A stretch of 64,000 nucleotides of DNA from Candidatus Dormiibacterota bacterium (GCA_963791435.1 CAWBSL010000002.1:559746-623745), one strand, 5' to 3'. Positions 1 to 64,000 are shown, counted from the first letter of the stretch. Translations and numbers: made by a program. Notes: generated by a model not told the origin, from the sequence alone.

Positions 1-507
1 GCTCAGATCGTCGAGACCGAGGCATATCTCGGGACGACCGATCCCGCCTCTCACGCCTTCCGAGGCCCGACTCCGCGGTCCAGGGTGATGTTCGGGCCGG
101 CCGCGCATCTCTACGTGTATTTCACGTACGGCATGCACCACTGCGCCAACGTGGTGACCGAGGCAGAAGGCGTTGCCGGCGCCGTGCTCCTGCGGGCCGC
201 CGCGGTGGTGGAGGGCGAGGCGGCCGTCGTCGCTCGACGGCGCGAGGGCCTTCCAGACGCAGCGCTCCTTCGTGGTCCCGGCAACCTGTGCCAGGGCCTC
301 GGGATCACTCGAGCCGACGACGGGATCGACCTCCTCGACCCCGCGTCGCGGGTGCACATCGCACAGCGGACGGTCACGCCGCCGATCGCGGTGAGCACTC
401 GCGTCGGCTTGCGACTGGCGAAGGACTGGCCCCTGCGTTTCAGCTGGCTCGGACATCCGGCGGTGTCGCGCCCTGCGCCTCGCGACCTTCACAGCACTCG
501 CGCATGA
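1..507 (+). CDS. mpg: DNA-3-methyladenine glycosylase (Mpg/AAG family), 5'-truncated by the window edge
   Basis: Frame-1 translation from base 1 reads ...ETEAYLG..DPASHAFRG..RVMFGPAAHLYVYFTYGMHHCANVV, the hallmark MPG motif block. Stop at 505-507. Confidence 0.85.
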   Translation, partial: AQIVETEAYLGTTDPASHAFRGPTPRSRVMFGPAAHLYVYFTYGMHHCANVVTEAEGVAGAVLLRAAAVVEGEAAVVARRREGLPDAALLRGPGNLCQGLGITRADDGIDLLDPASRVHIAQRTVTPPIAVSTRVGLRLAKDWPLRFSWLGHPAVSRPAPRDLHSTRA

Positions 508-540
508 CACAAAAGAAAGGGGCCGGACTGTGCCGGCCCC
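508..540 (-). terminator. Rho-independent terminator oriented on the minus strand
   Basis: Perfect 8-bp stem GGGGCCGG/CCGGCCCC (519-526/533-540) with a 6-nt loop. On the minus strand it is followed by TTTCTTTTGTG. On the plus strand no U-tract follows. Confidence 0.6.
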
Positions 541-924
541 TCTGGTGAATACACCGTTTTGATACGGCAGCCCGGTGGAAATTGCCGGGCTTATTCTTGG
601 CACCGAAACCGGTGCCCGGTTCGGGGGAACGCCCGGGTCCGAACTCCAGATCTGCACGACGCGCACTCGCTCGTTCTCGAGCAAACCCGGGGGCGCCGAT
701 TGCCCAGCGACCTCGACCGGGGGCGCGAAGGTCGTGCGGTCAGGGGCCCGTCAGCCGGGCCTCAACCCTCCGCTCGGCCGTGCCGGAAACGCTGCCAGAC
801 GGTTTGCAACATTGGGATGCCTACCTCCGTCTGATTGCCGATGCTGCGTCTAACCATAGTCCTGTCTCCCGCCGACCACAAGGAGTGCGACGTCTAGACT
901 GGGTTCAGGGCTGCGCTAGAATCG

Positions 925-936
925 GAACGCCTGTTC
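925..936. promoter_or_regulatory. Cheo-type LexA (SOS) box GAAC-N4-GTTC upstream of yebC-ruvCAB
   Basis: cGGAACGCCTGTTCGt is a perfect GAAC-N4-GTTC. It lies 15 bp upstream of the yebC ATG and overlaps the SD region. Confidence 0.6.
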
Positions 937-950
937 GTCTCGGAGGATTC

Positions 951-1718
951 ATGTCCGGTCACAGCAAGTGGGCTGGAATCAAGCACAAGAAGGCGATCGT
1001 CGATGCTCGTCGCGGCCAGCTCTTCACCAAGGTCACGCGCGAGCTCACGGTTGCCGCGCGCGAGGGCGGCCCTGACGTCGAGGGCAACTTCCGCCTGCGC
1101 CTCGCGATCCAGAAGGCGCGTGAGGTCAACATGCCTGCCGACAACATCGACCGCGCGATCCAGCGCGGCGCGGGTGGGAAGGATGGCGTGCAGCTCGAGG
1201 AAGTTCGCTACGAGGGCTACGGGCCGCACGGCGTTGCCGTGATGGTGGACACGCTTACCGACAACCGCAACCGGACCGTTGCGGCGATTCGCAACGCGTT
1301 CACGCGGTCCGGTGGCGCGCTCGGCGAGGCCAATAGCGTGGCGTGGATGTTCAACCAGCAGGGCGTCATCGCAATCGACGCAGGCAAGCGCGATCCCGAT
1401 GAGCTGGCACTCGAGTTGCTCGACGCAGTGGATGTCGGCGACGACGGCGATGTGGGCGTCGACGGTGACGAGGTCGTCGTGACGGTGGCGCCGACTCGAT
1501 TCGAGGAGGTGCGGCGAACGCTCGAGGAGCGCAGCTATCCGATCGACTCCGCCGAGGTCACGATGAATCCCACCAACTCTGTGCCGCTCGACGCATCGCA
1601 GGCGCGCCAGGTCCTTCGCCTGCTCGACACGCTCGAGGAGCACGACGACGTCCAGCAGGTGTACGCCAACGCGGAGATACCGGACGACGTTCTTGAGAGC
1701 CTTGAGAACGTCGGCTGA
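951..1718 (+). CDS. yebC: YebC/PmpR family DNA-binding transcriptional regulator
   Basis: N-terminus MSGHSKWAGIKHKKAIVDARRGQLFTKVTRELTVAAREGG. GGAGG SD sits 5 nt upstream of the ATG at 951. Sits immediately upstream of ruvC in the conserved arrangement. Confidence 0.93.
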   Translation: MSGHSKWAGIKHKKAIVDARRGQLFTKVTRELTVAAREGGPDVEGNFRLRLAIQKAREVNMPADNIDRAIQRGAGGKDGVQLEEVRYEGYGPHGVAVMVDTLTDNRNRTVAAIRNAFTRSGGALGEANSVAWMFNQQGVIAIDAGKRDPDELALELLDAVDVGDDGDVGVDGDEVVVTVAPTRFEEVRRTLEERSYPIDSAEVTMNPTNSVPLDASQARQVLRLLDTLEEHDDVQQVYANAEIPDDVLESLENVG

Positions 1719-1739
1719 CAGCGGCGCCGGCGCACACCG

Positions 1740-2306
1740 GTGAGGGTGCTCGGTGTCGATCCCGGTCTCGCGCGCACCGGCGTCGCGGTCGTCGAAGGCT
1801 CGCCCGGACACCTCGTGCTCATCCACGCATCCTGCATCGAGACTGCACCGCAGACCAACGAAGCCGGCCGGCTCGCGACGCTGTTCCAGCTTGTGGTCGA
1901 CGCGTGCAACACACTGCGCCCCGACGTCGCAGCCGTCGAGGAGTTGTTCTTCTCGACGAACCGCCGCACTGCAATGCGCGTCAGCGAAGCGCGCGGCGTG
2001 ATTCTCTGCGCGCTCGCGCGTGAGGGCGTTGCGATCGCGGAGTACACGCCGAATCAGGTGAAGGAGGCGGTGTGCGGATACGGCTCCGCGCGCAAGCCGC
2101 AGGTTTCGCGGATGGTGGCGACGCTGCTCGGAGTCGCGGAGATTCCAGGCCACGACGATGTCGCCGACGCGTGCGCCGTCGCGGTCTGTCATCACCACCG
2201 CAAGAGTCTCGGCGTGCTGACGCAGACGGTGGTGCGTGACACGGACTCGCCACTTGATCGCGCCGTGAGCAATGCGCGCGCGGCGCTCGTTCGTGCCGCG
2301 AGGTGA
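1740..2306 (+). CDS. ruvC: Holliday junction resolvase RuvC
   Basis: MRVLGVDPGLARTGVAVVEG..., RuvC fold motifs. GTG start. 4-bp GTGA overlap with ruvA. Confidence 0.93.
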   Translation: MRVLGVDPGLARTGVAVVEGSPGHLVLIHASCIETAPQTNEAGRLATLFQLVVDACNTLRPDVAAVEELFFSTNRRTAMRVSEARGVILCALAREGVAIAEYTPNQVKEAVCGYGSARKPQVSRMVATLLGVAEIPGHDDVADACAVAVCHHHRKSLGVLTQTVVRDTDSPLDRAVSNARAALVRAAR

Positions 2307-2917
2307 TCGCACTCCTCCGCGGCAAGCTTTTCAGCGTCGGCGACGACCATGTCGTCATCGACACAGGCGGCGTGGGCTACGAAGTGTTCTGTCATCTGCG
2401 CACGATCACGACGCTGCACGCTTCGCACGAACCCGAGATTTCGCTGTATGTGCACACGAGCGTCAGCGCGGAAGCCATACGCCTCTACGGCTTTGCAACG
2501 CATGACGAGTTCCGCCTTTTTCGCCTGCTCATCGGCGTCGAGCGGATCGGTCCGAAGGCCGCACTGGGCATCCTGGGTCGAGCCGAGCTGCCGGTGCTTG
2601 TGAAGGCGATCGCCGAAGGTGACATCGCGCTCGTGGCGACGGTCCCCGGTATCGGACGCAAGACCGCGGAGCGCGTGATCCTCGAGCTCCGTGACAAGGT
2701 CGGATCGTTCGAGCCGCCTGGGACTCAACATCCCACGGCAACAGGGGAGAACCAGGCGGTGGCGGCTGCCATCGCCGGACTGGTCGGGCTTGGATTCCGC
2801 GAGAGCGAGGCGCGCAACGCGGTGGCTGCGATCGCGGTCGACGGCGATGGGCACGACGTCGCCGACCTCGTCGGTGCCGCGCTTCGCCGGCTCGACACGG
2901 CTGGTGCGTCGCGATGA
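2303..2917 (+). CDS. ruvA: Holliday junction branch-migration protein RuvA
   Basis: MIALLRGKL...VVIDTGGVGYEV and HhH region GIGRKTAERVILEL. Confidence 0.93.
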   Translation: MIALLRGKLFSVGDDHVVIDTGGVGYEVFCHLRTITTLHASHEPEISLYVHTSVSAEAIRLYGFATHDEFRLFRLLIGVERIGPKAALGILGRAELPVLVKAIAEGDIALVATVPGIGRKTAERVILELRDKVGSFEPPGTQHPTATGENQAVAAAIAGLVGLGFRESEARNAVAAIAVDGDGHDVADLVGAALRRLDTAGASR

Positions 2918-3960
2918 CCGACGAGCGCGTGGTCAGCCCCGAGGAGTTGGAGGCCGAACGCGTCGCCGACACGGCGCTGCGACCCAGGACCCTGGACGAC
3001 TTCGTCGGCCAGTCGGCGATCAAGAACCAGGTCCGCATCCTCGTCGAAGCCGCCCGGCAGCGCGGTGACGCGCTGGACCACGTGCTCCTCTACGGCCCAC
3101 CCGGGCTCGGCAAGACCACGCTCGCGCAGATCATCGCGGTGGAGATGGGGGTCAACATCCGTCTCACCAGTGGGCCGGCGCTCGAGCATCAGGGCATGCT
3201 CGCCTCGATCCTCACGAGCCTCGAGGAACGCGATGTGTTCTTCATCGACGAGGTCCACCGGCTCAACCGCGCGGTGGAGGAGGCCCTCTATCCGGCGATG
3301 GAAGACCTCGCCTTCGACTTCGTAGCAGGCAAGGGTGCCGGCGCCCAGACGCTCCGGCTCACGCTCAACCGTTTCACGGTCATCGGCGCCACGACGAGGG
3401 CGGGCGCGCTCGGAGCACCGCTGCGTGATCGCTTCGGCGTCACCTTCCGTCTCGACTTCTATGACACGGACGATCTCGTGGCCATCGCCAACCGCTCGGC
3501 TCGGCTGCTCGGGATCGACCTCGATCCCGACGGCGCGGAGATGATCGCCCGGCGCTCACGCGGCACCCCGCGAATCGTCAACCGCCTGCTCCGGCGTGCT
3601 CGCGACTACGCCCAGGTGCGTGCCGCCGGGCGGATCGACCTCGAAGTCGCCACCGCCGCGCTCGACGTCCTCGGTATCGATTCGATCGGCCTCGACGAGC
3701 TTGACCGCCGGGTGCTCGGCGTCCTCTGCGGGACCCTCGGTGGCCACGCGGTGGGAGTCCAGACCATCGCGGTGAGCGTTCAGGAGGATCCCGACACCAT
3801 CGAGGACGTCGTCGAACCCTTCCTGATCCGTCGCGGCCTGCTGGCCCGAACGCTGCGCGGCCGGCTCGCCACGGCCGGCGCCTACCAGCATCTGGGGCTC
3901 AGCGTGCCCGCCGGCGCCCCCGGAGCGGCAGAGGCGCAGACGGCGCTCTTCGAGCGTTGA
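2914..3960 (+). CDS. ruvB: Holliday junction ATP-dependent helicase RuvB
   Basis: LDDFVGQ...LLYGPPGLGKTTLAQIIA...VFFIDEVHRL, an AAA+ RuvB signature. Confidence 0.95.
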   Translation: MTDERVVSPEELEAERVADTALRPRTLDDFVGQSAIKNQVRILVEAARQRGDALDHVLLYGPPGLGKTTLAQIIAVEMGVNIRLTSGPALEHQGMLASILTSLEERDVFFIDEVHRLNRAVEEALYPAMEDLAFDFVAGKGAGAQTLRLTLNRFTVIGATTRAGALGAPLRDRFGVTFRLDFYDTDDLVAIANRSARLLGIDLDPDGAEMIARRSRGTPRIVNRLLRRARDYAQVRAAGRIDLEVATAALDVLGIDSIGLDELDRRVLGVLCGTLGGHAVGVQTIAVSVQEDPDTIEDVVEPFLIRRGLLARTLRGRLATAGAYQHLGLSVPAGAPGAAEAQTALFER

Positions 3961-4991
3961 GGTCCGCCGACTTCGACTACCCGCTCCCCGCGGAGCGGAT
4001 CGCACAGGAGCCACTCGCCGAACGCGACGCGTCGCGCCTGCTATACCTGCCCCCGGACGGAGGGGTCGAGGATCGAGCATTCCGCGAGCTTCCGGCGCTC
4101 CTGCGCGCCGGTGACCTCCTCGTCGTCAACGAGACCCGCGTGCGCCGCGCGCGACTGCGCGGAGTCGACGACGGCGGAAGGGACATCGAGCTCCTGGTGC
4201 TCTCGCGCAATGAGAACGGCGAGTACCAGTGCCTGGCGCGACCCGCGAGGCTGGCGACTCCGGGTGCCGTCGTCCTCGTCGGGTCCGAGCTGCGCGCGAC
4301 GGTCGTGGGTGTTTCGGCGGCGCACCGCGGCGGTCGCGTGATCGCGTTCGATACACCGGACGCGGATGCAGCGATCGAACGATCAGGCGTCGCCCCACTC
4401 CCGCCCTACATCCATACCGAGTTGCGTGATCCCGAGCGGTATCAGACCACCTATGCCACCGGCGATCCGGATTCGGCGGCCGCGCCCACCGCAGGACTGC
4501 ATTTCACGGACTCCGTGATCGCGAACCTCCGAGCCGCGGGGATCGGGTGGGCGACGCTACGTCTCGATGTCGGTCTCGGGACGTTCGCTCCCATCCGCGC
4601 GGACTGCGTGGAGGATCACCCGATGCACGAGGAGCGCTACACGCTGCCGCTCGATACGGTGGCTGCGATCGAGCGCACTCGCGGCTCCGGTGGCCGGGTC
4701 ATCGCAGTCGGCACCACAGTCGTTCGCGTGCTCGAGACCTGCGCGCGTGAGGACGGAACGCTCCATGCCGCGTCCGGCGCCACGCGCCTGTTCATCCATC
4801 CGGGACATCGCTTTCGCGCCGTAGACGGCCTGCTGACGAATTTCCACCAGCCACGTTCCTCGCTGCTCGTTCTCCTCGCGGCATTCATCGGTGATGAGCG
4901 CTGGAGGAGCGCATACGCGCACGCGCTCGAAGCGGGGTACCGGTTCCTTTCACTCGGCGATTGCATGCTGTGCTGGCGCGCGCCGGCATGA
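3957..4991 (+). CDS. queA: S-adenosylmethionine:tRNA ribosyltransferase-isomerase QueA
   Basis: FDYPLPAERIAQEPLAERDASRLL...VVNETRV and a C-terminal GYRFLSLGDCML. TTGA overlap with the ruvB stop. Confidence 0.9.
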   Translation: MRSADFDYPLPAERIAQEPLAERDASRLLYLPPDGGVEDRAFRELPALLRAGDLLVVNETRVRRARLRGVDDGGRDIELLVLSRNENGEYQCLARPARLATPGAVVLVGSELRATVVGVSAAHRGGRVIAFDTPDADAAIERSGVAPLPPYIHTELRDPERYQTTYATGDPDSAAAPTAGLHFTDSVIANLRAAGIGWATLRLDVGLGTFAPIRADCVEDHPMHEERYTLPLDTVAAIERTRGSGGRVIAVGTTVVRVLETCAREDGTLHAASGATRLFIHPGHRFRAVDGLLTNFHQPRSSLLVLLAAFIGDERWRSAYAHALEAGYRFLSLGDCMLCWRAPA

Positions 4992-6097
4992 CCCCGTACG
5001 CTGCCGATGCCGTCGACGGCGCAGCGCGCACGGGGATTCTGACAACTGCGCACGGTGGCGTTCGCACGCCGGCATTCATGCCCGTCGGGACGCACGCGAC
5101 CGTCAAGGCGCTGCACCCCGACGAGGTGCGCGCCGCAGGCGTCGACATCCTGCTCTGCAACGCATACCACCTCGCGCTCCGACCGGGGATCGACCTGATC
5201 GAACAGGCCGGCGGGCTCCACACCTTCATGGGGTGGGACCATCCGATCCTCACCGACAGCGGCGGCTACCAACTGGTGAGCCTCGCCGACGTGGCGGCGG
5301 TCGACGACGATGGCGCGACCTTCGTCTCGCCGTACGACGGATCCCGGCTACGAGTGACGCCGGAGGACGCGGTCAGCAACCAGGCACGGCTCGGGGCGGA
5401 CGTGGTGATGTGCCTCGACCACCCGGTCGCCCACGGCACCGCGACCGACGTTGCGCGAGCGGCGACCGAGCGCACGCATCGCTGGGCCGAGCGCTGCCGG
5501 GCCGCGCACCCGGGCACGGGCCATCTCCTCTTCGGCATCGCCCAGGGAGGGTTCGATGCGACGGCCCGACGTGACTCCGCGCGGTTCATCTCGGGGCTCG
5601 GCTTCGACGGCGTCGCCATCGGCGGCCTCGCCGTGGGGGAGCCCGTGGACACGATGCTCGCGATGACCGAGGCGAGTGTCGGCGAGCTCGCCCCGGACCG
5701 CGCCCGCTACTTCATGGGACTTGGGACCGACTTCGAGCTCCTGGCCGCAATCGCGCTCGGCGTGGACATGTTCGACTGCGTCGTGCCCACCCGGCTCGCG
5801 CGAAACGGAAGCGCGCTGACGCCGGACGGACGCCTTTCGCTCCGCAACGCCGCGGCCCGTGACGAGTTCGGCCCGATCGACCCGGACTGCCCGTGCGCCG
5901 CGTGCACCGGATTCTCGCGCGCGTACCTGCGCCACCTCTTCCAGTCGGGCGAGATCCTTGCCCACCGCCTGGTGAGCCTCCACAACGTCACCCACCTCTC
6001 CCGGTTGATGGAGGCGGCCCGGTCTGCGATCCGCACCGGCACCTTCGCGTCATTCCGCTCGGAACGGGATGGCCGGCTCCGCTCAGGTCCCCGGTAG
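4988..6097 (+). CDS. tgt: Queuine tRNA-ribosyltransferase (tRNA-guanine transglycosylase)
   Basis: GVRTPAFMPVGTHATVKAL...LLCNAYHL...DCVVPTRLARNG...CPCAAC, a Zn-site motif. The ATG at 4988 overlaps the queA stop (ATGA). Confidence 0.93.
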   Translation: MTPYAADAVDGAARTGILTTAHGGVRTPAFMPVGTHATVKALHPDEVRAAGVDILLCNAYHLALRPGIDLIEQAGGLHTFMGWDHPILTDSGGYQLVSLADVAAVDDDGATFVSPYDGSRLRVTPEDAVSNQARLGADVVMCLDHPVAHGTATDVARAATERTHRWAERCRAAHPGTGHLLFGIAQGGFDATARRDSARFISGLGFDGVAIGGLAVGEPVDTMLAMTEASVGELAPDRARYFMGLGTDFELLAAIALGVDMFDCVVPTRLARNGSALTPDGRLSLRNAAARDEFGPIDPDCPCAACTGFSRAYLRHLFQSGEILAHRLVSLHNVTHLSRLMEAARSAIRTGTFASFRSERDGRLRSGPR

Positions 6098-6108
6098 ACT
6101 GACGCCAG

Positions 6109-8578
6109 GTGTTCAGGATCACGCGTTTCCGCCTGGCTGTCGTCCTCCTCGTGGTGGTCGGCGCGTTCTTCATCGACGGCTACAGCCTCATCTATCGGTA
6201 CCTGGTCGTCCACCAGCCGCTCGGTACGACGCTGACGTCGACGCCCACCTTCCTTGGTCGCCAGCTCTTCATTCACAAGGGCCTCGATCTCCAGGGCGGC
6301 ACCGAGCTCACCATCGAGATCTGCCACGGCTTCGACAACCCCAACGCGGAGTGCCGCAACGGCCCGCCGAACGGCGCCTCGCTCGCCACAGCCCAGCAGG
6401 CCACCATCCCGATCATCGATTCACGCGTGAACTCGCTCGGCGTCTCCGAGGCATCGGTCCAGGCGCAGGGCGACGATCAGATCCTCGTCCAGCTCCCTGG
6501 GGTGAGCCTCAGTCAGGCGATCAACACGATCGGGACGACAGCGCGGCTCTACTTCGCGACACCGGTTGCCGGCCAGGCGACGAACCCACCGAGCGCGGCG
6601 CTGATTCGGGACCAGCAGGGGCACTACGACGTCACCCAGTTCGACAACGTCCTCGACTATCCGACCGGCTATCACTGGAAGATCGACAACAACCTGCAGG
6701 CCACGGACGTCGACAGCGCGACTGTGGGCACCGACTCGACCACCAACCAGGTCGCCGTCGACATCACCTTCAACGGGGCCGGCGCGCAGGAGTGGGCGAA
6801 GATCACCACCGCCGCCTTCAACGAGTACTCGCAGAACCCGACCAGCCCGCTCGCGCAGATCGCGATCTTCCTCGACAACAAGCGTGATCACGGCACCTGA
6901 CGTCACCGGCGGCGGCCAGAGCAACCAGACCGAGATCACCGGCAACTTCACGACGGATTCCGCGACGGCGCTCGCCAACCAGATCAGCGCAGGCGCGCTG
7001 CCCGCCGAGATCACGACCGTCGCCAGCACCACCGTGAGCGCGACGCTCGGCCAGCAATCGGTGACCCTCTCGCTGGTCGCCGGCGGCATCGGCCTGCTGA
7101 TCGTCGTCATCTTCATGATCGGCTACTACCGGTTCCCAGGGCTGCTTGCCACGCTGGCATTGATCGTGTACGCGGCGATCGTGCTTGCGCTCTTCAAGCT
7201 GATACCCGTCACCCTGTCGCTGGCAGGACTGGCAGGTTTCGTCCTGAGCGTCGGCATGGCGGTGGATGCCAACGTCCTGATATTCGAACGCACCCGTGAT
7301 GAATTACGCCATGGGAGAAGTGTGCCCCTCGCCGTCGAAACAGGCTTCCGGCGCGCCTTTCCTGCCATTCGTGACAGCAACATCTCGACGCTGATCACGT
7401 GCACGATCCTCGGGATCTTCGGCACTGACGTGATTCGCGGATTCGCGATCACGCTCGCGATCGGCGTCATCGTCTCGTTCTTCACCGCAATCACGATCAC
7501 CCGCTCGCTGTTTGCATGGGTGCTCAGCTGGAAGATCGGCCGTGATCCGCGGCTGTATACCGAGATCCACGAGGAGTTCGCCGACCATCCACCGCGGGGC
7601 CGGTTCGACATCGTCAAGAACCGCAACTGGTACTTCCTCGGATCCCTTGCGGTCATCATCCCGGGCATCCTCGCGATCCTGTTCTGGGGCTTCAACCTCG
7701 GCATCGATTTCAAAGGCGGCAACGTCATCGACGTGGGGTTCGCGAAGAACGTCAGCCAGGGGCAGGTCGCCGCGCTCCTCGACCAGGACTACGGCAGCCT
7801 CCGTCCACAGGTACAGGCGGAGGGCACGAGCGGCGGCGAGGCGAGCCACTTCGCCATCACAACCTTGCCCTCGGACAGCGAGCAGATCCTGCAGATGCAG
7901 CACACGCTGGACAGCAACTTCACGATTGCGACCAACGCGACCACGAATCAACCGGACATCAGCGTGCAGCAGGTCGGGCCGACGATCGCGGCCAGCCTCG
8001 TCACTGGCGCGATCATCATGATCTTTGTCTCCGCGGGAGCGATCGCGATCTATCTCGCCTTCGCATTCCGGCGTCAGCGGGCGATCTCGCCCTGGCGTTT
8101 CAGCGCATGCGCGTTCTTCAAGCTCCTCCATGACGTGTTCGTGCTCGCCGGTATCTGGGCGATCCTCGGCCACTTCTCGAACTTAGGTCAGGTCGACTCA
8201 CTCTTTGTCACCGCTGTCCTGACGTCTGTGGCGTTTTCCATTCACGACACCATCGTGGTGTTCGACCGCGTGCGCGAAAACCTGCGCGTCGGGCCTCGGT
8301 TGACCTTCGACCAGGTGATCAACCTCTCCACCGTGCAGACGATGACGCGGTCGCTCAACACCTCCCTCACCGTCGTGTTCGTCCTGCTGTCACTCGTGAT
8401 CTTCGGCGGCGACTCGATCCGTGGGTTCGTGCTCGCGCTCCTTATCGGCATCGTCACCGGCACCTACAGCTCGATCTTCAATGCAAGCACGCTGCTCGTC
8501 GCATGGGAGAAGGCGCGCGGCACGCGGACGGTTGCGCCACCAGCAGGCCGGAGGCGCGTCACGCCCCGGACCGTCTAG
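6109..8578 (+). CDS. secDF: Fused protein translocase subunit SecDF, with the reading frame broken by a +1 shift near 6883
   Basis: ORF 6109-6900 encodes the SecD N-terminal TM and periplasmic head. ORF 6884-8578 in the +1 frame continues ...VITAPDVTGG... (the conserved SecD 'ISAP' region), then the SecD C-terminal TMs and a full SecF (FDIVKNRNWYFLGS..GIDFKGG). Sequence ...aac aag C gtg atc...: removing one base restores a continuous SecDF. Confidence 0.85.
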
Positions 8579-8608
8579 GGCCCGACCCGCGCTCAGCGCA
8601 CACCACAT

Positions 8609-9082
8609 ATGAACACCGACGACGTCTCCCTTATCGCGTCTCTGCTGCGCCCGTCGTTCGACCACCTCGGCATCGAGCTGGTCGACGTCCAGTGGTCGGG
8701 ACGAGGGCGAGGCGCGGTCCTCCGGCTTGTCATCGATCGCGACGGCGGCGGCGTGACCCTCGACGATTGCGAACTGGCATCCAACACGGCGTCGGCCGTC
8801 CTCGACGCCAGCGACCCGATTGATCACCCGTACCGGCTCGAGGTGAGCTCCCCAGGCGCCGAGCGGCCGATCCGCCGGCCGGAGGAGTGGATGGCCGCGG
8901 TCGGGCGCCGCATCAACGTACGCCTGCGCGACGGAGATGCCGAGCTCGTCCTGGAGGGCAAGCTCATCGCGGTGACCGGCAGCGATGCCGAGATCGAGGT
9001 TCGGGAGCGCCGGACGTCAACACGGGCAGTCGACTTCTCGCTCGACTCGGTCCTCGCGGCGCGGATCGTCGTCGACATCTGA
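8609..9082 (+). CDS. rimP: Ribosome maturation factor RimP
   Basis: ...LGIELVDVQW...LRLVIDRDGGVTLDDCE...PYRLEVSSPGAERPI. Conserved position upstream of nusA. Confidence 0.9.
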   Translation: MNTDDVSLIASLLRPSFDHLGIELVDVQWSGRGRGAVLRLVIDRDGGGVTLDDCELASNTASAVLDASDPIDHPYRLEVSSPGAERPIRRPEEWMAAVGRRINVRLRDGDAELVLEGKLIAVTGSDAEIEVRERRTSTRAVDFSLDSVLAARIVVDI

Positions 9083-10074
9083 TGGCGGCTCCTGCAGTCA
9101 CCCTGAGCGCGCTCCGCGACCTCGCCGCCGCGACCCCGCTCAGCGAAGCCGAGATCACGGGGGCCGTGGAACAGGGGGTGGCGACCGCCTACCGCCGGCT
9201 CGTCGAGGACGATGCAACGGTTCGTGCCCGGGTGAACCTCGAATCCGGGACCTTCGTCGTCTACCGGCTCGGCGACGACGGCGGCGAGATCGTCATCGAC
9301 GTCGACGTCCCGGACTTCCCCCGGCAGGCGGCGGCAGCGGCGCGAACGGCGGTGGCCGAGCGGCTCGCGAATGTCGAGCAACGCCGGATCCTCGGCGAGG
9401 GAGCGAGCCAGCGCGGGGTGCTGCGCGACGCCATCGTCGAGCGACGTCTCGGCAGCATCTGGTACGTCGACGCCGGCGGCGTGCCGGGAATGCTGCCTCC
9501 GGAGGAGCAGATCCCCGGCGAGCGCCTGACCGTCCGCGACCACATCAAGGTGGTCATCGTCGAGGGGCGCCGCAAGGGACCGGATGCCCTCGTGGTCGTG
9601 TCGCGTTCGCATCCGCAACTGGTCCAGCGGCTCATGGAGCAGGAGGTCCCGGAGCTGCAGAGCGGCCAGGTGGTGGTCCGCGCGATCGCCCGCGACCCCG
9701 GCCGCCGGACGAAGGTGGCGGTGGACGCCCCGGACGGCGACGTCGATCCCCAGGGGGCGTGCATCGGCAGAAACGGGGTGCGCCAGCGGGCGGTCACCTC
9801 CGAGCTCGGCGAGGAGCAGGTCCAGATCGTCGCCTGGTCCGCCGACCCGTCCACCTTCGTGATGAACTCGCTGATACCCGCCACCGCCCGCGGCGTCGAG
9901 CTCGATCCCGAATCACGCACGGCCCACATCTCGGTGGCCTCGGATCAGCTCTCCCTCGCGATCGGCCGGGGAGGGGAGAACGCCCGCCTGGCGGCCCGCC
10001 TCACCGGCTGGCGCATCGACATCCGCGCTGACGAGCCGGAGGTTGGCGCCTCGGCCGGGGACAGCCCACCCTGA
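9082..10074 (+). CDS. nusA: Transcription termination/antitermination factor NusA
   Basis: The ATG at 9082 overlaps the rimP stop. S1 and KH regions (IGRNGVRQRAVTSELGEEQVQIVAW..., LAIGRGGENARLAARLTGWRIDI). Confidence 0.9.
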   Translation: MAAPAVTLSALRDLAAATPLSEAEITGAVEQGVATAYRRLVEDDATVRARVNLESGTFVVYRLGDDGGEIVIDVDVPDFPRQAAAAARTAVAERLANVEQRRILGEGASQRGVLRDAIVERRLGSIWYVDAGGVPGMLPPEEQIPGERLTVRDHIKVVIVEGRRKGPDALVVVSRSHPQLVQRLMEQEVPELQSGQVVVRAIARDPGRRTKVAVDAPDGDVDPQGACIGRNGVRQRAVTSELGEEQVQIVAWSADPSTFVMNSLIPATARGVELDPESRTAHISVASDQLSLAIGRGGENARLAARLTGWRIDIRADEPEVGASAGDSPP

Positions 10075-10361
10075 CCGGACAACAGCCGCTGCGCACCTGC
10101 GCCGGCTGCCGGAAGGTGCGCGAGAAGGCCGATCTGATCCGGCTGGCCTTCGTGGCCACCGCCGGTCGGGTTACCCTTGACCCGTCTGGCCGCTGTCCCG
10201 GAAGGGGCGCGTATCTCTGCCGGGAAACGGGTATCACCTGTTTGCGCCAGTCTCGGCGGCACCGATCCCTGGCGCGCTCGCTACGGGTCGGAGATGATGT
10301 AATCGACGAGACCGCCCTCGCCGAAGCGCTGCGGGAGCTCGTCATGGAGGAATCGACATAG
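10071..10361 (+). CDS. ylxR: YlxR/DUF448 family RNA-binding protein. The start codon is uncertain, possibly CTG overlapping the nusA stop.
   Basis: The conserved N-terminal motif PLRTCAGCRKV..GRGAYLC lies upstream of the first GTG (10116). No ATG/GTG/TTG occurs between the in-frame stop at 10029 and 10116. CTG at 10071 overlaps the nusA TGA (CTGA). Confidence 0.6.
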   Translation: MTGQQPLRTCAGCRKVREKADLIRLAFVATAGRVTLDPSGRCPGRGAYLCRETGITCLRQSRRHRSLARSLRVGDDVIDETALAEALRELVMEEST

Positions 10362-12157
10362 CAACGGTCAAGAAAGTCACCCTGCCGGCAGGTCTCACGG
10401 TCGCTGAGCTCGCCGATCGGCTCGAGGTCTCGGGCGCTCAACTGATCAAGTACCTGATGAGCAATGGCGTGATGGCCGCGCTGAATCAGACGGTCGACTT
10501 CGACACGGCTGCGCTCGCCGCAGATCACTTCGGCTTCGAGGCGGAGTCCGAGGATGCGGTTGCGGAGCAGGCCAAGGACAGCTCGCCTGCCTCGGGGCGG
10601 CGCCAACACCCCCTGATCGATCTCTCCAACGCCGCTCCGGGGACGCTGGCCCCCCGGCCGCCGATCGTGGCGGTGCTCGGCCATGTCGACCATGGCAAGA
10701 CGTCGCTCCTGGACGCGGTGCGCAAGACCAAGGTCGCCGCGGGCGAGGCCGGCGGGATCACCCAGGTGATCAGCGCATACCAGGTCGAGCGCAACGGCCG
10801 CCTGATCACGTTTATTGACACTCCGGGCCATGCGGCGTTTACGGCGATGCGCGCCCGCGGAGCAGACGTGACCGACGTGGCCATCCTGGTCGTGGCCGCC
10901 GATGACGGGGTCATGCCCCAGACCGAAGAGGCGATCCAGCATATCCACGCCGCGGGCGTACCGATCGTCGTGGCGATGAACAAGATGGACAAGGACGGCG
11001 TGAATCCCGATCGCGCCCTCCAGCAACTGGCAGAGCGCGGCGTCGTTGCCGAGCAGCCTTACGGCGGCGATGTGCCCGTGGTCAGGACCAGCGCCAGGAC
11101 CGGCGAAGGGATCGACGATCTCCTCGAGAGCGTGCTCACGGTCTCCGACATCCTGGTCGAGCCGAAGGCAGATCCCAACGGGCGCGCCGTGGGCACCGTG
11201 ATCGATTCACACCTCGAACGTGGCCGGGGCGCGATCGCGACTCTGGTCGTGCAGAACGGCACACTCCGTGTAGGCGACAACCTCGTGGCAGGCTCCGCGT
11301 TCGGCAAGGTGCGCGCGCTCATTGACGATACCGGCAAGCGCATCAAGGAAGCCGGGCCGAGCACGCCGGTCGTGGTCACCGGGCTCTCCGACGTGCTGAT
11401 AGCCGGGGAGATCTTTGAGGTTGTCGAGACCGAGCGCGGCGCGCGCGCCAAGGCCGAGCAGCGCGGCTTCGCCGAGAAGCAGCGCCTCGCACAGCCGGTG
11501 CGCCGGATCACGCTTGCCGACCTCGCGCAGAACATCTCCGAAGGCGAGATGAAGTCGCTCAACCTCGTGCTCAAGGCCGAGGCCAACGGATCGCTCGAGG
11601 CGCTGCACAGCCAGGTCACCCAGATCGAAGACCCGACGGTCAAGATCAAGGTGGTCGGTGAAGGCGTGGGCGCCGTCAGCGAGTCGGACGTCAACCTCGC
11701 CGCCGTCACCGACGCCATCGTGATCGGCTTCAACGTGCGCCCGGACGAGCATGCGCGTGCGGCAGCGGAGGAGCAGGGCGTCGACGTCCGCTTCTACGAC
11801 GTCGTCTATCAGGTGACCGACGACATCGAGAAGGCTGTCAAGGGCCTCTACCAGCCCACGATGATCGAGGTCACGCAGGGCCGCGCCGAGGTTCGGCGCG
11901 TCTATCAGGTCGACGGCAAGCCCGCGATCGCCGGCTCGCACGTCCTGGACGGCAGGATCACGAGAAACGCGACGTGCCGCGTCCTGCGCGACAACAAGGA
12001 GATTGCCCAGAGCCGCATCGATGCGCTCAAGCGCTTCAAGGACGACGTCCGCGAAGTGACCCACGGCTACGACTGCGGGATCACCCTGGCCGATTTCAGC
12101 GACTTCCACGAGGGCGACATCCTCGAAGCCTTCACGATGGAGCAGCAGAACGCATGA
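10358..12157 (+). CDS. infB: Translation initiation factor IF-2, short (about 600 aa) form. The apparent start codon is ATA.
   Basis: G-domain [33 protein letters not shown]. The IF2 N-domain ([43 protein letters not shown]) is encoded in-frame upstream of the first ATG (10457). GGAGG at 10346-10350 lies 7 nt before ATA 10358. The frame opens at 10298 with no canonical start before 10457. Confidence 0.85.
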
Positions 12158-12552
12158 CGCTTCGCTCCGGGGCTCGCAGCCCGCGCCGCGAGCGGGTGGG
12201 CGAGCAGCTCCGTGAGGAGATCTCGGCGATGATGATCACCGGGATCAAGGATCCGCGCGTGCGGCTTGCTTCGATCTCGCGCGTCCGGGTGAGCCCGGAC
12301 CTCCGGGAGGCCTGGCTCGATGTCAGCGCCATGGGCGATGACGCCGAACGCCACAGCGTCGTCGAAGCGCTCGCCCACGCCGAGGGGTTCCTTCGTGCTC
12401 AACTTGGCAGGCGGCTCGAGAACCTGCGGAGCATCCCCCGGCTCCACTTCGAGCTCGACGAATCGATCGCGTACAGCGTGAGGGTGAGCACGCTCCTCAG
12501 AGACCTCGGCGTCGATCGTCCCGACGAGGCACCCGTGGAGGTTCCCGAGTGA
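12154..12552 (+). CDS. rbfA: Ribosome-binding factor A
   Basis: RRERVGEQLREEISAMMITGIKDPRV...VSPDLREAWLDVS. The ATG overlaps the infB stop (ATGA). Confidence 0.9.
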   Translation: MTLRSGARSPRRERVGEQLREEISAMMITGIKDPRVRLASISRVRVSPDLREAWLDVSAMGDDAERHSVVEALAHAEGFLRAQLGRRLENLRSIPRLHFELDESIAYSVRVSTLLRDLGVDRPDEAPVEVPE

Positions 12553-13551
12553 CCCTGCTTGCACCAACCACCTGGCCAAGCCTCGAGGACGTGGTGGAGC
12601 CGATCCGCACCGTCATCGACGGTGCCGACCAGATCACGTGCCTGGCGCACAAGGACGCCGACGCCGACAGCCTTGGCAGCGCGCTCGGTTTCGCGATCGC
12701 GCTCCGATCGATGGGGCGGAAGGTTCGTGTTGTCGTCCCCGAGCCGCTGCCGCGCCTGATCGAGCACCTCCCCGGCTTCGAGACCGTCGAGGTCGGCGGC
12801 GCGCCGCTCGGCGACACGGTCTTCACCTTCGACTGCGCCACCCTCGGGCGTTTCGGCGAGCGCCGAGGCGAGGTCGAGCGCGCCCGCACGGTCGTGAACA
12901 TCGATCACCACCTCAGCAACACCGCCTTCGGCACGATCAACCTCGTCGAGGCGACGGCCAGCGCGACTGGCCAGGTGATCTACCGCCTCCTGCGAGCGCT
13001 CGGCGCCCCGATCAGCCCATCGGTTGCGACCAATCTCTACGCGGCACTGTTCACCGACACCGGCGGATTCCGGCACGAGAACACGACCGAGACGGCGCTG
13101 CGCCTCGCGGCCACCCTCGTCGCGGCAGGTGCCGATCCCGGCTGGGTGGCCCTCAAGAGCTACAAGTCGCGCTCCCTCGCCCAGGTCCGCCTCGAGGGCA
13201 TGGCCGTCGCCGGAGATGCGCTCGGAGATGGGCGGACGCCTGCTCTGGTCCGAGGTGACGTGCTCGATGCTCGAGCAGACCGGAGCGGACCTGCAGGACT
13301 CCGAGGGCATCATCGACACGCTCCAGAGCATCGGCACCATGCAGATCGCGATTCTCTTCAAGGAGACTGCCGCCGGCCGCACCAAGATCAGCGTGCGCAC
13401 GCGCGAGCCAATTGACGCGACTGACGTCTGCACGCCGTTCGGCGGCGGAGGCCACCGACGCGCCGCGGGCGCCGAGTTCGCCGACCCGCTCCACGTCGCG
13501 GAGCGCAAGGTGCTCGAGGTGGCTCGCCGGTTGATCGACCCAGCAGGGTGA
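12549..13551 (+). CDS. nrnA: DHH/DHHA1 phosphoesterase NrnA (oligoribonuclease/pAp phosphatase), frame broken near 13235
   Basis: DHH domain (CLAHKDADADSLGSALG...NIDHHLSN) in frame 0 up to ...LEGMAVAGDALGDG. The DHHA1 domain (RLLWSEV..SEGIIDTLQSI..ILFKE..GGGGHRRAAGA) continues in frame +1. A single extra base near 13231-13240 explains it. Confidence 0.85.
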
Positions 13552-14489
13552 CCGGCGTCGCAGCGCCCGGGGCCGGCCCTCGTCCGGGGTCGGCGATCGC
13601 GCGCAGAGGAGGGGTCCTCCCGCTCGACAAGCCGGCCGGGATCACGTCCTTCGACGCCATCCGCCAGGTGCGACGCATCCTCGGCGAGCGACGGGTGGGC
13701 CACGCCGGCACTCTCGATCCCACGGCGACGGGCCTGCTGCCGATCTGCGTCGGCCGATCGACGCGCTTCGTGGATTACTTCCACGCCCAGCCGAAGACGT
13801 ACCACTGCATCGTCCGGCTGGGGGAGCGCAGCGACACCTGCGACACCGAAGGAGTGGTCGTCACGGGATCCGACGCCGCGGGCGTGACCGCCGACCAGAT
13901 CCGAGCCGAGCTCGTCCACTACACGGGGGAGATCGAACAGATCCCACCGATGCACTCGGCGGTGCGTCACGAGGGTCGCCACCTGTACGAGCTGGCTCGT
14001 GCCGGTGAGGAGGTGGTCCGGGAACCACGCCGGGTGACCATTCACTCCGCCGAGCTCGTCGACTTCCGGCCCGGCCACGTCGCCGAAGCGGAGATCGTGG
14101 TGAGCAGTGGCAAAGGGGCTTACATGAGGGTGCTCGCCTCCGACCTGGGTGACGCGCTCGGCACGGGTGGCCTCCTCGGCTGGCTTTCGCGGACGAGCTA
14201 CGGCACGCTCCGGCTCAGCGACTCGATCACGCTCGATGCGCTCGCGGCGATGGACGATCCGTGGCCTGCGCTGCTGCCTCCGGACGTCGCCGTCGCCCAC
14301 CTGCCGCTCGTGCAGCTCGGACCAGCGCAGGTGCAACAGGTCCGCCGCGGACAGTCGATCTGGCTGCCCCGGTCGATCCTGCCCGACGTGAGCGGTGAAT
14401 GCCGGATGCACGACCCGACGGGCGAGATGATCGGTATCGGCGAGCTCAATGGTGGCCTGCTCCGCCCGACCAAGGTGCTGGCCGGCTGA
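13548..14489 (+). CDS. truB: tRNA pseudouridine(55) synthase TruB
   Basis: GVLPLDKPAGITSFD...HAGTLDPTATGLLPICVG, with a PUA-like C-terminus. GTGA overlap with nrnA. Confidence 0.92.
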   Translation: MTGVAAPGAGPRPGSAIARRGGVLPLDKPAGITSFDAIRQVRRILGERRVGHAGTLDPTATGLLPICVGRSTRFVDYFHAQPKTYHCIVRLGERSDTCDTEGVVVTGSDAAGVTADQIRAELVHYTGEIEQIPPMHSAVRHEGRHLYELARAGEEVVREPRRVTIHSAELVDFRPGHVAEAEIVVSSGKGAYMRVLASDLGDALGTGGLLGWLSRTSYGTLRLSDSITLDALAAMDDPWPALLPPDVAVAHLPLVQLGPAQVQQVRRGQSIWLPRSILPDVSGECRMHDPTGEMIGIGELNGGLLRPTKVLAG

Positions 14490-14496
14490 CAGGCCC

Positions 14497-15435
14497 ATGG
14501 AACTGCTCCATGAGTTCCCGGCAGGGGAGACGGGCGGCGCTGGATCGGTGGTGACGATCGGCAGTTTCGACGGCGTTCACGTCGGGCACCAGCGGTTGCT
14601 GCGACGCGTCCGCAGCGAGGCGACCCGCGCCGGCCTGACCGCCGTGGCAGTGACCTTCGATCCGCATCCGCGCTGCGTTGTCGACCCCTCGGGGTGCCCG
14701 CCCTTGCTCTCCAGCCTCGGCGACCGCGTGGAGTTGCTCGGCCGCAACGGCGCCGACCGGGTGGTGGTGGTCCCGTTCACACACGAGTTGAGCACCTGGA
14801 GCGCCGATCGGTTCGCCGCCACCCTCACGGACAGTCTCGGCATGCGCCGGCTCATCGTCGGTCCTGGATTCGCTCTCGGCCGCGGTCGCGAGGGCAACCT
14901 GGAGTTCCTCGGGCGCCTCGGCGAGCGGCGTGGCTTCAGGGTCACGACGGTCGCACCGTCGATGCGGGGCAGCAGGCCGGTGTCCTCCGGGAGGATCCGC
15001 GAGTCGATCGCCATAGGCCGTTTCGCCGGCGCGGTCTCGATGCTCGGGCGTGCCTACGTGCTCGAAGGCGTGGTGGAGCGCGGCGAGGGCCGCGGCGCCG
15101 GGCTCGGCGTCCCCACGGCCAACCTCGGGGTCCAGGCCTCGCGCTGCATCCCTGCTCCCGGGGTCTACGCAGGCTGGTTGGACTTCGGTGACGGCTGGCG
15201 TGCAGCCGCCACCGGGATCGGGACACGACCCACGTTCGGAGGCGGCTCGGTGACCGTCGAGGCGCACGTGCTCGACTTCGACGGCGACCTCTACGGCCGC
15301 ATGGCGCGGCTCGCGCTGACCAGCCGCATCCGCGCCGAGCGCGCGTTCACCTCGATCGGCCAGCTCACCGCGGCGATGGCTCGCGATATCGCGCGGACCC
15401 GCGAGATCCTGCGGCGTTCGGCGCCGCCCGCGTGA
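14497..15435 (+). CDS. ribF: Bifunctional riboflavin kinase / FMN adenylyltransferase
   Basis: VVTIGSFDGVHVGHQRLL...PHP.. and a C-terminal RFK domain (GRGAGLGVPTANL...TRPTFGG). Confidence 0.92.
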   Translation: MELLHEFPAGETGGAGSVVTIGSFDGVHVGHQRLLRRVRSEATRAGLTAVAVTFDPHPRCVVDPSGCPPLLSSLGDRVELLGRNGADRVVVVPFTHELSTWSADRFAATLTDSLGMRRLIVGPGFALGRGREGNLEFLGRLGERRGFRVTTVAPSMRGSRPVSSGRIRESIAIGRFAGAVSMLGRAYVLEGVVERGEGRGAGLGVPTANLGVQASRCIPAPGVYAGWLDFGDGWRAAATGIGTRPTFGGGSVTVEAHVLDFDGDLYGRMARLALTSRIRAERAFTSIGQLTAAMARDIARTREILRRSAPPA

Positions 15436-16377
15436 CCGGTCCCGCCTTCGTGGTCGCTGAACCCGGCGAGTGCCGGGGGCAGGACGCATCGGAACTGGCC
15501 GGCGATCCGATCGGCGCTCTGCGCCGCCGGCGTCGCCTTCGACCTGCATCGCACGACGGGCGAGGGTGAGGCCACGCACGCCGTGCGCAGCGCGCTCGCG
15601 GGCGGCTACCGCACGATCGTCGTGGTGGGTGGGGACGGGACGCTCAACGAGGCGGTCAACGGGTTCTTCGATGCCGCGGGAGATCCCATGGCCGGCGACG
15701 CGAGCATCGGGCTCCTGCCGAGCGGAACCGGCGGCGATTTCCGAAAGGCGGCGGGCATCCCGGTGGGGCTTGAAGCGGCAGCGCGACTCATCGCGTCCGG
15801 GTCGCAGCAGCTGATCGATGTGGGGCGCGTCGATTTCGCAGACGGGGTGCGGCGGTTCTTCATCAACATCGCCGACTGCGGCATGGGCGGCGAGGTGGTC
15901 GCTCACATCAACCGGAGCACGCTCAAGCGCGGCGGAGTCCGCGGCAGCGCGATGTTCCTCACCGCGTCACTGACGACCCTCTGGGGATACCGCTCGCGCG
16001 TGGCGCAGGTCGAGATCGACGGGGTCCTCATCGAACGCGACGTGCGCAGCGTCGTCGTCGCCAACGGACGGTATTTCGGTGGTGGCATGCGTGTCGCGCC
16101 CGATGCCGCGCTCGACGACGGCGCTTTCGACGTGGTGATCATCGGCGAGACAGGAAGGACTCGAGCCCTCACCGGCATCCCGTCGCTGTATCGCGGACGC
16201 CACGTGAGGCGGCGCGAGGTCGAGGTGCGCCGTGGTCAGGTGGTGCGGGTCACCTGCGAGGATCCACCAATGCTCTTCGACGTCGAGGGTGAGCAGGTGG
16301 GCACCACCCCCGCGACACTCACGTGCTTGCCCGGCGCCATCCGTCTCTGCGCCCCGCGGGCGGGGAAAGGCCGCTGA
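15432..16377 (+). CDS. Diacylglycerol/lipid kinase family protein (DagK/YegS-like). The N-terminus is interrupted by a single-base insertion near 15456.
   Basis: DAGK_cat motifs LNPASAGGR...[40 protein letters not shown] 15432 overlaps the ribF stop (GTGA) and gives MTGPAFVV in frame 0. The conserved continuation LNPASAGG.. is in frame +1 from about 15457. Deleting g15456 yields [17 protein letters not shown]. Confidence 0.8.
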
Positions 16378-16411
16378 TCGATGTCTCCTGTTAGACTTGC
16401 GGCGAACAATC

Positions 16412-16678
16412 GTGCCAATCGTTAGATCCAAATCCGAGATAATCGCGGAGCATCGGCGCCACGAAACGGACACCGGCTCCACGGAGGTCCAGGTGGCAGT
16501 GCTGTCTGAACGTATCAGCTCGCTCACCGAACACCTTCGCGATCACCCCAAAGACCACGCGTCGCGTCGCGGGTTGCTCAAGCTGGTCGGCCAGCGCCGC
16601 CGGTTGCTGGACTATCTCTCGGGTACCGACGTCGAGCGCTATCGCGCACTGATCGGGCGCCTCGGTCTGCGCCGATAG
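16412..16678 (+). CDS. rpsO: 30S ribosomal protein S15
   Basis: ...[62 protein letters not shown]...[13 protein letters not shown], 88 aa from GTG 16412. Confidence 0.92.
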
Positions 16679-16913
16679 TGTCAGTCGCGACCATTATTCA
16701 GACCCAAGAAACACACACCATCAACCGACCCAGAGCCGGTACCTTCCGGCGACGTCGCACTCACAGGTGAGACGTTGGGGTCCGTGTGTCAGGAAGCGGT
16801 GCCGCAGCGAAAGCGCGAGCCGGAAATCCTGATGCCCAGTCCCCAACACCTCACCGCTGGAGAGCGCGGCGGAGCGGAGCTGTCCCGGCGCGGGTCACCA
16901 CCAGGAGACACGC

Positions 16914-19064
16914 GTGGCCATCCCCGACAATCTGAAGAAAACATTTGAAACGGACTACTGCGGCAAGCGCCTAGTCGTCGAGACCGGGTACATCGCAGAA
17001 CAGGCGAATGGCGCCGTGATGCTTCGGCTCGGTGACACTGCGATCCTCGTCACCGCCGTCGCGTCGAAGGCACCGCGAGAAGGCATCGACTTCTTCCCAC
17101 TGACGTGCGACTACGAGGAGAAGCTCTACGCGGTCGGGCGCATCCCCGGATCGTTCCCACGCCGTGAGGGCAGGCCGAGCGAGGCCGCGACCATCACGAG
17201 CCGGATGATCGACCGCCCGATGCGGCCGCTCTTCCCCAAGGACTTTCGCAACGACGTGCAGATCGTCGCGACAGTGCTGAGCAGCGACCAGGAGCAGGAC
17301 CCGGCCACTCTCGCCGTGACCGGCGCCTCATGCGCGCTGCAGATCAGCGGCATCCCGCACGGCGGGCCCGTCGCATGCGTGCGCGTCGGCATGCTCGACG
17401 GACAGCTGCTGCTCAACCCCACGCTGACCCAGATCAACGAGTCCGCGCTCGACCTGATCGTCGCCGGCACGTGGGATGCGATCGTCATGGTCGAGGCCGG
17501 CGCACACCAGATCTCCGAGCACGTGATGCTGCAGGCGCTGCGCATGGCCCACGACGAGATCAAGAAGCTCGTCGAGTTCCAGCGCGGACTCCATGACGCG
17601 ATCGGCAAGCCCACGATGAGCTACCCGTCGCAGAAGGTCTCGCCGGACATCACCGCGGCCGTGCACGAGCACGTCGCCTCACGCGTGGGCAGCGCCGCGC
17701 GCAACCCCGACAAGGCGTCGCGCGAAGCCGCCATCGATCAGCTCCAGGCAGAGACCGTGTCCGCGCTCGAGGAGCGCTTCCCCGACGGTCGCTCCGACAT
17801 CGGCAAGGCATACGAGTTCGAGGTCAAGAAGGCCGTCCGTGCCGCCATCCTCGAGGAGGGCATCCGTCCGGACGGGCGTCGCACCGACGAGATCCGGCCG
17901 ATCTGGGCCGAGGTGGGCGTGCTGCCGCGCACGCACGGCTCCGCGCTCTTCACCCGCGGCCAGACCCAGGCGCTCTCCGTCGTCACGATCGGTTCTGGCC
18001 AGGATCAGCAGAAAATCGACGGGATCGGCCTCGAGCAGTTCAAGCGGTTCATGCACCAGTACAACTTCCCGCCGTACTCGGTCGGCGAGGCGCGTCCGTT
18101 GCGCTCACCCGGCCGTCGCGAGATCGGTCACGGCGCACTCGCCGAGCGGGCGGTGCACAACGTGATGCCCGAGGAGGAGAAGTTCCCCTACGTGGTGCGC
18201 ATCGTCACCGAGATCCTCTCGAGCAACGGCTCGACGTCGATGGCATCGGTGTGCGGCTCGTGCCTCGCGCTCATGGACGCGGGCGTTCCGTTGCTGGCGC
18301 CCGTGGCCGGAATCGCCATGGGACTCATCACCGACGAGGGCGCCGAGCACGCCGCGATCCTCAGCGACATCCAGGGAATGGAGGACGCCCTCGGCGACAT
18401 GGACTTCAAGGTCGCGGGCTCGGAGACGGGCATCACCGCGATGCAGATGGACTGCAAGATCAAGGGCCTCAGCTGGGACCTGATGGAGCGGGCCCTCGAG
18501 CAGGCTCGGGTCGGCCGCCTCCACATCCTCGGCAAGATGGCTGAAGCGCTCTCCGCGCCGAGAGCGGAGTTGAGCCCGTGGGCACCTCGCATCGAGGTGA
18601 TCAACATCAACCCCGACAAGATTCGCGACATCATCGGCCCAGGCGGCAAGATGATCCGCAAGATCGTCGAGGAGACCGGTGCGCAGATCGATGTCGAGGA
18701 CGACGGTCGCGTGTTCATCGCGTCGGCGAACGCAGCATCGCGGGAGCAGGCGATGGCGATGATCCACGACCTGACCGACGACATCGAGATCGGCCGGATC
18801 TACAAGGGCAAGGTGTCGCGCCTCATGGGCTTCGGCGCCTTCGTCGAGATCATGCCGAAGAAAGAGGGCCTGGTTCGCATCGGGCAGCTCGCCGAGCACC
18901 ATGTCGACAAGGTCGAGGATGTCGTCAACGTCGGCGACGAGATCATGGTCAAGGTGATCGAGGTCGACGACCGCGGGCGGGTGAACCTCTCGCGTCGCGA
19001 GGCGATTCGTGAGCTCTCGAGGCAGCAGGAAGCCGGCGGCAACGGTGCCGGCGGGCCCGCATAG
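16914..19064 (+). CDS. pnp: Polyribonucleotide nucleotidyltransferase (PNPase)
   Basis: Two RNase PH domains, plus KH and S1 (GRIYKGKVSRLMGFGAFVEI). GTG start with AGGAG 10 nt upstream. A 235-nt leader follows rpsO. Confidence 0.95.
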   Translation: MAIPDNLKKTFETDYCGKRLVVETGYIAEQANGAVMLRLGDTAILVTAVASKAPREGIDFFPLTCDYEEKLYAVGRIPGSFPRREGRPSEAATITSRMIDRPMRPLFPKDFRNDVQIVATVLSSDQEQDPATLAVTGASCALQISGIPHGGPVACVRVGMLDGQLLLNPTLTQINESALDLIVAGTWDAIVMVEAGAHQISEHVMLQALRMAHDEIKKLVEFQRGLHDAIGKPTMSYPSQKVSPDITAAVHEHVASRVGSAARNPDKASREAAIDQLQAETVSALEERFPDGRSDIGKAYEFEVKKAVRAAILEEGIRPDGRRTDEIRPIWAEVGVLPRTHGSALFTRGQTQALSVVTIGSGQDQQKIDGIGLEQFKRFMHQYNFPPYSVGEARPLRSPGRREIGHGALAERAVHNVMPEEEKFPYVVRIVTEILSSNGSTSMASVCGSCLALMDAGVPLLAPVAGIAMGLITDEGAEHAAILSDIQGMEDALGDMDFKVAGSETGITAMQMDCKIKGLSWDLMERALEQARVGRLHILGKMAEALSAPRAELSPWAPRIEVININPDKIRDIIGPGGKMIRKIVEETGAQIDVEDDGRVFIASANAASREQAMAMIHDLTDDIEIGRIYKGKVSRLMGFGAFVEIMPKKEGLVRIGQLAEHHVDKVEDVVNVGDEIMVKVIEVDDRGRVNLSRREAIRELSRQQEAGGNGAGGPA

Positions 19065-19075
19065 GGAGCGTCCCG

Positions 19076-20086
19076 TTGCGGTCTGACGGGCCGGTCGTCG
19101 CCGTCGTCGGTGCGACCGGCGCCGCCGGGGGCACGCTGGTGCGCATCCTCGGCGAGCGATCGTTTCCGGCGTCGGCGCTGCATCTGTATGCCAGCGCGCG
19201 CAGCGCCGGCCGGCGTGTGCAGACGCATCTCGGCAATATCGAGGTGCGTGAGCTGACTGCCAATGCCTTGGAGAACGCGGACATCGTCTTCTTCGCCGCG
19301 GGCGCGGGGACGTCGCGCCGTCACGCGCCGCGAGTCGCCGAGTTCGGAGGCGTCGCCGTCGACAAGTCGAGCGCCTACCGAATGGACCCCGACGTCCCGT
19401 TGGTTGTGCCAGAGGTCAACGCGGACACGCTCGGCCTGCATCACGGCATCGTCGCCAACCCCAATTGCGTCGCCATCCCGCTGAGCATCGTGCTCGCGCC
19501 GGTGCAACGTGCGTATGGGCTGCGACACGTGACGGTCGCGACCTACCAGGCCGCGAGCGGCGCCGGCCTCGGGCTCGCCGACGAGCTGCAGGCGCAGGCT
19601 CGGGATGACGCGACAGGCACGTCCCCGGTCGCGCACGTCTATCCGCACGTGCTCCACGCCAACGTCATCCCGGGCGGCTGGGCGATGCAGGGCGATGACA
19701 CCGAGGAAGAGGTCAAGGTCATGGCGGAGACGCGTCGCGTGCTTGCCGCCCCGGAGTTGCGCATGAGCGTGACCACCGTGCGCGTGCCGGTCGCGGTCGG
19801 CCATAGCGCTGCGGTGTGGGCCGAACTCGACTCGTCCGCGGACCCCGACGACGTGCGCAGTCTGCTGCGCGATTCGCCCGGGATCCTTGTCGTCGACGAC
19901 CCTGCCGCGCAGCGATATCCCATGCCCCGAGCCGTGGCCGGCAGCGATGACGTGGAGGTGGGGCGGATCCGTCGCGACACCGGGCGCGAGAACGGGATCG
20001 CGATGTTCTTCAGCGCCGACAACCTTCGCAAGGGCGCGGCGACCAACGCCGTCCAGGTTGCGGAGCTGCTGCTCCGCGATCGCTGA
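19076..20086 (+). CDS. asd: Aspartate-semialdehyde dehydrogenase
   Basis: VVAVVGATGAAGG...NPNCVAIPL..., an Asd NAD-binding plus catalytic-Cys region. Confidence 0.88.
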   Translation: MRSDGPVVAVVGATGAAGGTLVRILGERSFPASALHLYASARSAGRRVQTHLGNIEVRELTANALENADIVFFAAGAGTSRRHAPRVAEFGGVAVDKSSAYRMDPDVPLVVPEVNADTLGLHHGIVANPNCVAIPLSIVLAPVQRAYGLRHVTVATYQAASGAGLGLADELQAQARDDATGTSPVAHVYPHVLHANVIPGGWAMQGDDTEEEVKVMAETRRVLAAPELRMSVTTVRVPVAVGHSAAVWAELDSSADPDDVRSLLRDSPGILVVDDPAAQRYPMPRAVAGSDDVEVGRIRRDTGRENGIAMFFSADNLRKGAATNAVQVAELLLRDR

Positions 20087-20141
20087 TGGTCCCCGCGTGA
20101 ATCGCTCGGGCACAGCCCGCGCGGTGCACTAAACTCCGCCA

Positions 20142-20798
20142 ATGGTGGCGACGACCGAAGAGGTCCTCGAGCTCCACGGGCGGGTTCGCGAGTGCACGGC
20201 GTGCCCGCTGCATCTCACCCGCATCCAGGCCGTTCCGGGGTACGGGCCGGTGACCGCGCGTGTCATGGCAGTGGGCGAGGCGCCGGGCGAGAACGAGGAC
20301 CGTGAAGGCAAGCCGTTTGTCGGCGCAGCCGGCCGGTTGCTCACGAGCCTGCTCGAATCGGCCGGGCTCGATCGGCGGGACATCTACATCACCAACATCG
20401 TCAAGTGCCGTCCGCCGCGCAACCGCGACCCCGAACCACTCGAGGTGGAGGCGTGCAGCCACTTCCTCGATGAGCAGATCGCGCTGCTGCAGCCGGACGT
20501 GATCCTGCTGCTCGGGCGCCACGCGCTGGCGCGGCTGCTGCCAACAGCGGGGGGCATCTCGCGCCTGCACGGCGAGCGCATCCGCCACAACGACCGGGTC
20601 TTCGTTCCGCTGTACCACCCCGCGGCGGCCCTGTACAACGGTGGCCTCAGGGACACGCTGGAGTCGGACATGCGCAGGGTTCGCGGCTACCTCGCCGATG
20701 CCGAAGCGGCGCGGGCTCGACGTGCCGGCGGCGCCTCCGCGTCGGAGCTGCGCACGGTGGCGGCCGCACCCGGTGGCGCGCAGATGGATCTCTTTTGA
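20142..20798 (+). CDS. Uracil-DNA glycosylase, family 4 (Fe-S type)
   Basis: CTACPLH...GEAPGENEDREGKPFVGAAGRLL...ITNIVKCRPP, family-4 UDG motifs. Confidence 0.88.
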   Translation: MVATTEEVLELHGRVRECTACPLHLTRIQAVPGYGPVTARVMAVGEAPGENEDREGKPFVGAAGRLLTSLLESAGLDRRDIYITNIVKCRPPRNRDPEPLEVEACSHFLDEQIALLQPDVILLLGRHALARLLPTAGGISRLHGERIRHNDRVFVPLYHPAAALYNGGLRDTLESDMRRVRGYLADAEAARARRAGGASASELRTVAAAPGGAQMDLF

Positions 20799-22462
20799 TC
20801 GACGCCCCGAGCTCGGCGCAGCTCACGCTGGTCCCTCTCGGCGGTCTCGGCGAGATCGGCCGCAACATGCTCGCGCTGAGCTGTGGCGACGACATCGTGG
20901 TCATCGACACCGGCCTCATGTTCCCGGAGCAGGAGATGCTCGGGGTCGACCTCGTGATCCCGGACATCGCGTGGTTGCAGGAGCGCGTCGGGAACATCCG
21001 CGGGATCGTGCTCACCCACGGCCATGAGGACCACATCGGCGCGCTGCCATACGTGCTGCCGCGACTGCCGGTCCCCGTCTACGGGACCGCGCTGACCCTC
21101 GGCTTCCTGCGCAACAAGCTGCGCGAGCACGGGCTCATCGAGACGACGGAGCTGCACACGGTGCGGCCCGGTGACAGGAAATCGCTGGGGTGCTTCGACG
21201 TGGAATGGGTGCACGCCACCCACTCCATCCCGGACGCATGTGCGCTGGTGGTGCGAACACCTGCCGGGGTCATCGTCCACTCGGGCGACTTCAAGATCGA
21301 CACCACGCCGGTGCAGGGCGAGCCGCCCGACCTCGCCCGGCTCGCGCGCGTCGGCGACGAGGGTGTCCTGCTCCTGCTCAGCGACAGCACCAACGCCGAG
21401 CAGGAGGGCACGACGCCGAGCGAGCGCACCGTTGGCGAGGGACTCGCGCCCATCTTCGCCGGCGCGCAGGGCCGCATCCTCATGGCGACGTTCGCGTCCA
21501 ACATCTCGCGCCTGCAGCAGGCCATCAACGCCGCAGAGGCATGCGGACGGCGCTGCTTCATCGTCGGGCGCTCGATGCTCAAGAACATCAAGGTTGCCGA
21601 GGAGCTCGGATACCTGCATGTCCCCCAGGGCATGTTCGTGACGCCGAAAGAGCACGAGCACATCCCCGACAACGAGCTCGCAATCCTCTGCACCGGTGCG
21701 CAGGGAGAGCCACTTTCGGCGCTGGTGCGCATCGCCGCGGGCGAGCACCGGATGGTTTCTCTGCGCGAGGCGGACACCGTCGTCATCAGCGCAAATCCCA
21801 TTCCTGGCAACGAGGAATCGGTGCACCGCACCATCAACAACCTCTACCGGCGCGGCGCCCGCGTCTTCAACTCTTCGCGCCACGGCGTGCACGCGTCGGG
21901 GCACGCGAGTCGCGAGGAGCTCAAGCTCCTGCTGACGCTCACGCGACCGCGCTACTTCATCCCCGTGCACGGTGAATACCGGCATCTCGCGCTGCACGCC
22001 GCGCTTGCGCGATCCGTGGGCATCCCCGCCGAGCGCGTCCTCGCGATCGACAACGGCACGGTGATCGCGCTTGACGAGAACGGGGTTCGACCGACGGGGG
22101 AGCGCGTGCGGACGGGCTACGTGTACGTGGACGGGCTCAGCATCGAGGAGGCGGGCGATGTCGTCTTCCGCGACCGCCAGCAGCTCGCCCAGGACGGTGT
22201 GATCCTGGTGGTCGTCACGGTCGAGAAGTCGAGCGGCGCCGTTGTGGCCGGGCCCGACCTCGTCTCGCGCGGGTTCGTCGCCGACGATGCCGATGCGCTC
22301 TTCGAGGAGGCGCGCGAGCACGTCCTGTCGCTGGTGGCGCGGCTCACGCCGGATGCCGGGTACACCGCCTGGCAGGGAGCGATCCACGAAGGCCTCTCGC
22401 GCTTCCTCTACAAGAAGACCAAGCGGCGGCCGCTCATCCTGCCGCTCGTGACCGAGGTCTAG
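20795..22462 (+). CDS. rnj: Ribonuclease J
   Basis: Metallo-beta-lactamase plus beta-CASP: LGGLGEIGRNM...IVLTHGHEDHIGALP..., about 555 aa. Confidence 0.92.
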   Translation: MIDAPSSAQLTLVPLGGLGEIGRNMLALSCGDDIVVIDTGLMFPEQEMLGVDLVIPDIAWLQERVGNIRGIVLTHGHEDHIGALPYVLPRLPVPVYGTALTLGFLRNKLREHGLIETTELHTVRPGDRKSLGCFDVEWVHATHSIPDACALVVRTPAGVIVHSGDFKIDTTPVQGEPPDLARLARVGDEGVLLLLSDSTNAEQEGTTPSERTVGEGLAPIFAGAQGRILMATFASNISRLQQAINAAEACGRRCFIVGRSMLKNIKVAEELGYLHVPQGMFVTPKEHEHIPDNELAILCTGAQGEPLSALVRIAAGEHRMVSLREADTVVISANPIPGNEESVHRTINNLYRRGARVFNSSRHGVHASGHASREELKLLLTLTRPRYFIPVHGEYRHLALHAALARSVGIPAERVLAIDNGTVIALDENGVRPTGERVRTGYVYVDGLSIEEAGDVVFRDRQQLAQDGVILVVVTVEKSSGAVVAGPDLVSRGFVADDADALFEEAREHVLSLVARLTPDAGYTAWQGAIHEGLSRFLYKKTKRRPLILPLVTEV

Positions 22463-22656
22463 AAACCTCCAACAGGAGTCTTCGCGACAACACATTCGTG
22501 TAGTATGGGCACGGATGTTCGCCGCGCGCCTTCTGGCCTTCCGACCCGATCCGCAATCCGCCTTCGCATTTGCGGTGGCCGATTTGCTGATAGCATCGGG
22601 CCCGATCCAGGGGCCCCGGTAGCCCGTCTTCCACGCGTTCCACATCGAGTTCACGA

Positions 22657-24975
22657 ATGGCTCGCTCCGCCCCATCCCGCCCAACGCGCAAGCGCACGCC
22701 GTCGCGGCGCCCTGCAGCGCGCCCGCGAACGCGCGGAGCGGCGTCGCCGCGCGCGCCCTTGCTCCATCGCGACCTCCGCCGTGAACTGACCGGAATCGGC
22801 GCGATCGGCGTCGGCGTGATCCTTGCGGCGGTGCTGGTGCTTCCCGGAAATGGAGCCGTGGCCGGACCGGTGCACGACGGTCTCTTCGGAGCGTTCGGGG
22901 TTGGTGCCTGGATCGGCGTCGCGGGGCTGATCCTGACCGGCGCACGCCTCTGCATGACCCCGGAATGGCGGGCGGGAACCCTCGCGGCGCTCGGCAGCGC
23001 CATCGCCATGCTCGCGCTGCTCGGCTTGATCGGCATGCTCGGTGGCGATGGCGGCGCCCTGGGGCGCTCGATTGGTTCAGGCGTCGAGCGGGTGCTCGGC
23101 GGCGCCGGCGCGGGGGCCGCATTGATCGTGGTCGCGTTCCTCGGCGTCATCCTGGCCACGGATCTGCGCACCGGTACGGTCATCCGGGCGCTTGGCCGCT
23201 GGTTCGCAGCCGAGGGTGAGGGACTCCGTCACGATCGTTCGGCCACGCTGCCGACTGCGCGTGGCCGATCGTTCCCGTCGCCCGTTTCGGAGCCGACCAC
23301 CGAGTTGACCGGGACGGCCATGACGCTGCCGTTCGACCTCCCCAAACCGCTTCCTCCGCCGGTCACGGCGTTCCTCGACCCAGAGGAGGCGCAGGCCACT
23401 GGGGAGGATGCAGGCGACCACGGCTTCACGCGCGAATTCGAGGGCGTGCCGGTGCTGCCCGGGGATGCACCACCCCCCCCGGCCATCGGTCCGGTACCGG
23501 AGGTCGGGCTCGGCCATGCCGAGCTGCTCAGCGACGAGCCCGAAAAGGTGTGGGTGCTGCCGACGGCCGACCTGCTCGACGTGATCACCGGCAAGCGCGA
23601 GCGTCTCGCCGCGGAAGTTCGTGCCACGGGTGACAAGATCGTCAGCACCCTGCAGTCCTTCGGCATCGAGACGCGCATCGTCGGCGCCAACAGCGGTCCG
23701 ACGGTCACGCAGTACGAGCTGCAGCCGGCGGTGGGCGTTCCGGTACGCCGGATCCTCGGCTACCAGACCGACCTCGCGCTGGCGCTCGCCGCGCCGATCC
23801 GCATCCAGCCGTTCATCCCCGGAAAATCGGCGATCGGTGTCGAGGTGCCGAACAAGGCGGCGCAGCTGGTGAGTCTGAAGGAGACGATCGAGTCGCCGGC
23901 ATTCGCCGACCGGCGCAACAAGCTGAGCGTCGCGCTCGGTGCCGACGTCAGCGGGCACCCGGTGATCGGCGACCTCACGCGTATGCCACATCTCCTGATC
24001 GCCGGTGCGACCGGGAGCGGCAAGTCGGTGTGCATCAACGCGGTGCTCGGCGGCTTCCTGCTCCAGGCCACACCGGCGCAGCTGAAGATGATCCTCATCG
24101 ACCCGAAGCGTGTCGAGCTCAGCAACTTCGCCGACCTGCCGCATCTGCTGGTGCCGGTCGTCGTCGAGCCCGAGGCCGCCGTGGCGTCGCTCCGCTGGGC
24201 GGTGAAGGAGATGGAGGAGCGCTACAAGCTCTTCGCGTCACACGCCGCCCGAAACATCGTGGCCTTCAACGAGAAAGCGCCCGGGCTCGGCGTTGCGCCG
24301 TTGCCGTACATCGTCATCGTCATCGACGAGCTCGCCGACCTGATGATGGTGGCGGCGGGGGAGATCGAGGACCTGATCTGCCGGATCGCGCAGCTGGCGC
24401 GAGCCGTCGGACTGCACCTGATCGTCGCCACGCAGCGACCGTCGGCAGACATCATCACGGGCCTCATCAAGGCGAACATCCCGAGCCGTGTGGCGTTCGC
24501 GGTCTCGAGTGGCGTGGACTCACGGGTCATCCTTGATGAGATGGGCGCAGAGAAGTTGCTCGGCCGCGGCGACATGCTCTACCTGCCGATCGACGAGGGC
24601 AAGCCACGCCGTCTGCAGGGTGCGTTCGTCAGCGATCGCGAGCTCGACACGCTCATCGGCCACTGGAAGCTGCAGGGCAAGCCCGACTACCAGGAGGAGA
24701 TCTTCACCGTCGAGGCGACGGTGTCGTGGGCGCGTGACGCCACCAAGCGCGATCCACTGTTTGCCAAGGCAGCACATACCGTTGCGGCAGAAGGGCGCGC
24801 TGCCGCATCGCTGCTCCAGCGCAAGCTCAGCGTCGGGTACACACGGGCGGCACGGCTCATCGATCAGCTCGCCGAGGCCGGCGTGGTCGGGCCCTTCGAG
24901 GGCAGCAAGTCGCGCGACGTCCTGATGGACGTGTTCCAGGTCGACGAGCTGCTCTCAGACCTGGGCGACGAGTAG
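22657..24975 (+). CDS. ftsK: DNA translocase FtsK/SpoIIIE
   Basis: N-terminal TM segments, a Pro-rich linker, a motor domain (HLLIAGATGSGKSVCINAVL...VIVIDELADLMM) and a C-terminal gamma wHTH. Confidence 0.93.
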   Translation: MARSAPSRPTRKRTPSRRPAARPRTRGAASPRAPLLHRDLRRELTGIGAIGVGVILAAVLVLPGNGAVAGPVHDGLFGAFGVGAWIGVAGLILTGARLCMTPEWRAGTLAALGSAIAMLALLGLIGMLGGDGGALGRSIGSGVERVLGGAGAGAALIVVAFLGVILATDLRTGTVIRALGRWFAAEGEGLRHDRSATLPTARGRSFPSPVSEPTTELTGTAMTLPFDLPKPLPPPVTAFLDPEEAQATGEDAGDHGFTREFEGVPVLPGDAPPPPAIGPVPEVGLGHAELLSDEPEKVWVLPTADLLDVITGKRERLAAEVRATGDKIVSTLQSFGIETRIVGANSGPTVTQYELQPAVGVPVRRILGYQTDLALALAAPIRIQPFIPGKSAIGVEVPNKAAQLVSLKETIESPAFADRRNKLSVALGADVSGHPVIGDLTRMPHLLIAGATGSGKSVCINAVLGGFLLQATPAQLKMILIDPKRVELSNFADLPHLLVPVVVEPEAAVASLRWAVKEMEERYKLFASHAARNIVAFNEKAPGLGVAPLPYIVIVIDELADLMMVAAGEIEDLICRIAQLARAVGLHLIVATQRPSADIITGLIKANIPSRVAFAVSSGVDSRVILDEMGAEKLLGRGDMLYLPIDEGKPRRLQGAFVSDRELDTLIGHWKLQGKPDYQEEIFTVEATVSWARDATKRDPLFAKAAHTVAAEGRAAASLLQRKLSVGYTRAARLIDQLAEAGVVGPFEGSKSRDVLMDVFQVDELLSDLGDE

Positions 24976-25047
24976 CCGGGCGCCTTCCTGAGCCGTCGCG
25001 GACTCCGCGGCGCTGCCCCACGTCGCGGATCGCTATCCTCATCAGTC

Positions 25048-25539
25048 ATGCCGCAGGACCACAGCTTCGACGTCGTCAGCGAATTCGACCGCCAGGAGCT
25101 GGTGAACGCCGTCGACCAGGCCCGGCGTGAGATCACGACGCGCTACGACTTCAAGGGGATCGACGTCGAGATCACGCTCGAGGACGAGACCATCACGCTG
25201 CTCACCGGCACCGATTCACAGCTGAAGTCAATCATCGACGTGCTCCAGAGCAAAGCGCACCGGCGGGGCATCGACCTCAAGGTGCTCGATCCGCAGAAGC
25301 CGGAACCGGCGGCCAAAGGCAATGTGCGTCAGGTCGTCAAGCTCCGCAAGGGCATCGGCGAGGACCTGGCTCGGGATCTGACCAAGCGGATCCGCGGCCA
25401 GCACCCGAAGGCGCAGGTCCGCACGCAAGGGGACCAGCTGCGGGTCTCGAGCAAGGACAAGGACGAGCTGCAGGCGGTCATCCAGCAGCTCCGCGACACC
25501 GAGCTCGACGTTCCGCTGCAGTTCACCAACTACCGGTGA
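25048..25539 (+). CDS. yajQ: YajQ family cyclic-di-GMP-binding protein (UPF0234)
   Basis: SFDVVSEFDRQELVNAVDQARREITTRYDFKG.., 163 aa. Confidence 0.85.
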   Translation: MPQDHSFDVVSEFDRQELVNAVDQARREITTRYDFKGIDVEITLEDETITLLTGTDSQLKSIIDVLQSKAHRRGIDLKVLDPQKPEPAAKGNVRQVVKLRKGIGEDLARDLTKRIRGQHPKAQVRTQGDQLRVSSKDKDELQAVIQQLRDTELDVPLQFTNYR

Positions 25540-25590
25540 CACGCGGTCGGGACTGCGTCCGGCGCCCGGACAGCGTCGCCGCCTGACCTC

Positions 25591-26157
25591 ATGAGCGAGG
25601 CGCGCGCGCCGGACGCGGACGCCGAAAGCAGGCTGCCCATCCTCGAAGCCGCGTTCCCGCAGGCGGCGGTCCTGGGGCGGGCGCTCGCGGAGGCAGGGCT
25701 GACCATCGCGGTGGGGGAGTCGTGCACCGGTGGACTCCTCGGCGCAGCGATCACCGCTGTGGCGGGATCCTCTGTGTACATGCGTGGCGGCGTGATCGCC
25801 TACGCGGATGACGTCAAGTCGGAGCAGCTCGGCGTCGGCCGCCACCTGCTCGCAACCCACGGCGCCGTGAGCGCCGAGGTCGCCGAGGCGATGGCAGCCG
25901 GGGCACGTGTCCGTTTCGAGGCGGACCTCGGCGTGGGGATCACGGGCGTCGCCGGCCCGGGCTCGAGCGAGCACAAGCCGGCTGGACTGGTGTTCGTCGC
26001 GGTCGCCCTTGCGGCGTCGGTGCGGGTGGTCCGTCTCAACTCCGATCGGGGCCGCGAACTCAACCGCGCCCACGCCGTCGAGACCGCGTTGACCCTTTGC
26101 AGCGAGGTGATCCGGGACCGTCTCGGTCCTGGTTCTGATCGCACAGGCGTCCGGTGA
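25591..26157 (+). CDS. cinA: CinA C-terminal domain protein (nicotinamide-nucleotide amidohydrolase PncC-like)
   Basis: AVGESCTGGLLGAAITAVAGSS..GGVIAY...GVGITGVAGP. Conserved position upstream of recA. Confidence 0.85.
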   Translation: MSEARAPDADAESRLPILEAAFPQAAVLGRALAEAGLTIAVGESCTGGLLGAAITAVAGSSVYMRGGVIAYADDVKSEQLGVGRHLLATHGAVSAEVAEAMAAGARVRFEADLGVGITGVAGPGSSEHKPAGLVFVAVALAASVRVVRLNSDRGRELNRAHAVETALTLCSEVIRDRLGPGSDRTGVR

Positions 26158-26203
26158 GAAGGGTCCAACTTCGGGCTTGCCACGTCCTCACGAAGGTTGT
26201 ACA

Positions 26204-26215
26204 GTACAAATGTTC
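26204..26215. promoter_or_regulatory. LexA-box-like site in the recA leader (AGTAC-N4-GTTCG), embedded in the palindrome TTGTACaGTACAA
   Basis: GTACAAATGTTC sits about 200 bp upstream of the recA start. It has one mismatch to GAAC-N4-GTTC. The perfect 6-1-6 palindrome TTGTACAGTACAA at 26197-26209 overlaps it. Confidence 0.45.
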
Positions 26216-26415
26216 GCCCCACCCGGTGAGCCCGGACGCGCCGCCCGTCGCGACGCCCTACGGCACCGCAGCCCGCACCTCCAACCTTTTCAATCAACCC
26301 TTGGAGTACAGCTTTGACGAACACACTAGTAAGTCGTACTATCGATACCCTCGAGCCCGTTGTGGAAGTGAACGGCAAGCGTGCTCGAGCGCCCCGTGAC
26401 GAGAGGAGTGAGCCC

Positions 26416-27471
26416 GTGACGACTGAGCGGGACCGGGCCTTGCAGACGGCACTCGGACAGATCGAGCGAGCCCACGGAAAGGGAGCGATCATGCGTCTCG
26501 GCGACGTCCACGCTCAGCACATCGATGTCATCCCCACCGGTGCTTTGACCCTGGACATCGCGCTCGGTGTCGGCGGCATACCGCGCGGTCGCGTCGTCGA
26601 GATCTATGGACCGGAGTCGTCGGGCAAGACGACGCTCACGCTTCACATCATCGCGGAGGCGCAGCGTCGTGGCGGTGTCGCGGCATTCATCGACGCCGAG
26701 CACGCGCTCGATCCGCAGTACGCATCGCGCATCGGCGTGAACACCGAGGAGTTGCTCATCTCGCAGCCGGACACCGGCGAGCAGGCGCTCGAGATCGTCG
26801 AGGTACTGGTGCGCAGCGGAGCGGTCGACGTCGTCGTGATCGACTCGGTCGCCGCCCTGGTTCCCAAGGCAGAGATCGATGGTGAGATGGGGGACAGCCA
26901 CGTCGGCCTGCAGGCCCGGCTCATGTCCCAGGCGATGCGCAAGCTCACGGGCGCGATCAGCCGTTCCAACACCTCGGTCATCTTCATCAACCAGCTCCGC
27001 GAGAAGATCGGCGTGATGTTCGGCAACCCCGAGGTCACGAGCGGTGGCCGCGCGCTGAAGTTCTACGCGTCGGTGCGCATGGACATCCGCAAGATCGACT
27101 CCATCAAGCAAGGGCTCGACGTCGTCGGCAGCCGCGTCAAGGTCAAGGTTGTCAAAAACAAGGTCGCGCCCCCGTTCCGGGTGGCCGAGTTCGACATCCT
27201 GTACAACGAGGGCATCTCGTATGCGGGCAGCGTGCTCGACATGGGGATCGATGCGCACATCATCGACAAAAGCGGCGCCTGGTTCTCGTACGGGGACATG
27301 CGCCTCGGTCAGGGTCGTGAGAACGTCCGCGACTTCCTTCGCGGAAACCCCGATCTCCTCGAGGAGGTGGCAGCAAAGGTCCGCATCGCCGCGCTGCCGG
27401 AGCCGGTGCTGCACGACGCTGTCGTCGAATTGAGCGGCGAGGTGCCGCCATTGCCCGCACCCGTCGTCTGA
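26416..27471 (+). CDS. recA: Recombinase RecA
   Basis: [24 protein letters not shown]...[13 protein letters not shown]...[20 protein letters not shown] 26416 with GAGAGGAG SD. The longer ATG-initiated ORF (26314) adds a non-conserved 34-aa extension. Confidence 0.93.
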
Positions 27472-27490
27472 CGCGCGGACATCGGCGACG

Positions 27491-27979
27491 GTGCGAATGA
27501 AGGGGTCGAGTCCGCCGGCGATGCCCGAAAGCCCTGACGCCGCGGAGGATGCCGCCTTGCGCATCCTCCGTGGTGCGGGGCAGTCGGGGATGTCGCTGCA
27601 GCGCAAGCTGGAACAACGGGGCTACACGAGAGAAGCCGCGACGGAGGCGGTCGAGCGCTGTATCGCCACCGGGTACGTCAATGACGCTGCGATGGCCGTG
27701 TCGGTGGCGGCGCGGCACCGTCGCGCCGGGCACGGCAGTGCACGGGTCGCGGCAGACCTCAAGTCGAAGGGCGTGGCGGGCGACCTCATCACCGATGCGC
27801 TCGAGGGCCAGAGCGATTCCGAGGAGGACTCCGCACTCGCAGTCGCGCGACAACTCTGGCTGCGTGCCCGGCCTGTGGATTCTCGCGACCGGCGGGCGTA
27901 CATGCGTGTCGCCGGCGCACTGCAGCGCCGAGGGTTTTCGACGTCGGTGATCTCGCGGGTGATGCGCGGATTGACCTGA
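27491..27979 (+). CDS. recX: Recombination regulator RecX
   Basis: Three-helix repeat pattern AEDAALRIL...LQRKLEQRGYTREAATEAVERC..GYVND. Sits directly after recA. Confidence 0.85.
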   Translation: MRMKGSSPPAMPESPDAAEDAALRILRGAGQSGMSLQRKLEQRGYTREAATEAVERCIATGYVNDAAMAVSVAARHRRAGHGSARVAADLKSKGVAGDLITDALEGQSDSEEDSALAVARQLWLRARPVDSRDRRAYMRVAGALQRRGFSTSVISRVMRGLT

Positions 27980-27995
27980 CTGTCAGACTCTGTGC

Positions 27996-28967
27996 ATGGA
28001 ATACACGCACCTCGGTCGCTCTGGTCTGTCCGTCAGCCGCCTCTGCCTCGGCACCATGAACTTCGGTCCGTTGACCGACGAGCCCACGTCGCACCAGATC
28101 ATGGACTCGGCGCTCGATGTCGGCCTCAACTTCTTCGACACCGCCAACGTCTACGGATGGAAGAAGGGCGAGGGCATCACCGAGCAGATCCTCGGCAGAT
28201 GGTTCGCGCAGGGTGGCGGCCGTCGCGAGAAGGTCGTGCTCGCCACGAAGCTCTACGGCTCGATGAGTGACTGGCCCAACGACACGTTCCTCTCTGCCCG
28301 CAACATCCGCAACGCGTGCGAGGGCTCGCTGCGACGCCTGCAGACCGACCACATCGACCTCTACCAGATGCATCACGTCGATCGGAACACGCCGTTCGAT
28401 GAGATCTGGGAGGCGATGGAAGTGCTGGTGCAGCAGGGCAAGGTTCTCTACGTCGGCTCGTCGAACTTCGCCGGCTGGACCATCGCCCAGGCCCAGGAGA
28501 CTGCGCGAGCCCGGCACTTCCTCGGGCTGGTGAGCGAGCAGTGCCTGTACAACCTCGTCGAGCGCCACGTCGAGGAGGAGGTCGTGCCCGCGGCGCAGCA
28601 CTACGGAGTCGGCATCATCGCCTGGAGCCCGCTCATGCGAGGGCTGCTCGGCGGCGTCCTCGCCAAGGAGCAGGGGACCGGCAGGTCGGCGTCGGAGGTT
28701 ACGCAGAAGCTCCTGGCCGAGCACCGCTCGAAGATCGAGGCGTACGAAGCGTTCTGCGCGAAGCGGGGTGAGCATCCCTCGGCGGTGGGGCTTGCGTGGC
28801 TGCTCGCCCAGCCGGGCGTCACCGGGCCGATCGTGGGGCCCCGGACCATGGAGCAGTTCCAGAGCAACCTTCAGGCGCTCGACGTGCACCTCGATACCGA
28901 TGCGCTCGCGCAGCTCGATGCGATGTTCCCGGGTCCGGGGACGGCACCCGAGGCCTGGGCCTGGTAA
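27996..28967 (+). CDS. Aldo/keto reductase family oxidoreductase
   Basis: LGRSGLSVSRLCLGTMNFG...FFDTANVYG...HIDLYQMHHVD... Confidence 0.88.
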   Translation: MEYTHLGRSGLSVSRLCLGTMNFGPLTDEPTSHQIMDSALDVGLNFFDTANVYGWKKGEGITEQILGRWFAQGGGRREKVVLATKLYGSMSDWPNDTFLSARNIRNACEGSLRRLQTDHIDLYQMHHVDRNTPFDEIWEAMEVLVQQGKVLYVGSSNFAGWTIAQAQETARARHFLGLVSEQCLYNLVERHVEEEVVPAAQHYGVGIIAWSPLMRGLLGGVLAKEQGTGRSASEVTQKLLAEHRSKIEAYEAFCAKRGEHPSAVGLAWLLAQPGVTGPIVGPRTMEQFQSNLQALDVHLDTDALAQLDAMFPGPGTAPEAWAW

Positions 28968-28977
28968 CCCGTCGCGG

Positions 28978-30267
28978 TCAGACGTCGGCGCCGGCGACCT
29001 TCGCGTTGCGCTCGTACCGGACCACGGGTCCAAGGGTGAAGAAGGTCGACGTCGCCAGGAGCACCCCGAGGATCACCAGGCCGTCGATGCCGAGGAGATG
29101 CGCGGCGTACCCGCCGAGCAGCGCGCCGATCGCGCCGCCACCGGCGAGCGCCACCGTGTAGAAGGACATCAGCGCCGATCGGTCCGCGCTCAAGCTCTCG
29201 GAGCAGTCGGCCAGGTACGTCACCGCGGCCGGACCGAAGCCGGCCAGCCAGAGGATGCCGGCCACGAGGAACGGGACCACCAGCAGCATCCCGACGGGCG
29301 GGAGATGGTTGATCGCCAGGAGCGCCACCATCGTCAGCCAGCCCCCGGGCACCGCTCGCCGCATCACGATCGCGGGACCGAGGCGGGCGACGAACGGCGT
29401 CCAGAGAATGATGCCCACCAGGAACACAGCGATCCACAGGATGAGGAAGAGCCCGATGAGGCGGACATCGAAGTGGTGCATCAACGACTGTGACGTGACC
29501 GCGCGATGCCGCAGCAAGGCAGGCAGGTTGGCGACGAACGCTCCGATGAGGGCGAAGGACATGATCCACGCGGGCAGGAAGGTGCGCATCGGGCCCGGAC
29601 CGACCGCCGCGCGGAAGACGACGCGCAGCGAGTGCACCGGCATCGGTGGCACGCGCGGGACGAAGACGAAGCAGACGGCCGCCGCGCACGCGTAGAGCCC
29701 GGCGAGGAGCACGAATGCCCAGCGGCCGAGACCGAAGTACGCCACCGATCCCAGCCCGAAGCCACCGGCATACCCGATCAGCGTCGACGCCTCGAACGCG
29801 CCGCTCGCCCCCGCGCGCCGCTTGCGATCGCCGGAGGTCGCCGCGGCAACGGTTCCGAGCGCGACCGGGACGAACGCGGCAGCGCCGAACCCCTCGAGCA
29901 ATCGGGCGCCCCCGAGCTGTGCCGGGCGGACACCGAGCGCGACGAGCAGCACCGCGATGACACAGACGACCGGGCCCATCACCAGGAAACGGCGGCGGCC
30001 GAACCGGTCGGCGAATCGCGCCAGGATTGGCGCGAACACCATCTCCGTCACGGCTTGCGCGGCCCCGACCAGGCCGATGTCGAACCCGTTCGGCCTGCCG
30101 TTGGCAAGGTCGCTCAGCCGGAATTGCACGGCGACGCCCACCCCGACCGCGCCGACGCGCAGGAGGCCACTGGCGATCAGCAGTGCACCGATGGCTCGCG
30201 GAGCCGTGTTGCGCAAGTCATCATCGCCGGCCGTCTCCAGCACGCCGACGACCTCCCGGTCGGTCAC
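28978..30267 (-). CDS. MFS transporter
   Basis: 12-TM profile with MFS motif region ...FADRFGRRRFLVMGP... Convergent with the AKR gene. Confidence 0.8.
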   Translation of the reverse strand: MTDREVVGVLETAGDDDLRNTAPRAIGALLIASGLLRVGAVGVGVAVQFRLSDLANGRPNGFDIGLVGAAQAVTEMVFAPILARFADRFGRRRFLVMGPVVCVIAVLLVALGVRPAQLGGARLLEGFGAAAFVPVALGTVAAATSGDRKRRAGASGAFEASTLIGYAGGFGLGSVAYFGLGRWAFVLLAGLYACAAAVCFVFVPRVPPMPVHSLRVVFRAAVGPGPMRTFLPAWIMSFALIGAFVANLPALLRHRAVTSQSLMHHFDVRLIGLFLILWIAVFLVGIILWTPFVARLGPAIVMRRAVPGGWLTMVALLAINHLPPVGMLLVVPFLVAGILWLAGFGPAAVTYLADCSESLSADRSALMSFYTVALAGGGAIGALLGGYAAHLLGIDGLVILGVLLATSTFFTLGPVVRYERNAKVAGADV

Positions 30268-30516
30268 GCGTCTAGGGTAGTCCCCCGCGTGGCATTGATC
30301 GAAACAAGCGGGTTACCCCTTTGGCTCGTACAATGACATCGTCCTTCCGTCGCGAACGACCGGCCAGAAGCGGGCCGGCCCCGACCGGATCATCGAGACG
30401 TTGCGGGTCTCGCCCCGGTCCCCTTCTCGACGAGAGGCATTCCAAGCAGGGCGCCTGGCGCCCGACCTCCGAGGTTCCATCCCATCGGCATCGAGATCAT
30501 CGCCCCGGTAGGGCTA

Positions 30517-32025
30517 GTGATTGTTGCGGCCGTGTTTGCCGTTGCAGCACTTTTGTACGCGCGCAAAACCGTGGCGGAAAGCCGCGTCACGAACGACGCT
30601 GATGCTGAGCGCCGTCTCGAGCAGGTCCGCGCCATCGAACAGGAAACCAAGACGGTGCTGCTCGCAGCCAAGGAAGAAGCGGCACGGCGACGTGACGAGG
30701 CAGAAGCGGAGGTCCGCGAACGGCGGGCCGAGATCGCGCGGCTGGAGCAGCGGACGAATCAGCGCGAGGAGGGACTCGAGCGCCGCCTCCGCGAGCTGGA
30801 CTCGAACGAGCAGCGGCTCACGCGGCGCGAGGCCGAGCTCGAAGGGCTCCGTCAAACCGTCGAGGATGAGCGCGCCCTGATCACCAAGGAGCTCGAGCGG
30901 GTCGCCGCGCTTTCCGAGCAGGAGGCCCGCGTCGAGGTGGTCCGCAGCGTCGAGGGCGAGCTGGTCCCGGAGATCGCGGAGCGGATCCGTCAGGCGGAGA
31001 CCCAGGTCCGCGAGGAGGCATCCGAGCGGAGTCGCGAGATCCTCATCGCGGCCATGCAGCGCCAGGCGTCGGAGCAGAGTGGGGAGGCGTCGGTCACCGT
31101 CGTGCACCTTCCGTCCGATGAGCTGAAGGGCAGGATCATCGGCCGCGAAGGCCGCAACATTCGCGCGCTCGAGGCAGCCACCGGTGTGGACGTCATCGTC
31201 GACGACACCCCGGAGGCGATCGTGCTCAGCTCGTTCGACCCAGTGCGTCGCGAGGTTGCTCGCGCGACCCTGGAACGCCTCTTCAGCGACGGGCGGATCC
31301 ATCCCGCGCGGATCGAGGAGATGGTCGTCAAAGCCCGCAACGAGCTGGCGCAGCAGATCAAGCACGAAGGCGAGCAGGCCTGCCAGGACATCGGGCTCAC
31401 CAACGTCCATCCCGAGCTCGCCAGGCTCCTCGGCACGCTCCGCTATCGGAACTCCTACGGCCACAACGTGCTGTCGCACAGCCAGGACACCGCCGCGATC
31501 GCCGGGATGATCGCCGCGGAAATCGGGTTTGACGAGCAGATCGCCAAGGAGGCGGCCCTCTTCCACGACATCGGCAAGGCCGTCGAGCACGACGTCGACG
31601 GGCCGCACGCCATCGTCGGTGGAGAGATCCTCGCGCGCCTCGGCCGCCCCGCCGCAGTGGTGCAGGCGGTTCGCTCACATCACTACGACGAGGAGCCCCG
31701 GTCACCTGCGGCGGCCATCCTCATGACTGCCGATGCGATCAGCGCCGCGCGTCCGGGAGCGCGACGCGAGTCGCTTGCGTCGACGATCAAGCGGCTCGAA
31801 CGCATCGAAGCGATCTCCAATGAGTTTCGTGGCGTGGAGAGAAGCTTCGCCGTGCTGGCGGGCAAGGAGCTTCGGGTTCTCGTCAAACCGGACGAAATCA
31901 GCGACGACGAAGCCCAGATCATGGCCCGGCAGATCGCCAAGCGTCTCCACGGCGAGGGGAGTTACAGCGGGCGGGTCAAGGTGGTCGTCCTCCGCGAAAC
32001 GCGCAGCGTCGAGTACGCCAAGTAA
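30517..32025 (+). CDS. rny: Ribonuclease Y
   Basis: N-terminal TM, a coiled-coil, a KH domain (LKGRIIGREGRNIRALEAATGVDVIVDD) and an HD domain (HSQDTAAIAGMIAAEIG...LFHDIGK). Confidence 0.92.
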   Translation: MIVAAVFAVAALLYARKTVAESRVTNDADAERRLEQVRAIEQETKTVLLAAKEEAARRRDEAEAEVRERRAEIARLEQRTNQREEGLERRLRELDSNEQRLTRREAELEGLRQTVEDERALITKELERVAALSEQEARVEVVRSVEGELVPEIAERIRQAETQVREEASERSREILIAAMQRQASEQSGEASVTVVHLPSDELKGRIIGREGRNIRALEAATGVDVIVDDTPEAIVLSSFDPVRREVARATLERLFSDGRIHPARIEEMVVKARNELAQQIKHEGEQACQDIGLTNVHPELARLLGTLRYRNSYGHNVLSHSQDTAAIAGMIAAEIGFDEQIAKEAALFHDIGKAVEHDVDGPHAIVGGEILARLGRPAAVVQAVRSHHYDEEPRSPAAAILMTADAISAARPGARRESLASTIKRLERIEAISNEFRGVERSFAVLAGKELRVLVKPDEISDDEAQIMARQIAKRLHGEGSYSGRVKVVVLRETRSVEYAK

Positions 32026-32083
32026 CGATTGCATCGCGCTGGCCGGTGCTCGGCCCTGCGGGAAGCGACAATCGCGGCCGATA

Positions 32084-32398
32084 ATGACGACGTCCTACTC
32101 ACCGCCCTCACATGACGCCTCCGAGCTGAAGCACCCATTGGAAATCCTCAAAGTCTCAGCAACCAGCAAGCCGGTCGCCGTGGCCGGCGCCATCGCCGGC
32201 GTCGTTCGCACGCAGAAAAAGGTCGAGGTCCAGGCGATCGGCGCCGGGGCGATCAACCAGGCTATCAAAGCGATTGCCATCTCGCGCGGCTACGTCGCCC
32301 CGGGCGGTCTCGACCTCGTGTGCATTCCCTCGTTCATCGATATCTCCATCGACGGCGAGGAGCGGACCGGCATCCGCCTGGTCGTCGAAGTCCGCTAG
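32084..32398 (+). CDS. spoVS: Stage V sporulation protein S (SpoVS) homolog. A likely alternative TTG start at 32138 gives the canonical 86-aa form.
   Basis: (L)EILKVSATSKPVAVAGAIAGVVRTQKKVEVQAIGAGAINQAIKAIAISRGYVAPGGLDLVCIPSFIDISIDGEERTGIRLVVEV. Confidence 0.85.
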   Translation: MTTSYSPPSHDASELKHPLEILKVSATSKPVAVAGAIAGVVRTQKKVEVQAIGAGAINQAIKAIAISRGYVAPGGLDLVCIPSFIDISIDGEERTGIRLVVEVR

Positions 32399-32539
32399 GC
32401 CGCGGCGGGCGCCCCGATGGGTGCCGGGACACACTGGTAGGCTTCGACGATGCCCATGCCGGTATCAATGCTCAGTGACTCCGCTCGTGGTTTCCGACCG
32501 CTCCCGCTGATCACGAGGGCGCCACGTCGCGAGCCGCAG

Positions 32540-33838
32540 GTGCCGGTGCTGGGCCGAGCCCCGCGCGTCCACCTCTGGCACATCGGATGTCAGATGAATG
32601 ACGCCGACCGCGAAGAACTGGCAGCGCACATCGCCGACATCGGCTGCATCCCCGAGACCGCGCTTGACGACTCGGACATCGCAGTGCTGATCACGTGCAC
32701 CGTGCGTGCCAACGCAGAGCAGAAGGTCTTTGGAAAGTTCCGCGAACTCATCCCCTGGAAACGCGCGCGGCCGGGGCGCGCGATCGCGATGACCGGATGC
32801 ATGGCGGTCGAGCACGGCGAGGCGCTCCTGGGACGTCTGCCCGAGCTCGACTACGTCTTCGACGTCCGGGAGCCGGATGGGTTCCTCGCCAAGCTCCAGG
32901 CGCTCCATGCCCCGAACCTCGACGGCCCGGTCACGCTACCGCCGTCGGACCGGTTGAGCGCGTACGTTGCGGTCATGGGTGGCTGCAACGAGATGTGCAC
33001 CTACTGCATCGTCCCGTTCGTCCGCGGCCGCGAGCTGAGCCATCCGCTCCCCGAGGTCGTGGAGCATGTCGAGCGCCTGGTTTCGCAGGGGGTGCGCGAG
33101 GTGACCCTGCTCGGGCAGAACGTGAACTCCTATCACGACAAGGAGCACCGGGCACGTCTCCCCGAGTTGCTCGCCGCCGTCGATGCGGTTCCCGGGCTGT
33201 GGCGGCTTCGATTCCTCACGTCGCACCCGCGCAATGCGGTCCCCGAGTTGTTCGCGGCAATGCGCGATCTGCCGACTGTCTGCGAGCAGTTGCACCTCCC
33301 GGTGCAGGCCGGTGACGACAACCTGCTCCGCCGGATGCGCCGGCTCTACAGCGTCGACGAATACCGCGCAAAGATCGAGGCTGCGGTGGACGCCGTCGGT
33401 CCTCGCCTCGCGCTCAGCACCGACATCATCGTCGGGTTCTGCGGCGAGACGGATGCAGAGTTCGCCGGCACCGAACGGCTGATGCGCGACCTGCGATTCG
33501 ACACCGTCCATCTCGCCGCATACTCGGTCCGCCCCGGGACTGCCGCAGCCCGCCGCGAGGACGACGTGCCGCTGCCTTTGAAGAAGGAACGGCTCAACCA
33601 TCTTCTCGCCGTGCAGCGGGAAATCGCCGCAGGTCGAAACGCGCTGTACGTGGGTTCCAAGGTGGAGATCCTCGTCGACGGCATCGCCGAAGACGGCAGG
33701 CCATACGGGCGCACTCGGGAGAACAAGGTCGCGTGGCTGCCAACCGGCACGGCTCGGCCTGGCGAGCTGCACACCGCCCAGGTGGTCGACGCAAGCGCGT
33801 GGCAGTTGCACGTCGAGCAGGTCGGCACGGCGGCGTGA
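32540..33838 (+). CDS. miaB: tRNA-2-methylthio-N6-dimethylallyladenosine synthase MiaB-type methylthiotransferase (radical SAM + TRAM)
   Basis: UPF0004 domain (HLWHIGCQMNDADRE), a radical SAM CNEMCTYC motif, and a C-terminal TRAM. Start approximate (GTG 32540/32546). Confidence 0.85.
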   Translation: MPVLGRAPRVHLWHIGCQMNDADREELAAHIADIGCIPETALDDSDIAVLITCTVRANAEQKVFGKFRELIPWKRARPGRAIAMTGCMAVEHGEALLGRLPELDYVFDVREPDGFLAKLQALHAPNLDGPVTLPPSDRLSAYVAVMGGCNEMCTYCIVPFVRGRELSHPLPEVVEHVERLVSQGVREVTLLGQNVNSYHDKEHRARLPELLAAVDAVPGLWRLRFLTSHPRNAVPELFAAMRDLPTVCEQLHLPVQAGDDNLLRRMRRLYSVDEYRAKIEAAVDAVGPRLALSTDIIVGFCGETDAEFAGTERLMRDLRFDTVHLAAYSVRPGTAAARREDDVPLPLKKERLNHLLAVQREIAAGRNALYVGSKVEILVDGIAEDGRPYGRTRENKVAWLPTGTARPGELHTAQVVDASAWQLHVEQVGTAA

Positions 33839-36490
33839 GAACGAGCTCGAACATTCGGGCTCCGCACTTGGTCGCGGCGGTGCCTGAGGCGCCTCACACA
33901 ACGCTCGACCTGCAGACCGCGGGGAACACGCCCATCCTGCGCGAATATCGAGCCGTCAAAGCCGAGCACCCTGACGCGATCGTGCTCGCCCGTCTTGGTG
34001 ATTTCTTCGAGATGTTCGGCGAGGACGCGCAGATCGCTGCACCGATCATCGGCGTGCAGCTGACCGGTCGCAGTTTCGGCGCTGCGGGCCGGTTGCCGAT
34101 GTGCGGCGTGCCGCATCAGTCGATCACGCAGCACATCCGCAAACTCCTCGACGCAGGGCAGCGCGTCGCCATCTGGGACCAGGTGGGGGAGGTGGTTTCC
34201 GGACGCCTCGTCCGGCGCGCTGTGACGCGCGTGCTGAGCCCGGGCATGGTGGTCGAGGCGGATTTGCTCGACGCGTCGGCCGTATCGCGGTGCGTGTCGC
34301 TGTTCCCGGCGGATGGCAGTGTCGGCATCGCGTCATTTGACCCCAACACCCAACATCTGGAGCTGTTCGAGGTCGACGGTGGTCTCGACGGCGCAGCCGT
34401 GGCCGATGAGCTGGCGCGCCTCGAGCCCAGCGAACTCCTTGTCCAGGACGGCACAGTGCTTCCGGCCGGGCTTGGCGGAGTCGCCCAGGTGACGCCCCTT
34501 GCTGCGTCGCTCTTCGACACCACGCGCGCCGAGGAGCGCCTGCGCCGCGCGTCGGGAGCGGTGTCGCTCGACGGCCTCGGGGTGACCGGTATTCCCAGCG
34601 CATTGCGGGCAGCCGGCGCCGTGCTCGCCTACTGCGAGCGCGCGCACATCGTCATCAGCCAGGACCTGCTTCGCATCGCCATCCGTGCTCCCGAGGGCGC
34701 GATGCGTCTCGATGCCCATACGCGCGCCAACCTCGAGCTGTTCGCGCGGCTGGGGGAGCGCGGCACGTCGCTGCTCCACCTGCTCGACGCGACACGGACC
34801 CCGATGGGCGTGCGCCTCCTCCGCGCGCGCTTGCAGGATCCGCTTACCGACGTCGAAGCGGTCACGCGACGACTCGAACTCGATCGAGGTGCTGCTCGCT
34901 GACCGCGACGGGCGCCGGCACCTCCGTGACGCGCTCGCGGGCATGCGTGACCTCGAGCGCCTGGTGGCGCGCTGCGTGCAGCGACTCGCGACACCACGAG
35001 ACCTGGGCGCCGTGCGCGACGCCTGCGCGGCGCTCGAGGTGACAGGCGCCGCGGCTGAACGGATCACCGGAGCCGGCGCCGAGATCACCGAGGCGGCGAG
35101 CCGGTGCCATCCACCGGCCGGGCTGCGCGAGCGCCTCGATGCGCTGCTCTGCGAGGACCTGCCGGCCGCGTCAGGCGACGGCGGCGCGATCAGGGCCGGC
35201 GCGGATGCTGACCTCGACGAGCTTCGCGCCGCGGGCAGCGGCGCCCGCACCTACCTCGCCGCGCTGGAAGCGGGCGAGCGCGAGCGCACCGGCATCCGCT
35301 CCTTGCGCGTCGGCTACAACCGCGTCTTCGGCTACTACATCGAGGTCCCGAACGCGCATCGCGACCGGGTTCCCGACGACTACTCGCGCAAGCAGACGCT
35401 TGCCGGCGCCGAGCGCTACGTGACACCGGACCTCAAGGAACACGAGACGATCGTCCTCCACGCCCGCGAACGGGCCATCGCGCGTGAGCAGGAGCTGCTC
35501 GCCGGCGCGGCCGCCATGGTCGCGATCGAGGCTCGGTCCCTCGCCGATGCCGCGGCAGCAGCCGCGACACTGGACGTCGCGCAGTCACTCGCAACCGTGG
35601 CCGAGGAAGGGCACTGGGTCCGGCCGGCCATCAACTCGTCGTCGACACTCCGAATCACCGGCGGTCGCCACCCGCTTGTGGAGCGAACGCTCGGTCCTGG
35701 CAGGTTTGTTCCGAACGATCTCATGCTTGACGACGAGGCACGGATCGTCGTGCTCACCGGTCCGAACATGGCGGGCAAGTCGACGTACCTCCGCCAGACG
35801 GCGACCATCGTGCTTCTCGCGCAGATCGGCTCGTACGTCCCGGCCGACGAGGCCGCCATCGGTGTGTGCGATCGGATCTTCACGAGGATCGGCGCGCACG
35901 ACGATCTGAGTGGTGGCCTCTCGACGTTCATGGTGGAGATGGCAGAAACTGCCGCCATCCTCCGACAGGCGACGGGACGCAGCCTGGTGATCCTCGACGA
36001 GATCGGTCGCGGCACCTCCACCTACGACGGCGTCAGCATCGCCCAGGCCGTCGTCGAGTATCTCCATGACGCGCCGCAGCTGAACTGCAGGACGCTCTTC
36101 GCGACGCATTTCCACGAGCTGACCGTGCTCGCCACCCAGATGCCGAGGGTGCGCAACGCTCGCGTCGAGGTCGTGGAGGACGGCGCCGACATCACCTTCC
36201 TGCACCGCATCGTCCCGGGAGGCGCTGATCGGTCATACGGAATCCACGTCGCCAGGCTCGCGGGTATCCCGGGCGGAGTCCTCGCTCGCGCCCGTCAGCT
36301 GCTCGCTGCGCAGGAACGCGAACGGCCACTCGGCGGTGGGGATCACCTCGGCGACCAGCTGACCCTCTCGATCAGCGAGCCGGTGCCGCACCCCGTCGTC
36401 AACGAGCTCGCCGCGCTCGACCTCGACGGCATGACCCCGATCGCCGCGCTGAACAAGCTGGAGGAGCTCCGCGTACGAGCATCGACATGA
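33835..36490 (+). CDS. mutS: DNA mismatch repair protein MutS, frame broken near 34877
   Basis: Domain I (PILREYRAVKAEHPDAIVLARLGDFFEMFGEDA) in frame 1 up to ...VTRRLEL. The core, clamp and ATPase (GPNMAGKSTYLRQ..., DEIGRGTSTYDG) continue in frame +1. One extra base in gaactc restores RLDSIEVLLADRDG. GTG 33835 overlaps the miaB stop. Confidence 0.88.
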
Positions 36491-38283
36491 TCGCCGCCTC
36501 GCCGATCCGCAGGCTCCCGCAGGTTGTCGCCGACGCCATCGCCGCCGGCGAGGTCATCGAACGGCCCGCGTCGGTGCTCAAGGAGCTCGTGGAGAACGCG
36601 CTTGATGCGGGGGCGCGCCGGATCGATATCGCCATCGAGGGTGGCGAACTCGTGCGCATGCTCGTGGCAGATGACGGCACCGGGATCCCGGAGACGGATC
36701 TCGAGCTCGCGGTCGAGCGTCACGCCACCTCGAAGATCGCCGTCGCCGATGACATCTCGCAAGTCCGGACGCTCGGCTTTCGCGGCGAGGCGCTCGCCAG
36801 CATCGCCGCCGTGTCGGAGCTGCGCCTGACAACGCGCACCCGCAACTCCATCGGAGGTTCGGAGCTCCGCGTCCGTCACGGGGAACTGCTCTCACGCAGC
36901 GCCGCGGCGAGCGCTCGCGGGACGCAGGTGGAAGTCAGCGAGCTCTTCGCGGCGTCGCCCGCGCGCCTCCGTTTCCTCCGCTCGGTGGCAACCGAGGGAA
37001 GCGCGGCGGTCCGTGTCGCGGCGGATCTCGCGATCACGCATCCTGAGGTGTGCTTCACCTGCACCAATGACGGCCGCGTGGTGCTGCGGACGGCGGGTGG
37101 ATCGCTTCGCGACGCGATGCGCGCGATCGTCGGCGTGCGTGCCGAGCGGGATCTCCTCGACGTGGACGCGCTCGGCCCGATCACGGTCGGCGGCCTCATC
37201 GCTTCCCCGCACGCGCACCGCGCATCGCGAAATGGGCTCGTGCTCATCGTCAACCACCGGTTGGTGCACAACCGGGCGCTGCTCGCCGCCATCGACGAGG
37301 CGTATCGCGGGCTCATCCCCGGCGGCCGCCACGGCTACGGTGTCGTCACCGTCGAGGTCCCGCCGGATGCCCTCGACGTCAACGTCCACCCCGCGAAACG
37401 AGAGGTGCGCTTCACCGACGAGCGCGCGGTGTTCGGCGCGGTGCAGCGTGCCTGCTGGGCAACGCTGCGTGCCGCGCCGGCTCTTGGTGCCGACGGCCAT
37501 CTTCCGTCGGGATTCGCCGCCGGGGCACTGGAACTTCGCGACGGCGAGGTTGGAGTTGTCGGACGCCGGGACCCACTGACGAGCGCGGACGAAGCGACCC
37601 CGGTGTGGAATCCGGTTGCAGCGCACGACGGACTGCGAGCTTGGGCCCCACCTGCCGCCGACGGAGCGGTGCGCGACCCGGCGGCGTCGACGATGCTGCC
37701 CGCGCTGAGCGCACTCGGCCAGGCAGGCAGCGGATTCCTCGTCGCGACGGCGGGGGACACGGTGGTGCTGGTGGATCCTCACGCGGGGCACGAGAAGGTG
37801 CTCTACACCGAGCTCCTCGCGCGCTCGCGCCAGGAACTGCCCGATGCCGCAGAGGCGCAGCTCCTGCTCATCCCCGTGGTCGTCGAATGCGGACCCGACA
37901 AGGCATCACGAGTTGCAGACGAACATGACTTTTTCTCGCGATGTGGTTTCAGCATTGAGCAATTCGGCCCCGGCACCGTGCGCTGCACGGCCGTGCCCGT
38001 CAGCGCCGCAGGAGCTGACCCGGGGGTGCTCGTCGGCGAGCTCATCGAACGCCTGGACAACCGTGACGCGGGCACCGAGGAGCGCCGCCACCGCCTCGCG
38101 GCGCTGGTGGCGTGTCACTCGGCCGTGCGCTTCGGGGACCGCCTTGACGTGGTCGCCCAGCAGCGCCTCCTCGATGAGCTGGTCGCGACGCCCGGGGGCA
38201 CCACCTGTCCGCACGGACGCCCGTCGGTGCTCATCCTCGATGACGCAATGCTTCGGCGGGCCTTCCGGAGGCCAGCGCGATGA
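36487..38283 (+). CDS. mutL: DNA mismatch repair protein MutL
   Basis: GHKL ATPase N-terminus (VVADAIAAGEVIERPASVLKELVENALDAGA..I.I..GG). The C-terminal dimerization domain is conserved. Confidence 0.9.
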   Translation: MIAASPIRRLPQVVADAIAAGEVIERPASVLKELVENALDAGARRIDIAIEGGELVRMLVADDGTGIPETDLELAVERHATSKIAVADDISQVRTLGFRGEALASIAAVSELRLTTRTRNSIGGSELRVRHGELLSRSAAASARGTQVEVSELFAASPARLRFLRSVATEGSAAVRVAADLAITHPEVCFTCTNDGRVVLRTAGGSLRDAMRAIVGVRAERDLLDVDALGPITVGGLIASPHAHRASRNGLVLIVNHRLVHNRALLAAIDEAYRGLIPGGRHGYGVVTVEVPPDALDVNVHPAKREVRFTDERAVFGAVQRACWATLRAAPALGADGHLPSGFAAGALELRDGEVGVVGRRDPLTSADEATPVWNPVAAHDGLRAWAPPAADGAVRDPAASTMLPALSALGQAGSGFLVATAGDTVVLVDPHAGHEKVLYTELLARSRQELPDAAEAQLLLIPVVVECGPDKASRVADEHDFFSRCGFSIEQFGPGTVRCTAVPVSAAGADPGVLVGELIERLDNRDAGTEERRHRLAALVACHSAVRFGDRLDVVAQQRLLDELVATPGGTTCPHGRPSVLILDDAMLRRAFRRPAR

Positions 38284-39239
38284 GCCGCCCGATGCTGGTG
38301 ATCGTCGGCCCGACCTGCTCCGGCAAGACCGCGCTCGCCGTGGCCACCGCGACGCGCCTCGCGCCCGCGGAGATGCTCAACGCCGACTCGCGCCAGGTGC
38401 GTCGCGGGCTCCGCGTCGGAACGTGCGCACCGAGCCCCGCCGACCTGCACGGCGTTCGCTGCCATCTCCTCGACCTGTGTGATCCGGGGGAGACCTTCAC
38501 CGTCGCCGACTGGCTGACGGCAGCGCGGCGGAGCCTCGAGCGGCTCGATCGAGCCGGAACGCGGGCCGTCGTGGCCGGAGGCACCGGCCTCTACGTCACC
38601 GCGCTCGTCGACGGCTTCGACCTAGCCCAGGTGCCGCCGGATCCGGTCCGCAGGGCGGACCGGGCCGAGCTCGCGGCCACCCCGGAAGGGCTGGCGTCCC
38701 TCGCCGCCGAGCTTCGTGAGCGGGACCCTGCCGGCGCAATGGAGATCGATCAGCGCAACCCCCGCCGGGTCATTCGCGCCCTCGAGATCCTCGATGCCAA
38801 GGGTGGCTCGGTGCTCACGGCACGCCGGCGAGCGACGCCGCGAGCGGCCGTGATGGTGGGGTTGGACGTCGCCCGCCCTGCACACGCGCGCTGGATCGAG
38901 CACCGGATCGCCGGCATGTTCGACAGCGGTGGCATCCAGGACGAGGTCCGCTGGCTCCTCGGCAGAGGGCTCGACCGCGCGGCGATCGGATCCTGCGGCA
39001 TCGGCTACAGCGAGGCCCTCGACCTCATCGAGGGGCATATCGATCTCGAAGCCGCCATGCAGGCAACGATGCGCCGGACGCTGCGCTACGCCCGCGCGCA
39101 GCGTACGTGGTTCCGCCGGGACACGCGGCTCACCTGGTTCCGCCCGGATCTCGTCGGCTTCGACGAGATGGTCAGCGACGTCCTGGATCTGGTCGCCGCG
39201 GCCGGCAACGGGCAGCAGCGCAACGACGCCGGCCTGTAG
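38280..39239 (+). CDS. miaA: tRNA dimethylallyltransferase MiaA
   Basis: LVIVGPTCSGKTALAVA...NADSRQVRRGLRVGT. Confidence 0.9.
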   Translation: MSRPMLVIVGPTCSGKTALAVATATRLAPAEMLNADSRQVRRGLRVGTCAPSPADLHGVRCHLLDLCDPGETFTVADWLTAARRSLERLDRAGTRAVVAGGTGLYVTALVDGFDLAQVPPDPVRRADRAELAATPEGLASLAAELRERDPAGAMEIDQRNPRRVIRALEILDAKGGSVLTARRRATPRAAVMVGLDVARPAHARWIEHRIAGMFDSGGIQDEVRWLLGRGLDRAAIGSCGIGYSEALDLIEGHIDLEAAMQATMRRTLRYARAQRTWFRRDTRLTWFRPDLVGFDEMVSDVLDLVAAAGNGQQRNDAGL

Positions 39240-39247
39240 CTCCCCCA

Positions 39248-39259
39248 GAACATCCGTTT
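39248..39259. promoter_or_regulatory. LexA-box-like site (GAAC-N4-GTTT) about 70 bp upstream of lexA
   Basis: cAGAACATCCGTTTGc has one mismatch to the Cheo consensus. Position is consistent with lexA autoregulation. Confidence 0.5.
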
Positions 39260-39324
39260 GCATTTTTCCGGTGCCCGTGCTACATTCCGGGTCGCCCAAG
39301 CTGGCTGGAGGATGTTTCACCACA

Positions 39325-39960
39325 ATGCCTGACACCCTGAATCCGCGGCAGCGCCAAATCCTTGACTTTCTTCGAGAGCACAGCCGCGATCACTCGTACC
39401 CTCCGACCGTTCGCGAGATCGGTCGAGCGGTCGGACTGAGTTCCTCGTCGACCGTCCAGAATCACCTCAACACGCTCGAGACGCGCGGGTACATCACGCG
39501 TGACCCTGCGAAGTCCCGAACCGTCGAGGTTGTCGACGCTCAGTCGTCGCGTGGCCCCGGCAACATCGTCCACCTCCCGCTGGTCGGCCGCGTCGCCGCG
39601 GGTACCCCGGTCCTAGCGCTCGAGAACGTCGAGGAGCATCTCAACGTCGGCACCGAGATCGCTGGCGGAGACGACTCCTACGCACTGACGGTGCACGGCG
39701 AGAGCATGATCGACGCCGGGATCTGTGACGGCGATATCGTCGTCGTGCGTCCGCAGCAGGCGGCTCCCGCCAACGGCACCATCGTCGTCGCCCGCATCGA
39801 GAACGAGACGTCGGGCGAGAGCGAGGTCACCGTGAAGCGCTTCTTCCGCGAGTCGGGACGCGTGCGCCTGCAGCCCGAGAACAAGACCATGGAGCCGATC
39901 TACGCACGCGAGCTGCAACTCGAGGGCGTCGTGGTCGCGGTGATCCGCCTGCTGAAGTAG
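39325..39960 (+). CDS. lexA: LexA repressor
   Basis: N-terminal wHTH (LNPRQRQILDFLREH...PPTVREIGRAVGLSSSSTVQNHLNTLETRGYI). C-terminal S24 peptidase with cleavage site VAAG and Ser/Lys dyad context (GESM...TVKRF). GGAGG upstream. Confidence 0.92.
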   Translation: MPDTLNPRQRQILDFLREHSRDHSYPPTVREIGRAVGLSSSSTVQNHLNTLETRGYITRDPAKSRTVEVVDAQSSRGPGNIVHLPLVGRVAAGTPVLALENVEEHLNVGTEIAGGDDSYALTVHGESMIDAGICDGDIVVVRPQQAAPANGTIVVARIENETSGESEVTVKRFFRESGRVRLQPENKTMEPIYARELQLEGVVVAVIRLLK

Positions 39961-39981
39961 CTGGCGCTCGAGCGGGCCGCT

Positions 39982-40449
39982 CTAGCCCTGCGGTCCGCTC
40001 CCGATGTTCTCCAGGGAAAGCCGCGGCAACGAACCCAGGTAGGCGTCAAGCGCAGCGGCGAGCTCCGAGCTCGCCTGGCCGTGCACCGTTACCCGGGTAC
40101 CGCCGAGCTCGTCCGCCACGGCGCTGATCGCGAGGTCCGGACGGTTGTCGATCAGGAGCGGCACACCCGGCACGAGCGCAAGGGGGAGCAGCACGATGAA
40201 CACGGGCGTCACCGCGGTGAGGATGAGGACGGCAAGCACGATCGCCAGGCCGAGCATCACCGCCACATCGCCGCCATACCGCCGGCGTTGCTGGGGCCGG
40301 AGTACGAGATAGTTCGGACCCCGCTCGGCCACGGCTATCCCGGGCATCGGACGCTGGGCGAAGTCGCCGAGCACCTCGTCCGGGGCCTTCCCGGTCCGGA
40401 GCGAGAACTGGTAGGCGCGTGTTCGCAGTCGCGTGATCATTGGGCGCAT
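39982..40449 (-). CDS. Hypothetical membrane protein
   Basis: 155-aa ORF with a hydrophobic central segment. No recognisable family. Confidence 0.4.
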   Translation of the reverse strand: MRPMITRLRTRAYQFSLRTGKAPDEVLGDFAQRPMPGIAVAERGPNYLVLRPQQRRRYGGDVAVMLGLAIVLAVLILTAVTPVFIVLLPLALVPGVPLLIDNRPDLAISAVADELGGTRVTVHGQASSELAAALDAYLGSLPRLSLENIGSGPQG

Positions 40450-40511
40450 GACGTCGCTCCAGTTGTACCGCGTCGCGACAGCACTGCGTGAGGTGCGCTA
40501 GCGTTTGAAAC

Positions 40512-41462
40512 GTGATCGCTCGACCGCCGGCAACCGCTCTGAACATCGATCCCGGGTTGCTGGCGCTCATGGTCCTGCTGGTTGCCATCTGGTTCCAGGT
40601 GGTCCGGCGCTCACGCGAGCCGGCAACTCGAGGGAAGCAACTGGCGCTCTTGGGCGCAATCGTGCTCCTGGTCGGCATCTGGATCACGCCGCTGGCAACG
40701 CTTGCCCAGCATTACCTGCTCGCAGCCCACCTGCTCCAGGTGCTCATCCTGATGGGGCCGGTGCCGGCGCTTCTGCTCCTCTCGCTGCCGCGGAACGCGG
40801 GGATCGACCCACGATCCGTGCCGAGAGTGCTCCGCCTGGCTGTGCACCCGGCCGTCGCCATCGTTGCAGTCAATGCCGGCTTCATCGCCTGGCATGTGAC
40901 GCCCGCGTACGACGCGGCGCTCGCCAACGGGTGGCTGTACGACCTGATGCAGGCGACGCTGCTGCTGGTATCGGTCCTGTTCTGGTGGCCGATCGTCACT
41001 CCGTGCTCACCGCCCGCCCGGGCGCTCACCGGGTTCGGCAAGCTCGGGTACATCGTCCTCGCCACGATTCCCCAGACCCTCGGCGGGCTCCTCGTCGCCC
41101 TGGCCGGACATGTGCTCTACCCGGGGTATGGGACAGGCCCGCAGCTCGTCGGTCTGGATCCGATGACCGATCAGCAGATCGCCGGCGCGAGCATCGCGCT
41201 CGTGAGCAAGATCGCGCTCTTCGCCGCATTCTGGGTGGTCTTCATGAACCTGCTCAACACCGGCACGGATGGCCGCGACGACGATGGCGGTGGTGGAGGG
41301 GGCGGTGGCGGCGGGTCCAGTCCACGGCTCGACGCCCCACGACCGCGACCATCCGGGCTGCCGCGCTGGCTCGATGACATCGGCGACGGCCGCACGACCG
41401 ACGAGCCCGTGCTCCCGAGGCCGGTCAGGGTGCCGGTAGGGTCAGGGTCTCGCCAGTCCTGA
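40512..41462 (+). CDS. Caa3-type cytochrome oxidase assembly factor CtaG-like membrane protein with a C-terminal poly-Gly/low-complexity tail
   Basis: 7-TM protein. Motif LAQHYLLAAHLLQVLILMGPVPALLLL resembles the Caa3_CtaG family. The tail DGRDDDGGGGGGGGGGSSPRLD is encoded at about 41275-41330. Confidence 0.5.
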   Translation: MIARPPATALNIDPGLLALMVLLVAIWFQVVRRSREPATRGKQLALLGAIVLLVGIWITPLATLAQHYLLAAHLLQVLILMGPVPALLLLSLPRNAGIDPRSVPRVLRLAVHPAVAIVAVNAGFIAWHVTPAYDAALANGWLYDLMQATLLLVSVLFWWPIVTPCSPPARALTGFGKLGYIVLATIPQTLGGLLVALAGHVLYPGYGTGPQLVGLDPMTDQQIAGASIALVSKIALFAAFWVVFMNLLNTGTDGRDDDGGGGGGGGGGSSPRLDAPRPRPSGLPRWLDDIGDGRTTDEPVLPRPVRVPVGSGSRQS

Positions 41463-41763
41463 TATCCGCACCGCTCAGGTGGTTCGCCAACTCGATGTCG
41501 GAGATCGCCTGCTCGATGTTCGTGCCGGGGTAGTGCGCCGCGGCGATGCCCCAGAGCGTCTGGTCGGGCTGGACCACGATGCGGGTGTTGGTGGTTGGCG
41601 AACCCGCGTAGGCCACACCGCCGACGACGACGAGCCCGGCGGCCGCAGTAGCCACCACGAGGGCGAGCCGCGCCGGGCGGCTGAGACGGTCGGGCCGGCG
41701 CGAGAAGCGATTGGGCCCAAGGCTGTCGTGGATCAAGGTTCCTGCACCGAACGTATGTTCCAT
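41425..41763 (-). CDS. Small LysM-domain membrane protein (YneA/ChiZ-like candidate SOS cell-division inhibitor)
   Basis: 112 aa with an N-terminal TM (ARLALVVATAAAGLVVVGGVAYA) and LysM (VVQPDQTLWGIAAAHY...ISDIELANHL). A perfect LexA box lies 16 bp upstream of its start. Confidence 0.7.
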   Translation of the reverse strand: MEHTFGAGTLIHDSLGPNRFSRRPDRLSRPARLALVVATAAAGLVVVGGVAYAGSPTTNTRIVVQPDQTLWGIAAAHYPGTNIEQAISDIELANHLSGADIRTGETLTLPAP

Positions 41764-41778
41764 ACCGTGACGGTATCA

Positions 41779-41792
41779 GGGAACGGATGTTC
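41779..41792. promoter_or_regulatory. Perfect Cheo-type LexA box GGAACGGATGTTCG between the LysM gene (-) and the NUDIX gene (+)
   Basis: GAAC (41780-83) N4 GTTC (41788-91) in a 91-bp divergent intergenic region. Confidence 0.6.
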
Positions 41793-41854
41793 GCGTCAAG
41801 GACCAAGTCGCGCCGTCGAGCGTTCAGGACGCCTCACCGCCCGATAATCGCCCG

Positions 41855-42319
41855 GTGAGCGCACGCGCCATCCGCATCCGCGTCGGCGTGCTGATCTGGC
41901 GCGACGGCGAGGTGCTCCTCGTGCGTCACGAGAAGGGCGGTCACTCGTACTGGCTTGTCCCCGGCGGCGGCGTCGATCCCGGCGAGACCATGGTCGCGGC
42001 AGGTGCCCGGGAGCTCGTCGAGGAGACCGGCTACCGCGTCGAGGTCGGCCGCCTCCTGCTCATCTGCGAGGCGATCGACCCCAAGCCGGACGGCCGCCAT
42101 ATCGTCAACGCGGTCTATGCCGGAGCAGTCCGGGGAGGGACGCTCACCGTCGGGGTCGACGACAAAGCGCTCCGCGACGCCCGGTGGCATCCGCTCGACG
42201 CCCTGACCACGCTCGAGATGTACCCGCCGATCGGCGCGGCGCTGCTGGCCTGCTGCGAGGAGAACGGCACCGGCCCGGTACGTGTGCTCGGCAATACGTG
42301 GCGCCCGCTCGGCGGCTAG
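41855..42319 (+). CDS. NUDIX hydrolase
   Basis: Nudix box GGGVDPGETMVAAGARELVEETG. Confidence 0.85.
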   Translation: MSARAIRIRVGVLIWRDGEVLLVRHEKGGHSYWLVPGGGVDPGETMVAAGARELVEETGYRVEVGRLLLICEAIDPKPDGRHIVNAVYAGAVRGGTLTVGVDDKALRDARWHPLDALTTLEMYPPIGAALLACCEENGTGPVRVLGNTWRPLGG

Positions 42320-42332
42320 CTCGCCGGCACCG

Positions 42333-43379
42333 TCAGCGGGCGGCGACCTCCTCGAGGTAGTCGCCAAGACGCCGGTATGCCTCGCGTTTGCGGCGGTCGG
42401 TGATCTCCGTGTAGACCTTGAGGGTTTCCAGGGTGGCGTGCCCGAGCACCTCCTGCACCAGGCGGACGTCCCCGTCCGTCGCTTCGAGCAGGGTGGTCGC
42501 CGCCGTGTGGCGCGCGGCGTGCGGCGTGCGGAGATCGCTGAACAGCTCGAACATCTCGGGATCGACGCCCATGCGGCGCCGCAGCGCCGTGAGCGCTCGC
42601 CGGGCGCCGTCGGTGGTCAGGCGGTTGTGCGGCAATGCCCGTCCGTGGGGCACGTCGGCGCGGGCCACACTGATGAACAGAGCAGGGGAGGGGTCCGGAC
42701 CGCGCAACTTCAGATAATCGTCGACCGCGGCGAAGGCATCACCCGTGCAATACACAGTTCTGTATTTGCCACCCTTGCCGAGAACTCGGAACCCTTCTCG
42801 CCGAACATCGCCACGGTCGAGACCACACGCCTCGGCGATGCGGCACCCGGTGCTCAGCAGCAGGTTGATGAGCGCCCGATCCCGGCGGTCCCGCAGCGTT
42901 TCCCTCGGCAGTGCTGCGAGGAGCCGCGGGACGTGATCCGTCGGCACCGGGTGCGGGTCGCCCACCACGTAGCGAGGCACGGCAACCTGACGGCTCAGTT
43001 CGGCGGCGATCCAGCCCTCGTCGTACGCGTAGGCGAGGAAGCGTCGCAACGCGACCAGCGCCCGAGCGCGGGAACGCGGATTGGGCAGCACGTCGGCAAG
43101 CTCGATCTGATAGCGGCGGAGCGTCGGCCGGTCGACGCCGGAGAGCAGGTCGTCGCTGAGCGGCCGTGTGCGCAGGAAGGCGACGAACTTGGCGAGGTCC
43201 TGCCGGTACGCACGGACGGTGGTCGCCGGGCGGTTGCGCTGCACGCGCAGGAAGTCGAGGAACTGCACCACCTGGTCCGGCATCGAGTCGCTCGGCCCCG
43301 GAACGTGGGTGGCCCAGGCCGGACCGCGACGCTCACGGGGCGCGGTCGGCCGGCGAGTAGAGCGTGAAGGAGCCGCCAT
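42333..43379 (-). CDS. xerD: Tyrosine recombinase XerD/XerC family
   Basis: N-terminal SAM-like domain (FLDFLRVQRNRPATTVRAYRQDLAKF). C-terminal catalytic R..HxxR..Y (HAARHTAATTLLE..., LGHATLETLKVYTEI). NUDIX adjacency resembles actinobacterial xerD synteny. The ATG at 43379 is chosen over the longer upstream ORF. Confidence 0.8.
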   Translation of the reverse strand: MAAPSRSTRRPTAPRERRGPAWATHVPGPSDSMPDQVVQFLDFLRVQRNRPATTVRAYRQDLAKFVAFLRTRPLSDDLLSGVDRPTLRRYQIELADVLPNPRSRARALVALRRFLAYAYDEGWIAAELSRQVAVPRYVVGDPHPVPTDHVPRLLAALPRETLRDRRDRALINLLLSTGCRIAEACGLDRGDVRREGFRVLGKGGKYRTVYCTGDAFAAVDDYLKLRGPDPSPALFISVARADVPHGRALPHNRLTTDGARRALTALRRRMGVDPEMFELFSDLRTPHAARHTAATTLLEATDGDVRLVQEVLGHATLETLKVYTEITDRRKREAYRRLGDYLEEVAAR

Positions 43380-43386
43380 GCTCCTT

Positions 43387-43400
43387 ATTATCAGGAGCTT
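43387..43400. repeat. 14-bp direct repeat ATTATCAGGAGCTT, copy 1 (overlaps the NTase stop and xerD RBS)
   Basis: Exact 14-mer identical to 45317-45330. AT-rich in a 70% GC context. Confidence 0.6.
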
Positions 43401-44200
43401 GGCGGCGTGTGACCGATTTCGGCCTCTTCGAGGGCGAACCTGATGAAGTCGAGGGTTGCGAGTCGCTGATCCGGCTGCAGGCCACCTGGATACGCCACCG
43501 CCGACTGGATCAAGGGACGCCAGGCCTCGAGGTACGGACCGCGCATCGCCCAGGCGGCCGCCTCGGGCTTCGTCACGAGCTCGCCCGTGGCCAGCATGCA
43601 GAGCGAGCGGCACATGGTGAGCACCGCGTATGCCTGGTAGCTCCGCTGGAGGAACTGTCCCGGGTACTCGAGCTGCGGCCGCCACCACTCGCGGAGGTTG
43701 CCGATCACAGCGTCGCGCAGCTCGCCGTTGGTCACCGGCGCCACGATCCTGGCGATCCTGGGCCCGTAGAGCGTGATCCCATGCTGGCGGAGGATCCGCT
43801 TCTGGATCATGAAGTCGGAGCCGAGCGGCTGCACCTTGAACCCTTCATCGGGATGCAGCTCCAGGACCGAGATCCGGGGGACGCCGGCCATCCCGAGCGC
43901 GCTCGCCGGGACGAACATCACCTCCAGCCGGTCTGCCCAGCGAGCCGAGCCCCAGCCGTGCATCGCCCCGTGGACCTCGTGGATGCGCTCGTTTGCCGGT
44001 CCATCGGTCAGCGTCCGGGTGGTCGCGACGACGTCGATATCACTCGTCCGTGGGTTGAAGGCGCCGGTGGAGACCGAGCCATGGACGTAAACCCCGGTAA
44101 GGTTGCGGCCCAGTGCACTCCGCCAGGATGCGACCGCGAGACTGAGAAACGACTTCAGGCCGGGACCGCCCGCCCTGATAACGCGTACGTCCATCTCCAT
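43391..44200 (-). CDS. ANT(3'')/ANT(9)-like nucleotidyltransferase (AadA family, NTase domain + DUF4111)
   Basis: N-terminal NTase (VYVHGSVSTGAFNPRTSDIDVV). C-terminal DUF4111-like (YAVLTMCRSLCMLATGELVTKPEAAAWAM...YLEAWRPLIQSAVAY) aligns with AadA. The stop overlaps the RBS of the downstream recombinase (TGATAATAAGGAGCATG). Confidence 0.75.
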   Translation of the reverse strand: MEMDVRVIRAGGPGLKSFLSLAVASWRSALGRNLTGVYVHGSVSTGAFNPRTSDIDVVATTRTLTDGPANERIHEVHGAMHGWGSARWADRLEVMFVPASALGMAGVPRISVLELHPDEGFKVQPLGSDFMIQKRILRQHGITLYGPRIARIVAPVTNGELRDAVIGNLREWWRPQLEYPGQFLQRSYQAYAVLTMCRSLCMLATGELVTKPEAAAWAMRGPYLEAWRPLIQSAVAYPGGLQPDQRLATLDFIRFALEEAEIGHTPPSS

Positions 44201-44256
44201 CGCCGATAACCCTATCCCTCAATGGCGTGCTTCTCGACGCCTTTCGCGCGACGCGT

Positions 44257-45189
44257 TCAGGTCGTGTCGGCGGCATCCGACGTCAGGGCGCGCTCGAAGC
44301 GCCCGCGCCGGCCGCACTCACGCCATCCGAGGTGCCGCCACGTGGCGTGCCCTGCGGGATTGTTGCGGTTGACATGCAGGTAGGCGATGCCGATACCCAC
44401 CGCGCGCATGCGGCTGCGCGCTTCCGTGGCGAGCGCCGTCGCCAGCCCGATCCGCCGGGACGCAGGGTCGACCCCGACCTGACCGATCCAGCCCGTGCCA
44501 GACACCCAGCCCATGCCAGAGACCACGAACCCGATGGGCTTGCCGTGGCGAACCGCACAGAACGACGCGGAGGGCAGGAAGATCTCTTCGCTCGTGAGCC
44601 TGGTGATCCACTCCGACTGAGACAAGCCGGGGAAGCCCGGACGGCTGCGAAACGCGGCCTCGTACACCTCGAAGCTCGCTGCAGGGGTGTCGGCCTCGTC
44701 CCATTCGAGTAAGGCCGTGCCCGGTGGCCATTGCGCCGATGGCAGGTCCCCGGCAAGCCAGCATTCCATGGCCAGCTCTTCGAAGACGAGGTCATAGCCC
44801 GCTGCGGCCCACCGGCGCACCTCGCCATCGCTGAGGTTCTCGCTGACGACCTGGATCGGTGTGGGATCCGCTTCCGCGATCCGTGCCTCGATCCACTCGA
44901 GCTGCTCGGGCCAGAGGTGGTCTTCGCCCGGCTGGAGCATCGAGGTCACCGTGATCGTTCCCGCACCCTCGGGAGCGGGCTCGCACACGAAGGCGCAAGC
45001 GCCCAGCCGGCCGTCAGACCCTTCATGGGGGAAGCTCGTTACGCCCGGGCGGAAGAATGAGCGCTTCAGCCAGTCGCGGTCGGCGGTGAGCGACCAACCT
45101 TGGGGATCCGGACGCTGCGACCGTGCCAGCGTCAGGACCCGGTCCAGATCGGCTTCGATCGTCGACATCAGATCGTCAAGGTCGGTCAT
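44257..45189 (-). CDS. Tandem-GNAT N-acetyltransferase (MshD-like architecture)
   Basis: Two GNAT-like halves. The C-terminal motif A reads QVGVDPASRRIGLATALATEA. 310 aa. Confidence 0.65.
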   Translation of the reverse strand: MTDLDDLMSTIEADLDRVLTLARSQRPDPQGWSLTADRDWLKRSFFRPGVTSFPHEGSDGRLGACAFVCEPAPEGAGTITVTSMLQPGEDHLWPEQLEWIEARIAEADPTPIQVVSENLSDGEVRRWAAAGYDLVFEELAMECWLAGDLPSAQWPPGTALLEWDEADTPAASFEVYEAAFRSRPGFPGLSQSEWITRLTSEEIFLPSASFCAVRHGKPIGFVVSGMGWVSGTGWIGQVGVDPASRRIGLATALATEARSRMRAVGIGIAYLHVNRNNPAGHATWRHLGWRECGRRGRFERALTSDAADTT

Positions 45190-45316
45190 GAGCGCGCGAG
45201 TCTAGTCCGGCCGGGTCTTGAGAGGCCGGTCAACTCCATCTCGCCTCCGGAAGTTGGAGGAGGGGTGACGGCATTCCAGCTTTAGCCGACCAAGCTTCTA
45301 TATCGTGAGAATATGC

Positions 45317-45330
45317 ATTATCAGGAGCTT
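45317..45330. repeat. 14-bp direct repeat ATTATCAGGAGCTT, copy 2 (in the AT-rich spacer upstream of the GNAT gene)
   Basis: Exact copy of 43387-43400, 1930 bp away. Lies in a locally AT-rich segment (about 45280-45335). Confidence 0.6.
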
Positions 45331-45454
45331 TACTCGTCGCTGCGCCAGGTTGCAGCCCAGGCTCTCCTCTTCGATATCTGAGGCTCGACTCCCGACGCCT
45401 GACCATCGTCAATCAACGACCGCCAGCGACCCGGGGCGCCGAACGCCGGAGCGC

Positions 45455-47233
45455 TCAGCCCGGGCTGAAGACCGGAATCGCCGGCGCCGAGCAGCCCGGA
45501 CACGCCGGCGCCACCCACAGCGTGTCGCTGCTGGACCGCCAGATGACGTCGATGGCGCCGCCTCCGGCGAAGCCCACCGACGACGGGTCCGAGGACGCGG
45601 TCGCGCCGAGACTCTCCGGCCCGACCAGTCCGCTCGCAGCCGTGTAGAGAGACGACGCCATCAGCCCCGAGGGCTCGCGAGAGTCGACGATGACCGAGCC
45701 CGGCGCAAGGTCGACGACGGACGGATCGCCAGTCACGGTCTCGGTCCCGAGTGCTACCGGACCGCTCCAGACGCCTCCGCTCAAGGCGCCGTGCCAGAGC
45801 TCACCCGCGCCATCCCAGAAGACGTCAATGGTCGTGCCCGTGGCGCTCGCGGAAGGATCCGCGGCGAGGACCGTGGTGGTCAGGCGCTTGGCCCCGGACC
45901 AACCGAAGGACGTGCCGCTGTCGGCCCAGAGGTCGCCCGACGCATCGCGCCAGAAGACCGTGTCGGAGCCCTGGCCCGCGCTGGCGACCACCGGGTTGCC
46001 GTCCACCGCACCGCTGTCCAGCGGCGTGCCGCCGCTCCAGCCGCTGTTGTAGTGGTCGACCCAGAGGGCGGAGTCCGAGCCCTTCCAGATGACGTCGATC
46101 ACGCCAGGACCCGGTGACACTGCACGAGGCTCGGAGCTGAGCGGCCCGAGGCCGAGAGAGACCGGCGCCGACCATGTCCCGCTGCCGAACCATCCCCCGG
46201 TGTAGCCGGCATACCAGAGGTTGTGATCCTCCCCTTCCCAGAACGCGTCAATACGGCCAGGCCCTGCAGAGACGACAGACGGGTCAGACGCAAGCAGCGC
46301 CGCACTGCCACCGGCCGCGCTGATGTCGGTTGAAGCTGTCCCCCACCGGCTGTTGCGGAAGCTGAGGTTCCACAGCTGCTCGTTCGTTCCGCGCCAGAGG
46401 ACGTTGATGTCGCCGGGCTGATCGGAGACCGTCTGGGGTGTCCCCGCGACGTTTGCGGCTTGCGGGAGTGCCGTCGGATCCGGGAAGCCGTCGTACGGCA
46501 GCGAGCGCACGCCTCCCTCATCCAGGTCCACGTTGCCGGAGATGCCGGGAACCGAGCCTGCGTCGCTGAACTGCCAGACCTGCCAGCCGGTCCCGCCCCA
46601 GTTGTTCTCGGGCACCTGCGGCTGAGTCACGAACCAGTTCGCTATCCAGAGCGGGTCGAGGGTGAACGCCGCGGAGTTGATGTTCCCGCTCCACCAGGAC
46701 GGCGAGCAGTAGATCGCGGGCAGCGAACCGATCGCGGCGCTCACCGTGTTCACGATGGTCCGCAGGTTGGCCACGACCACCGACTGCGGCTCGCCGTCCG
46801 TCGTCTCGACGTCGATCGTGGGGACCAGGTCGCCGTGGCTGAACCCCACCGCCCGGAGCTGGGAGACGAGCAGGTCGGCCTGGCCGACGGCGCTTTGATT
46901 CGGCTCATAGAAGAGGTAGGCACCGGGGGTCACACCCGCAGCAGCCGCTCCGCGCCAGTTGGTCACGAACTGCCCGTCCGGTGAGTTGGCGCCGTCAGCG
47001 GCCCGGATGTATGCAAACGAGATGCCCGAGGCTGCAACCGAGTGCCAGTTGATCGAGTCACCCTGGTAGGCGCTGACGTCGATCCCCTCGCGCGTGGTGC
47101 CGGCCCGAGCGTCCACGCCGCTGAGGACACCGCCGGGCACAGCGGCCAGGAGAACAAGCAGCGTCGCGGTGGCGGCGACTCGAGATCTCACGCCACGTCT
47201 GCAGGAAGACCCACCATCGCCCCGAGAGTACAC
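45455..47233 (-). CDS. Secreted GH25 muramidase (lysozyme) fused to a C-terminal 6-7-blade beta-propeller-like repeat domain
   Basis: Signal peptide. GH25 motif GIDVSAYQGDSINWHSVAASGISFAYIRAADG. Six to seven roughly 47-aa repeats of the form [IV]D[VA][FI]W[RKE]G..[DN]..LW........GW.G (aa about 275-592, nt about 45455-46410). Confidence 0.8.
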   Translation of the reverse strand: MYSRGDGGSSCRRGVRSRVAATATLLVLLAAVPGGVLSGVDARAGTTREGIDVSAYQGDSINWHSVAASGISFAYIRAADGANSPDGQFVTNWRGAAAAGVTPGAYLFYEPNQSAVGQADLLVSQLRAVGFSHGDLVPTIDVETTDGEPQSVVVANLRTIVNTVSAAIGSLPAIYCSPSWWSGNINSAAFTLDPLWIANWFVTQPQVPENNWGGTGWQVWQFSDAGSVPGISGNVDLDEGGVRSLPYDGFPDPTALPQAANVAGTPQTVSDQPGDINVLWRGTNEQLWNLSFRNSRWGTASTDISAAGGSAALLASDPSVVSAGPGRIDAFWEGEDHNLWYAGYTGGWFGSGTWSAPVSLGLGPLSSEPRAVSPGPGVIDVIWKGSDSALWVDHYNSGWSGGTPLDSGAVDGNPVVASAGQGSDTVFWRDASGDLWADSGTSFGWSGAKRLTTTVLAADPSASATGTTIDVFWDGAGELWHGALSGGVWSGPVALGTETVTGDPSVVDLAPGSVIVDSREPSGLMASSLYTAASGLVGPESLGATASSDPSSVGFAGGGAIDVIWRSSSDTLWVAPACPGCSAPAIPVFSPG

Positions 47234-47306
47234 ACGGATGTCGTCCTGATCGAGTTCGTCACCGTATCTTCATCGCAGAAAACGCGGCGGACACCCGGGC
47301 GAAAGG

Positions 47307-48284
47307 TTGGTCCGGTACTCTGATGCCGTGGCACAGGACACTCCGCGCAAGCCGGTGGGCAAGCAAACCCTTCCAACCGGGAAGGCTGGGGCAAGGCCGG
47401 TTTCCAAGAAGCAGCGACGCAACCAGGCGGCGATACGGTCGGTCAGTCTCGAGCGCCGTCCGCCGTGGCAATCGCCTACAGTGGTGACGATTTCCAGCGT
47501 GGCCGTCGTTGCGATCGTCCTCATCGTCATCGTGCTCATCAACCAGGTCGGTGGCGGCAACACCACCACGCTGACGCCGGTTCCGGCCACGCTCGCCGCT
47601 CAGATTGAGAATCCCAGCTCGACCGTGGTCGATACGGTCGGATCCGGCGGTCAACCCGGCAATATGATCCGCCTCCCAGCGTCCGCGCTCCTTCCCACAG
47701 TTGACGGGAAGACGCAGATCGTCTTCATGGGCGCCGAGTTCTGCCCGTACTGCGCGGCCGAACGCTGGTCGATGGTGATGTGGCTGTCGCGCTTCGGTAC
47801 CTTCAAGAATCTCAGCGAAATCCAGTCGTCTTCCACGGATATCTATCCCGACACTGACAGCTTCACCTTCTACAAGTCGAGCTACACCAGCCAGTACATC
47901 GACTTCAATTCGAACGAGGTCGAGGATCGCAACTCGCAACCTCTCCAGACGCTGAGTGCTGCCACGACGAACATCGTCAACAAGTGGGACAAGCCTCCGT
48001 ACACCGCTGAAGCCGGACAGTTCCCGTTCATCGACATCGGCGGGGTCTGGACCCTCCTCACCACGAGCTACATCCCGAGTGATCTCGCCAACCTCTCGTG
48101 GACGCAGATTGGCAATGACCTCAGCAACCCGACGTCGACGGTCGCGAAGGACATCATCGGCAACGCAAATATCCTCACGGCCGCAACGTGCATCGCAACG
48201 GGTGACACGCCGTCGTCCGTATGCTCCTCCTCCACCATCCAGAACATCGAGACCGGACTGAAGACGATCAAGGCCCAGTCCTGA
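47307..48284 (+). CDS. DUF929 family thioredoxin-like membrane-anchored protein (CxxC)
   Basis: Basic N-terminus plus TM. FCPYCAAERW redox motif. Distinctly lower GC (about 58%) than the surroundings. Confidence 0.75.
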   Translation: MVRYSDAVAQDTPRKPVGKQTLPTGKAGARPVSKKQRRNQAAIRSVSLERRPPWQSPTVVTISSVAVVAIVLIVIVLINQVGGGNTTTLTPVPATLAAQIENPSSTVVDTVGSGGQPGNMIRLPASALLPTVDGKTQIVFMGAEFCPYCAAERWSMVMWLSRFGTFKNLSEIQSSSTDIYPDTDSFTFYKSSYTSQYIDFNSNEVEDRNSQPLQTLSAATTNIVNKWDKPPYTAEAGQFPFIDIGGVWTLLTTSYIPSDLANLSWTQIGNDLSNPTSTVAKDIIGNANILTAATCIATGDTPSSVCSSSTIQNIETGLKTIKAQS

Positions 48285-48304
48285 CCCGGGGCTGACAGAA
48301 ACGC

Positions 48305-48958
48305 ATGGCTGTCATCACCTCCTCGGAGGTCATCAACACCGGGTACGCGGTGCTCGCACTCATCGCCGACGCGATGGTGTTCCTCGTCCTCATCTATTTC
48401 CTCGCCTCACGCAGCTCACCGTCCGCCCGCAAACGCTGGGCACGCTTCCGCGACGCCGTGACCCCCTTCGCCCTGCAGATCGCGTGGATCGTCGCAGTGC
48501 TCGCCACGTTCGGCAGCCTCTTCCTGCAATACGAGGAAGGCCTCCAGCCGTGCACGTTCTGCTGGTTTCAGCGCATCTGCATGTATCCGCTCTCACTGCT
48601 CCTCGGCATCGCCGCCTTCCGCGGAGATGTGCAGGTCGCCAAGCGATACTTCCTCGGCCTCGCCATGGTCGGAGCCGTGATCGCGATCTACCACTATCAG
48701 CTCGAGCACGTTCCCAACGAGTTCAGCGTCTGCTCATTGGTGCCAGGCGAGACTCCGTGCAACGTGGCGGTCATCAATGTCTTCGGCTTCATCTCCGTCC
48801 CCTTCCTGTCGATGGCCGCGTTTCTCCTGATCACGACGCTCATCCTGGTCGCACGCGGCAGGCGCGACGACTACGAAGAGGATGAGGACGAGATCGACCT
48901 CATCGAGGCCGGCACCGACGGTGACACCGGCGACGACGCGCTCCCCGCGCCCGCCTAG
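48305..48958 (+). CDS. Disulfide bond formation protein B family (DsbB/BdbC-like)
   Basis: 4-TM with CTFCWFQRICMYP and a second Cys pair (CSLVPGETPC). Acidic C-terminal tail. Immediately downstream of DUF929. Lower GC. Confidence 0.78.
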   Translation: MAVITSSEVINTGYAVLALIADAMVFLVLIYFLASRSSPSARKRWARFRDAVTPFALQIAWIVAVLATFGSLFLQYEEGLQPCTFCWFQRICMYPLSLLLGIAAFRGDVQVAKRYFLGLAMVGAVIAIYHYQLEHVPNEFSVCSLVPGETPCNVAVINVFGFISVPFLSMAAFLLITTLILVARGRRDDYEEDEDEIDLIEAGTDGDTGDDALPAPA

Positions 48959-48976
48959 TCCCCCGAGACGCGTTAC

Positions 48977-49702
48977 TCAGACCAGTTCGTCGAGGTACTT
49001 CGGCAGCATCTGCCGCCAGGTTGACCAGTCGTGGTCGTACTCCGTGCCCCACGGATCGACGCGGTTCGGAATTCCCTTGCTCCCGAGCACGTGGGCGAGC
49101 CGCCACGACTCACCGATGTTCTCCCAGCGTCCTTCGCCTGACGCGAGAATCGCCTTGCGAGTCTGCAACTTCGCGAGATGCTCACCGTTCAGACCCGGAA
49201 GGAAATACGACGGCGTCGCGAAGTACAGATCGTCACCGGCGTCCTCGCCGACGAAACGCGAGATGTCATACGTACCGCTCATCCCGATCGCCGTCGTCAC
49301 GACGTCCGGGTAGTGGCAGAGCAACGAAACGGCGTTGAAGGCGCCGATGGATGCGCCCGCTGTGATCACGGTGATATCCGGGCTCTCGCAGTCCATCTGG
49401 ATCATCGGGATCATCTCGTGGCGGACGAACTCGATGAAGCCGCGCGTGACGGCGGCGCGGTATCGCGGATTGCCCTCCTCGCGAAGCATCGCCTTGCCGG
49501 ACACGCTGTCGCAGGAGTAGATCTTCGCCCGCCCCGCCTCGAGATACTCCCCCACCGAGTCGACGAGCCACATGCGCTCGATCTCCTCGGCGTCGCCGCC
49601 GGCGGTGGGAAACACGATGACCGGGTGGCCGAAATGGCCCCACCGCGCCACGGTCACATCGCTCTCGACGCGGGTCGAATACCAGCGCTCTCGCCTCTTC
49701 AT
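48977..49702 (-). CDS. Esterase family alpha/beta-hydrolase (putative esterase, PF00756-like)
   Basis: GHFGHPVIVFPTAGGD...ITAGASIGAFNAV... The ATG at 49702 is chosen over the low-complexity upstream extension. Confidence 0.7.
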   Translation of the reverse strand: MKRRERWYSTRVESDVTVARWGHFGHPVIVFPTAGGDAEEIERMWLVDSVGEYLEAGRAKIYSCDSVSGKAMLREEGNPRYRAAVTRGFIEFVRHEMIPMIQMDCESPDITVITAGASIGAFNAVSLLCHYPDVVTTAIGMSGTYDISRFVGEDAGDDLYFATPSYFLPGLNGEHLAKLQTRKAILASGEGRWENIGESWRLAHVLGSKGIPNRVDPWGTEYDHDWSTWRQMLPKYLDELV

Positions 49703-49739
49703 GGCCGCACAGTCTCGCGCATCGGTATGGGCCGGCGCA

Positions 49740-50900
49740 TCAGCCCGGATAGATGAGGCGTGCCTCGCCGGGGAACAGCCAGCCGAGCCCATCGAGGAGC
49801 CGGTCGCGCCAGTTGATCCAGTTGTGGCCGTCGAGGGCTTCAACAACACGCATCTCGTCGGTCATCCGCCCGAGCACCTCGGTCATCGCCCGGTCCGGCA
49901 CCGCGAGCGGCTCGAATGCTCCGTAGGTCAGGAAGAGCCGGTCGGTGACCTTCTTCGGGTTGGCGCGCACCGCGTTGACGAAGCGGACGACGGGCTCGAA
50001 GACATCACCGAACGTCGCCGGTGCGCTCGCCTCGGTGAAACGCAGCGACGGCGATTCAAGGAGCAGCCCTCCATAGAAGCCCGGCGCGCGCACCGCTGCC
50101 GAAAGCGCAGCAACGCCACCGAAGCTCGCCCCCATCAGTACGCGGCTGCGCGGATCACCGCGAAGCTGGAGCCGCCCCTCGATCTGCGGCACGAGCTCCG
50201 TGGTGAGGAACCGGCTGTGCGCCGCGCTCGCCGCATACTCTCGCAGCCGGTCGCCCGGATACGTGAAAGCGACGACGCAGTCGGCCATCAGGCGGCGGTG
50301 CATCAGGTTGTCGAGCACCGTCCCCATCGATGAATAGTTGAGAAAGTCGCCGCCGTCGTGCACGACCAGCAATGGCATCCGGCGGTCGCGTCGCATCCGG
50401 GACGGGATGTACAGGGTCACGTGTGCATCGCGACGCAGAGCCCGGCTCGGAAGTTGCAGGTCGACGTACTCACCGGCAACGGCCGACGGGTCGGGATACG
50501 TCCAGTCGGGTGTGACGTAGCCTTCGGTCTCGAGCACGGACTGCGAACCGATGGCATCGCCGACGACACGCGGATTGAGCGGGTCGTTCATGCTCTCGTC
50601 GTGCCCTCGACGCCGGACGAGGATCCTGTACTGGATGCGAGCCGCACGAGGGAGCTCGACGCTCACGTGCCAGAGGTCTGTGCCCTTCAACCGGCGGAGC
50701 GGCAGCGGAATCGGGATACCCATCGTTCGATGCTCGATACCCACCCAGTCCGCCTGGCCGCGCCAGAGAAACGTGCAGGTCGATCCTTCGACCAGCGGAA
50801 TCCGGTTCTCCCGCAGCAGGCTGTCAATCGCCTCGGGGGTGTTGCCCTCGCTGCGCAGGCGGGCGAGTGCCCGCTGGTTGCGGGCGGAGCCGGTGGTCAC
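49740..50900 (-). CDS. Enterochelin-esterase-like (Fes-type) esterase with an N-terminal Ig-like domain
   Basis: N-terminal beta-sandwich (TFLWRGQADWVGIEH...WHVSVELP). C-terminal esterase domain (LLVVHDGGDFL...MGASFGGVAAL). Confidence 0.72.
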   Translation of the reverse strand: MTTGSARNQRALARLRSEGNTPEAIDSLLRENRIPLVEGSTCTFLWRGQADWVGIEHRTMGIPIPLPLRRLKGTDLWHVSVELPRAARIQYRILVRRRGHDESMNDPLNPRVVGDAIGSQSVLETEGYVTPDWTYPDPSAVAGEYVDLQLPSRALRRDAHVTLYIPSRMRRDRRMPLLVVHDGGDFLNYSSMGTVLDNLMHRRLMADCVVAFTYPGDRLREYAASAAHSRFLTTELVPQIEGRLQLRGDPRSRVLMGASFGGVAALSAAVRAPGFYGGLLLESPSLRFTEASAPATFGDVFEPVVRFVNAVRANPKKVTDRLFLTYGAFEPLAVPDRAMTEVLGRMTDEMRVVEALDGHNWINWRDRLLDGLGWLFPGEARLIYPG

Positions 50901-50902
50901 GG

Positions 50903-51832
50903 TCAGGCTGCGTGAGCGCCCCGAAGGACGTGACCATCGCCGTCGAGGACTCCAACGCTGCCGAGGTCCGCGGGCAAGCCGGCGCGCAACTCGAGGCGAT
51001 CACCGGAGTCGAGGATGACGCAGACACTCGGCGCGCAACGCCGGGCGAGGACGGCAAGACGCTCCAGGTCGTGCGCATGGAGGCGTGACCCCGACGATGG
51101 CAGCGCCACCATGCCGTGGGCGACGCCGAGGCCAATGTCGTAGACCTCGTCGGGACGGCCTGCCGGGTCGTCGTCGTCGACGACGACAATCCGCTCCGTG
51201 ACGGCCATGCAGCCTGACGACCACGCGAGCAGTGGTCGATCCTCGATCAGGACCGCGAGGTTGCAGAGGTGCAGGCAGTCGTTGAGGACTCCGACGTGCC
51301 CGCCGGCGATCGCGATGGCGCCGCAGTCGGCCACGATCGCGGCAACTTCGTCACGGTGCCGCGCGATGCTCGGACGCTCATGCGGCGGGTACTGCTCGTA
51401 GAAGCGCTCATATGCCGCGGCGATTGCGGCTGCCTGTGACGCGTCGAGCGTCCGCACCGCCTCGAGCGCGACATCGACCTCGGGCCCTGGGGGACGATCC
51501 GACTCCGCAAACCGGCGGCGGATGACCTCGACACCGTCGAGCGCGTGAGCCAGGCGCCGAAGATACAGCGCACGCAATTCGGCGAGCTGTGTGTGCAGCA
51601 GCCGCTGGGCATCCGCGTACGCGACATCGCTCTCGAGCACGTCGAGACGGCGACCGTAGAGGTTGAGATTGCGCGTGCCGCCGCCGAGCCGGCGATCGAC
51701 GCCCGCATCGTTGCGCTCGCCCTCCTCCCATCCGGCGGTGACGAGCGCAACCGGGCCGTCGACCTTGAACGCCGCCACCTCCGCGGCGAGGTCAGACCCG
51801 TCGAGTGTCCCGAGCAGGGTCACCTGCCTCAC
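50903..51832 (-). CDS. Peptidase S51-like (cyanophycinase / dipeptidase E family) protein
   Basis: VALVTAGWEEGE...AIAIAGGHVGVLNDCL...AWSSGCMAV (Ser nucleophile context). The GTG start overlaps the stop of ATP-grasp A (GTGA). Confidence 0.6.
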   Translation of the reverse strand: MRQVTLLGTLDGSDLAAEVAAFKVDGPVALVTAGWEEGERNDAGVDRRLGGGTRNLNLYGRRLDVLESDVAYADAQRLLHTQLAELRALYLRRLAHALDGVEVIRRRFAESDRPPGPEVDVALEAVRTLDASQAAAIAAAYERFYEQYPPHERPSIARHRDEVAAIVADCGAIAIAGGHVGVLNDCLHLCNLAVLIEDRPLLAWSSGCMAVTERIVVVDDDDPAGRPDEVYDIGLGVAHGMVALPSSGSRLHAHDLERLAVLARRCAPSVCVILDSGDRLELRAGLPADLGSVGVLDGDGHVLRGAHAA

Positions 51833-53052
51833 GAGGCGCGCACGCGGACCGTCTCCCCGACGACGTTGAGCATGTGGTGGAGGGTGTCGTAGTCCGGATG
51901 TGCCATGCGGACCCAGGCGTTCGCCATGTACCCGGCCTCGACGGGCTGGGTTGCGGTGCCGGAGCCGGGAAGGTGCGTGTCGAGGATCCATTCGCTGAAC
52001 TGACGTTGCACGTCCTCGAGGCCCTCGTAGTGCGTGATGGTGCCGTCCCGATCCGGACGCAGCGCGACGATTCCTGCGGCGCGTCGCCGCGAGAGTGGAT
52101 GCTCGACCTGGTGGTGGACGATCGCGTTGGCCCATTCACGGTAGATGTCGACGTCGTTGCCCGCGGCATAGAGATCCCAGGCGCGCACGCCGGGTGGCCG
52201 GCATCCGATCTCGCTGAAACGCAGGCCCTTGGGTCCGAAGAACCACTCCATATGGGTCGCTGACGTCCCGATCCCGAGCGCTTCGATCGCGCGAAGGCCC
52301 AGCTCGCGCACCTCGCCGTAGTCGCCCGCCGAGTCGATGCGATTGGTCGAGATGAACTGCGGGCTGATCCAGCGCTCGCGCATCGCCTCGAGCACGTTCG
52401 GGTAGTAGTGCGAGATGAAGTCGTAGGCCGGGTGGCCGTCGATGCTGATGGTGTCGTAGAAGCCCTCGTGGCCTTCGACGAACTCCTCCACCGCGATGTC
52501 CTCGGCACCCGAGGCTCCCAACTCCGCCAGCGCGCGGTCGAGCTCTGCGTCCGAGTCGACACGGCTCGTGCCTGATGCTCCGGCGGCTGCGCGCGGCTTG
52601 AGGATGATCGGATAGCCAACTCGCGCCACGAACTCACGCACCTCGGCGGAGCTCGAAGCGCCGGTGGATTGCGCGGTTCGGATTCCGACCGCTCGCAAGG
52701 CCTCCTTCATCGCCGGCTTGTCGCGGCAGAGGAAGGCGGTGTGCACCGACGTCCCCGGAATGCCGCACGCCTCACGCGCATGCGCGGCAGCCATCGTGTG
52801 CGATTCGATCGTGGACTCGAGCGCATCGATCCACACTTTGCTCTGCGCAAAGCGAACCGCCTCGATGAGCGCGCCCACATCGGTGACGTTCGGGATCTGC
52901 TCGTAGTGGAGCATCCACCCTCGCAGGTCGGCGTCGAGCCAGTCGGCCGGACGCTCACCGATGCCGATCACGTTCGCGCCGGCCTCCGCGAGGCCGCGAA
53001 CAAACTCGCGCTGGTTTGCAGGGAAAGCAGGTTCCACAAAGATGACGTTCAC
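51829..53052 (-). CDS. ATP-grasp domain carboxylate-amine ligase, paralog A
   Basis: 407 aa. LCRDKPAMKEAL...GYPIILKPRAAAGASGTSRV...EEFVEG...HMEWFFGP. Paralogous to B and C. Confidence 0.75.
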   Translation of the reverse strand: MNVIFVEPAFPANQREFVRGLAEAGANVIGIGERPADWLDADLRGWMLHYEQIPNVTDVGALIEAVRFAQSKVWIDALESTIESHTMAAAHAREACGIPGTSVHTAFLCRDKPAMKEALRAVGIRTAQSTGASSSAEVREFVARVGYPIILKPRAAAGASGTSRVDSDAELDRALAELGASGAEDIAVEEFVEGHEGFYDTISIDGHPAYDFISHYYPNVLEAMRERWISPQFISTNRIDSAGDYGEVRELGLRAIEALGIGTSATHMEWFFGPKGLRFSEIGCRPPGVRAWDLYAAGNDVDIYREWANAIVHHQVEHPLSRRRAAGIVALRPDRDGTITHYEGLEDVQRQFSEWILDTHLPGSGTATQPVEAGYMANAWVRMAHPDYDTLHHMLNVVGETVRVRAS

Positions 53053-53118
53053 GCCCAGATCCTACCCGCTGGGTCCCGACCCGCCCCGCGCCGCCTGTCT
53101 AAACTCCCGAGAGATCCC

Positions 53119-54349
53119 ATGGCAAACGCGGTCTTCGTCGCTCCCTTCCTGCTCCCGGCCACGGTGCGGTTCATCGCTGCCGCCGCCTCGCTGCCGGACG
53201 TCCGGCTCGGCCTGATCAGTCAGGATCCGGAGACCCGTCTGCCCGACCACCTCCGCGCCGCCCTGGCAGGCCACTACCGGGTCGCCGACGGGACCGACCC
53301 GCAGCAGATCGCCGACGCCACGCGCTTCATGGCGCGCCATCTCGGCGGCATCGACGCGCTGGTGGGGATGCTCGAGCAGTTGCAGGTCCCGCTCGGCGAG
53401 GTGCGCGACGCGCTCGGCATCGCGGGCATGGGCGCCGACGTGGCGCACAACTTCCGCGACAAGGAGCGCATGAAGACCGTTTTCGAGGCGAACGGCGTGC
53501 CCTGCGCCGGACACCGTCTCGCCTCCTCCGCCGATGCGGCGCGAGCCGCCGCGGTCGAGCTCGGCTTCCCAATCGTCGCCAAGCCGCCCGCCGGAGCGGG
53601 CGCGCGCTCGACGTTTCGGATCGAGAGCGACAGCCAGCTCGAGGCGTGGCTTCGGGCCGATCCCCCTGACGGCTCGAACCCGGTGCTCCTCGAACAGCTT
53701 GTGGTGGGCGCCGAGCACAGCTTCGACAGCGTGCTGGTCGAGGGCGAGCTCGTCTGGCATTCGATCTCTCGCTACCTCCCCACTCCGCTCGAGGTGCTCG
53801 AGAATCCGTGGATCCAGTGGGCGGTGCTCCTGCCGCGCGACATCTCGGGCGCTGAGTTCGACCCCATCCGCGCGGACGGGCTCCGGGGTTTGCGTGCGCT
53901 CGGCCTGCGCACCGGGCTCACCCACATGGAGTGGTTCCGGCGTCCCGACGGGCGGATCGCCATCAGTGAGGTGGCCGCGCGCCCGCCCGGTGCCCAGTTC
54001 ACGTCATTGCTGTCCTATTCTCACGACGTCGACATGTATGCGCGCGTGGGCGCGCCTCGAGATCTTCGGCGAGTTCACGCCGCCGGAGCGCCGATACGCC
54101 GTCGGGGCGGCGTACCTCCGCGCCCAGGGAAGCGGGTCCGTGGCGGGCATCCACGGGCTCGACACCCTGCAGCGCGAGCTCGGCGATCTCGTCGTGGAGG
54201 CGGACCTGCCCGCCGAGGGGCAGCCGGCGTCCGGCACCTACGAGGGTGAGGGCTACGTGATCCTCCGGCACCCCGACACCGCGGCGGTCGAGGCCGGGCT
54301 GCGACGCGTCGTCGAGGTCGCGCGCGTCGAGTTGCGGGAGATGTCATGA
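53119..54349 (+). CDS. ATP-grasp domain ligase, paralog B, frame broken near 54046
   Basis: FRDKERMK...GFPIVAKPPAGAGARSTFRI...HMEWFRRPDGR in frame 1 up to ...HDVDMYAR. The C-terminus (WARLEIFGEF..ERRYAVGAAY..HPDTAAVEAGL) continues in frame +1. One extra g restores it. Confidence 0.75.
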
Positions 54350-55569
54350 GCGGCACGGTGCTGATGATCTCGCCGGGCTATCCGGCGGAGATGCCGTTCT
54401 TCACGCGCGGTCTGGCCCGCGCAGGAGCGCAGGTCATCGGTGCCGGCGATCAGCCGCTCTCCGGGCTGCCGGATTTGGCCCGAGAAAACCTCGCCGCGTA
54501 CTGGCAGATACCCTCGTTTGCGCACGAGGATGCGATCGTGCACGAGGTGGTGCAGCGCGCCGCCGGCATCCACGTCGATCATGTCGCGTCGCTGTGGGAG
54601 CCGACCATGGTGCTGGCGGCGCGAATCCGCGAAGCACTCGGCATTCCGGGCATGACCGTCGAACAGACCATCCCTTTTCGCGACAAGGAGCGGATGAAGC
54701 AGGTGCTCGACGCCGCGGGCATCCGCACGCCGCACCACTACCGCTGCGCCACCGCGACAGAGGTGCGCGCGGCGGCCGAGCGCATCGGCTACCCGATCAT
54801 CGTCAAGCCGATCGCCGGCGCAGGATCAGCCGATACGTACCGCGTCGACAACGCAGCGGCACTCGACGCCGTGCTTCCGAAACTCGTGTGGGTGGACGAG
54901 GTGAGCGTCGAGGAGTTCGTCGAAGCCACCGAGTACACGTACGACACCATCTGCGCCGGCGGTGAGGTGCTCTTCGACAACATCGCCTGGTACCGGCCGC
55001 GACCCTTGATCGCCCGACAGCTGGAGTGGATCAGCCCGGTGACCATGGTCATGCGCGACATCGACGCACCCGAGCTCTCGAGCGGTCGCGCCATGGGCCG
55101 CGACGTGTTGCGGGCCCTCGGATTCCGCGATGGGTTCACCCACATGGAGTGGTACCGGCGCGACAACGGTGAGGTGGTGTTCGGCGAGATCGGCGCGCGC
55201 CCCGCGGGCGCTCGCACCGTCGATGTCATGAATTTCGCGAATGACATCGACCTGTTCCAGCAGTGGGCCGAGGCACTCCTCCACGGACGCCTCTCGGAGC
55301 GGATCGAGCGGCGCTACAACGCGGCGTCGATCTTCAAGCGCGCGCAAGGGCAAGGGCGCATCACGCATATCGAAGGACTGTCGCGCCTGCTCTCCGATTA
55401 CGGCGAGTGGGTGTGCACGATCGACCTCCTGCCGATCGGCGCTCCGCGCAGGGACTGGTTGATGACCCTCATCTCCGACGGGATGGTCATCGTGCGCCAC
55501 CCGGATCTGGATGCATGCCTCGAGATCGCGGATCGTTTCGCGACGGAACTGCAGCTCTACGCGTATTGA
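54346..55569 (+). CDS. ATP-grasp domain ligase, paralog C
   Basis: 407 aa. FRDKERMK..., GYPIIVKPIAGAGSADTYRV, HMEWYRRDNGEV. The ATG overlaps the stop of B. Confidence 0.75.
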   Translation: MSGTVLMISPGYPAEMPFFTRGLARAGAQVIGAGDQPLSGLPDLARENLAAYWQIPSFAHEDAIVHEVVQRAAGIHVDHVASLWEPTMVLAARIREALGIPGMTVEQTIPFRDKERMKQVLDAAGIRTPHHYRCATATEVRAAAERIGYPIIVKPIAGAGSADTYRVDNAAALDAVLPKLVWVDEVSVEEFVEATEYTYDTICAGGEVLFDNIAWYRPRPLIARQLEWISPVTMVMRDIDAPELSSGRAMGRDVLRALGFRDGFTHMEWYRRDNGEVVFGEIGARPAGARTVDVMNFANDIDLFQQWAEALLHGRLSERIERRYNAASIFKRAQGQGRITHIEGLSRLLSDYGEWVCTIDLLPIGAPRRDWLMTLISDGMVIVRHPDLDACLEIADRFATELQLYAY

Positions 55570-55620
55570 GACGCGGGTCAACTCCGGCGGCGATATCGTC
55601 AAGCCGCATCTCGCGACCCC

Positions 55621-56814
55621 TCAGTCCGCGGCGCCGACCACCTGCTTGCCCACCGCTTCGAGCACCGCCGAGCGTGACGCGGGCATGTCGGCATGCAGTT
55701 CCGCGATCAGGCTGTCGACGACATCGACGAGCGAGCCGCCGGCCTCGACGACCTCGCGCTGGCGGATGTAGCTCGAGCCGCGCTCCATGATGTCCAGAGC
55801 GCCGCGCAACTCGTTCGTGCAAGCCAGCCGCGTTGCAATCGGCGTGAGATCCTCGACCAGCTCGCGGATCGCCTTACGCAGCGGCACGGTGGTGCCGCCC
55901 TCATCGACGATGATCGAGGCGTCGAGCCCGTGCCGGGCGGCCCGCCATTTGTTCTCGCGAACAAGCCACGCGCGCGGGGTGGGCAGCGTGTAGCCGCGGT
56001 CGATCATGACGTCAAACTGGTGCACGAGGCACTGGCTCAGGGCTGCAACGACACCGACCTCGCGCAGCGTGGGGATGCCGTCGCAGACGCGAATCTCGAC
56101 GGTGCCAAAACCCGGGTGCGGACGGATGTCCCACCACACCTCGCGGATCGTCTTGATGGTGTGCGATGAGATGAGCGTGTCCATCAGCTGCTCGAACTGC
56201 GGCCAGCCGCTGAGAATCCAGGGCGGACCCGCGGTTGGCAGGCCTTCGAAGACCTTCGAACGCCACGACGCCATCCCGGTGTCGTGGCGCATCCAGTACG
56301 GGCTCGACGCCGACAGCGCCAGGAAATGCGGAATGTAGGCGGAGAGCGCGTTGACCATCGCGATCGCCTTCTCACCGCTGCGGACCCCGACATGCACGTG
56401 GATGCCGAAGATCTGCATCTGCTTTGCCGGCCACTGCATGTCGTTGACCAGCCGTTGATAGCGCGGGTCAGGGCTGATCTCCTGGAGCGCGGGGTCGCTG
56501 AAGGGGTGCGTGCCCGAGCAGATCAGCTCCAGGTTGCGCGGCTCGGTGTGCTCGCGCAGCTCGGCCATCGTTGCCGCGAGATCCGCCTGCACCTCGGCGG
56601 CGGTCTCACAGATGCCGGTGATGATCTCGACCGTCGATTGGAGCAGCTCCTTCTTGGCCTTGGGGTGACCCGGCTCGCCATGGGGGGCGTTCAGCTCACC
56701 GAGGATCTCGTGGGCGCCACTCACCAGCTCGCGGGTGTCGCGGTTGATGAGCTCCAGCTCCATCTCGACGCCGACCGTCGGCCTCGGGCTGGACACGAAC
56801 TCAATGTGGGTCAT
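55621..56814 (-). CDS. Glutamate-cysteine ligase family 2 (GCS2/YbdK-type carboxylate-amine ligase)
   Basis: VGVEMELELIN...IFGIHVHVGVRSGEKAI...SSPYWMRHDTGMASWRSKVF, a GCS2 signature. Confidence 0.85.
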   Translation of the reverse strand: MTHIEFVSSPRPTVGVEMELELINRDTRELVSGAHEILGELNAPHGEPGHPKAKKELLQSTVEIITGICETAAEVQADLAATMAELREHTEPRNLELICSGTHPFSDPALQEISPDPRYQRLVNDMQWPAKQMQIFGIHVHVGVRSGEKAIAMVNALSAYIPHFLALSASSPYWMRHDTGMASWRSKVFEGLPTAGPPWILSGWPQFEQLMDTLISSHTIKTIREVWWDIRPHPGFGTVEIRVCDGIPTLREVGVVAALSQCLVHQFDVMIDRGYTLPTPRAWLVRENKWRAARHGLDASIIVDEGGTTVPLRKAIRELVEDLTPIATRLACTNELRGALDIMERGSSYIRQREVVEAGGSLVDVVDSLIAELHADMPASRSAVLEAVGKQVVGAAD

Positions 56815-56826
56815 GGGTGGTTCACT

Positions 56827-58098
56827 CTACGCCGCCGTCGCGCGTTGATCATGAGCCCAGGCCGCCAGCAGCCCTCGGAAATGGGCGATGAACTGTTCGT
56901 GCTCGTGCGCGGGGAAGGTATTCCGGACGGTGTCGACGATGATCCGGTCGAACTCCGGGCTCTCCACCCACGCCACCGACAGCTCGTCGACGTGCGCGAG
57001 GTGCCGCTCGCAGAATTCGCGATAGCGGTCGACGTCGAGTTGCTTGTCGGCGAGCTTGCGGTACCCGGCAAGCTTCTCGTCGTAGCTGAGGTCGGCGCGA
57101 TCGGCGATAGCGTAGTACTGCTCCGTGTCGAGGTCCACGGTCTGCAGCCGGCCCGTGACGCAGCAGAACACCACCCACTTCAAGAGGCTGCGAATCGCCC
57201 ACGGGAAGTAGTAGTGGAGGCTCGTCAACGCGAGGTCCGGCGTGGCGTTCGCGTAGTCGATGGGATAGACGTCGTCACCGCGAACCAGCGTCTCGCAGCT
57301 GTTGAGCTCCCATCGGAAGAAGGCGTTGACGGTGCGCAGGATGGTGAGCACCTCGTCGCCCACCTCCGGCGTGAGGAAGCTGTGGTCGACCGAATACCGG
57401 TCATGCATCGGCTTTTCCGGATGGAAATGGAGGACAACCGACTCCGCGCCGATGCCGAGGCTGCGCGCGAAGACGTCAAAGCCGTCCACTGACGCCTGCA
57501 GGTGCATCAGCCGCTGCTCGGACTCGTCGTAGGCGCGGTACAGGGTCTCCGCGTTCTCGATGCGGGAAACCCCAACCCACGCCCCGCCGTCGAACGGCTT
57601 CATGTACAAGGGCATTCCCACCGCGCGCGCCACCGCCTCGAGGTCGAAGTACCGCAGATACCGCTCAGCGGTTCCCTGGAAACGCGGGTTGTCCGGAGGG
57701 GTCTTGTTGGGCAGCATCCAGGTTTCGGGCACCTTGAGCCCGAGCCGGATCATCGCGCAATACGCCGCGTGCTTCTCCATCGCCTGGAACGTGAACGGGT
57801 TGTTGAGCAGGTGGACTCGATCCATGAGCACCACCTTCTTCAACCACTCTCGGGGCATCGGATACCACCAGCCGAGCCGGTCGATGACCAGTGCGTGCCG
57901 CGGCTTCATGCGGAGATCGAAAGGCTCGATGGTCATCCGCTCGGTGGTGAAGTGATGCGTCTCGCCGCCCTCGCGGATGGCGAGGTCGGCCCTGCCCAGC
58001 AACGCCTCGAACGCGGCCGGCCAGTCCTCCTCGACCCCGAGCAGCATGCCGATGAGATGGGTGCTGGGCATCGTGCATGGGAGTATGCGATCCCCCAC
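56827..58098 (-). CDS. ATP-grasp-like ligase (GshB/RimK-like), paralog D
   Basis: ...VPETWMLPNK...LYMKPFDGGAWVGVSRIENAETLYRAY..., about 420 aa. Not paralogous to A-C. Confidence 0.55.
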   Translation of the reverse strand: MGDRILPCTMPSTHLIGMLLGVEEDWPAAFEALLGRADLAIREGGETHHFTTERMTIEPFDLRMKPRHALVIDRLGWWYPMPREWLKKVVLMDRVHLLNNPFTFQAMEKHAAYCAMIRLGLKVPETWMLPNKTPPDNPRFQGTAERYLRYFDLEAVARAVGMPLYMKPFDGGAWVGVSRIENAETLYRAYDESEQRLMHLQASVDGFDVFARSLGIGAESVVLHFHPEKPMHDRYSVDHSFLTPEVGDEVLTILRTVNAFFRWELNSCETLVRGDDVYPIDYANATPDLALTSLHYYFPWAIRSLLKWVVFCCVTGRLQTVDLDTEQYYAIADRADLSYDEKLAGYRKLADKQLDVDRYREFCERHLAHVDELSVAWVESPEFDRIIVDTVRNTFPAHEHEQFIAHFRGLLAAWAHDQRATAA

Positions 58099-58122
58099 GC
58101 GCGGAGTGCAGACCCGCCCTGC

Positions 58123-59019
58123 TCAGCGTCGCGAGGCGCCCCGTCCCTTCGCGCGGGGCGGTGCCGCCGGCTGTTCCCCGCCACGGTTCTCGAGTGTGGC
58201 CTCGAGCTGCAGCGTGCGGTGGAATGCCGCCCATACCGAGTCGCTGATGACCGTCCGGAGCCCGCCGCGCTCGAGCTCGTAGAGCGCCTCGGCCGATGTT
58301 CCGCCCGGCGAGGTGACCATGTCGCGCAGCTGGGCCACGTGCTTGCCGCTCTGGAGCGCGAATTCGGCGCTCCCCTGCATGGTGTCGAGCACGAGCTCGC
58401 GCGCAACGTGGCGCGGAAATCCGAGATGGACGGCGGCGTCGGTCAGCGCCTCGATGAACAGGAAGATGTACGTGGGTCCGGTGCCGCTGACGGCGGTGGC
58501 CATGGCGACCTGGCGCTCGTCGTGCACCTCGAACTCGCGCCCGAGTGCTGCCAGCATGGCGCGGGTCCGTGCCTTGCCCACCTCGTCCACGGTCTCGGTC
58601 GCAAACCAGACGGTGACGCCGCGTCCGATCTGTGCCGGCGTGTTCGGCATGCAGCGCACCACAGCGGCGTGGTCGAGACCCTCGCCGAGGGCCGTTGTCG
58701 TCGCCCCCGCGATGATGCTGATGACGAGTTGATCCGGGCGCAGCGACCCCTTCAGCTCCGCCATGACGCCGCGAAGCATCTGCGGCTTGACCCCGAGCAA
58801 CACCGCGTCGGTGTCGGTGACCGCCTCGATGTTGCGCTCGGCCACGTTGACGTGGTGGGTTGCGACGAGGGCCTCGCGGCGCTCCGCCCGCGGATGCGTG
58901 CAGACGACGTTGCGCGCTTCGATGAGGTCGCGCTCGAGCAGACCGGCGAGCATCGCCTCGGCCATCACGCCAGTGCCGACGATCCCGAGCCGCATGCCCC
59001 GGAGGCTTTCCGCACTCAT
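58123..59019 (-). CDS. proC: Pyrroline-5-carboxylate reductase
   Basis: MRLGIVGTGVMAEAM..., SIIAGATTTALG, a C-terminal dimerization region. Start approximate. Confidence 0.88.
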   Translation of the reverse strand: MSAESLRGMRLGIVGTGVMAEAMLAGLLERDLIEARNVVCTHPRAERREALVATHHVNVAERNIEAVTDTDAVLLGVKPQMLRGVMAELKGSLRPDQLVISIIAGATTTALGEGLDHAAVVRCMPNTPAQIGRGVTVWFATETVDEVGKARTRAMLAALGREFEVHDERQVAMATAVSGTGPTYIFLFIEALTDAAVHLGFPRHVARELVLDTMQGSAEFALQSGKHVAQLRDMVTSPGGTSAEALYELERGGLRTVISDSVWAAFHRTLQLEATLENRGGEQPAAPPRAKGRGASRR

Positions 59020-59086
59020 GTGACGGCACACCTTACCGCCAACGATTCTCCGGCGGGTTCCGCATGCCGTGCCATGATCGAGACAG

Positions 59087-60055
59087 ATGAGTCAGCTTCC
59101 ACCGCCTGAAGGGGATCAGGCGCCGGTCTATCAGTGGCTGCCGGACAACTCCGTCACCACCACCGGCGACAGCGCTTCCTGGCTGCCTCCTCCTCCACCG
59201 GCGCGTCCTGCGGGTCCGCAGCAGCACAGCCCAACGGCACCTCGCCAGCAGCGGCGCCGCCGCGAAGGAGCCGCGGGCGGCATCCTCGCCGGCCTCTTCG
59301 CCTTTTTGAAGTACGGCCTCTTTTTGGTCAAGTTCGGCACTTTCGGACCGACGCTCATCACGATGGTGATCGCGATCTGGTTCTACACGCTGTTCTTCGG
59401 ACCGGCCTTCGCGGTCGGCATCGTGGTGCTGATCCTGATCCACGAGCTCGGGCATTTCCTCGTGGCGCGATGGATGGGACTCCCGGCCCGTCTTCCGATC
59501 TTCATCGGCCCGCTCGGGGCGGTGACCAATCTGCGCCGTGCTCCCGCGGACGCAGGCAAGTCCGGGATCATCGCGCTCGCGGGTCCCGCGATCGGCACGG
59601 TCGCAGCACTGCTCTGCTTCATGCTCGCCGGCATCGCAGACGCCGGATACTTCCGCTATCTGCTCCTGGCGCTCGCGTATTTCGGCTGTTTCCTCAACCT
59701 GATCAACCTGATTCCCGTCGGCTTCCTCGACGGCGCCAAGGTTGCCGACGCGATTCCGAAGTGGATGAACGTTGTGGGATTGCTCGTCGTCGCGGGAGTC
59801 GTGCTGCTCTTCGGCAACCCGATCGGCATCATCTTTCTCATCCTCGGGATCTTCCACACCATCGGACGGTTCCGCCGTGCCAATCAGCAACCCAGCCCCG
59901 AACAGGCTGCCGCGTCGCGCCGTCTCGGTCTCGGCGCCGCGTACGTCGGCATCCTGCTGATTGCCGCAGCAGGGATGTCGGTCGCCAACACGGCGATCGT
60001 GAACAGCAACACCGTCCCCGGCGTCAACCAGAGCACCGGGACGACTGTTCTCTAA
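59087..60055 (+). CDS. M50 family (site-2 protease-like) zinc metalloprotease
   Basis: HELGH (IHELGHFLVARWMG) within a TM helix. NLIPVGFLDG motif. Pro-rich N-terminus. Confidence 0.8.
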   Translation: MSQLPPPEGDQAPVYQWLPDNSVTTTGDSASWLPPPPPARPAGPQQHSPTAPRQQRRRREGAAGGILAGLFAFLKYGLFLVKFGTFGPTLITMVIAIWFYTLFFGPAFAVGIVVLILIHELGHFLVARWMGLPARLPIFIGPLGAVTNLRRAPADAGKSGIIALAGPAIGTVAALLCFMLAGIADAGYFRYLLLALAYFGCFLNLINLIPVGFLDGAKVADAIPKWMNVVGLLVVAGVVLLFGNPIGIIFLILGIFHTIGRFRRANQQPSPEQAAASRRLGLGAAYVGILLIAAAGMSVANTAIVNSNTVPGVNQSTGTTVL

Positions 60056-60867
60056 GGCTTCGGCGTTGTGATTGCTGCGGGTGCCTCGCAGAGCGGGAAT
60101 GGAAATGCCAGCGAGTTGTACAGCGCCGCGAAAACGTCGAGCTGACTGCTGTTCTGATAGTTGAAACCGATCAGCACGGCGTGCGACGAATCGATCCTGA
60201 AGCGGACCTCGGCGTACAGCGGTTGCCGCGCGACCGGCAGTGGTGGCGGTGTTGCGCCGGTGGACGTTGCATTTTTCATGTAGTAGCTCAGCGCGCCGGT
60301 GTAGCCGCACACGAGAGCCGGTGATGAGCTCGATTGCGTATACCCGGGCAGGCCTTCGGCCCCGAACGACTTGAGACTGTTGGCAACCTCGAGCACGATG
60401 CTCTGCCCGGTTCCCTGCTGCGGAACGAACAGAGTCCCGAACGACTCGTTCTGAAAGCCCCAGTTCTGCGGATAGAGGGCGGTGAAGCCGTCAGCCTCCG
60501 CGAACGTGTTGAACGCGCCTTCGGCGGTGAGTGTCGGATCGGCGACGATCCAACCGCCGAGCGACTGGCCCTGAACGCGATACCAGCCTCCACCTCCGCT
60601 CTGATACTGGAGCACGGTGAACTGCCTCCCCTGCGAGAACCCGCCGACAACATTCGAGGACTCGAGCACCGGCGTCGAGTGAACCCGCAGTCCGAGCGGA
60701 CTGACAACGGTGCGCGTCGTGCCGACGATCTGCGGAGTCGGGCTGGGTGTGCTGATGGTGACGACGCTGGGCGTATTCGACGGCGGAGGCGAGGACGTCC
60801 CGGGAAGCGATCCGCAGGCGGTGAACAGCGCGACACAACCGAGCGCGACCGCGGCGACGGTCATCAC
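60052..60867 (-). CDS. Lipoprotein with an SH3b domain
   Basis: Lipobox LFTACGS. SH3b-like GLRVHSTPVLESSNVVGG..GWYRVQG..GWI. The ATG at 60867 is chosen. Confidence 0.55.
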   Translation of the reverse strand: MMTVAAVALGCVALFTACGSLPGTSSPPPSNTPSVVTISTPSPTPQIVGTTRTVVSPLGLRVHSTPVLESSNVVGGFSQGRQFTVLQYQSGGGGWYRVQGQSLGGWIVADPTLTAEGAFNTFAEADGFTALYPQNWGFQNESFGTLFVPQQGTGQSIVLEVANSLKSFGAEGLPGYTQSSSSPALVCGYTGALSYYMKNATSTGATPPPLPVARQPLYAEVRFRIDSSHAVLIGFNYQNSSQLDVFAALYNSLAFPFPLCEAPAAITTPKP

Positions 60868-60884
60868 CGGCGAGCCGGCTCGGG

Positions 60885-61820
60885 TCAGGCGGCGAGCACG
60901 TGCAGGCATCCCGCCACCGAAGCGGCGATTGCTCGAAGGTCGTAGCCGCCTTCGAGAAGCCACAAGGATCGTCCCTCGCACTGCGCCTCCGCGAGCGTGC
61001 GCACTCGGTCGGCGATCGCCGCGTACGTCTCATCCTCGAGCCGCAGTTCGGCAAGCGGGTCATCGCGATGCGCGTCGAATCCAGCGCTCACGATGACCAG
61101 GTCGGGGCCGAATGCGGTCACCTCGGGGATCACGATCTCGTCGAAGAGCTCGAGCCATCGGGTGCCGTCGGTCCCAGGCGGCACCGGGACGTTGACCGTC
61201 GTTCCCGACGCGCCGGGATCACCGCGGTCCGACGCGTGTCCCGTGCCCGGGTACCACGGGTACTGATGCAACGACGTGTACAGCACCGACGGGTCTGCAT
61301 AGAAGATGTCCTGGCTGCCGTTGCCGTGATGCACGTCGATGTCGACGATCGCCACGCGCGCGGCACCTGCCTGCTGAGCGATGCGAACCGCAATCGCTGC
61401 GTTGTTGAACAGGCAGAATCCCATGGGGAGGTTGGGTGTGGCGTGATGTCCGGGCGGCCGGATCACGGCGAACGATGAGCGGGTCTCGCCCTGCATCACC
61501 GCATCGGCAGCGCGTGCGGCGCACGATGCAGCATGCAGCGCCACGACGTACGACTCGGCGCTGCAGTACGTGTCGGGATCGAACCAGCCGCCCCCTTGTG
61601 CCGCGAGGCTCGCCACCCGCCGGACTTCGTCCTCTGAATGGACGAGCAGGGGCAGGTCACGCGTCGCTTCCGGTGCTTCGAGCCACGGCAAAGCGGCGAG
61701 GGCCGCGTCCGCGGCAATCTCGTCGAGGATCGCCCGCACTCTGTCCGGCCGCTCGGGATGACCGGCACTCGCATGCTGGTCCTGGTCGTCGTTGCGAACG
61801 AGTGCGACTGGGACGCTCAC
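60885..61820 (-). CDS. Histone deacetylase family protein (AcuC/acetylpolyamine amidohydrolase-like)
   Basis: ...IRPPGHHA...GFCLFNNAAIA...IVDIDVHHGNGSQDIF...SAGFDAH..DPL. Confidence 0.85.
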   Translation of the reverse strand: MSVPVALVRNDDQDQHASAGHPERPDRVRAILDEIAADAALAALPWLEAPEATRDLPLLVHSEDEVRRVASLAAQGGGWFDPDTYCSAESYVVALHAASCAARAADAVMQGETRSSFAVIRPPGHHATPNLPMGFCLFNNAAIAVRIAQQAGAARVAIVDIDVHHGNGSQDIFYADPSVLYTSLHQYPWYPGTGHASDRGDPGASGTTVNVPVPPGTDGTRWLELFDEIVIPEVTAFGPDLVIVSAGFDAHRDDPLAELRLEDETYAAIADRVRTLAEAQCEGRSLWLLEGGYDLRAIAASVAGCLHVLAA

Positions 61821-62605
61821 ACGTGTGCAACCGCGGCGCGGACTTCCTCGATACGCTCTCGGAGCTTTCGAGCCGCGCCGGCGGCGCCTTCCGGTGCTGC
61901 GGCGAGCCCGCGGCTCACCGGGATGATCACGCCCCGGCCGCGGGCGTCGAGCCCTGCGGCCACAGATTCCTCGAGCGCACCGCCCTGGGCTCCCACGCCA
62001 GGGAGCAGCAGCGGTGCGTCCGGCGCGGCGGACCTGACGGCGGCTACCGCCTCGGGCCTGGTCGCACCCACGACGAAACCCACGCTCCCACCGGGATCCC
62101 AGCTGAGGCCCAGCTCCACGATGCGGGTACTCACCGGCATGCCCGATTCCAGCCGGGCATCGAGCAGGTCGACGGCGCCAGGATTGCTGCTCCGCGCTAT
62201 CAGCAGCGCTCCGCGATCCGGCCGCTGCAGGAATGGCAACACCGAATCGCTGCCGAGGAGCGGATTGACGGTCACGACGTCGGCGCCGAGCACGTCGAAC
62301 AGCGCCCGCGCGTACGCCTCGGCGGTGTTGCCCATGTCCCCGCGCTTTGCATCGAGGATCAGGATGCGATCGAGCGGGATGTGCGCGCGAAGGCGCTCGA
62401 GGATCGCGTACCCGGCGGAGCCGAGTTGCTCGAAGAACGCCAGGTTCGGCTTGAAGGCGCAGACGTGCTCGAGGGTCTCATCCACCAGCTCGAGCACTCG
62501 GTGCTCGGCATCGGCGGCGCTCGAGAACCCGTCTGGATCGAGGCCGCAACAGAGGAGCGACCCGGACGCTTCGACGCACGCGTCCAGGCGTGCGACGAAT
62601 GTCAC
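61817..62605 (-). CDS. pyrF: Orotidine 5'-phosphate decarboxylase (type 2)
   Basis: LCCGLDPD...FKPNLAFFE...ILDAKRGDMGNTAEAY. GTG 62605 is chosen. 4-bp overlap with the HDAC gene. Confidence 0.82.
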   Translation of the reverse strand: MTFVARLDACVEASGSLLCCGLDPDGFSSAADAEHRVLELVDETLEHVCAFKPNLAFFEQLGSAGYAILERLRAHIPLDRILILDAKRGDMGNTAEAYARALFDVLGADVVTVNPLLGSDSVLPFLQRPDRGALLIARSSNPGAVDLLDARLESGMPVSTRIVELGLSWDPGGSVGFVVGATRPEAVAAVRSAAPDAPLLLPGVGAQGGALEESVAAGLDARGRGVIIPVSRGLAAAPEGAAGAARKLRERIEEVRAAVAHV

Positions 62606-62609
62606 GGCG

Positions 62610-62807
62610 CTACCAGACCTCCCTCGACGTGCTCGGTTGGATCGCACCCTGATCCGCGCGCGGGGAGTACGGCATCTCGATGCGGTCCTTGTACTTCGAC
62701 GCGCAGTGAGGACAGACGCGGGCCATCCTCCCATCGAGGATCACCGCGGCGAGACGGAAAATCGGTGTCTCCTCTCCGTCGCAGTCGCACCGGGCTGTCA
62801 CCGCCAT
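62610..62807 (-). CDS. Small hypothetical Zn-ribbon protein (CxC...CxxC)
   Basis: 65-aa ORF with Cys7/Cys9 and Cys32/Cys35. Tightly placed (gap under 5 bp) between the PH-domain gene and pyrF. Confidence 0.35.
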   Translation of the reverse strand: MAVTARCDCDGEETPIFRLAAVILDGRMARVCPHCASKYKDRIEMPYSPRADQGAIQPSTSREVW

Positions 62808-62837
62808 CAGTACTGCGATATTGCCACGGACGCGACG

Positions 62838-63980
62838 CTAACCGGCGGCCGGAACCGGCACGGGGGCCGCCGGGCGTGGTGGCGGCACCCGCCGCGAGAG
62901 CCGGGCGCGCTCGCTGACATGGCGCACCATCTCGAGCGCCTCGGCCTCGTCGCGGCAGCGCGCTGAGGCTTGCCAGCGACGCCCGGCCGTGTCGACATCG
63001 ACTGTCGCCACGTGAAAAGCGCGCTGGAGTGGCCCGGACTTGAGGCGCACGCTCTGCACCTTCACAAGCGGCACGATGATGGTCGACTTCTGCACGCGCC
63101 CGGTCCGGGCATACATGTATCGCTGCCCGAACCAGGCAGCCAGAAAATGGAAGGACAGCGGGGCCTTGAGGCGAGCTCGCAATGGCGGGCCTGCGTCCGG
63201 TGGTGGGTTCGGATGCGCGTCGGGCATGACACGCGCGAGCAGCCAGAGCGCCTGGTCGCGCGATGCCACCGGGATGAGCGTGCGGGCCACCTGCTGCGCG
63301 TCACGGTCGGCTTCCCGGGAAACGCTCTGACGGGCGACGTCGACCTCGAGACGGGCCCAGCCGAACACGCGCCAGAAGAAGGGCTCCACGACGCGGACAG
63401 CCTGAATCCGCCCGTAGGGGATCGTCTCGTGCCGCCGCTGCAGGAGGCCGCGGTCGAGCCGGACACCGTCGCCCGCCTCGCTGATGGTGAAGTCGAAGTC
63501 CTCGTTGAAAACACGCGCCACGCCGAGCCCGCTGATGACCAGGACGGTGACCGCGCTCCCGAGCGCGCCGGCCCCGACCAGCGGAGCGGCCGCGATTGCG
63601 GCGACGGCCGCGATGGCGATGAGAATCGGGGCCAGCACCTGCGATCGCATCAGCAGTGCCGGCAGCAGGAGGCCGTTCTGCACGTGGAGCAGCGGCAACG
63701 ACGGCGGCTCGGGCGTCCCCACCTCGAGTCCGTGGGCGAGTGCGAGCAGCCGGGCGCGCACCACCGGCGCCTGCGCGGCCGTGAGATAGGCGAGCCGCCC
63801 GTGCTCGGCGCCGCGACCGGCAGAGACGACGCGCACCTCGGCCAGGCCCAGAAATCGACCGGAGAGCGGAGAGATCACGTCGACGGCCTGGATTCGGGCA
63901 AGCGGGATCCGCAGCGACTGGCGGCGGATGAACCCGGTCTCGATCTGGAGATTTCCCTCGGCGATCCGCCATCTCGTCAC
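62838..63980 (-). CDS. Bacterial PH-domain (bPH_2, YdbT-like) membrane protein. May extend past the window end.
   Basis: Repeated bPH_2-like segments (IPLARIQAVDV..., IPYGRIQAVRVVEPFFWRVFGWARLEV) separated by a TM region. Confidence 0.6.
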   Translation of the reverse strand: MTRWRIAEGNLQIETGFIRRQSLRIPLARIQAVDVISPLSGRFLGLAEVRVVSAGRGAEHGRLAYLTAAQAPVVRARLLALAHGLEVGTPEPPSLPLLHVQNGLLLPALLMRSQVLAPILIAIAAVAAIAAAPLVGAGALGSAVTVLVISGLGVARVFNEDFDFTISEAGDGVRLDRGLLQRRHETIPYGRIQAVRVVEPFFWRVFGWARLEVDVARQSVSREADRDAQQVARTLIPVASRDQALWLLARVMPDAHPNPPPDAGPPLRARLKAPLSFHFLAAWFGQRYMYARTGRVQKSTIIVPLVKVQSVRLKSGPLQRAFHVATVDVDTAGRRWQASARCRDEAEALEMVRHVSERARLSRRVPPPRPAAPVPVPAAG

Positions 63981-64000
63981 CAGCCACGAGATGAACCCAC

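Follow-up and report, generated by a model that had tools for sequence, protein, structure and literature searches.

A candidate dif site with an adjacent Xer-type recombinase gene in Candidatus Dormibacteraeota

Gene content of the locus and a repeated 14-mer

The window analyzed here is a stretch of 64,000 nucleotides from Candidatus Dormiibacterota bacterium (GCA_963791435.1, CAWBSL010000002.1:559746-623745). A Xer-type tyrosine recombinase of 348 amino acids with Phage_integrase and SAM_1 domains (here REC) is encoded on the minus strand at 42333..43379, convergent with a plus-strand NUDIX hydrolase gene (41855..42319) that is a synteny anchor throughout the phylum. Upstream of the recombinase gene, also on the minus strand, are the genes for a nucleotidyltransferase (NT; 43391..44200) with NTP_transf_2 and AadA_C (DUF4111) domains and for an acetyltransferase with a detectable C-terminal GNAT domain (44257..45189). 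They are followed by a minus-strand gene for a GH25 muramidase with a repeat domain (45455..47233), which is conserved in the clade and lies on the far side of the site described below.

The 14-mer ATTATCAGGAGCTT occurs exactly twice in the window, at 43387-43400 (copy 1) and 45317-45330 (copy 2). An earlier, sequence-only reading had reported these two exact copies, and our recount agrees, with a spacing of 1,930 bp from start to start; no third match was present in the window when up to 2 mismatches were allowed. Repeated 14-mers are frequent per se in this sequence, with 104 distinct examples compared to a mean of 65 in Markov simulations. The expectation for this 14-mer from shuffling was 0.05 matches, and two or more matches were obtained in none of 100 shuffles. 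It is also the sole repeated 14-mer with at least 9 A/T positions, and such a repeat arose in 2 of 200 simulations. Copy 2 does lie in an AT-rich island, as had been noted, with a local GC dip to 0.58 compared to about 0.68.

A dif-like site upstream of the recombinase gene

Copy 2 (45317..45330, minus strand) takes in the left arm of a dif-like core together with two flanking bases and the first centre base. The 28-bp core (45301..45328, minus strand) has an 11-6-11 layout, with the left arm GCTCCTGATAA at 45328-45318, the centre TGCATA at 45317-45312, and the right arm TTCTCACGATA at 45311-45301, and the conserved block extends to 45297-45332. Our comparison of the site covered about 100 related loci, each belonging to Candidatus Dormibacteraeota. 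A block of about 36 bp around the site was invariant in 78 loci, with unconserved flanks. The site is low in GC and non-coding, and it was intergenic in all cases among the related loci. Its inverted arms are constant across lineages in which recombinase identity ranges from 61 to 97%, and the centre differs by lineage (TGCATA, TGTAGA, TGAAGA, TGTATC, TGCACC, TGTCTG, or TACAGA). Arm symmetry is 7 of 11 positions in the window and 9 to 10 of 11 in other lineages.

The site was found once per locus and once in the 64-kb window, the stretches covered ranging from 2 to 64 kb. The genes flanking it and their orientations vary between lineages and include convergent pairs. In every locus and lineage where the site was found, it lies upstream of the recombinase gene at a distance of 0 to 10 kb, and in four lineages (L059, L077, L103, and L047) it abuts the recombinase start codon. 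On two complete chromosomes, the site lies near 2.393 Mb of 3.336 Mb (OY970355.1) and near 0.463 Mb of 3.234 Mb (OY970307.1). A metagenome scan for the site returned 38 loci, essentially all with the same kind of context, and a search of viral contigs for the dif motif gave 0 matches. One contig (L020) begins exactly at the dif-like site, and another (L008) has a scaffold gap immediately after it.

The core was compared with the dif of Escherichia coli and the predicted dif of Frankia alni, with reference sequences taken from PMC3025954. It is identical to each at 16 of 28 positions, and all three share GATAATG...ATT. Both layout and conservation are of the dif type, from which we infer that copy 2 is the left arm of a chromosomal dif.

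Strand polarity around the site

Plain GC skew did not change sign at the site in the window. Plain GC skew and third-codon-position G-C skew were both discarded as terminus markers, as they mostly followed gene orientation and showed no flip. Gene-strand bias does change near the site: 27 of 32 genes left of about 41 kb are on the plus strand, and orientation is mixed to the right. The strand polarity of G-rich octamers was used in place of the skews. Its best change point in the window falls at 45256..45511, with a cumulative maximum at 45260 (permutation P of 0.002), and this flip at the site is independent of gene strand. Pooling 11 other loci placed the change point no more than about 45 bp from the site centre, and the log-likelihood gain was about 28. 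The motif GGGNAGGG is oriented towards the site in 5 of 5 occurrences in the window and in 311 of 364 over all loci. A polarity flip at the dif-like site is as would be expected for a replication terminus.

Properties of the recombinase

XerC and XerD are the best family models for REC, but its scores are under the curated equivalog cutoffs for both (178 bits against 335 for XerC [TIGR02224] and 156 against 330 for XerD [TIGR02225]). Scores were also low against XerS (72 bits; cutoff, 267), XerA (122 bits; cutoff, 220), and integron integrase models (43 against 265 bits and 27 against 435 bits), and similarity to XerH (E value of 6e-7) was confined to the C-terminal region. The closest solved relative is E. 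coli XerD (E value of 5e-26), and in the alignment with XerD (1A0P), R148, K172, H244, R247, H270, and Y279 were all matched. REC shows 88 to 97% identity within the clade, where its neighbors are less conserved, and is in conserved synteny with NUDIX, LysM, and CtaG genes. Its homologues carry only the NCBI name "tyrosine-type recombinase/integrase." A second Xer paralogue considered in one genome bin (L067) was rejected as a fragmented copy beside a phage-type integrase. We propose that REC is the probable cognate recombinase of the dif-like site.

Genes between the site and the recombinase

NT had been described as ANT(3'')/ANT(9)-like. The domain family and fold are indeed shared, but the closer assignment did not hold, with 18 to 45 bits against cutoffs of 193 to 595: the best score was 45 bits (cutoff, 193), and the resistance equivalogs gave 18 to 39 bits (cutoffs, 340 to 595). 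Because every family score was far under its cutoff, the suggested role in aminoglycoside modification and resistance is unsupported. The acetyltransferase had been taken for a tandem-GNAT, MshD-like protein; only the C-terminal GNAT domain was found, and the MshD model (TIGR03448) scored 27.8 against 163 bits, so neither attribute is established.

Among the relatives compared, NT was present in every GH25-clade locus. The GNAT gene was intact but divergent (40 to 80% identity), pseudogenised, deleted, or replaced in position by an Acyl_transf_3 gene. Remnants or frameshifts of it were seen in six loci (L003, L009, L013, L029, L058, and L065), and the deletions are ragged and leave C-terminal remnants. 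The comparison with orthologous loci thus did not yield the precise absence of an NT-GNAT module at the repeat that the sequence-only reading had envisaged. Across lineages, the interval between dif-like site and recombinase gene holds NTase, GNAT, acyltransferase, carbonic anhydrase, ArsR/AHSA1, DUF4331, and membrane protein genes. ORFs of the interval were clustered after filtering by third-codon-position GC, as spurious ORFs in the GC-rich DNA had swamped an unfiltered clustering. Mobile-element genes were not found in the interval at the loci examined, and arm-like sites in it were not enriched (22 observed compared to 19.8 ± 3.8 in shuffles). Unlike an integron, the interval has co-directional genes and no repeated attC-like element. 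Neither tRNA genes nor PADLOC matches were found, and Rfam gave no credible match, with one weak hit (E value of 0.15) far under the gathering score. NT and GNAT are, in all appearance, ordinary accessory passengers in a variable dif-xer interval and not a mobile cassette.

The half-site at the recombinase start

Copy 1 (43387..43400, minus strand) is the left-arm half-site AAGCTCCTGATAAT. It consists of the left arm and 1 nt of the centre, without the second arm or the central region. The NT stop had been said to overlap a recombinase ribosome-binding site. The stop codon, TGA at 43391-43393, does lie inside copy 1, but the ribosome-binding reading is doubtful: AAGGAG ends 1 nt before the recombinase ATG, and this stretch is unconserved in relatives. 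We also considered a 35-bp near-palindrome around copy 1 (GCCGCCATGCTCCT|TATTATC|AGGAGCTTGGCGGC), which was dropped as a site because the recombinase-side flank of the 14-mer is unconserved in relatives.

The half-site itself was exact or had 1 mismatch in every GH25-clade locus in which the NT-recombinase region was covered. It is kept at loci with an NT stop 8 nt earlier, where the 14-mer lies outside the coding sequence, and it is also found upstream of the recombinase in lineages that have no NT, GNAT, or GH25 gene. The GATAAT of copy 1 lies 7 nt before the recombinase ATG in the window, and nearly all lineages examined have a -10-like hexamer 6 to 9 nt before the recombinase start codon. 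Conservation of the half-site's AAGCTCC extension is limited to the clade with recombinases at least about 78% identical to REC. More distant lineages keep the -10-like hexamer alone, so autoregulation through the half-site cannot be universal. Scans with a simple sigma-70 promoter consensus and a terminator consensus returned no promoter at copy 1 and no terminator, respectively. Given that GATAAT sits at the position of a leaderless -10 element and only the left arm is present, the most likely role of the half-site is that of an operator through which the recombinase would repress its own gene, alongside the supply of a promoter.

It had further been suggested that the repeat is a site for the adjacent tyrosine recombinase. 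That part is consistent with the present comparison, in which the 14-mer is an arm of the dif-like core and is linked to the recombinase phylum-wide; the accompanying idea of a cassette or att boundary was abandoned. A generic ribosome-binding context was rejected too, as dozens of genomes that have diverged from one another retain the two copies. Judged from sequence comparison, the 14-mer is a dif arm with a conserved copy of that arm at the recombinase start, rather than a boundary of mobile resistance genes.

Proposed arrangement and alternative explanations

We consider it probable that this part of the Candidatus Dormibacteraeota chromosome carries a dif at the junction of the replication arms, with an adjacent cognate Xer, autoregulation through a half-site, and NT and GNAT as passengers. 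Copy 2 would be the left arm of a dif made of two inverted recombinase-binding arms with a 6-bp crossover region between them, at the meeting point of the two replication arms. The adjacent Xer-type recombinase would bind the arms and resolve chromosome dimers at dif. Copy 1, with the left arm only, would be unable to support a full recombination reaction. Its GATAAT would be the -10 element of a leaderless recombinase transcript, so that recombinase bound to the half-site may repress its own gene while the half-site also supplies the promoter. NT and GNAT would have come to lie in the dif-xer interval as accessory genes.

An IMEX-like scar would account for the same two copies differently and is, in our view, unlikely. 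A dif-bearing element would have integrated at an ancestral dif abutting the recombinase gene, leaving its cargo between a degenerate copy next to that gene and a dif that still functions on the far side. The four lineages in which the full site abuts the recombinase start codon would fit such an origin, as would the different accessory genes in the interval by lineage. The identity of the two copies also ends 1 nt into the centre, near the canonical dif top-strand cut, and known IMEXs, LME-1 among them, leave one dif intact and another modified (PMC9765430). The contig that starts at the site and the scaffold gap that follows it in L008 were counted in favor as well. However, a scar should have the chromosomal right arm at the proximal site, where we found the left arm and no right arm. 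The half-site predates each individual cargo and is under strong purifying selection, unlike a scar, and GNAT has been lost by gradual decay. The interval without mobile-element genes or further sites and the lack of dif motifs in viral contigs likewise argue against this origin. It is very unlikely that NT and GNAT form an excisable cassette moved by the adjacent recombinase between att-like repeats, a model to which the exact, direct, bracketing repeat, the adjacent recombinase gene, and the variable interval of relatives had lent appeal. NT is present in every clade locus and an empty site in none, and the GNAT remnants and frameshifts are those of ordinary decay. Copy 1 has neither a second arm nor a crossover region, the recombinase gene belongs to the syntenic core throughout the phylum, and excision would remove the only complete dif of the chromosome. 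An excised circle would join the NT 3' end, the 14-mer, and GCATATTCTCA, and the corresponding deletion would join GH25, the 14-mer, and ACGGAGCATGG.

Fur-type boxes resemble TGATAAT / ATTATCA half-sites. The palindrome could thus be a transcription factor operator, for example, a Fur-family box (TGATAAT...ATTATCA), with copy 1 merely a strong -10 element, and an enterochelin-esterase-like gene 4.4 kb away and the A/T-rich, palindromic, intergenic nature of the site were counted for this. We regard it as highly improbable. The half-sites are spaced by 4 nt and not by the 1 or 7 nt of Fur boxes. The flanking genes differ and are sometimes convergent, so that no regulated gene is conserved, and only the recombinase gene is consistently linked to the site. 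The switch in strand polarity coincides exactly with the site, whose arms are constant around a variable centre. The two copies also agree in the seven bases that precede the -10 element. A chance repeat or a generic ribosome-binding context has next to no probability. The abundance of exact 14-mer repeats in this GC-rich window (104) would allow for chance, but no other among them is A/T-rich (2 of 200 simulations), and conservation of the two copies extends over dozens of genomes that have diverged; for a Shine-Dalgarno sequence, the spacing to ATG is wrong.

Comparison with known Xer systems

The probable dif-xer arrangement shares traits with several known systems. Linkage of the site to the recombinase gene, a trait of the XerS, XerH, XerA, and XerL modules, is also found here. 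As in canonical XerCD/dif, there is a 28-bp core with an ATAA-N6-TT inner core (PMC3025954), the closest recombinase family is XerC/XerD, and G-rich polar motifs converge on the site. In the canonical system, however, xerC and xerD are far from dif, whereas the gene here is within 0 to 10 kb of the site, and arm symmetry there is 4 to 6 of 11, compared to 7 of 11 in the window and 9 to 10 of 11 in other lineages.

A dif beside its xer gene, with possible autoregulation, has been described or proposed for XerS/difSL (PMC1914069) and XerH/difH (PMC5357621). In the XerS/difSL system of streptococci and lactococci, the site was proposed to be part of the xer promoter and autoregulatory, and the site at or near a dedicated recombinase gene forms a conserved module in a gene-variable terminus region (PMC1914069), as here. 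REC is XerC/XerD-like rather than XerS, the site is 28 bp (11-6-11) compared to 31 bp for difSL, and most lineages here have genes between site and gene, with a left-arm half-site at the gene start. XerH/difH of Helicobacter and Campylobacter is similar in having dif near the recombinase gene (PMC5357621), but the sequence relatedness of REC to XerH is weak. XerL/dif of Legionella has a low-GC, palindromic, non-coding site with variable flanks, like the site described here, and these properties were the criteria that identified the Legionella dif (PMC9765430). IMEXs and dif modules (CTX phage, the gonococcal genetic island, LME-1, and Acinetobacter pdif) likewise have genes between direct dif-type repeats. 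In these, both bounding sites are two-armed with a centre and presence/absence polymorphism is seen, whereas here one of the two is a bare half-site, NT is fixed in the clade, and GNAT decays. To our knowledge, no half-site at the gene start is known for XerH/difH or XerL/dif.

We found no published description of Xer/dif in the literature on Dormibacteraeota. The locus provides a candidate dif site and cognate Xer for this widespread uncultured soil phylum, and the site may serve as a sequence marker of the replication terminus in metagenome-assembled genomes with uninformative GC skew. The occurrence of dif next to xer, known until now from the atypical XerS and XerH systems, would be extended to a canonical-looking recombinase and site. 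With a conserved half-site over the putative recombinase promoter, the long-standing idea that Xer regulates its own gene through its site becomes directly testable. At the same time, the tempting reading as a mobile aminoglycoside resistance module is removed as unsupported.

Le Bourgeois et al. proposed that the difSL-xerS arrangement avoids uncoupling of expression by insertions. By a speculative and rather improbable extension, dif and half-site would form a Xer-driven gene-capture slot, in which circular DNA with a dif-like arm integrates between the two. It is similarly doubtful that the half-site would then shield recombinase expression from uncoupling by such insertions. A capture slot, if true, would explain the presence of unrelated accessory genes in one interval across lineages.

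Repeated 14-mer and adjacent genes

The 14-mer ATTATCAGGAGCTT occurs in the window at positions 43387 to 43400 (copy 1) and 45317 to 45330 (copy 2), and the exact two-copy repeat described in the sequence-only reading was thus borne out, with no further match at up to two mismatches. The number of matches expected by shuffling was 0.05. The window (68% GC) contains 104 exact repeated 14-mers, compared with a mean of 65 in simulations; ATTATCAGGAGCTT is the only one with at least 9 A/T positions, and such a repeat arose in 2 of 200 simulations. Three minus-strand genes were assigned at the domain level: a tyrosine recombinase (REC, 42333 to 43379), an NTP_transf_2 and AadA_C nucleotidyltransferase (NT, 43391 to 44200), and a GNAT acetyltransferase (44257 to 45189). 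A convergent NUDIX gene flanks REC, and a GH25 muramidase gene lies past copy 2. All family-level scores of the three genes were far under the curated cutoffs: REC scored 178 bits with the XerC model (cutoff, 335) and passed none of the XerC, XerD, XerS, and XerA cutoffs, NT reached at most 45 bits with the ANT family models (cutoffs of at least 193), and GNAT scored 28 bits with the MshD model (cutoff, 163). The earlier recombinase, nucleotidyltransferase, and acetyltransferase calls hold by domain, but the ANT and MshD family assignments are not supported.

A dif-like site phylum-wide

A REC-based scan with one genome per species yielded 68 loci, nearly all belonging to Candidatus Dormibacteraeota genome bins, and metagenomes scanned for the exact motif contributed another 38. 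Two 14-mers were present in every locus with a recombinase at least ~88% identical and sequence covering both positions, one directly before the recombinase start codon (exact or with at most one mismatch) and the other directly after the GH25 gene, about 900 to 2,700 bp apart. In distant lineages without NT, GNAT, and GH25, the 14-mer was still found upstream of the recombinase gene, exact or with 1 or 2 mismatches (L037, L038, L040, L041, L043 to L045, and L064).

Copy 2 belongs to a sharply delimited conserved block, TAAAGCTCCTGATAA-TGCATA-TTCTCACGATCTAGA, with unconserved flanks. Its inverted-repeat arms, CT(C/A)(C/A/T)TGATAA and TT(A/C)TCA(C/G/T)GA, are kept throughout the phylum, and the central 6 bases vary by lineage (TGCATA, TGTAGA, TGAAGA, TGTATC, TGCACC, TGTCTG, or TACAGA). 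Tyrosine recombinase core sites are recognizable by just such constant arms flanking a freely varying 6-bp crossover region, and the 11-6-11 layout is that of dif. The site matches both Escherichia coli dif and the predicted dif of Frankia alni at 16 of 28 positions (reference sequences from PMC3025954). Its arms are more symmetric (7/11 in the window and 9 to 10/11 in other lineages) than those of canonical dif (4 to 6/11). Exactly one such site was found per locus, including the 64-kb window, and it was intergenic in all cases. Its neighboring genes vary among lineages and are convergent in some, which argues against a promoter operator. Only its linkage to the recombinase gene is constant, at a distance of 0 to 10 kb and in the same orientation except in L047. 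In L059, L077, L103, and L047, the full site lies directly against the start codon of the recombinase; the L047 copy (~9,900 to 9,960) is inverted relative to all other loci.

The GH25 muramidase (45455 to 47233), a constant neighbor of the site in the clade of close relatives that carries it, has a C-terminal region of ~350 amino acids of internal repeats (DNA repeats at 45539 to 46414). Past it lies a DUF929 and DsbB gene pair (47307 to 48958); in metagenome locus L078, which lacks GH25, the pair lies immediately next to the site, indicating that GH25 is lineage-specific cargo on the far side. The L020 contig starts exactly where the dif-like core does (CTCCTGATAATGC...), and a run of N immediately follows the site in L008 (~7455); these apparent assembly breaks at the site may stem from strain-level structural variation.

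Strand polarity at the site

Plain GC skew was uninformative at the dif-like site. G-rich octamers (at least 6 G and no C) lay mostly on the plus strand to its left and on the minus strand to its right, regardless of host gene strand (Fisher's test with the split at the site, P = 1e-4). The cumulative octamer curve reached its maximum at 45260, and the site is bracketed by the best change point, 45256 to 45511 (permutation P = 0.002). In 11 pooled loci of other lineages, the change point fell within ~45 bp of the site center, with a log-likelihood gain of ~28. Of the occurrences of the E. coli KOPS pattern GGGNAGGG, all 5 in the window and 311 of 364 across the loci as a whole were oriented towards the site; G-rich control patterns also showed polarity, which indicates general strand asymmetry and does not prove one specific motif. 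Left of ~41 kb, 27 of 32 genes are on the plus strand, and gene orientation to the right is mixed. Published criteria for dif are a length of ~30 bp, low GC, a palindromic and noncoding sequence, varying flanks, and a position near the terminus (PMC9765430). Taking the site features and strand polarity together with these criteria, we conclude that the predicted site is probably the chromosomal dif site.

The window has a long co-oriented plus-strand gene run at 1,700 to 39,300, including MutS-family (34685 to 36490), MutL (36487 to 38283), and MiaA (38280 to 39239) genes, and no tRNA genes in its 64 kb. Right of the site are an enterochelin-esterase-like gene (49740 to 50900) and two neighboring genes of the ATP-grasp and GCS2 glutamate-cysteine ligase families (54346 to 56814).

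A half-site at the recombinase start

Copy 1 consists of the left arm plus one base, with no likeness to the center or right arm beyond. It is unchanged whether coding (in the window it encodes the final codons of NT and the stop) or noncoding (L004, L008, L012, L023, and others, where NT stops 8 nt earlier), and it also occurs in loci without any NT, indicating that the constraint is not a coding one. Some genomes use the TGA within the half-site as the NT stop and others use one lying 8 nt upstream, so that the end of the gene has shifted relative to the conserved half-site. The proposed overlap of the NT stop with a recombinase ribosome-binding site was not upheld, since the stretch from copy 1 to the ATG is unconserved and the AAGGAG in the window ends 1 nt before the ATG. 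A -10-like hexamer (GATAAT, CATCAT, TAGCAT, TACGAT, TAGGAT, or TATACT) lies 6 to 9 nt before the start codon in nearly all lineages examined, and this conserved spacing fits a leaderless recombinase transcript; a consensus promoter scan found no promoter at REC. In the clade with at least ~78% identity, the position of the hexamer is taken by GATAAT from the dif left arm, accompanied by seven further arm bases. We infer autorepression of REC, in which a recombinase monomer would bind the half-site and repress its own promoter. A like speculation, autoregulation via the site, was put forward for difSL-xerS by Le Bourgeois et al. (PMC1914069). Copy 1 also lies in a 35-bp near-palindrome (43366 to 43400; 14-bp arms, 13/14 matching, 7-bp loop) over the NT stop and recombinase start, which most relatives do not conserve, although many of them share a shorter GCTCC...GGAGC pairing.

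Interval genes and alternative explanations

The sequence-only reading had NT and GNAT as a cassette bounded by the repeat, and comparison of relatives at the locus went largely against this. NT is fixed in the GH25 clade, present in all loci at 51 to 91% identity. GNAT is intact yet divergent in some loci (40 to 80% identity), frameshifted in L009, L065, and L058, cut to C-terminal remnants in L003, L013, and L029, missing in others (e.g., L004, L005, L012, L014, and L015), and replaced by an Acyl_transf_3 gene in L019, L095, and L101; its loss was thus not precise. In other lineages, the interval between site and recombinase gene holds beta-carbonic anhydrase, ArsR and AHSA1, DUF4331, DUF347, or large membrane protein genes, with no mobile-element genes among them. 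Arm-like sequences were not enriched inside the interval, and the dif motif had no match in viral contigs. The interval history is one of gradual turnover in a variable stretch near the predicted terminus rather than precise cassette exchange.

The half-site could conceivably have originated as an IMEX-type scar, but the arm expected at the proximal copy from such a scar is not the one present, and the strong purifying selection on the half-site would be left unexplained. Reading the site as a Fur-like operator fails, as the half-site spacing is wrong, there is no conserved target gene, and the polarity switch at the site speaks against it. A chance repeat is excluded by the conservation of the copies.

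The recombinase and known Xer systems

REC is of the Xer type: its six catalytic residues all align to XerD. It is more conserved than every neighboring gene. It is most likely the recombinase acting on the dif-like site, and both the recombinase and the site are closest to canonical XerCD/dif. The arrangement resembles that of the XerS/difSL and XerH/difH modules, in which the site adjoins its own recombinase gene; here, genes are inserted between the two and a separate half-site is left at the promoter. To our knowledge, such a promoter half-site has not been described. A literature search found no publication on Xer/dif in Dormibacteraeota, and the NCBI name of the recombinase gene is only generic. 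A second, fragmented or frameshifted recombinase copy, ~67% identical, occurs in L067 (9,900 to 11,100 and 5,595 to 6,764), from the genome bin shared with L010. This copy lacks both a dif-like site and the NUDIX/LysM/CtaG synteny, adjoins a phage-type integrase and small phage-like open reading frames, and may represent a paralogue that is decayed or carried by a prophage.
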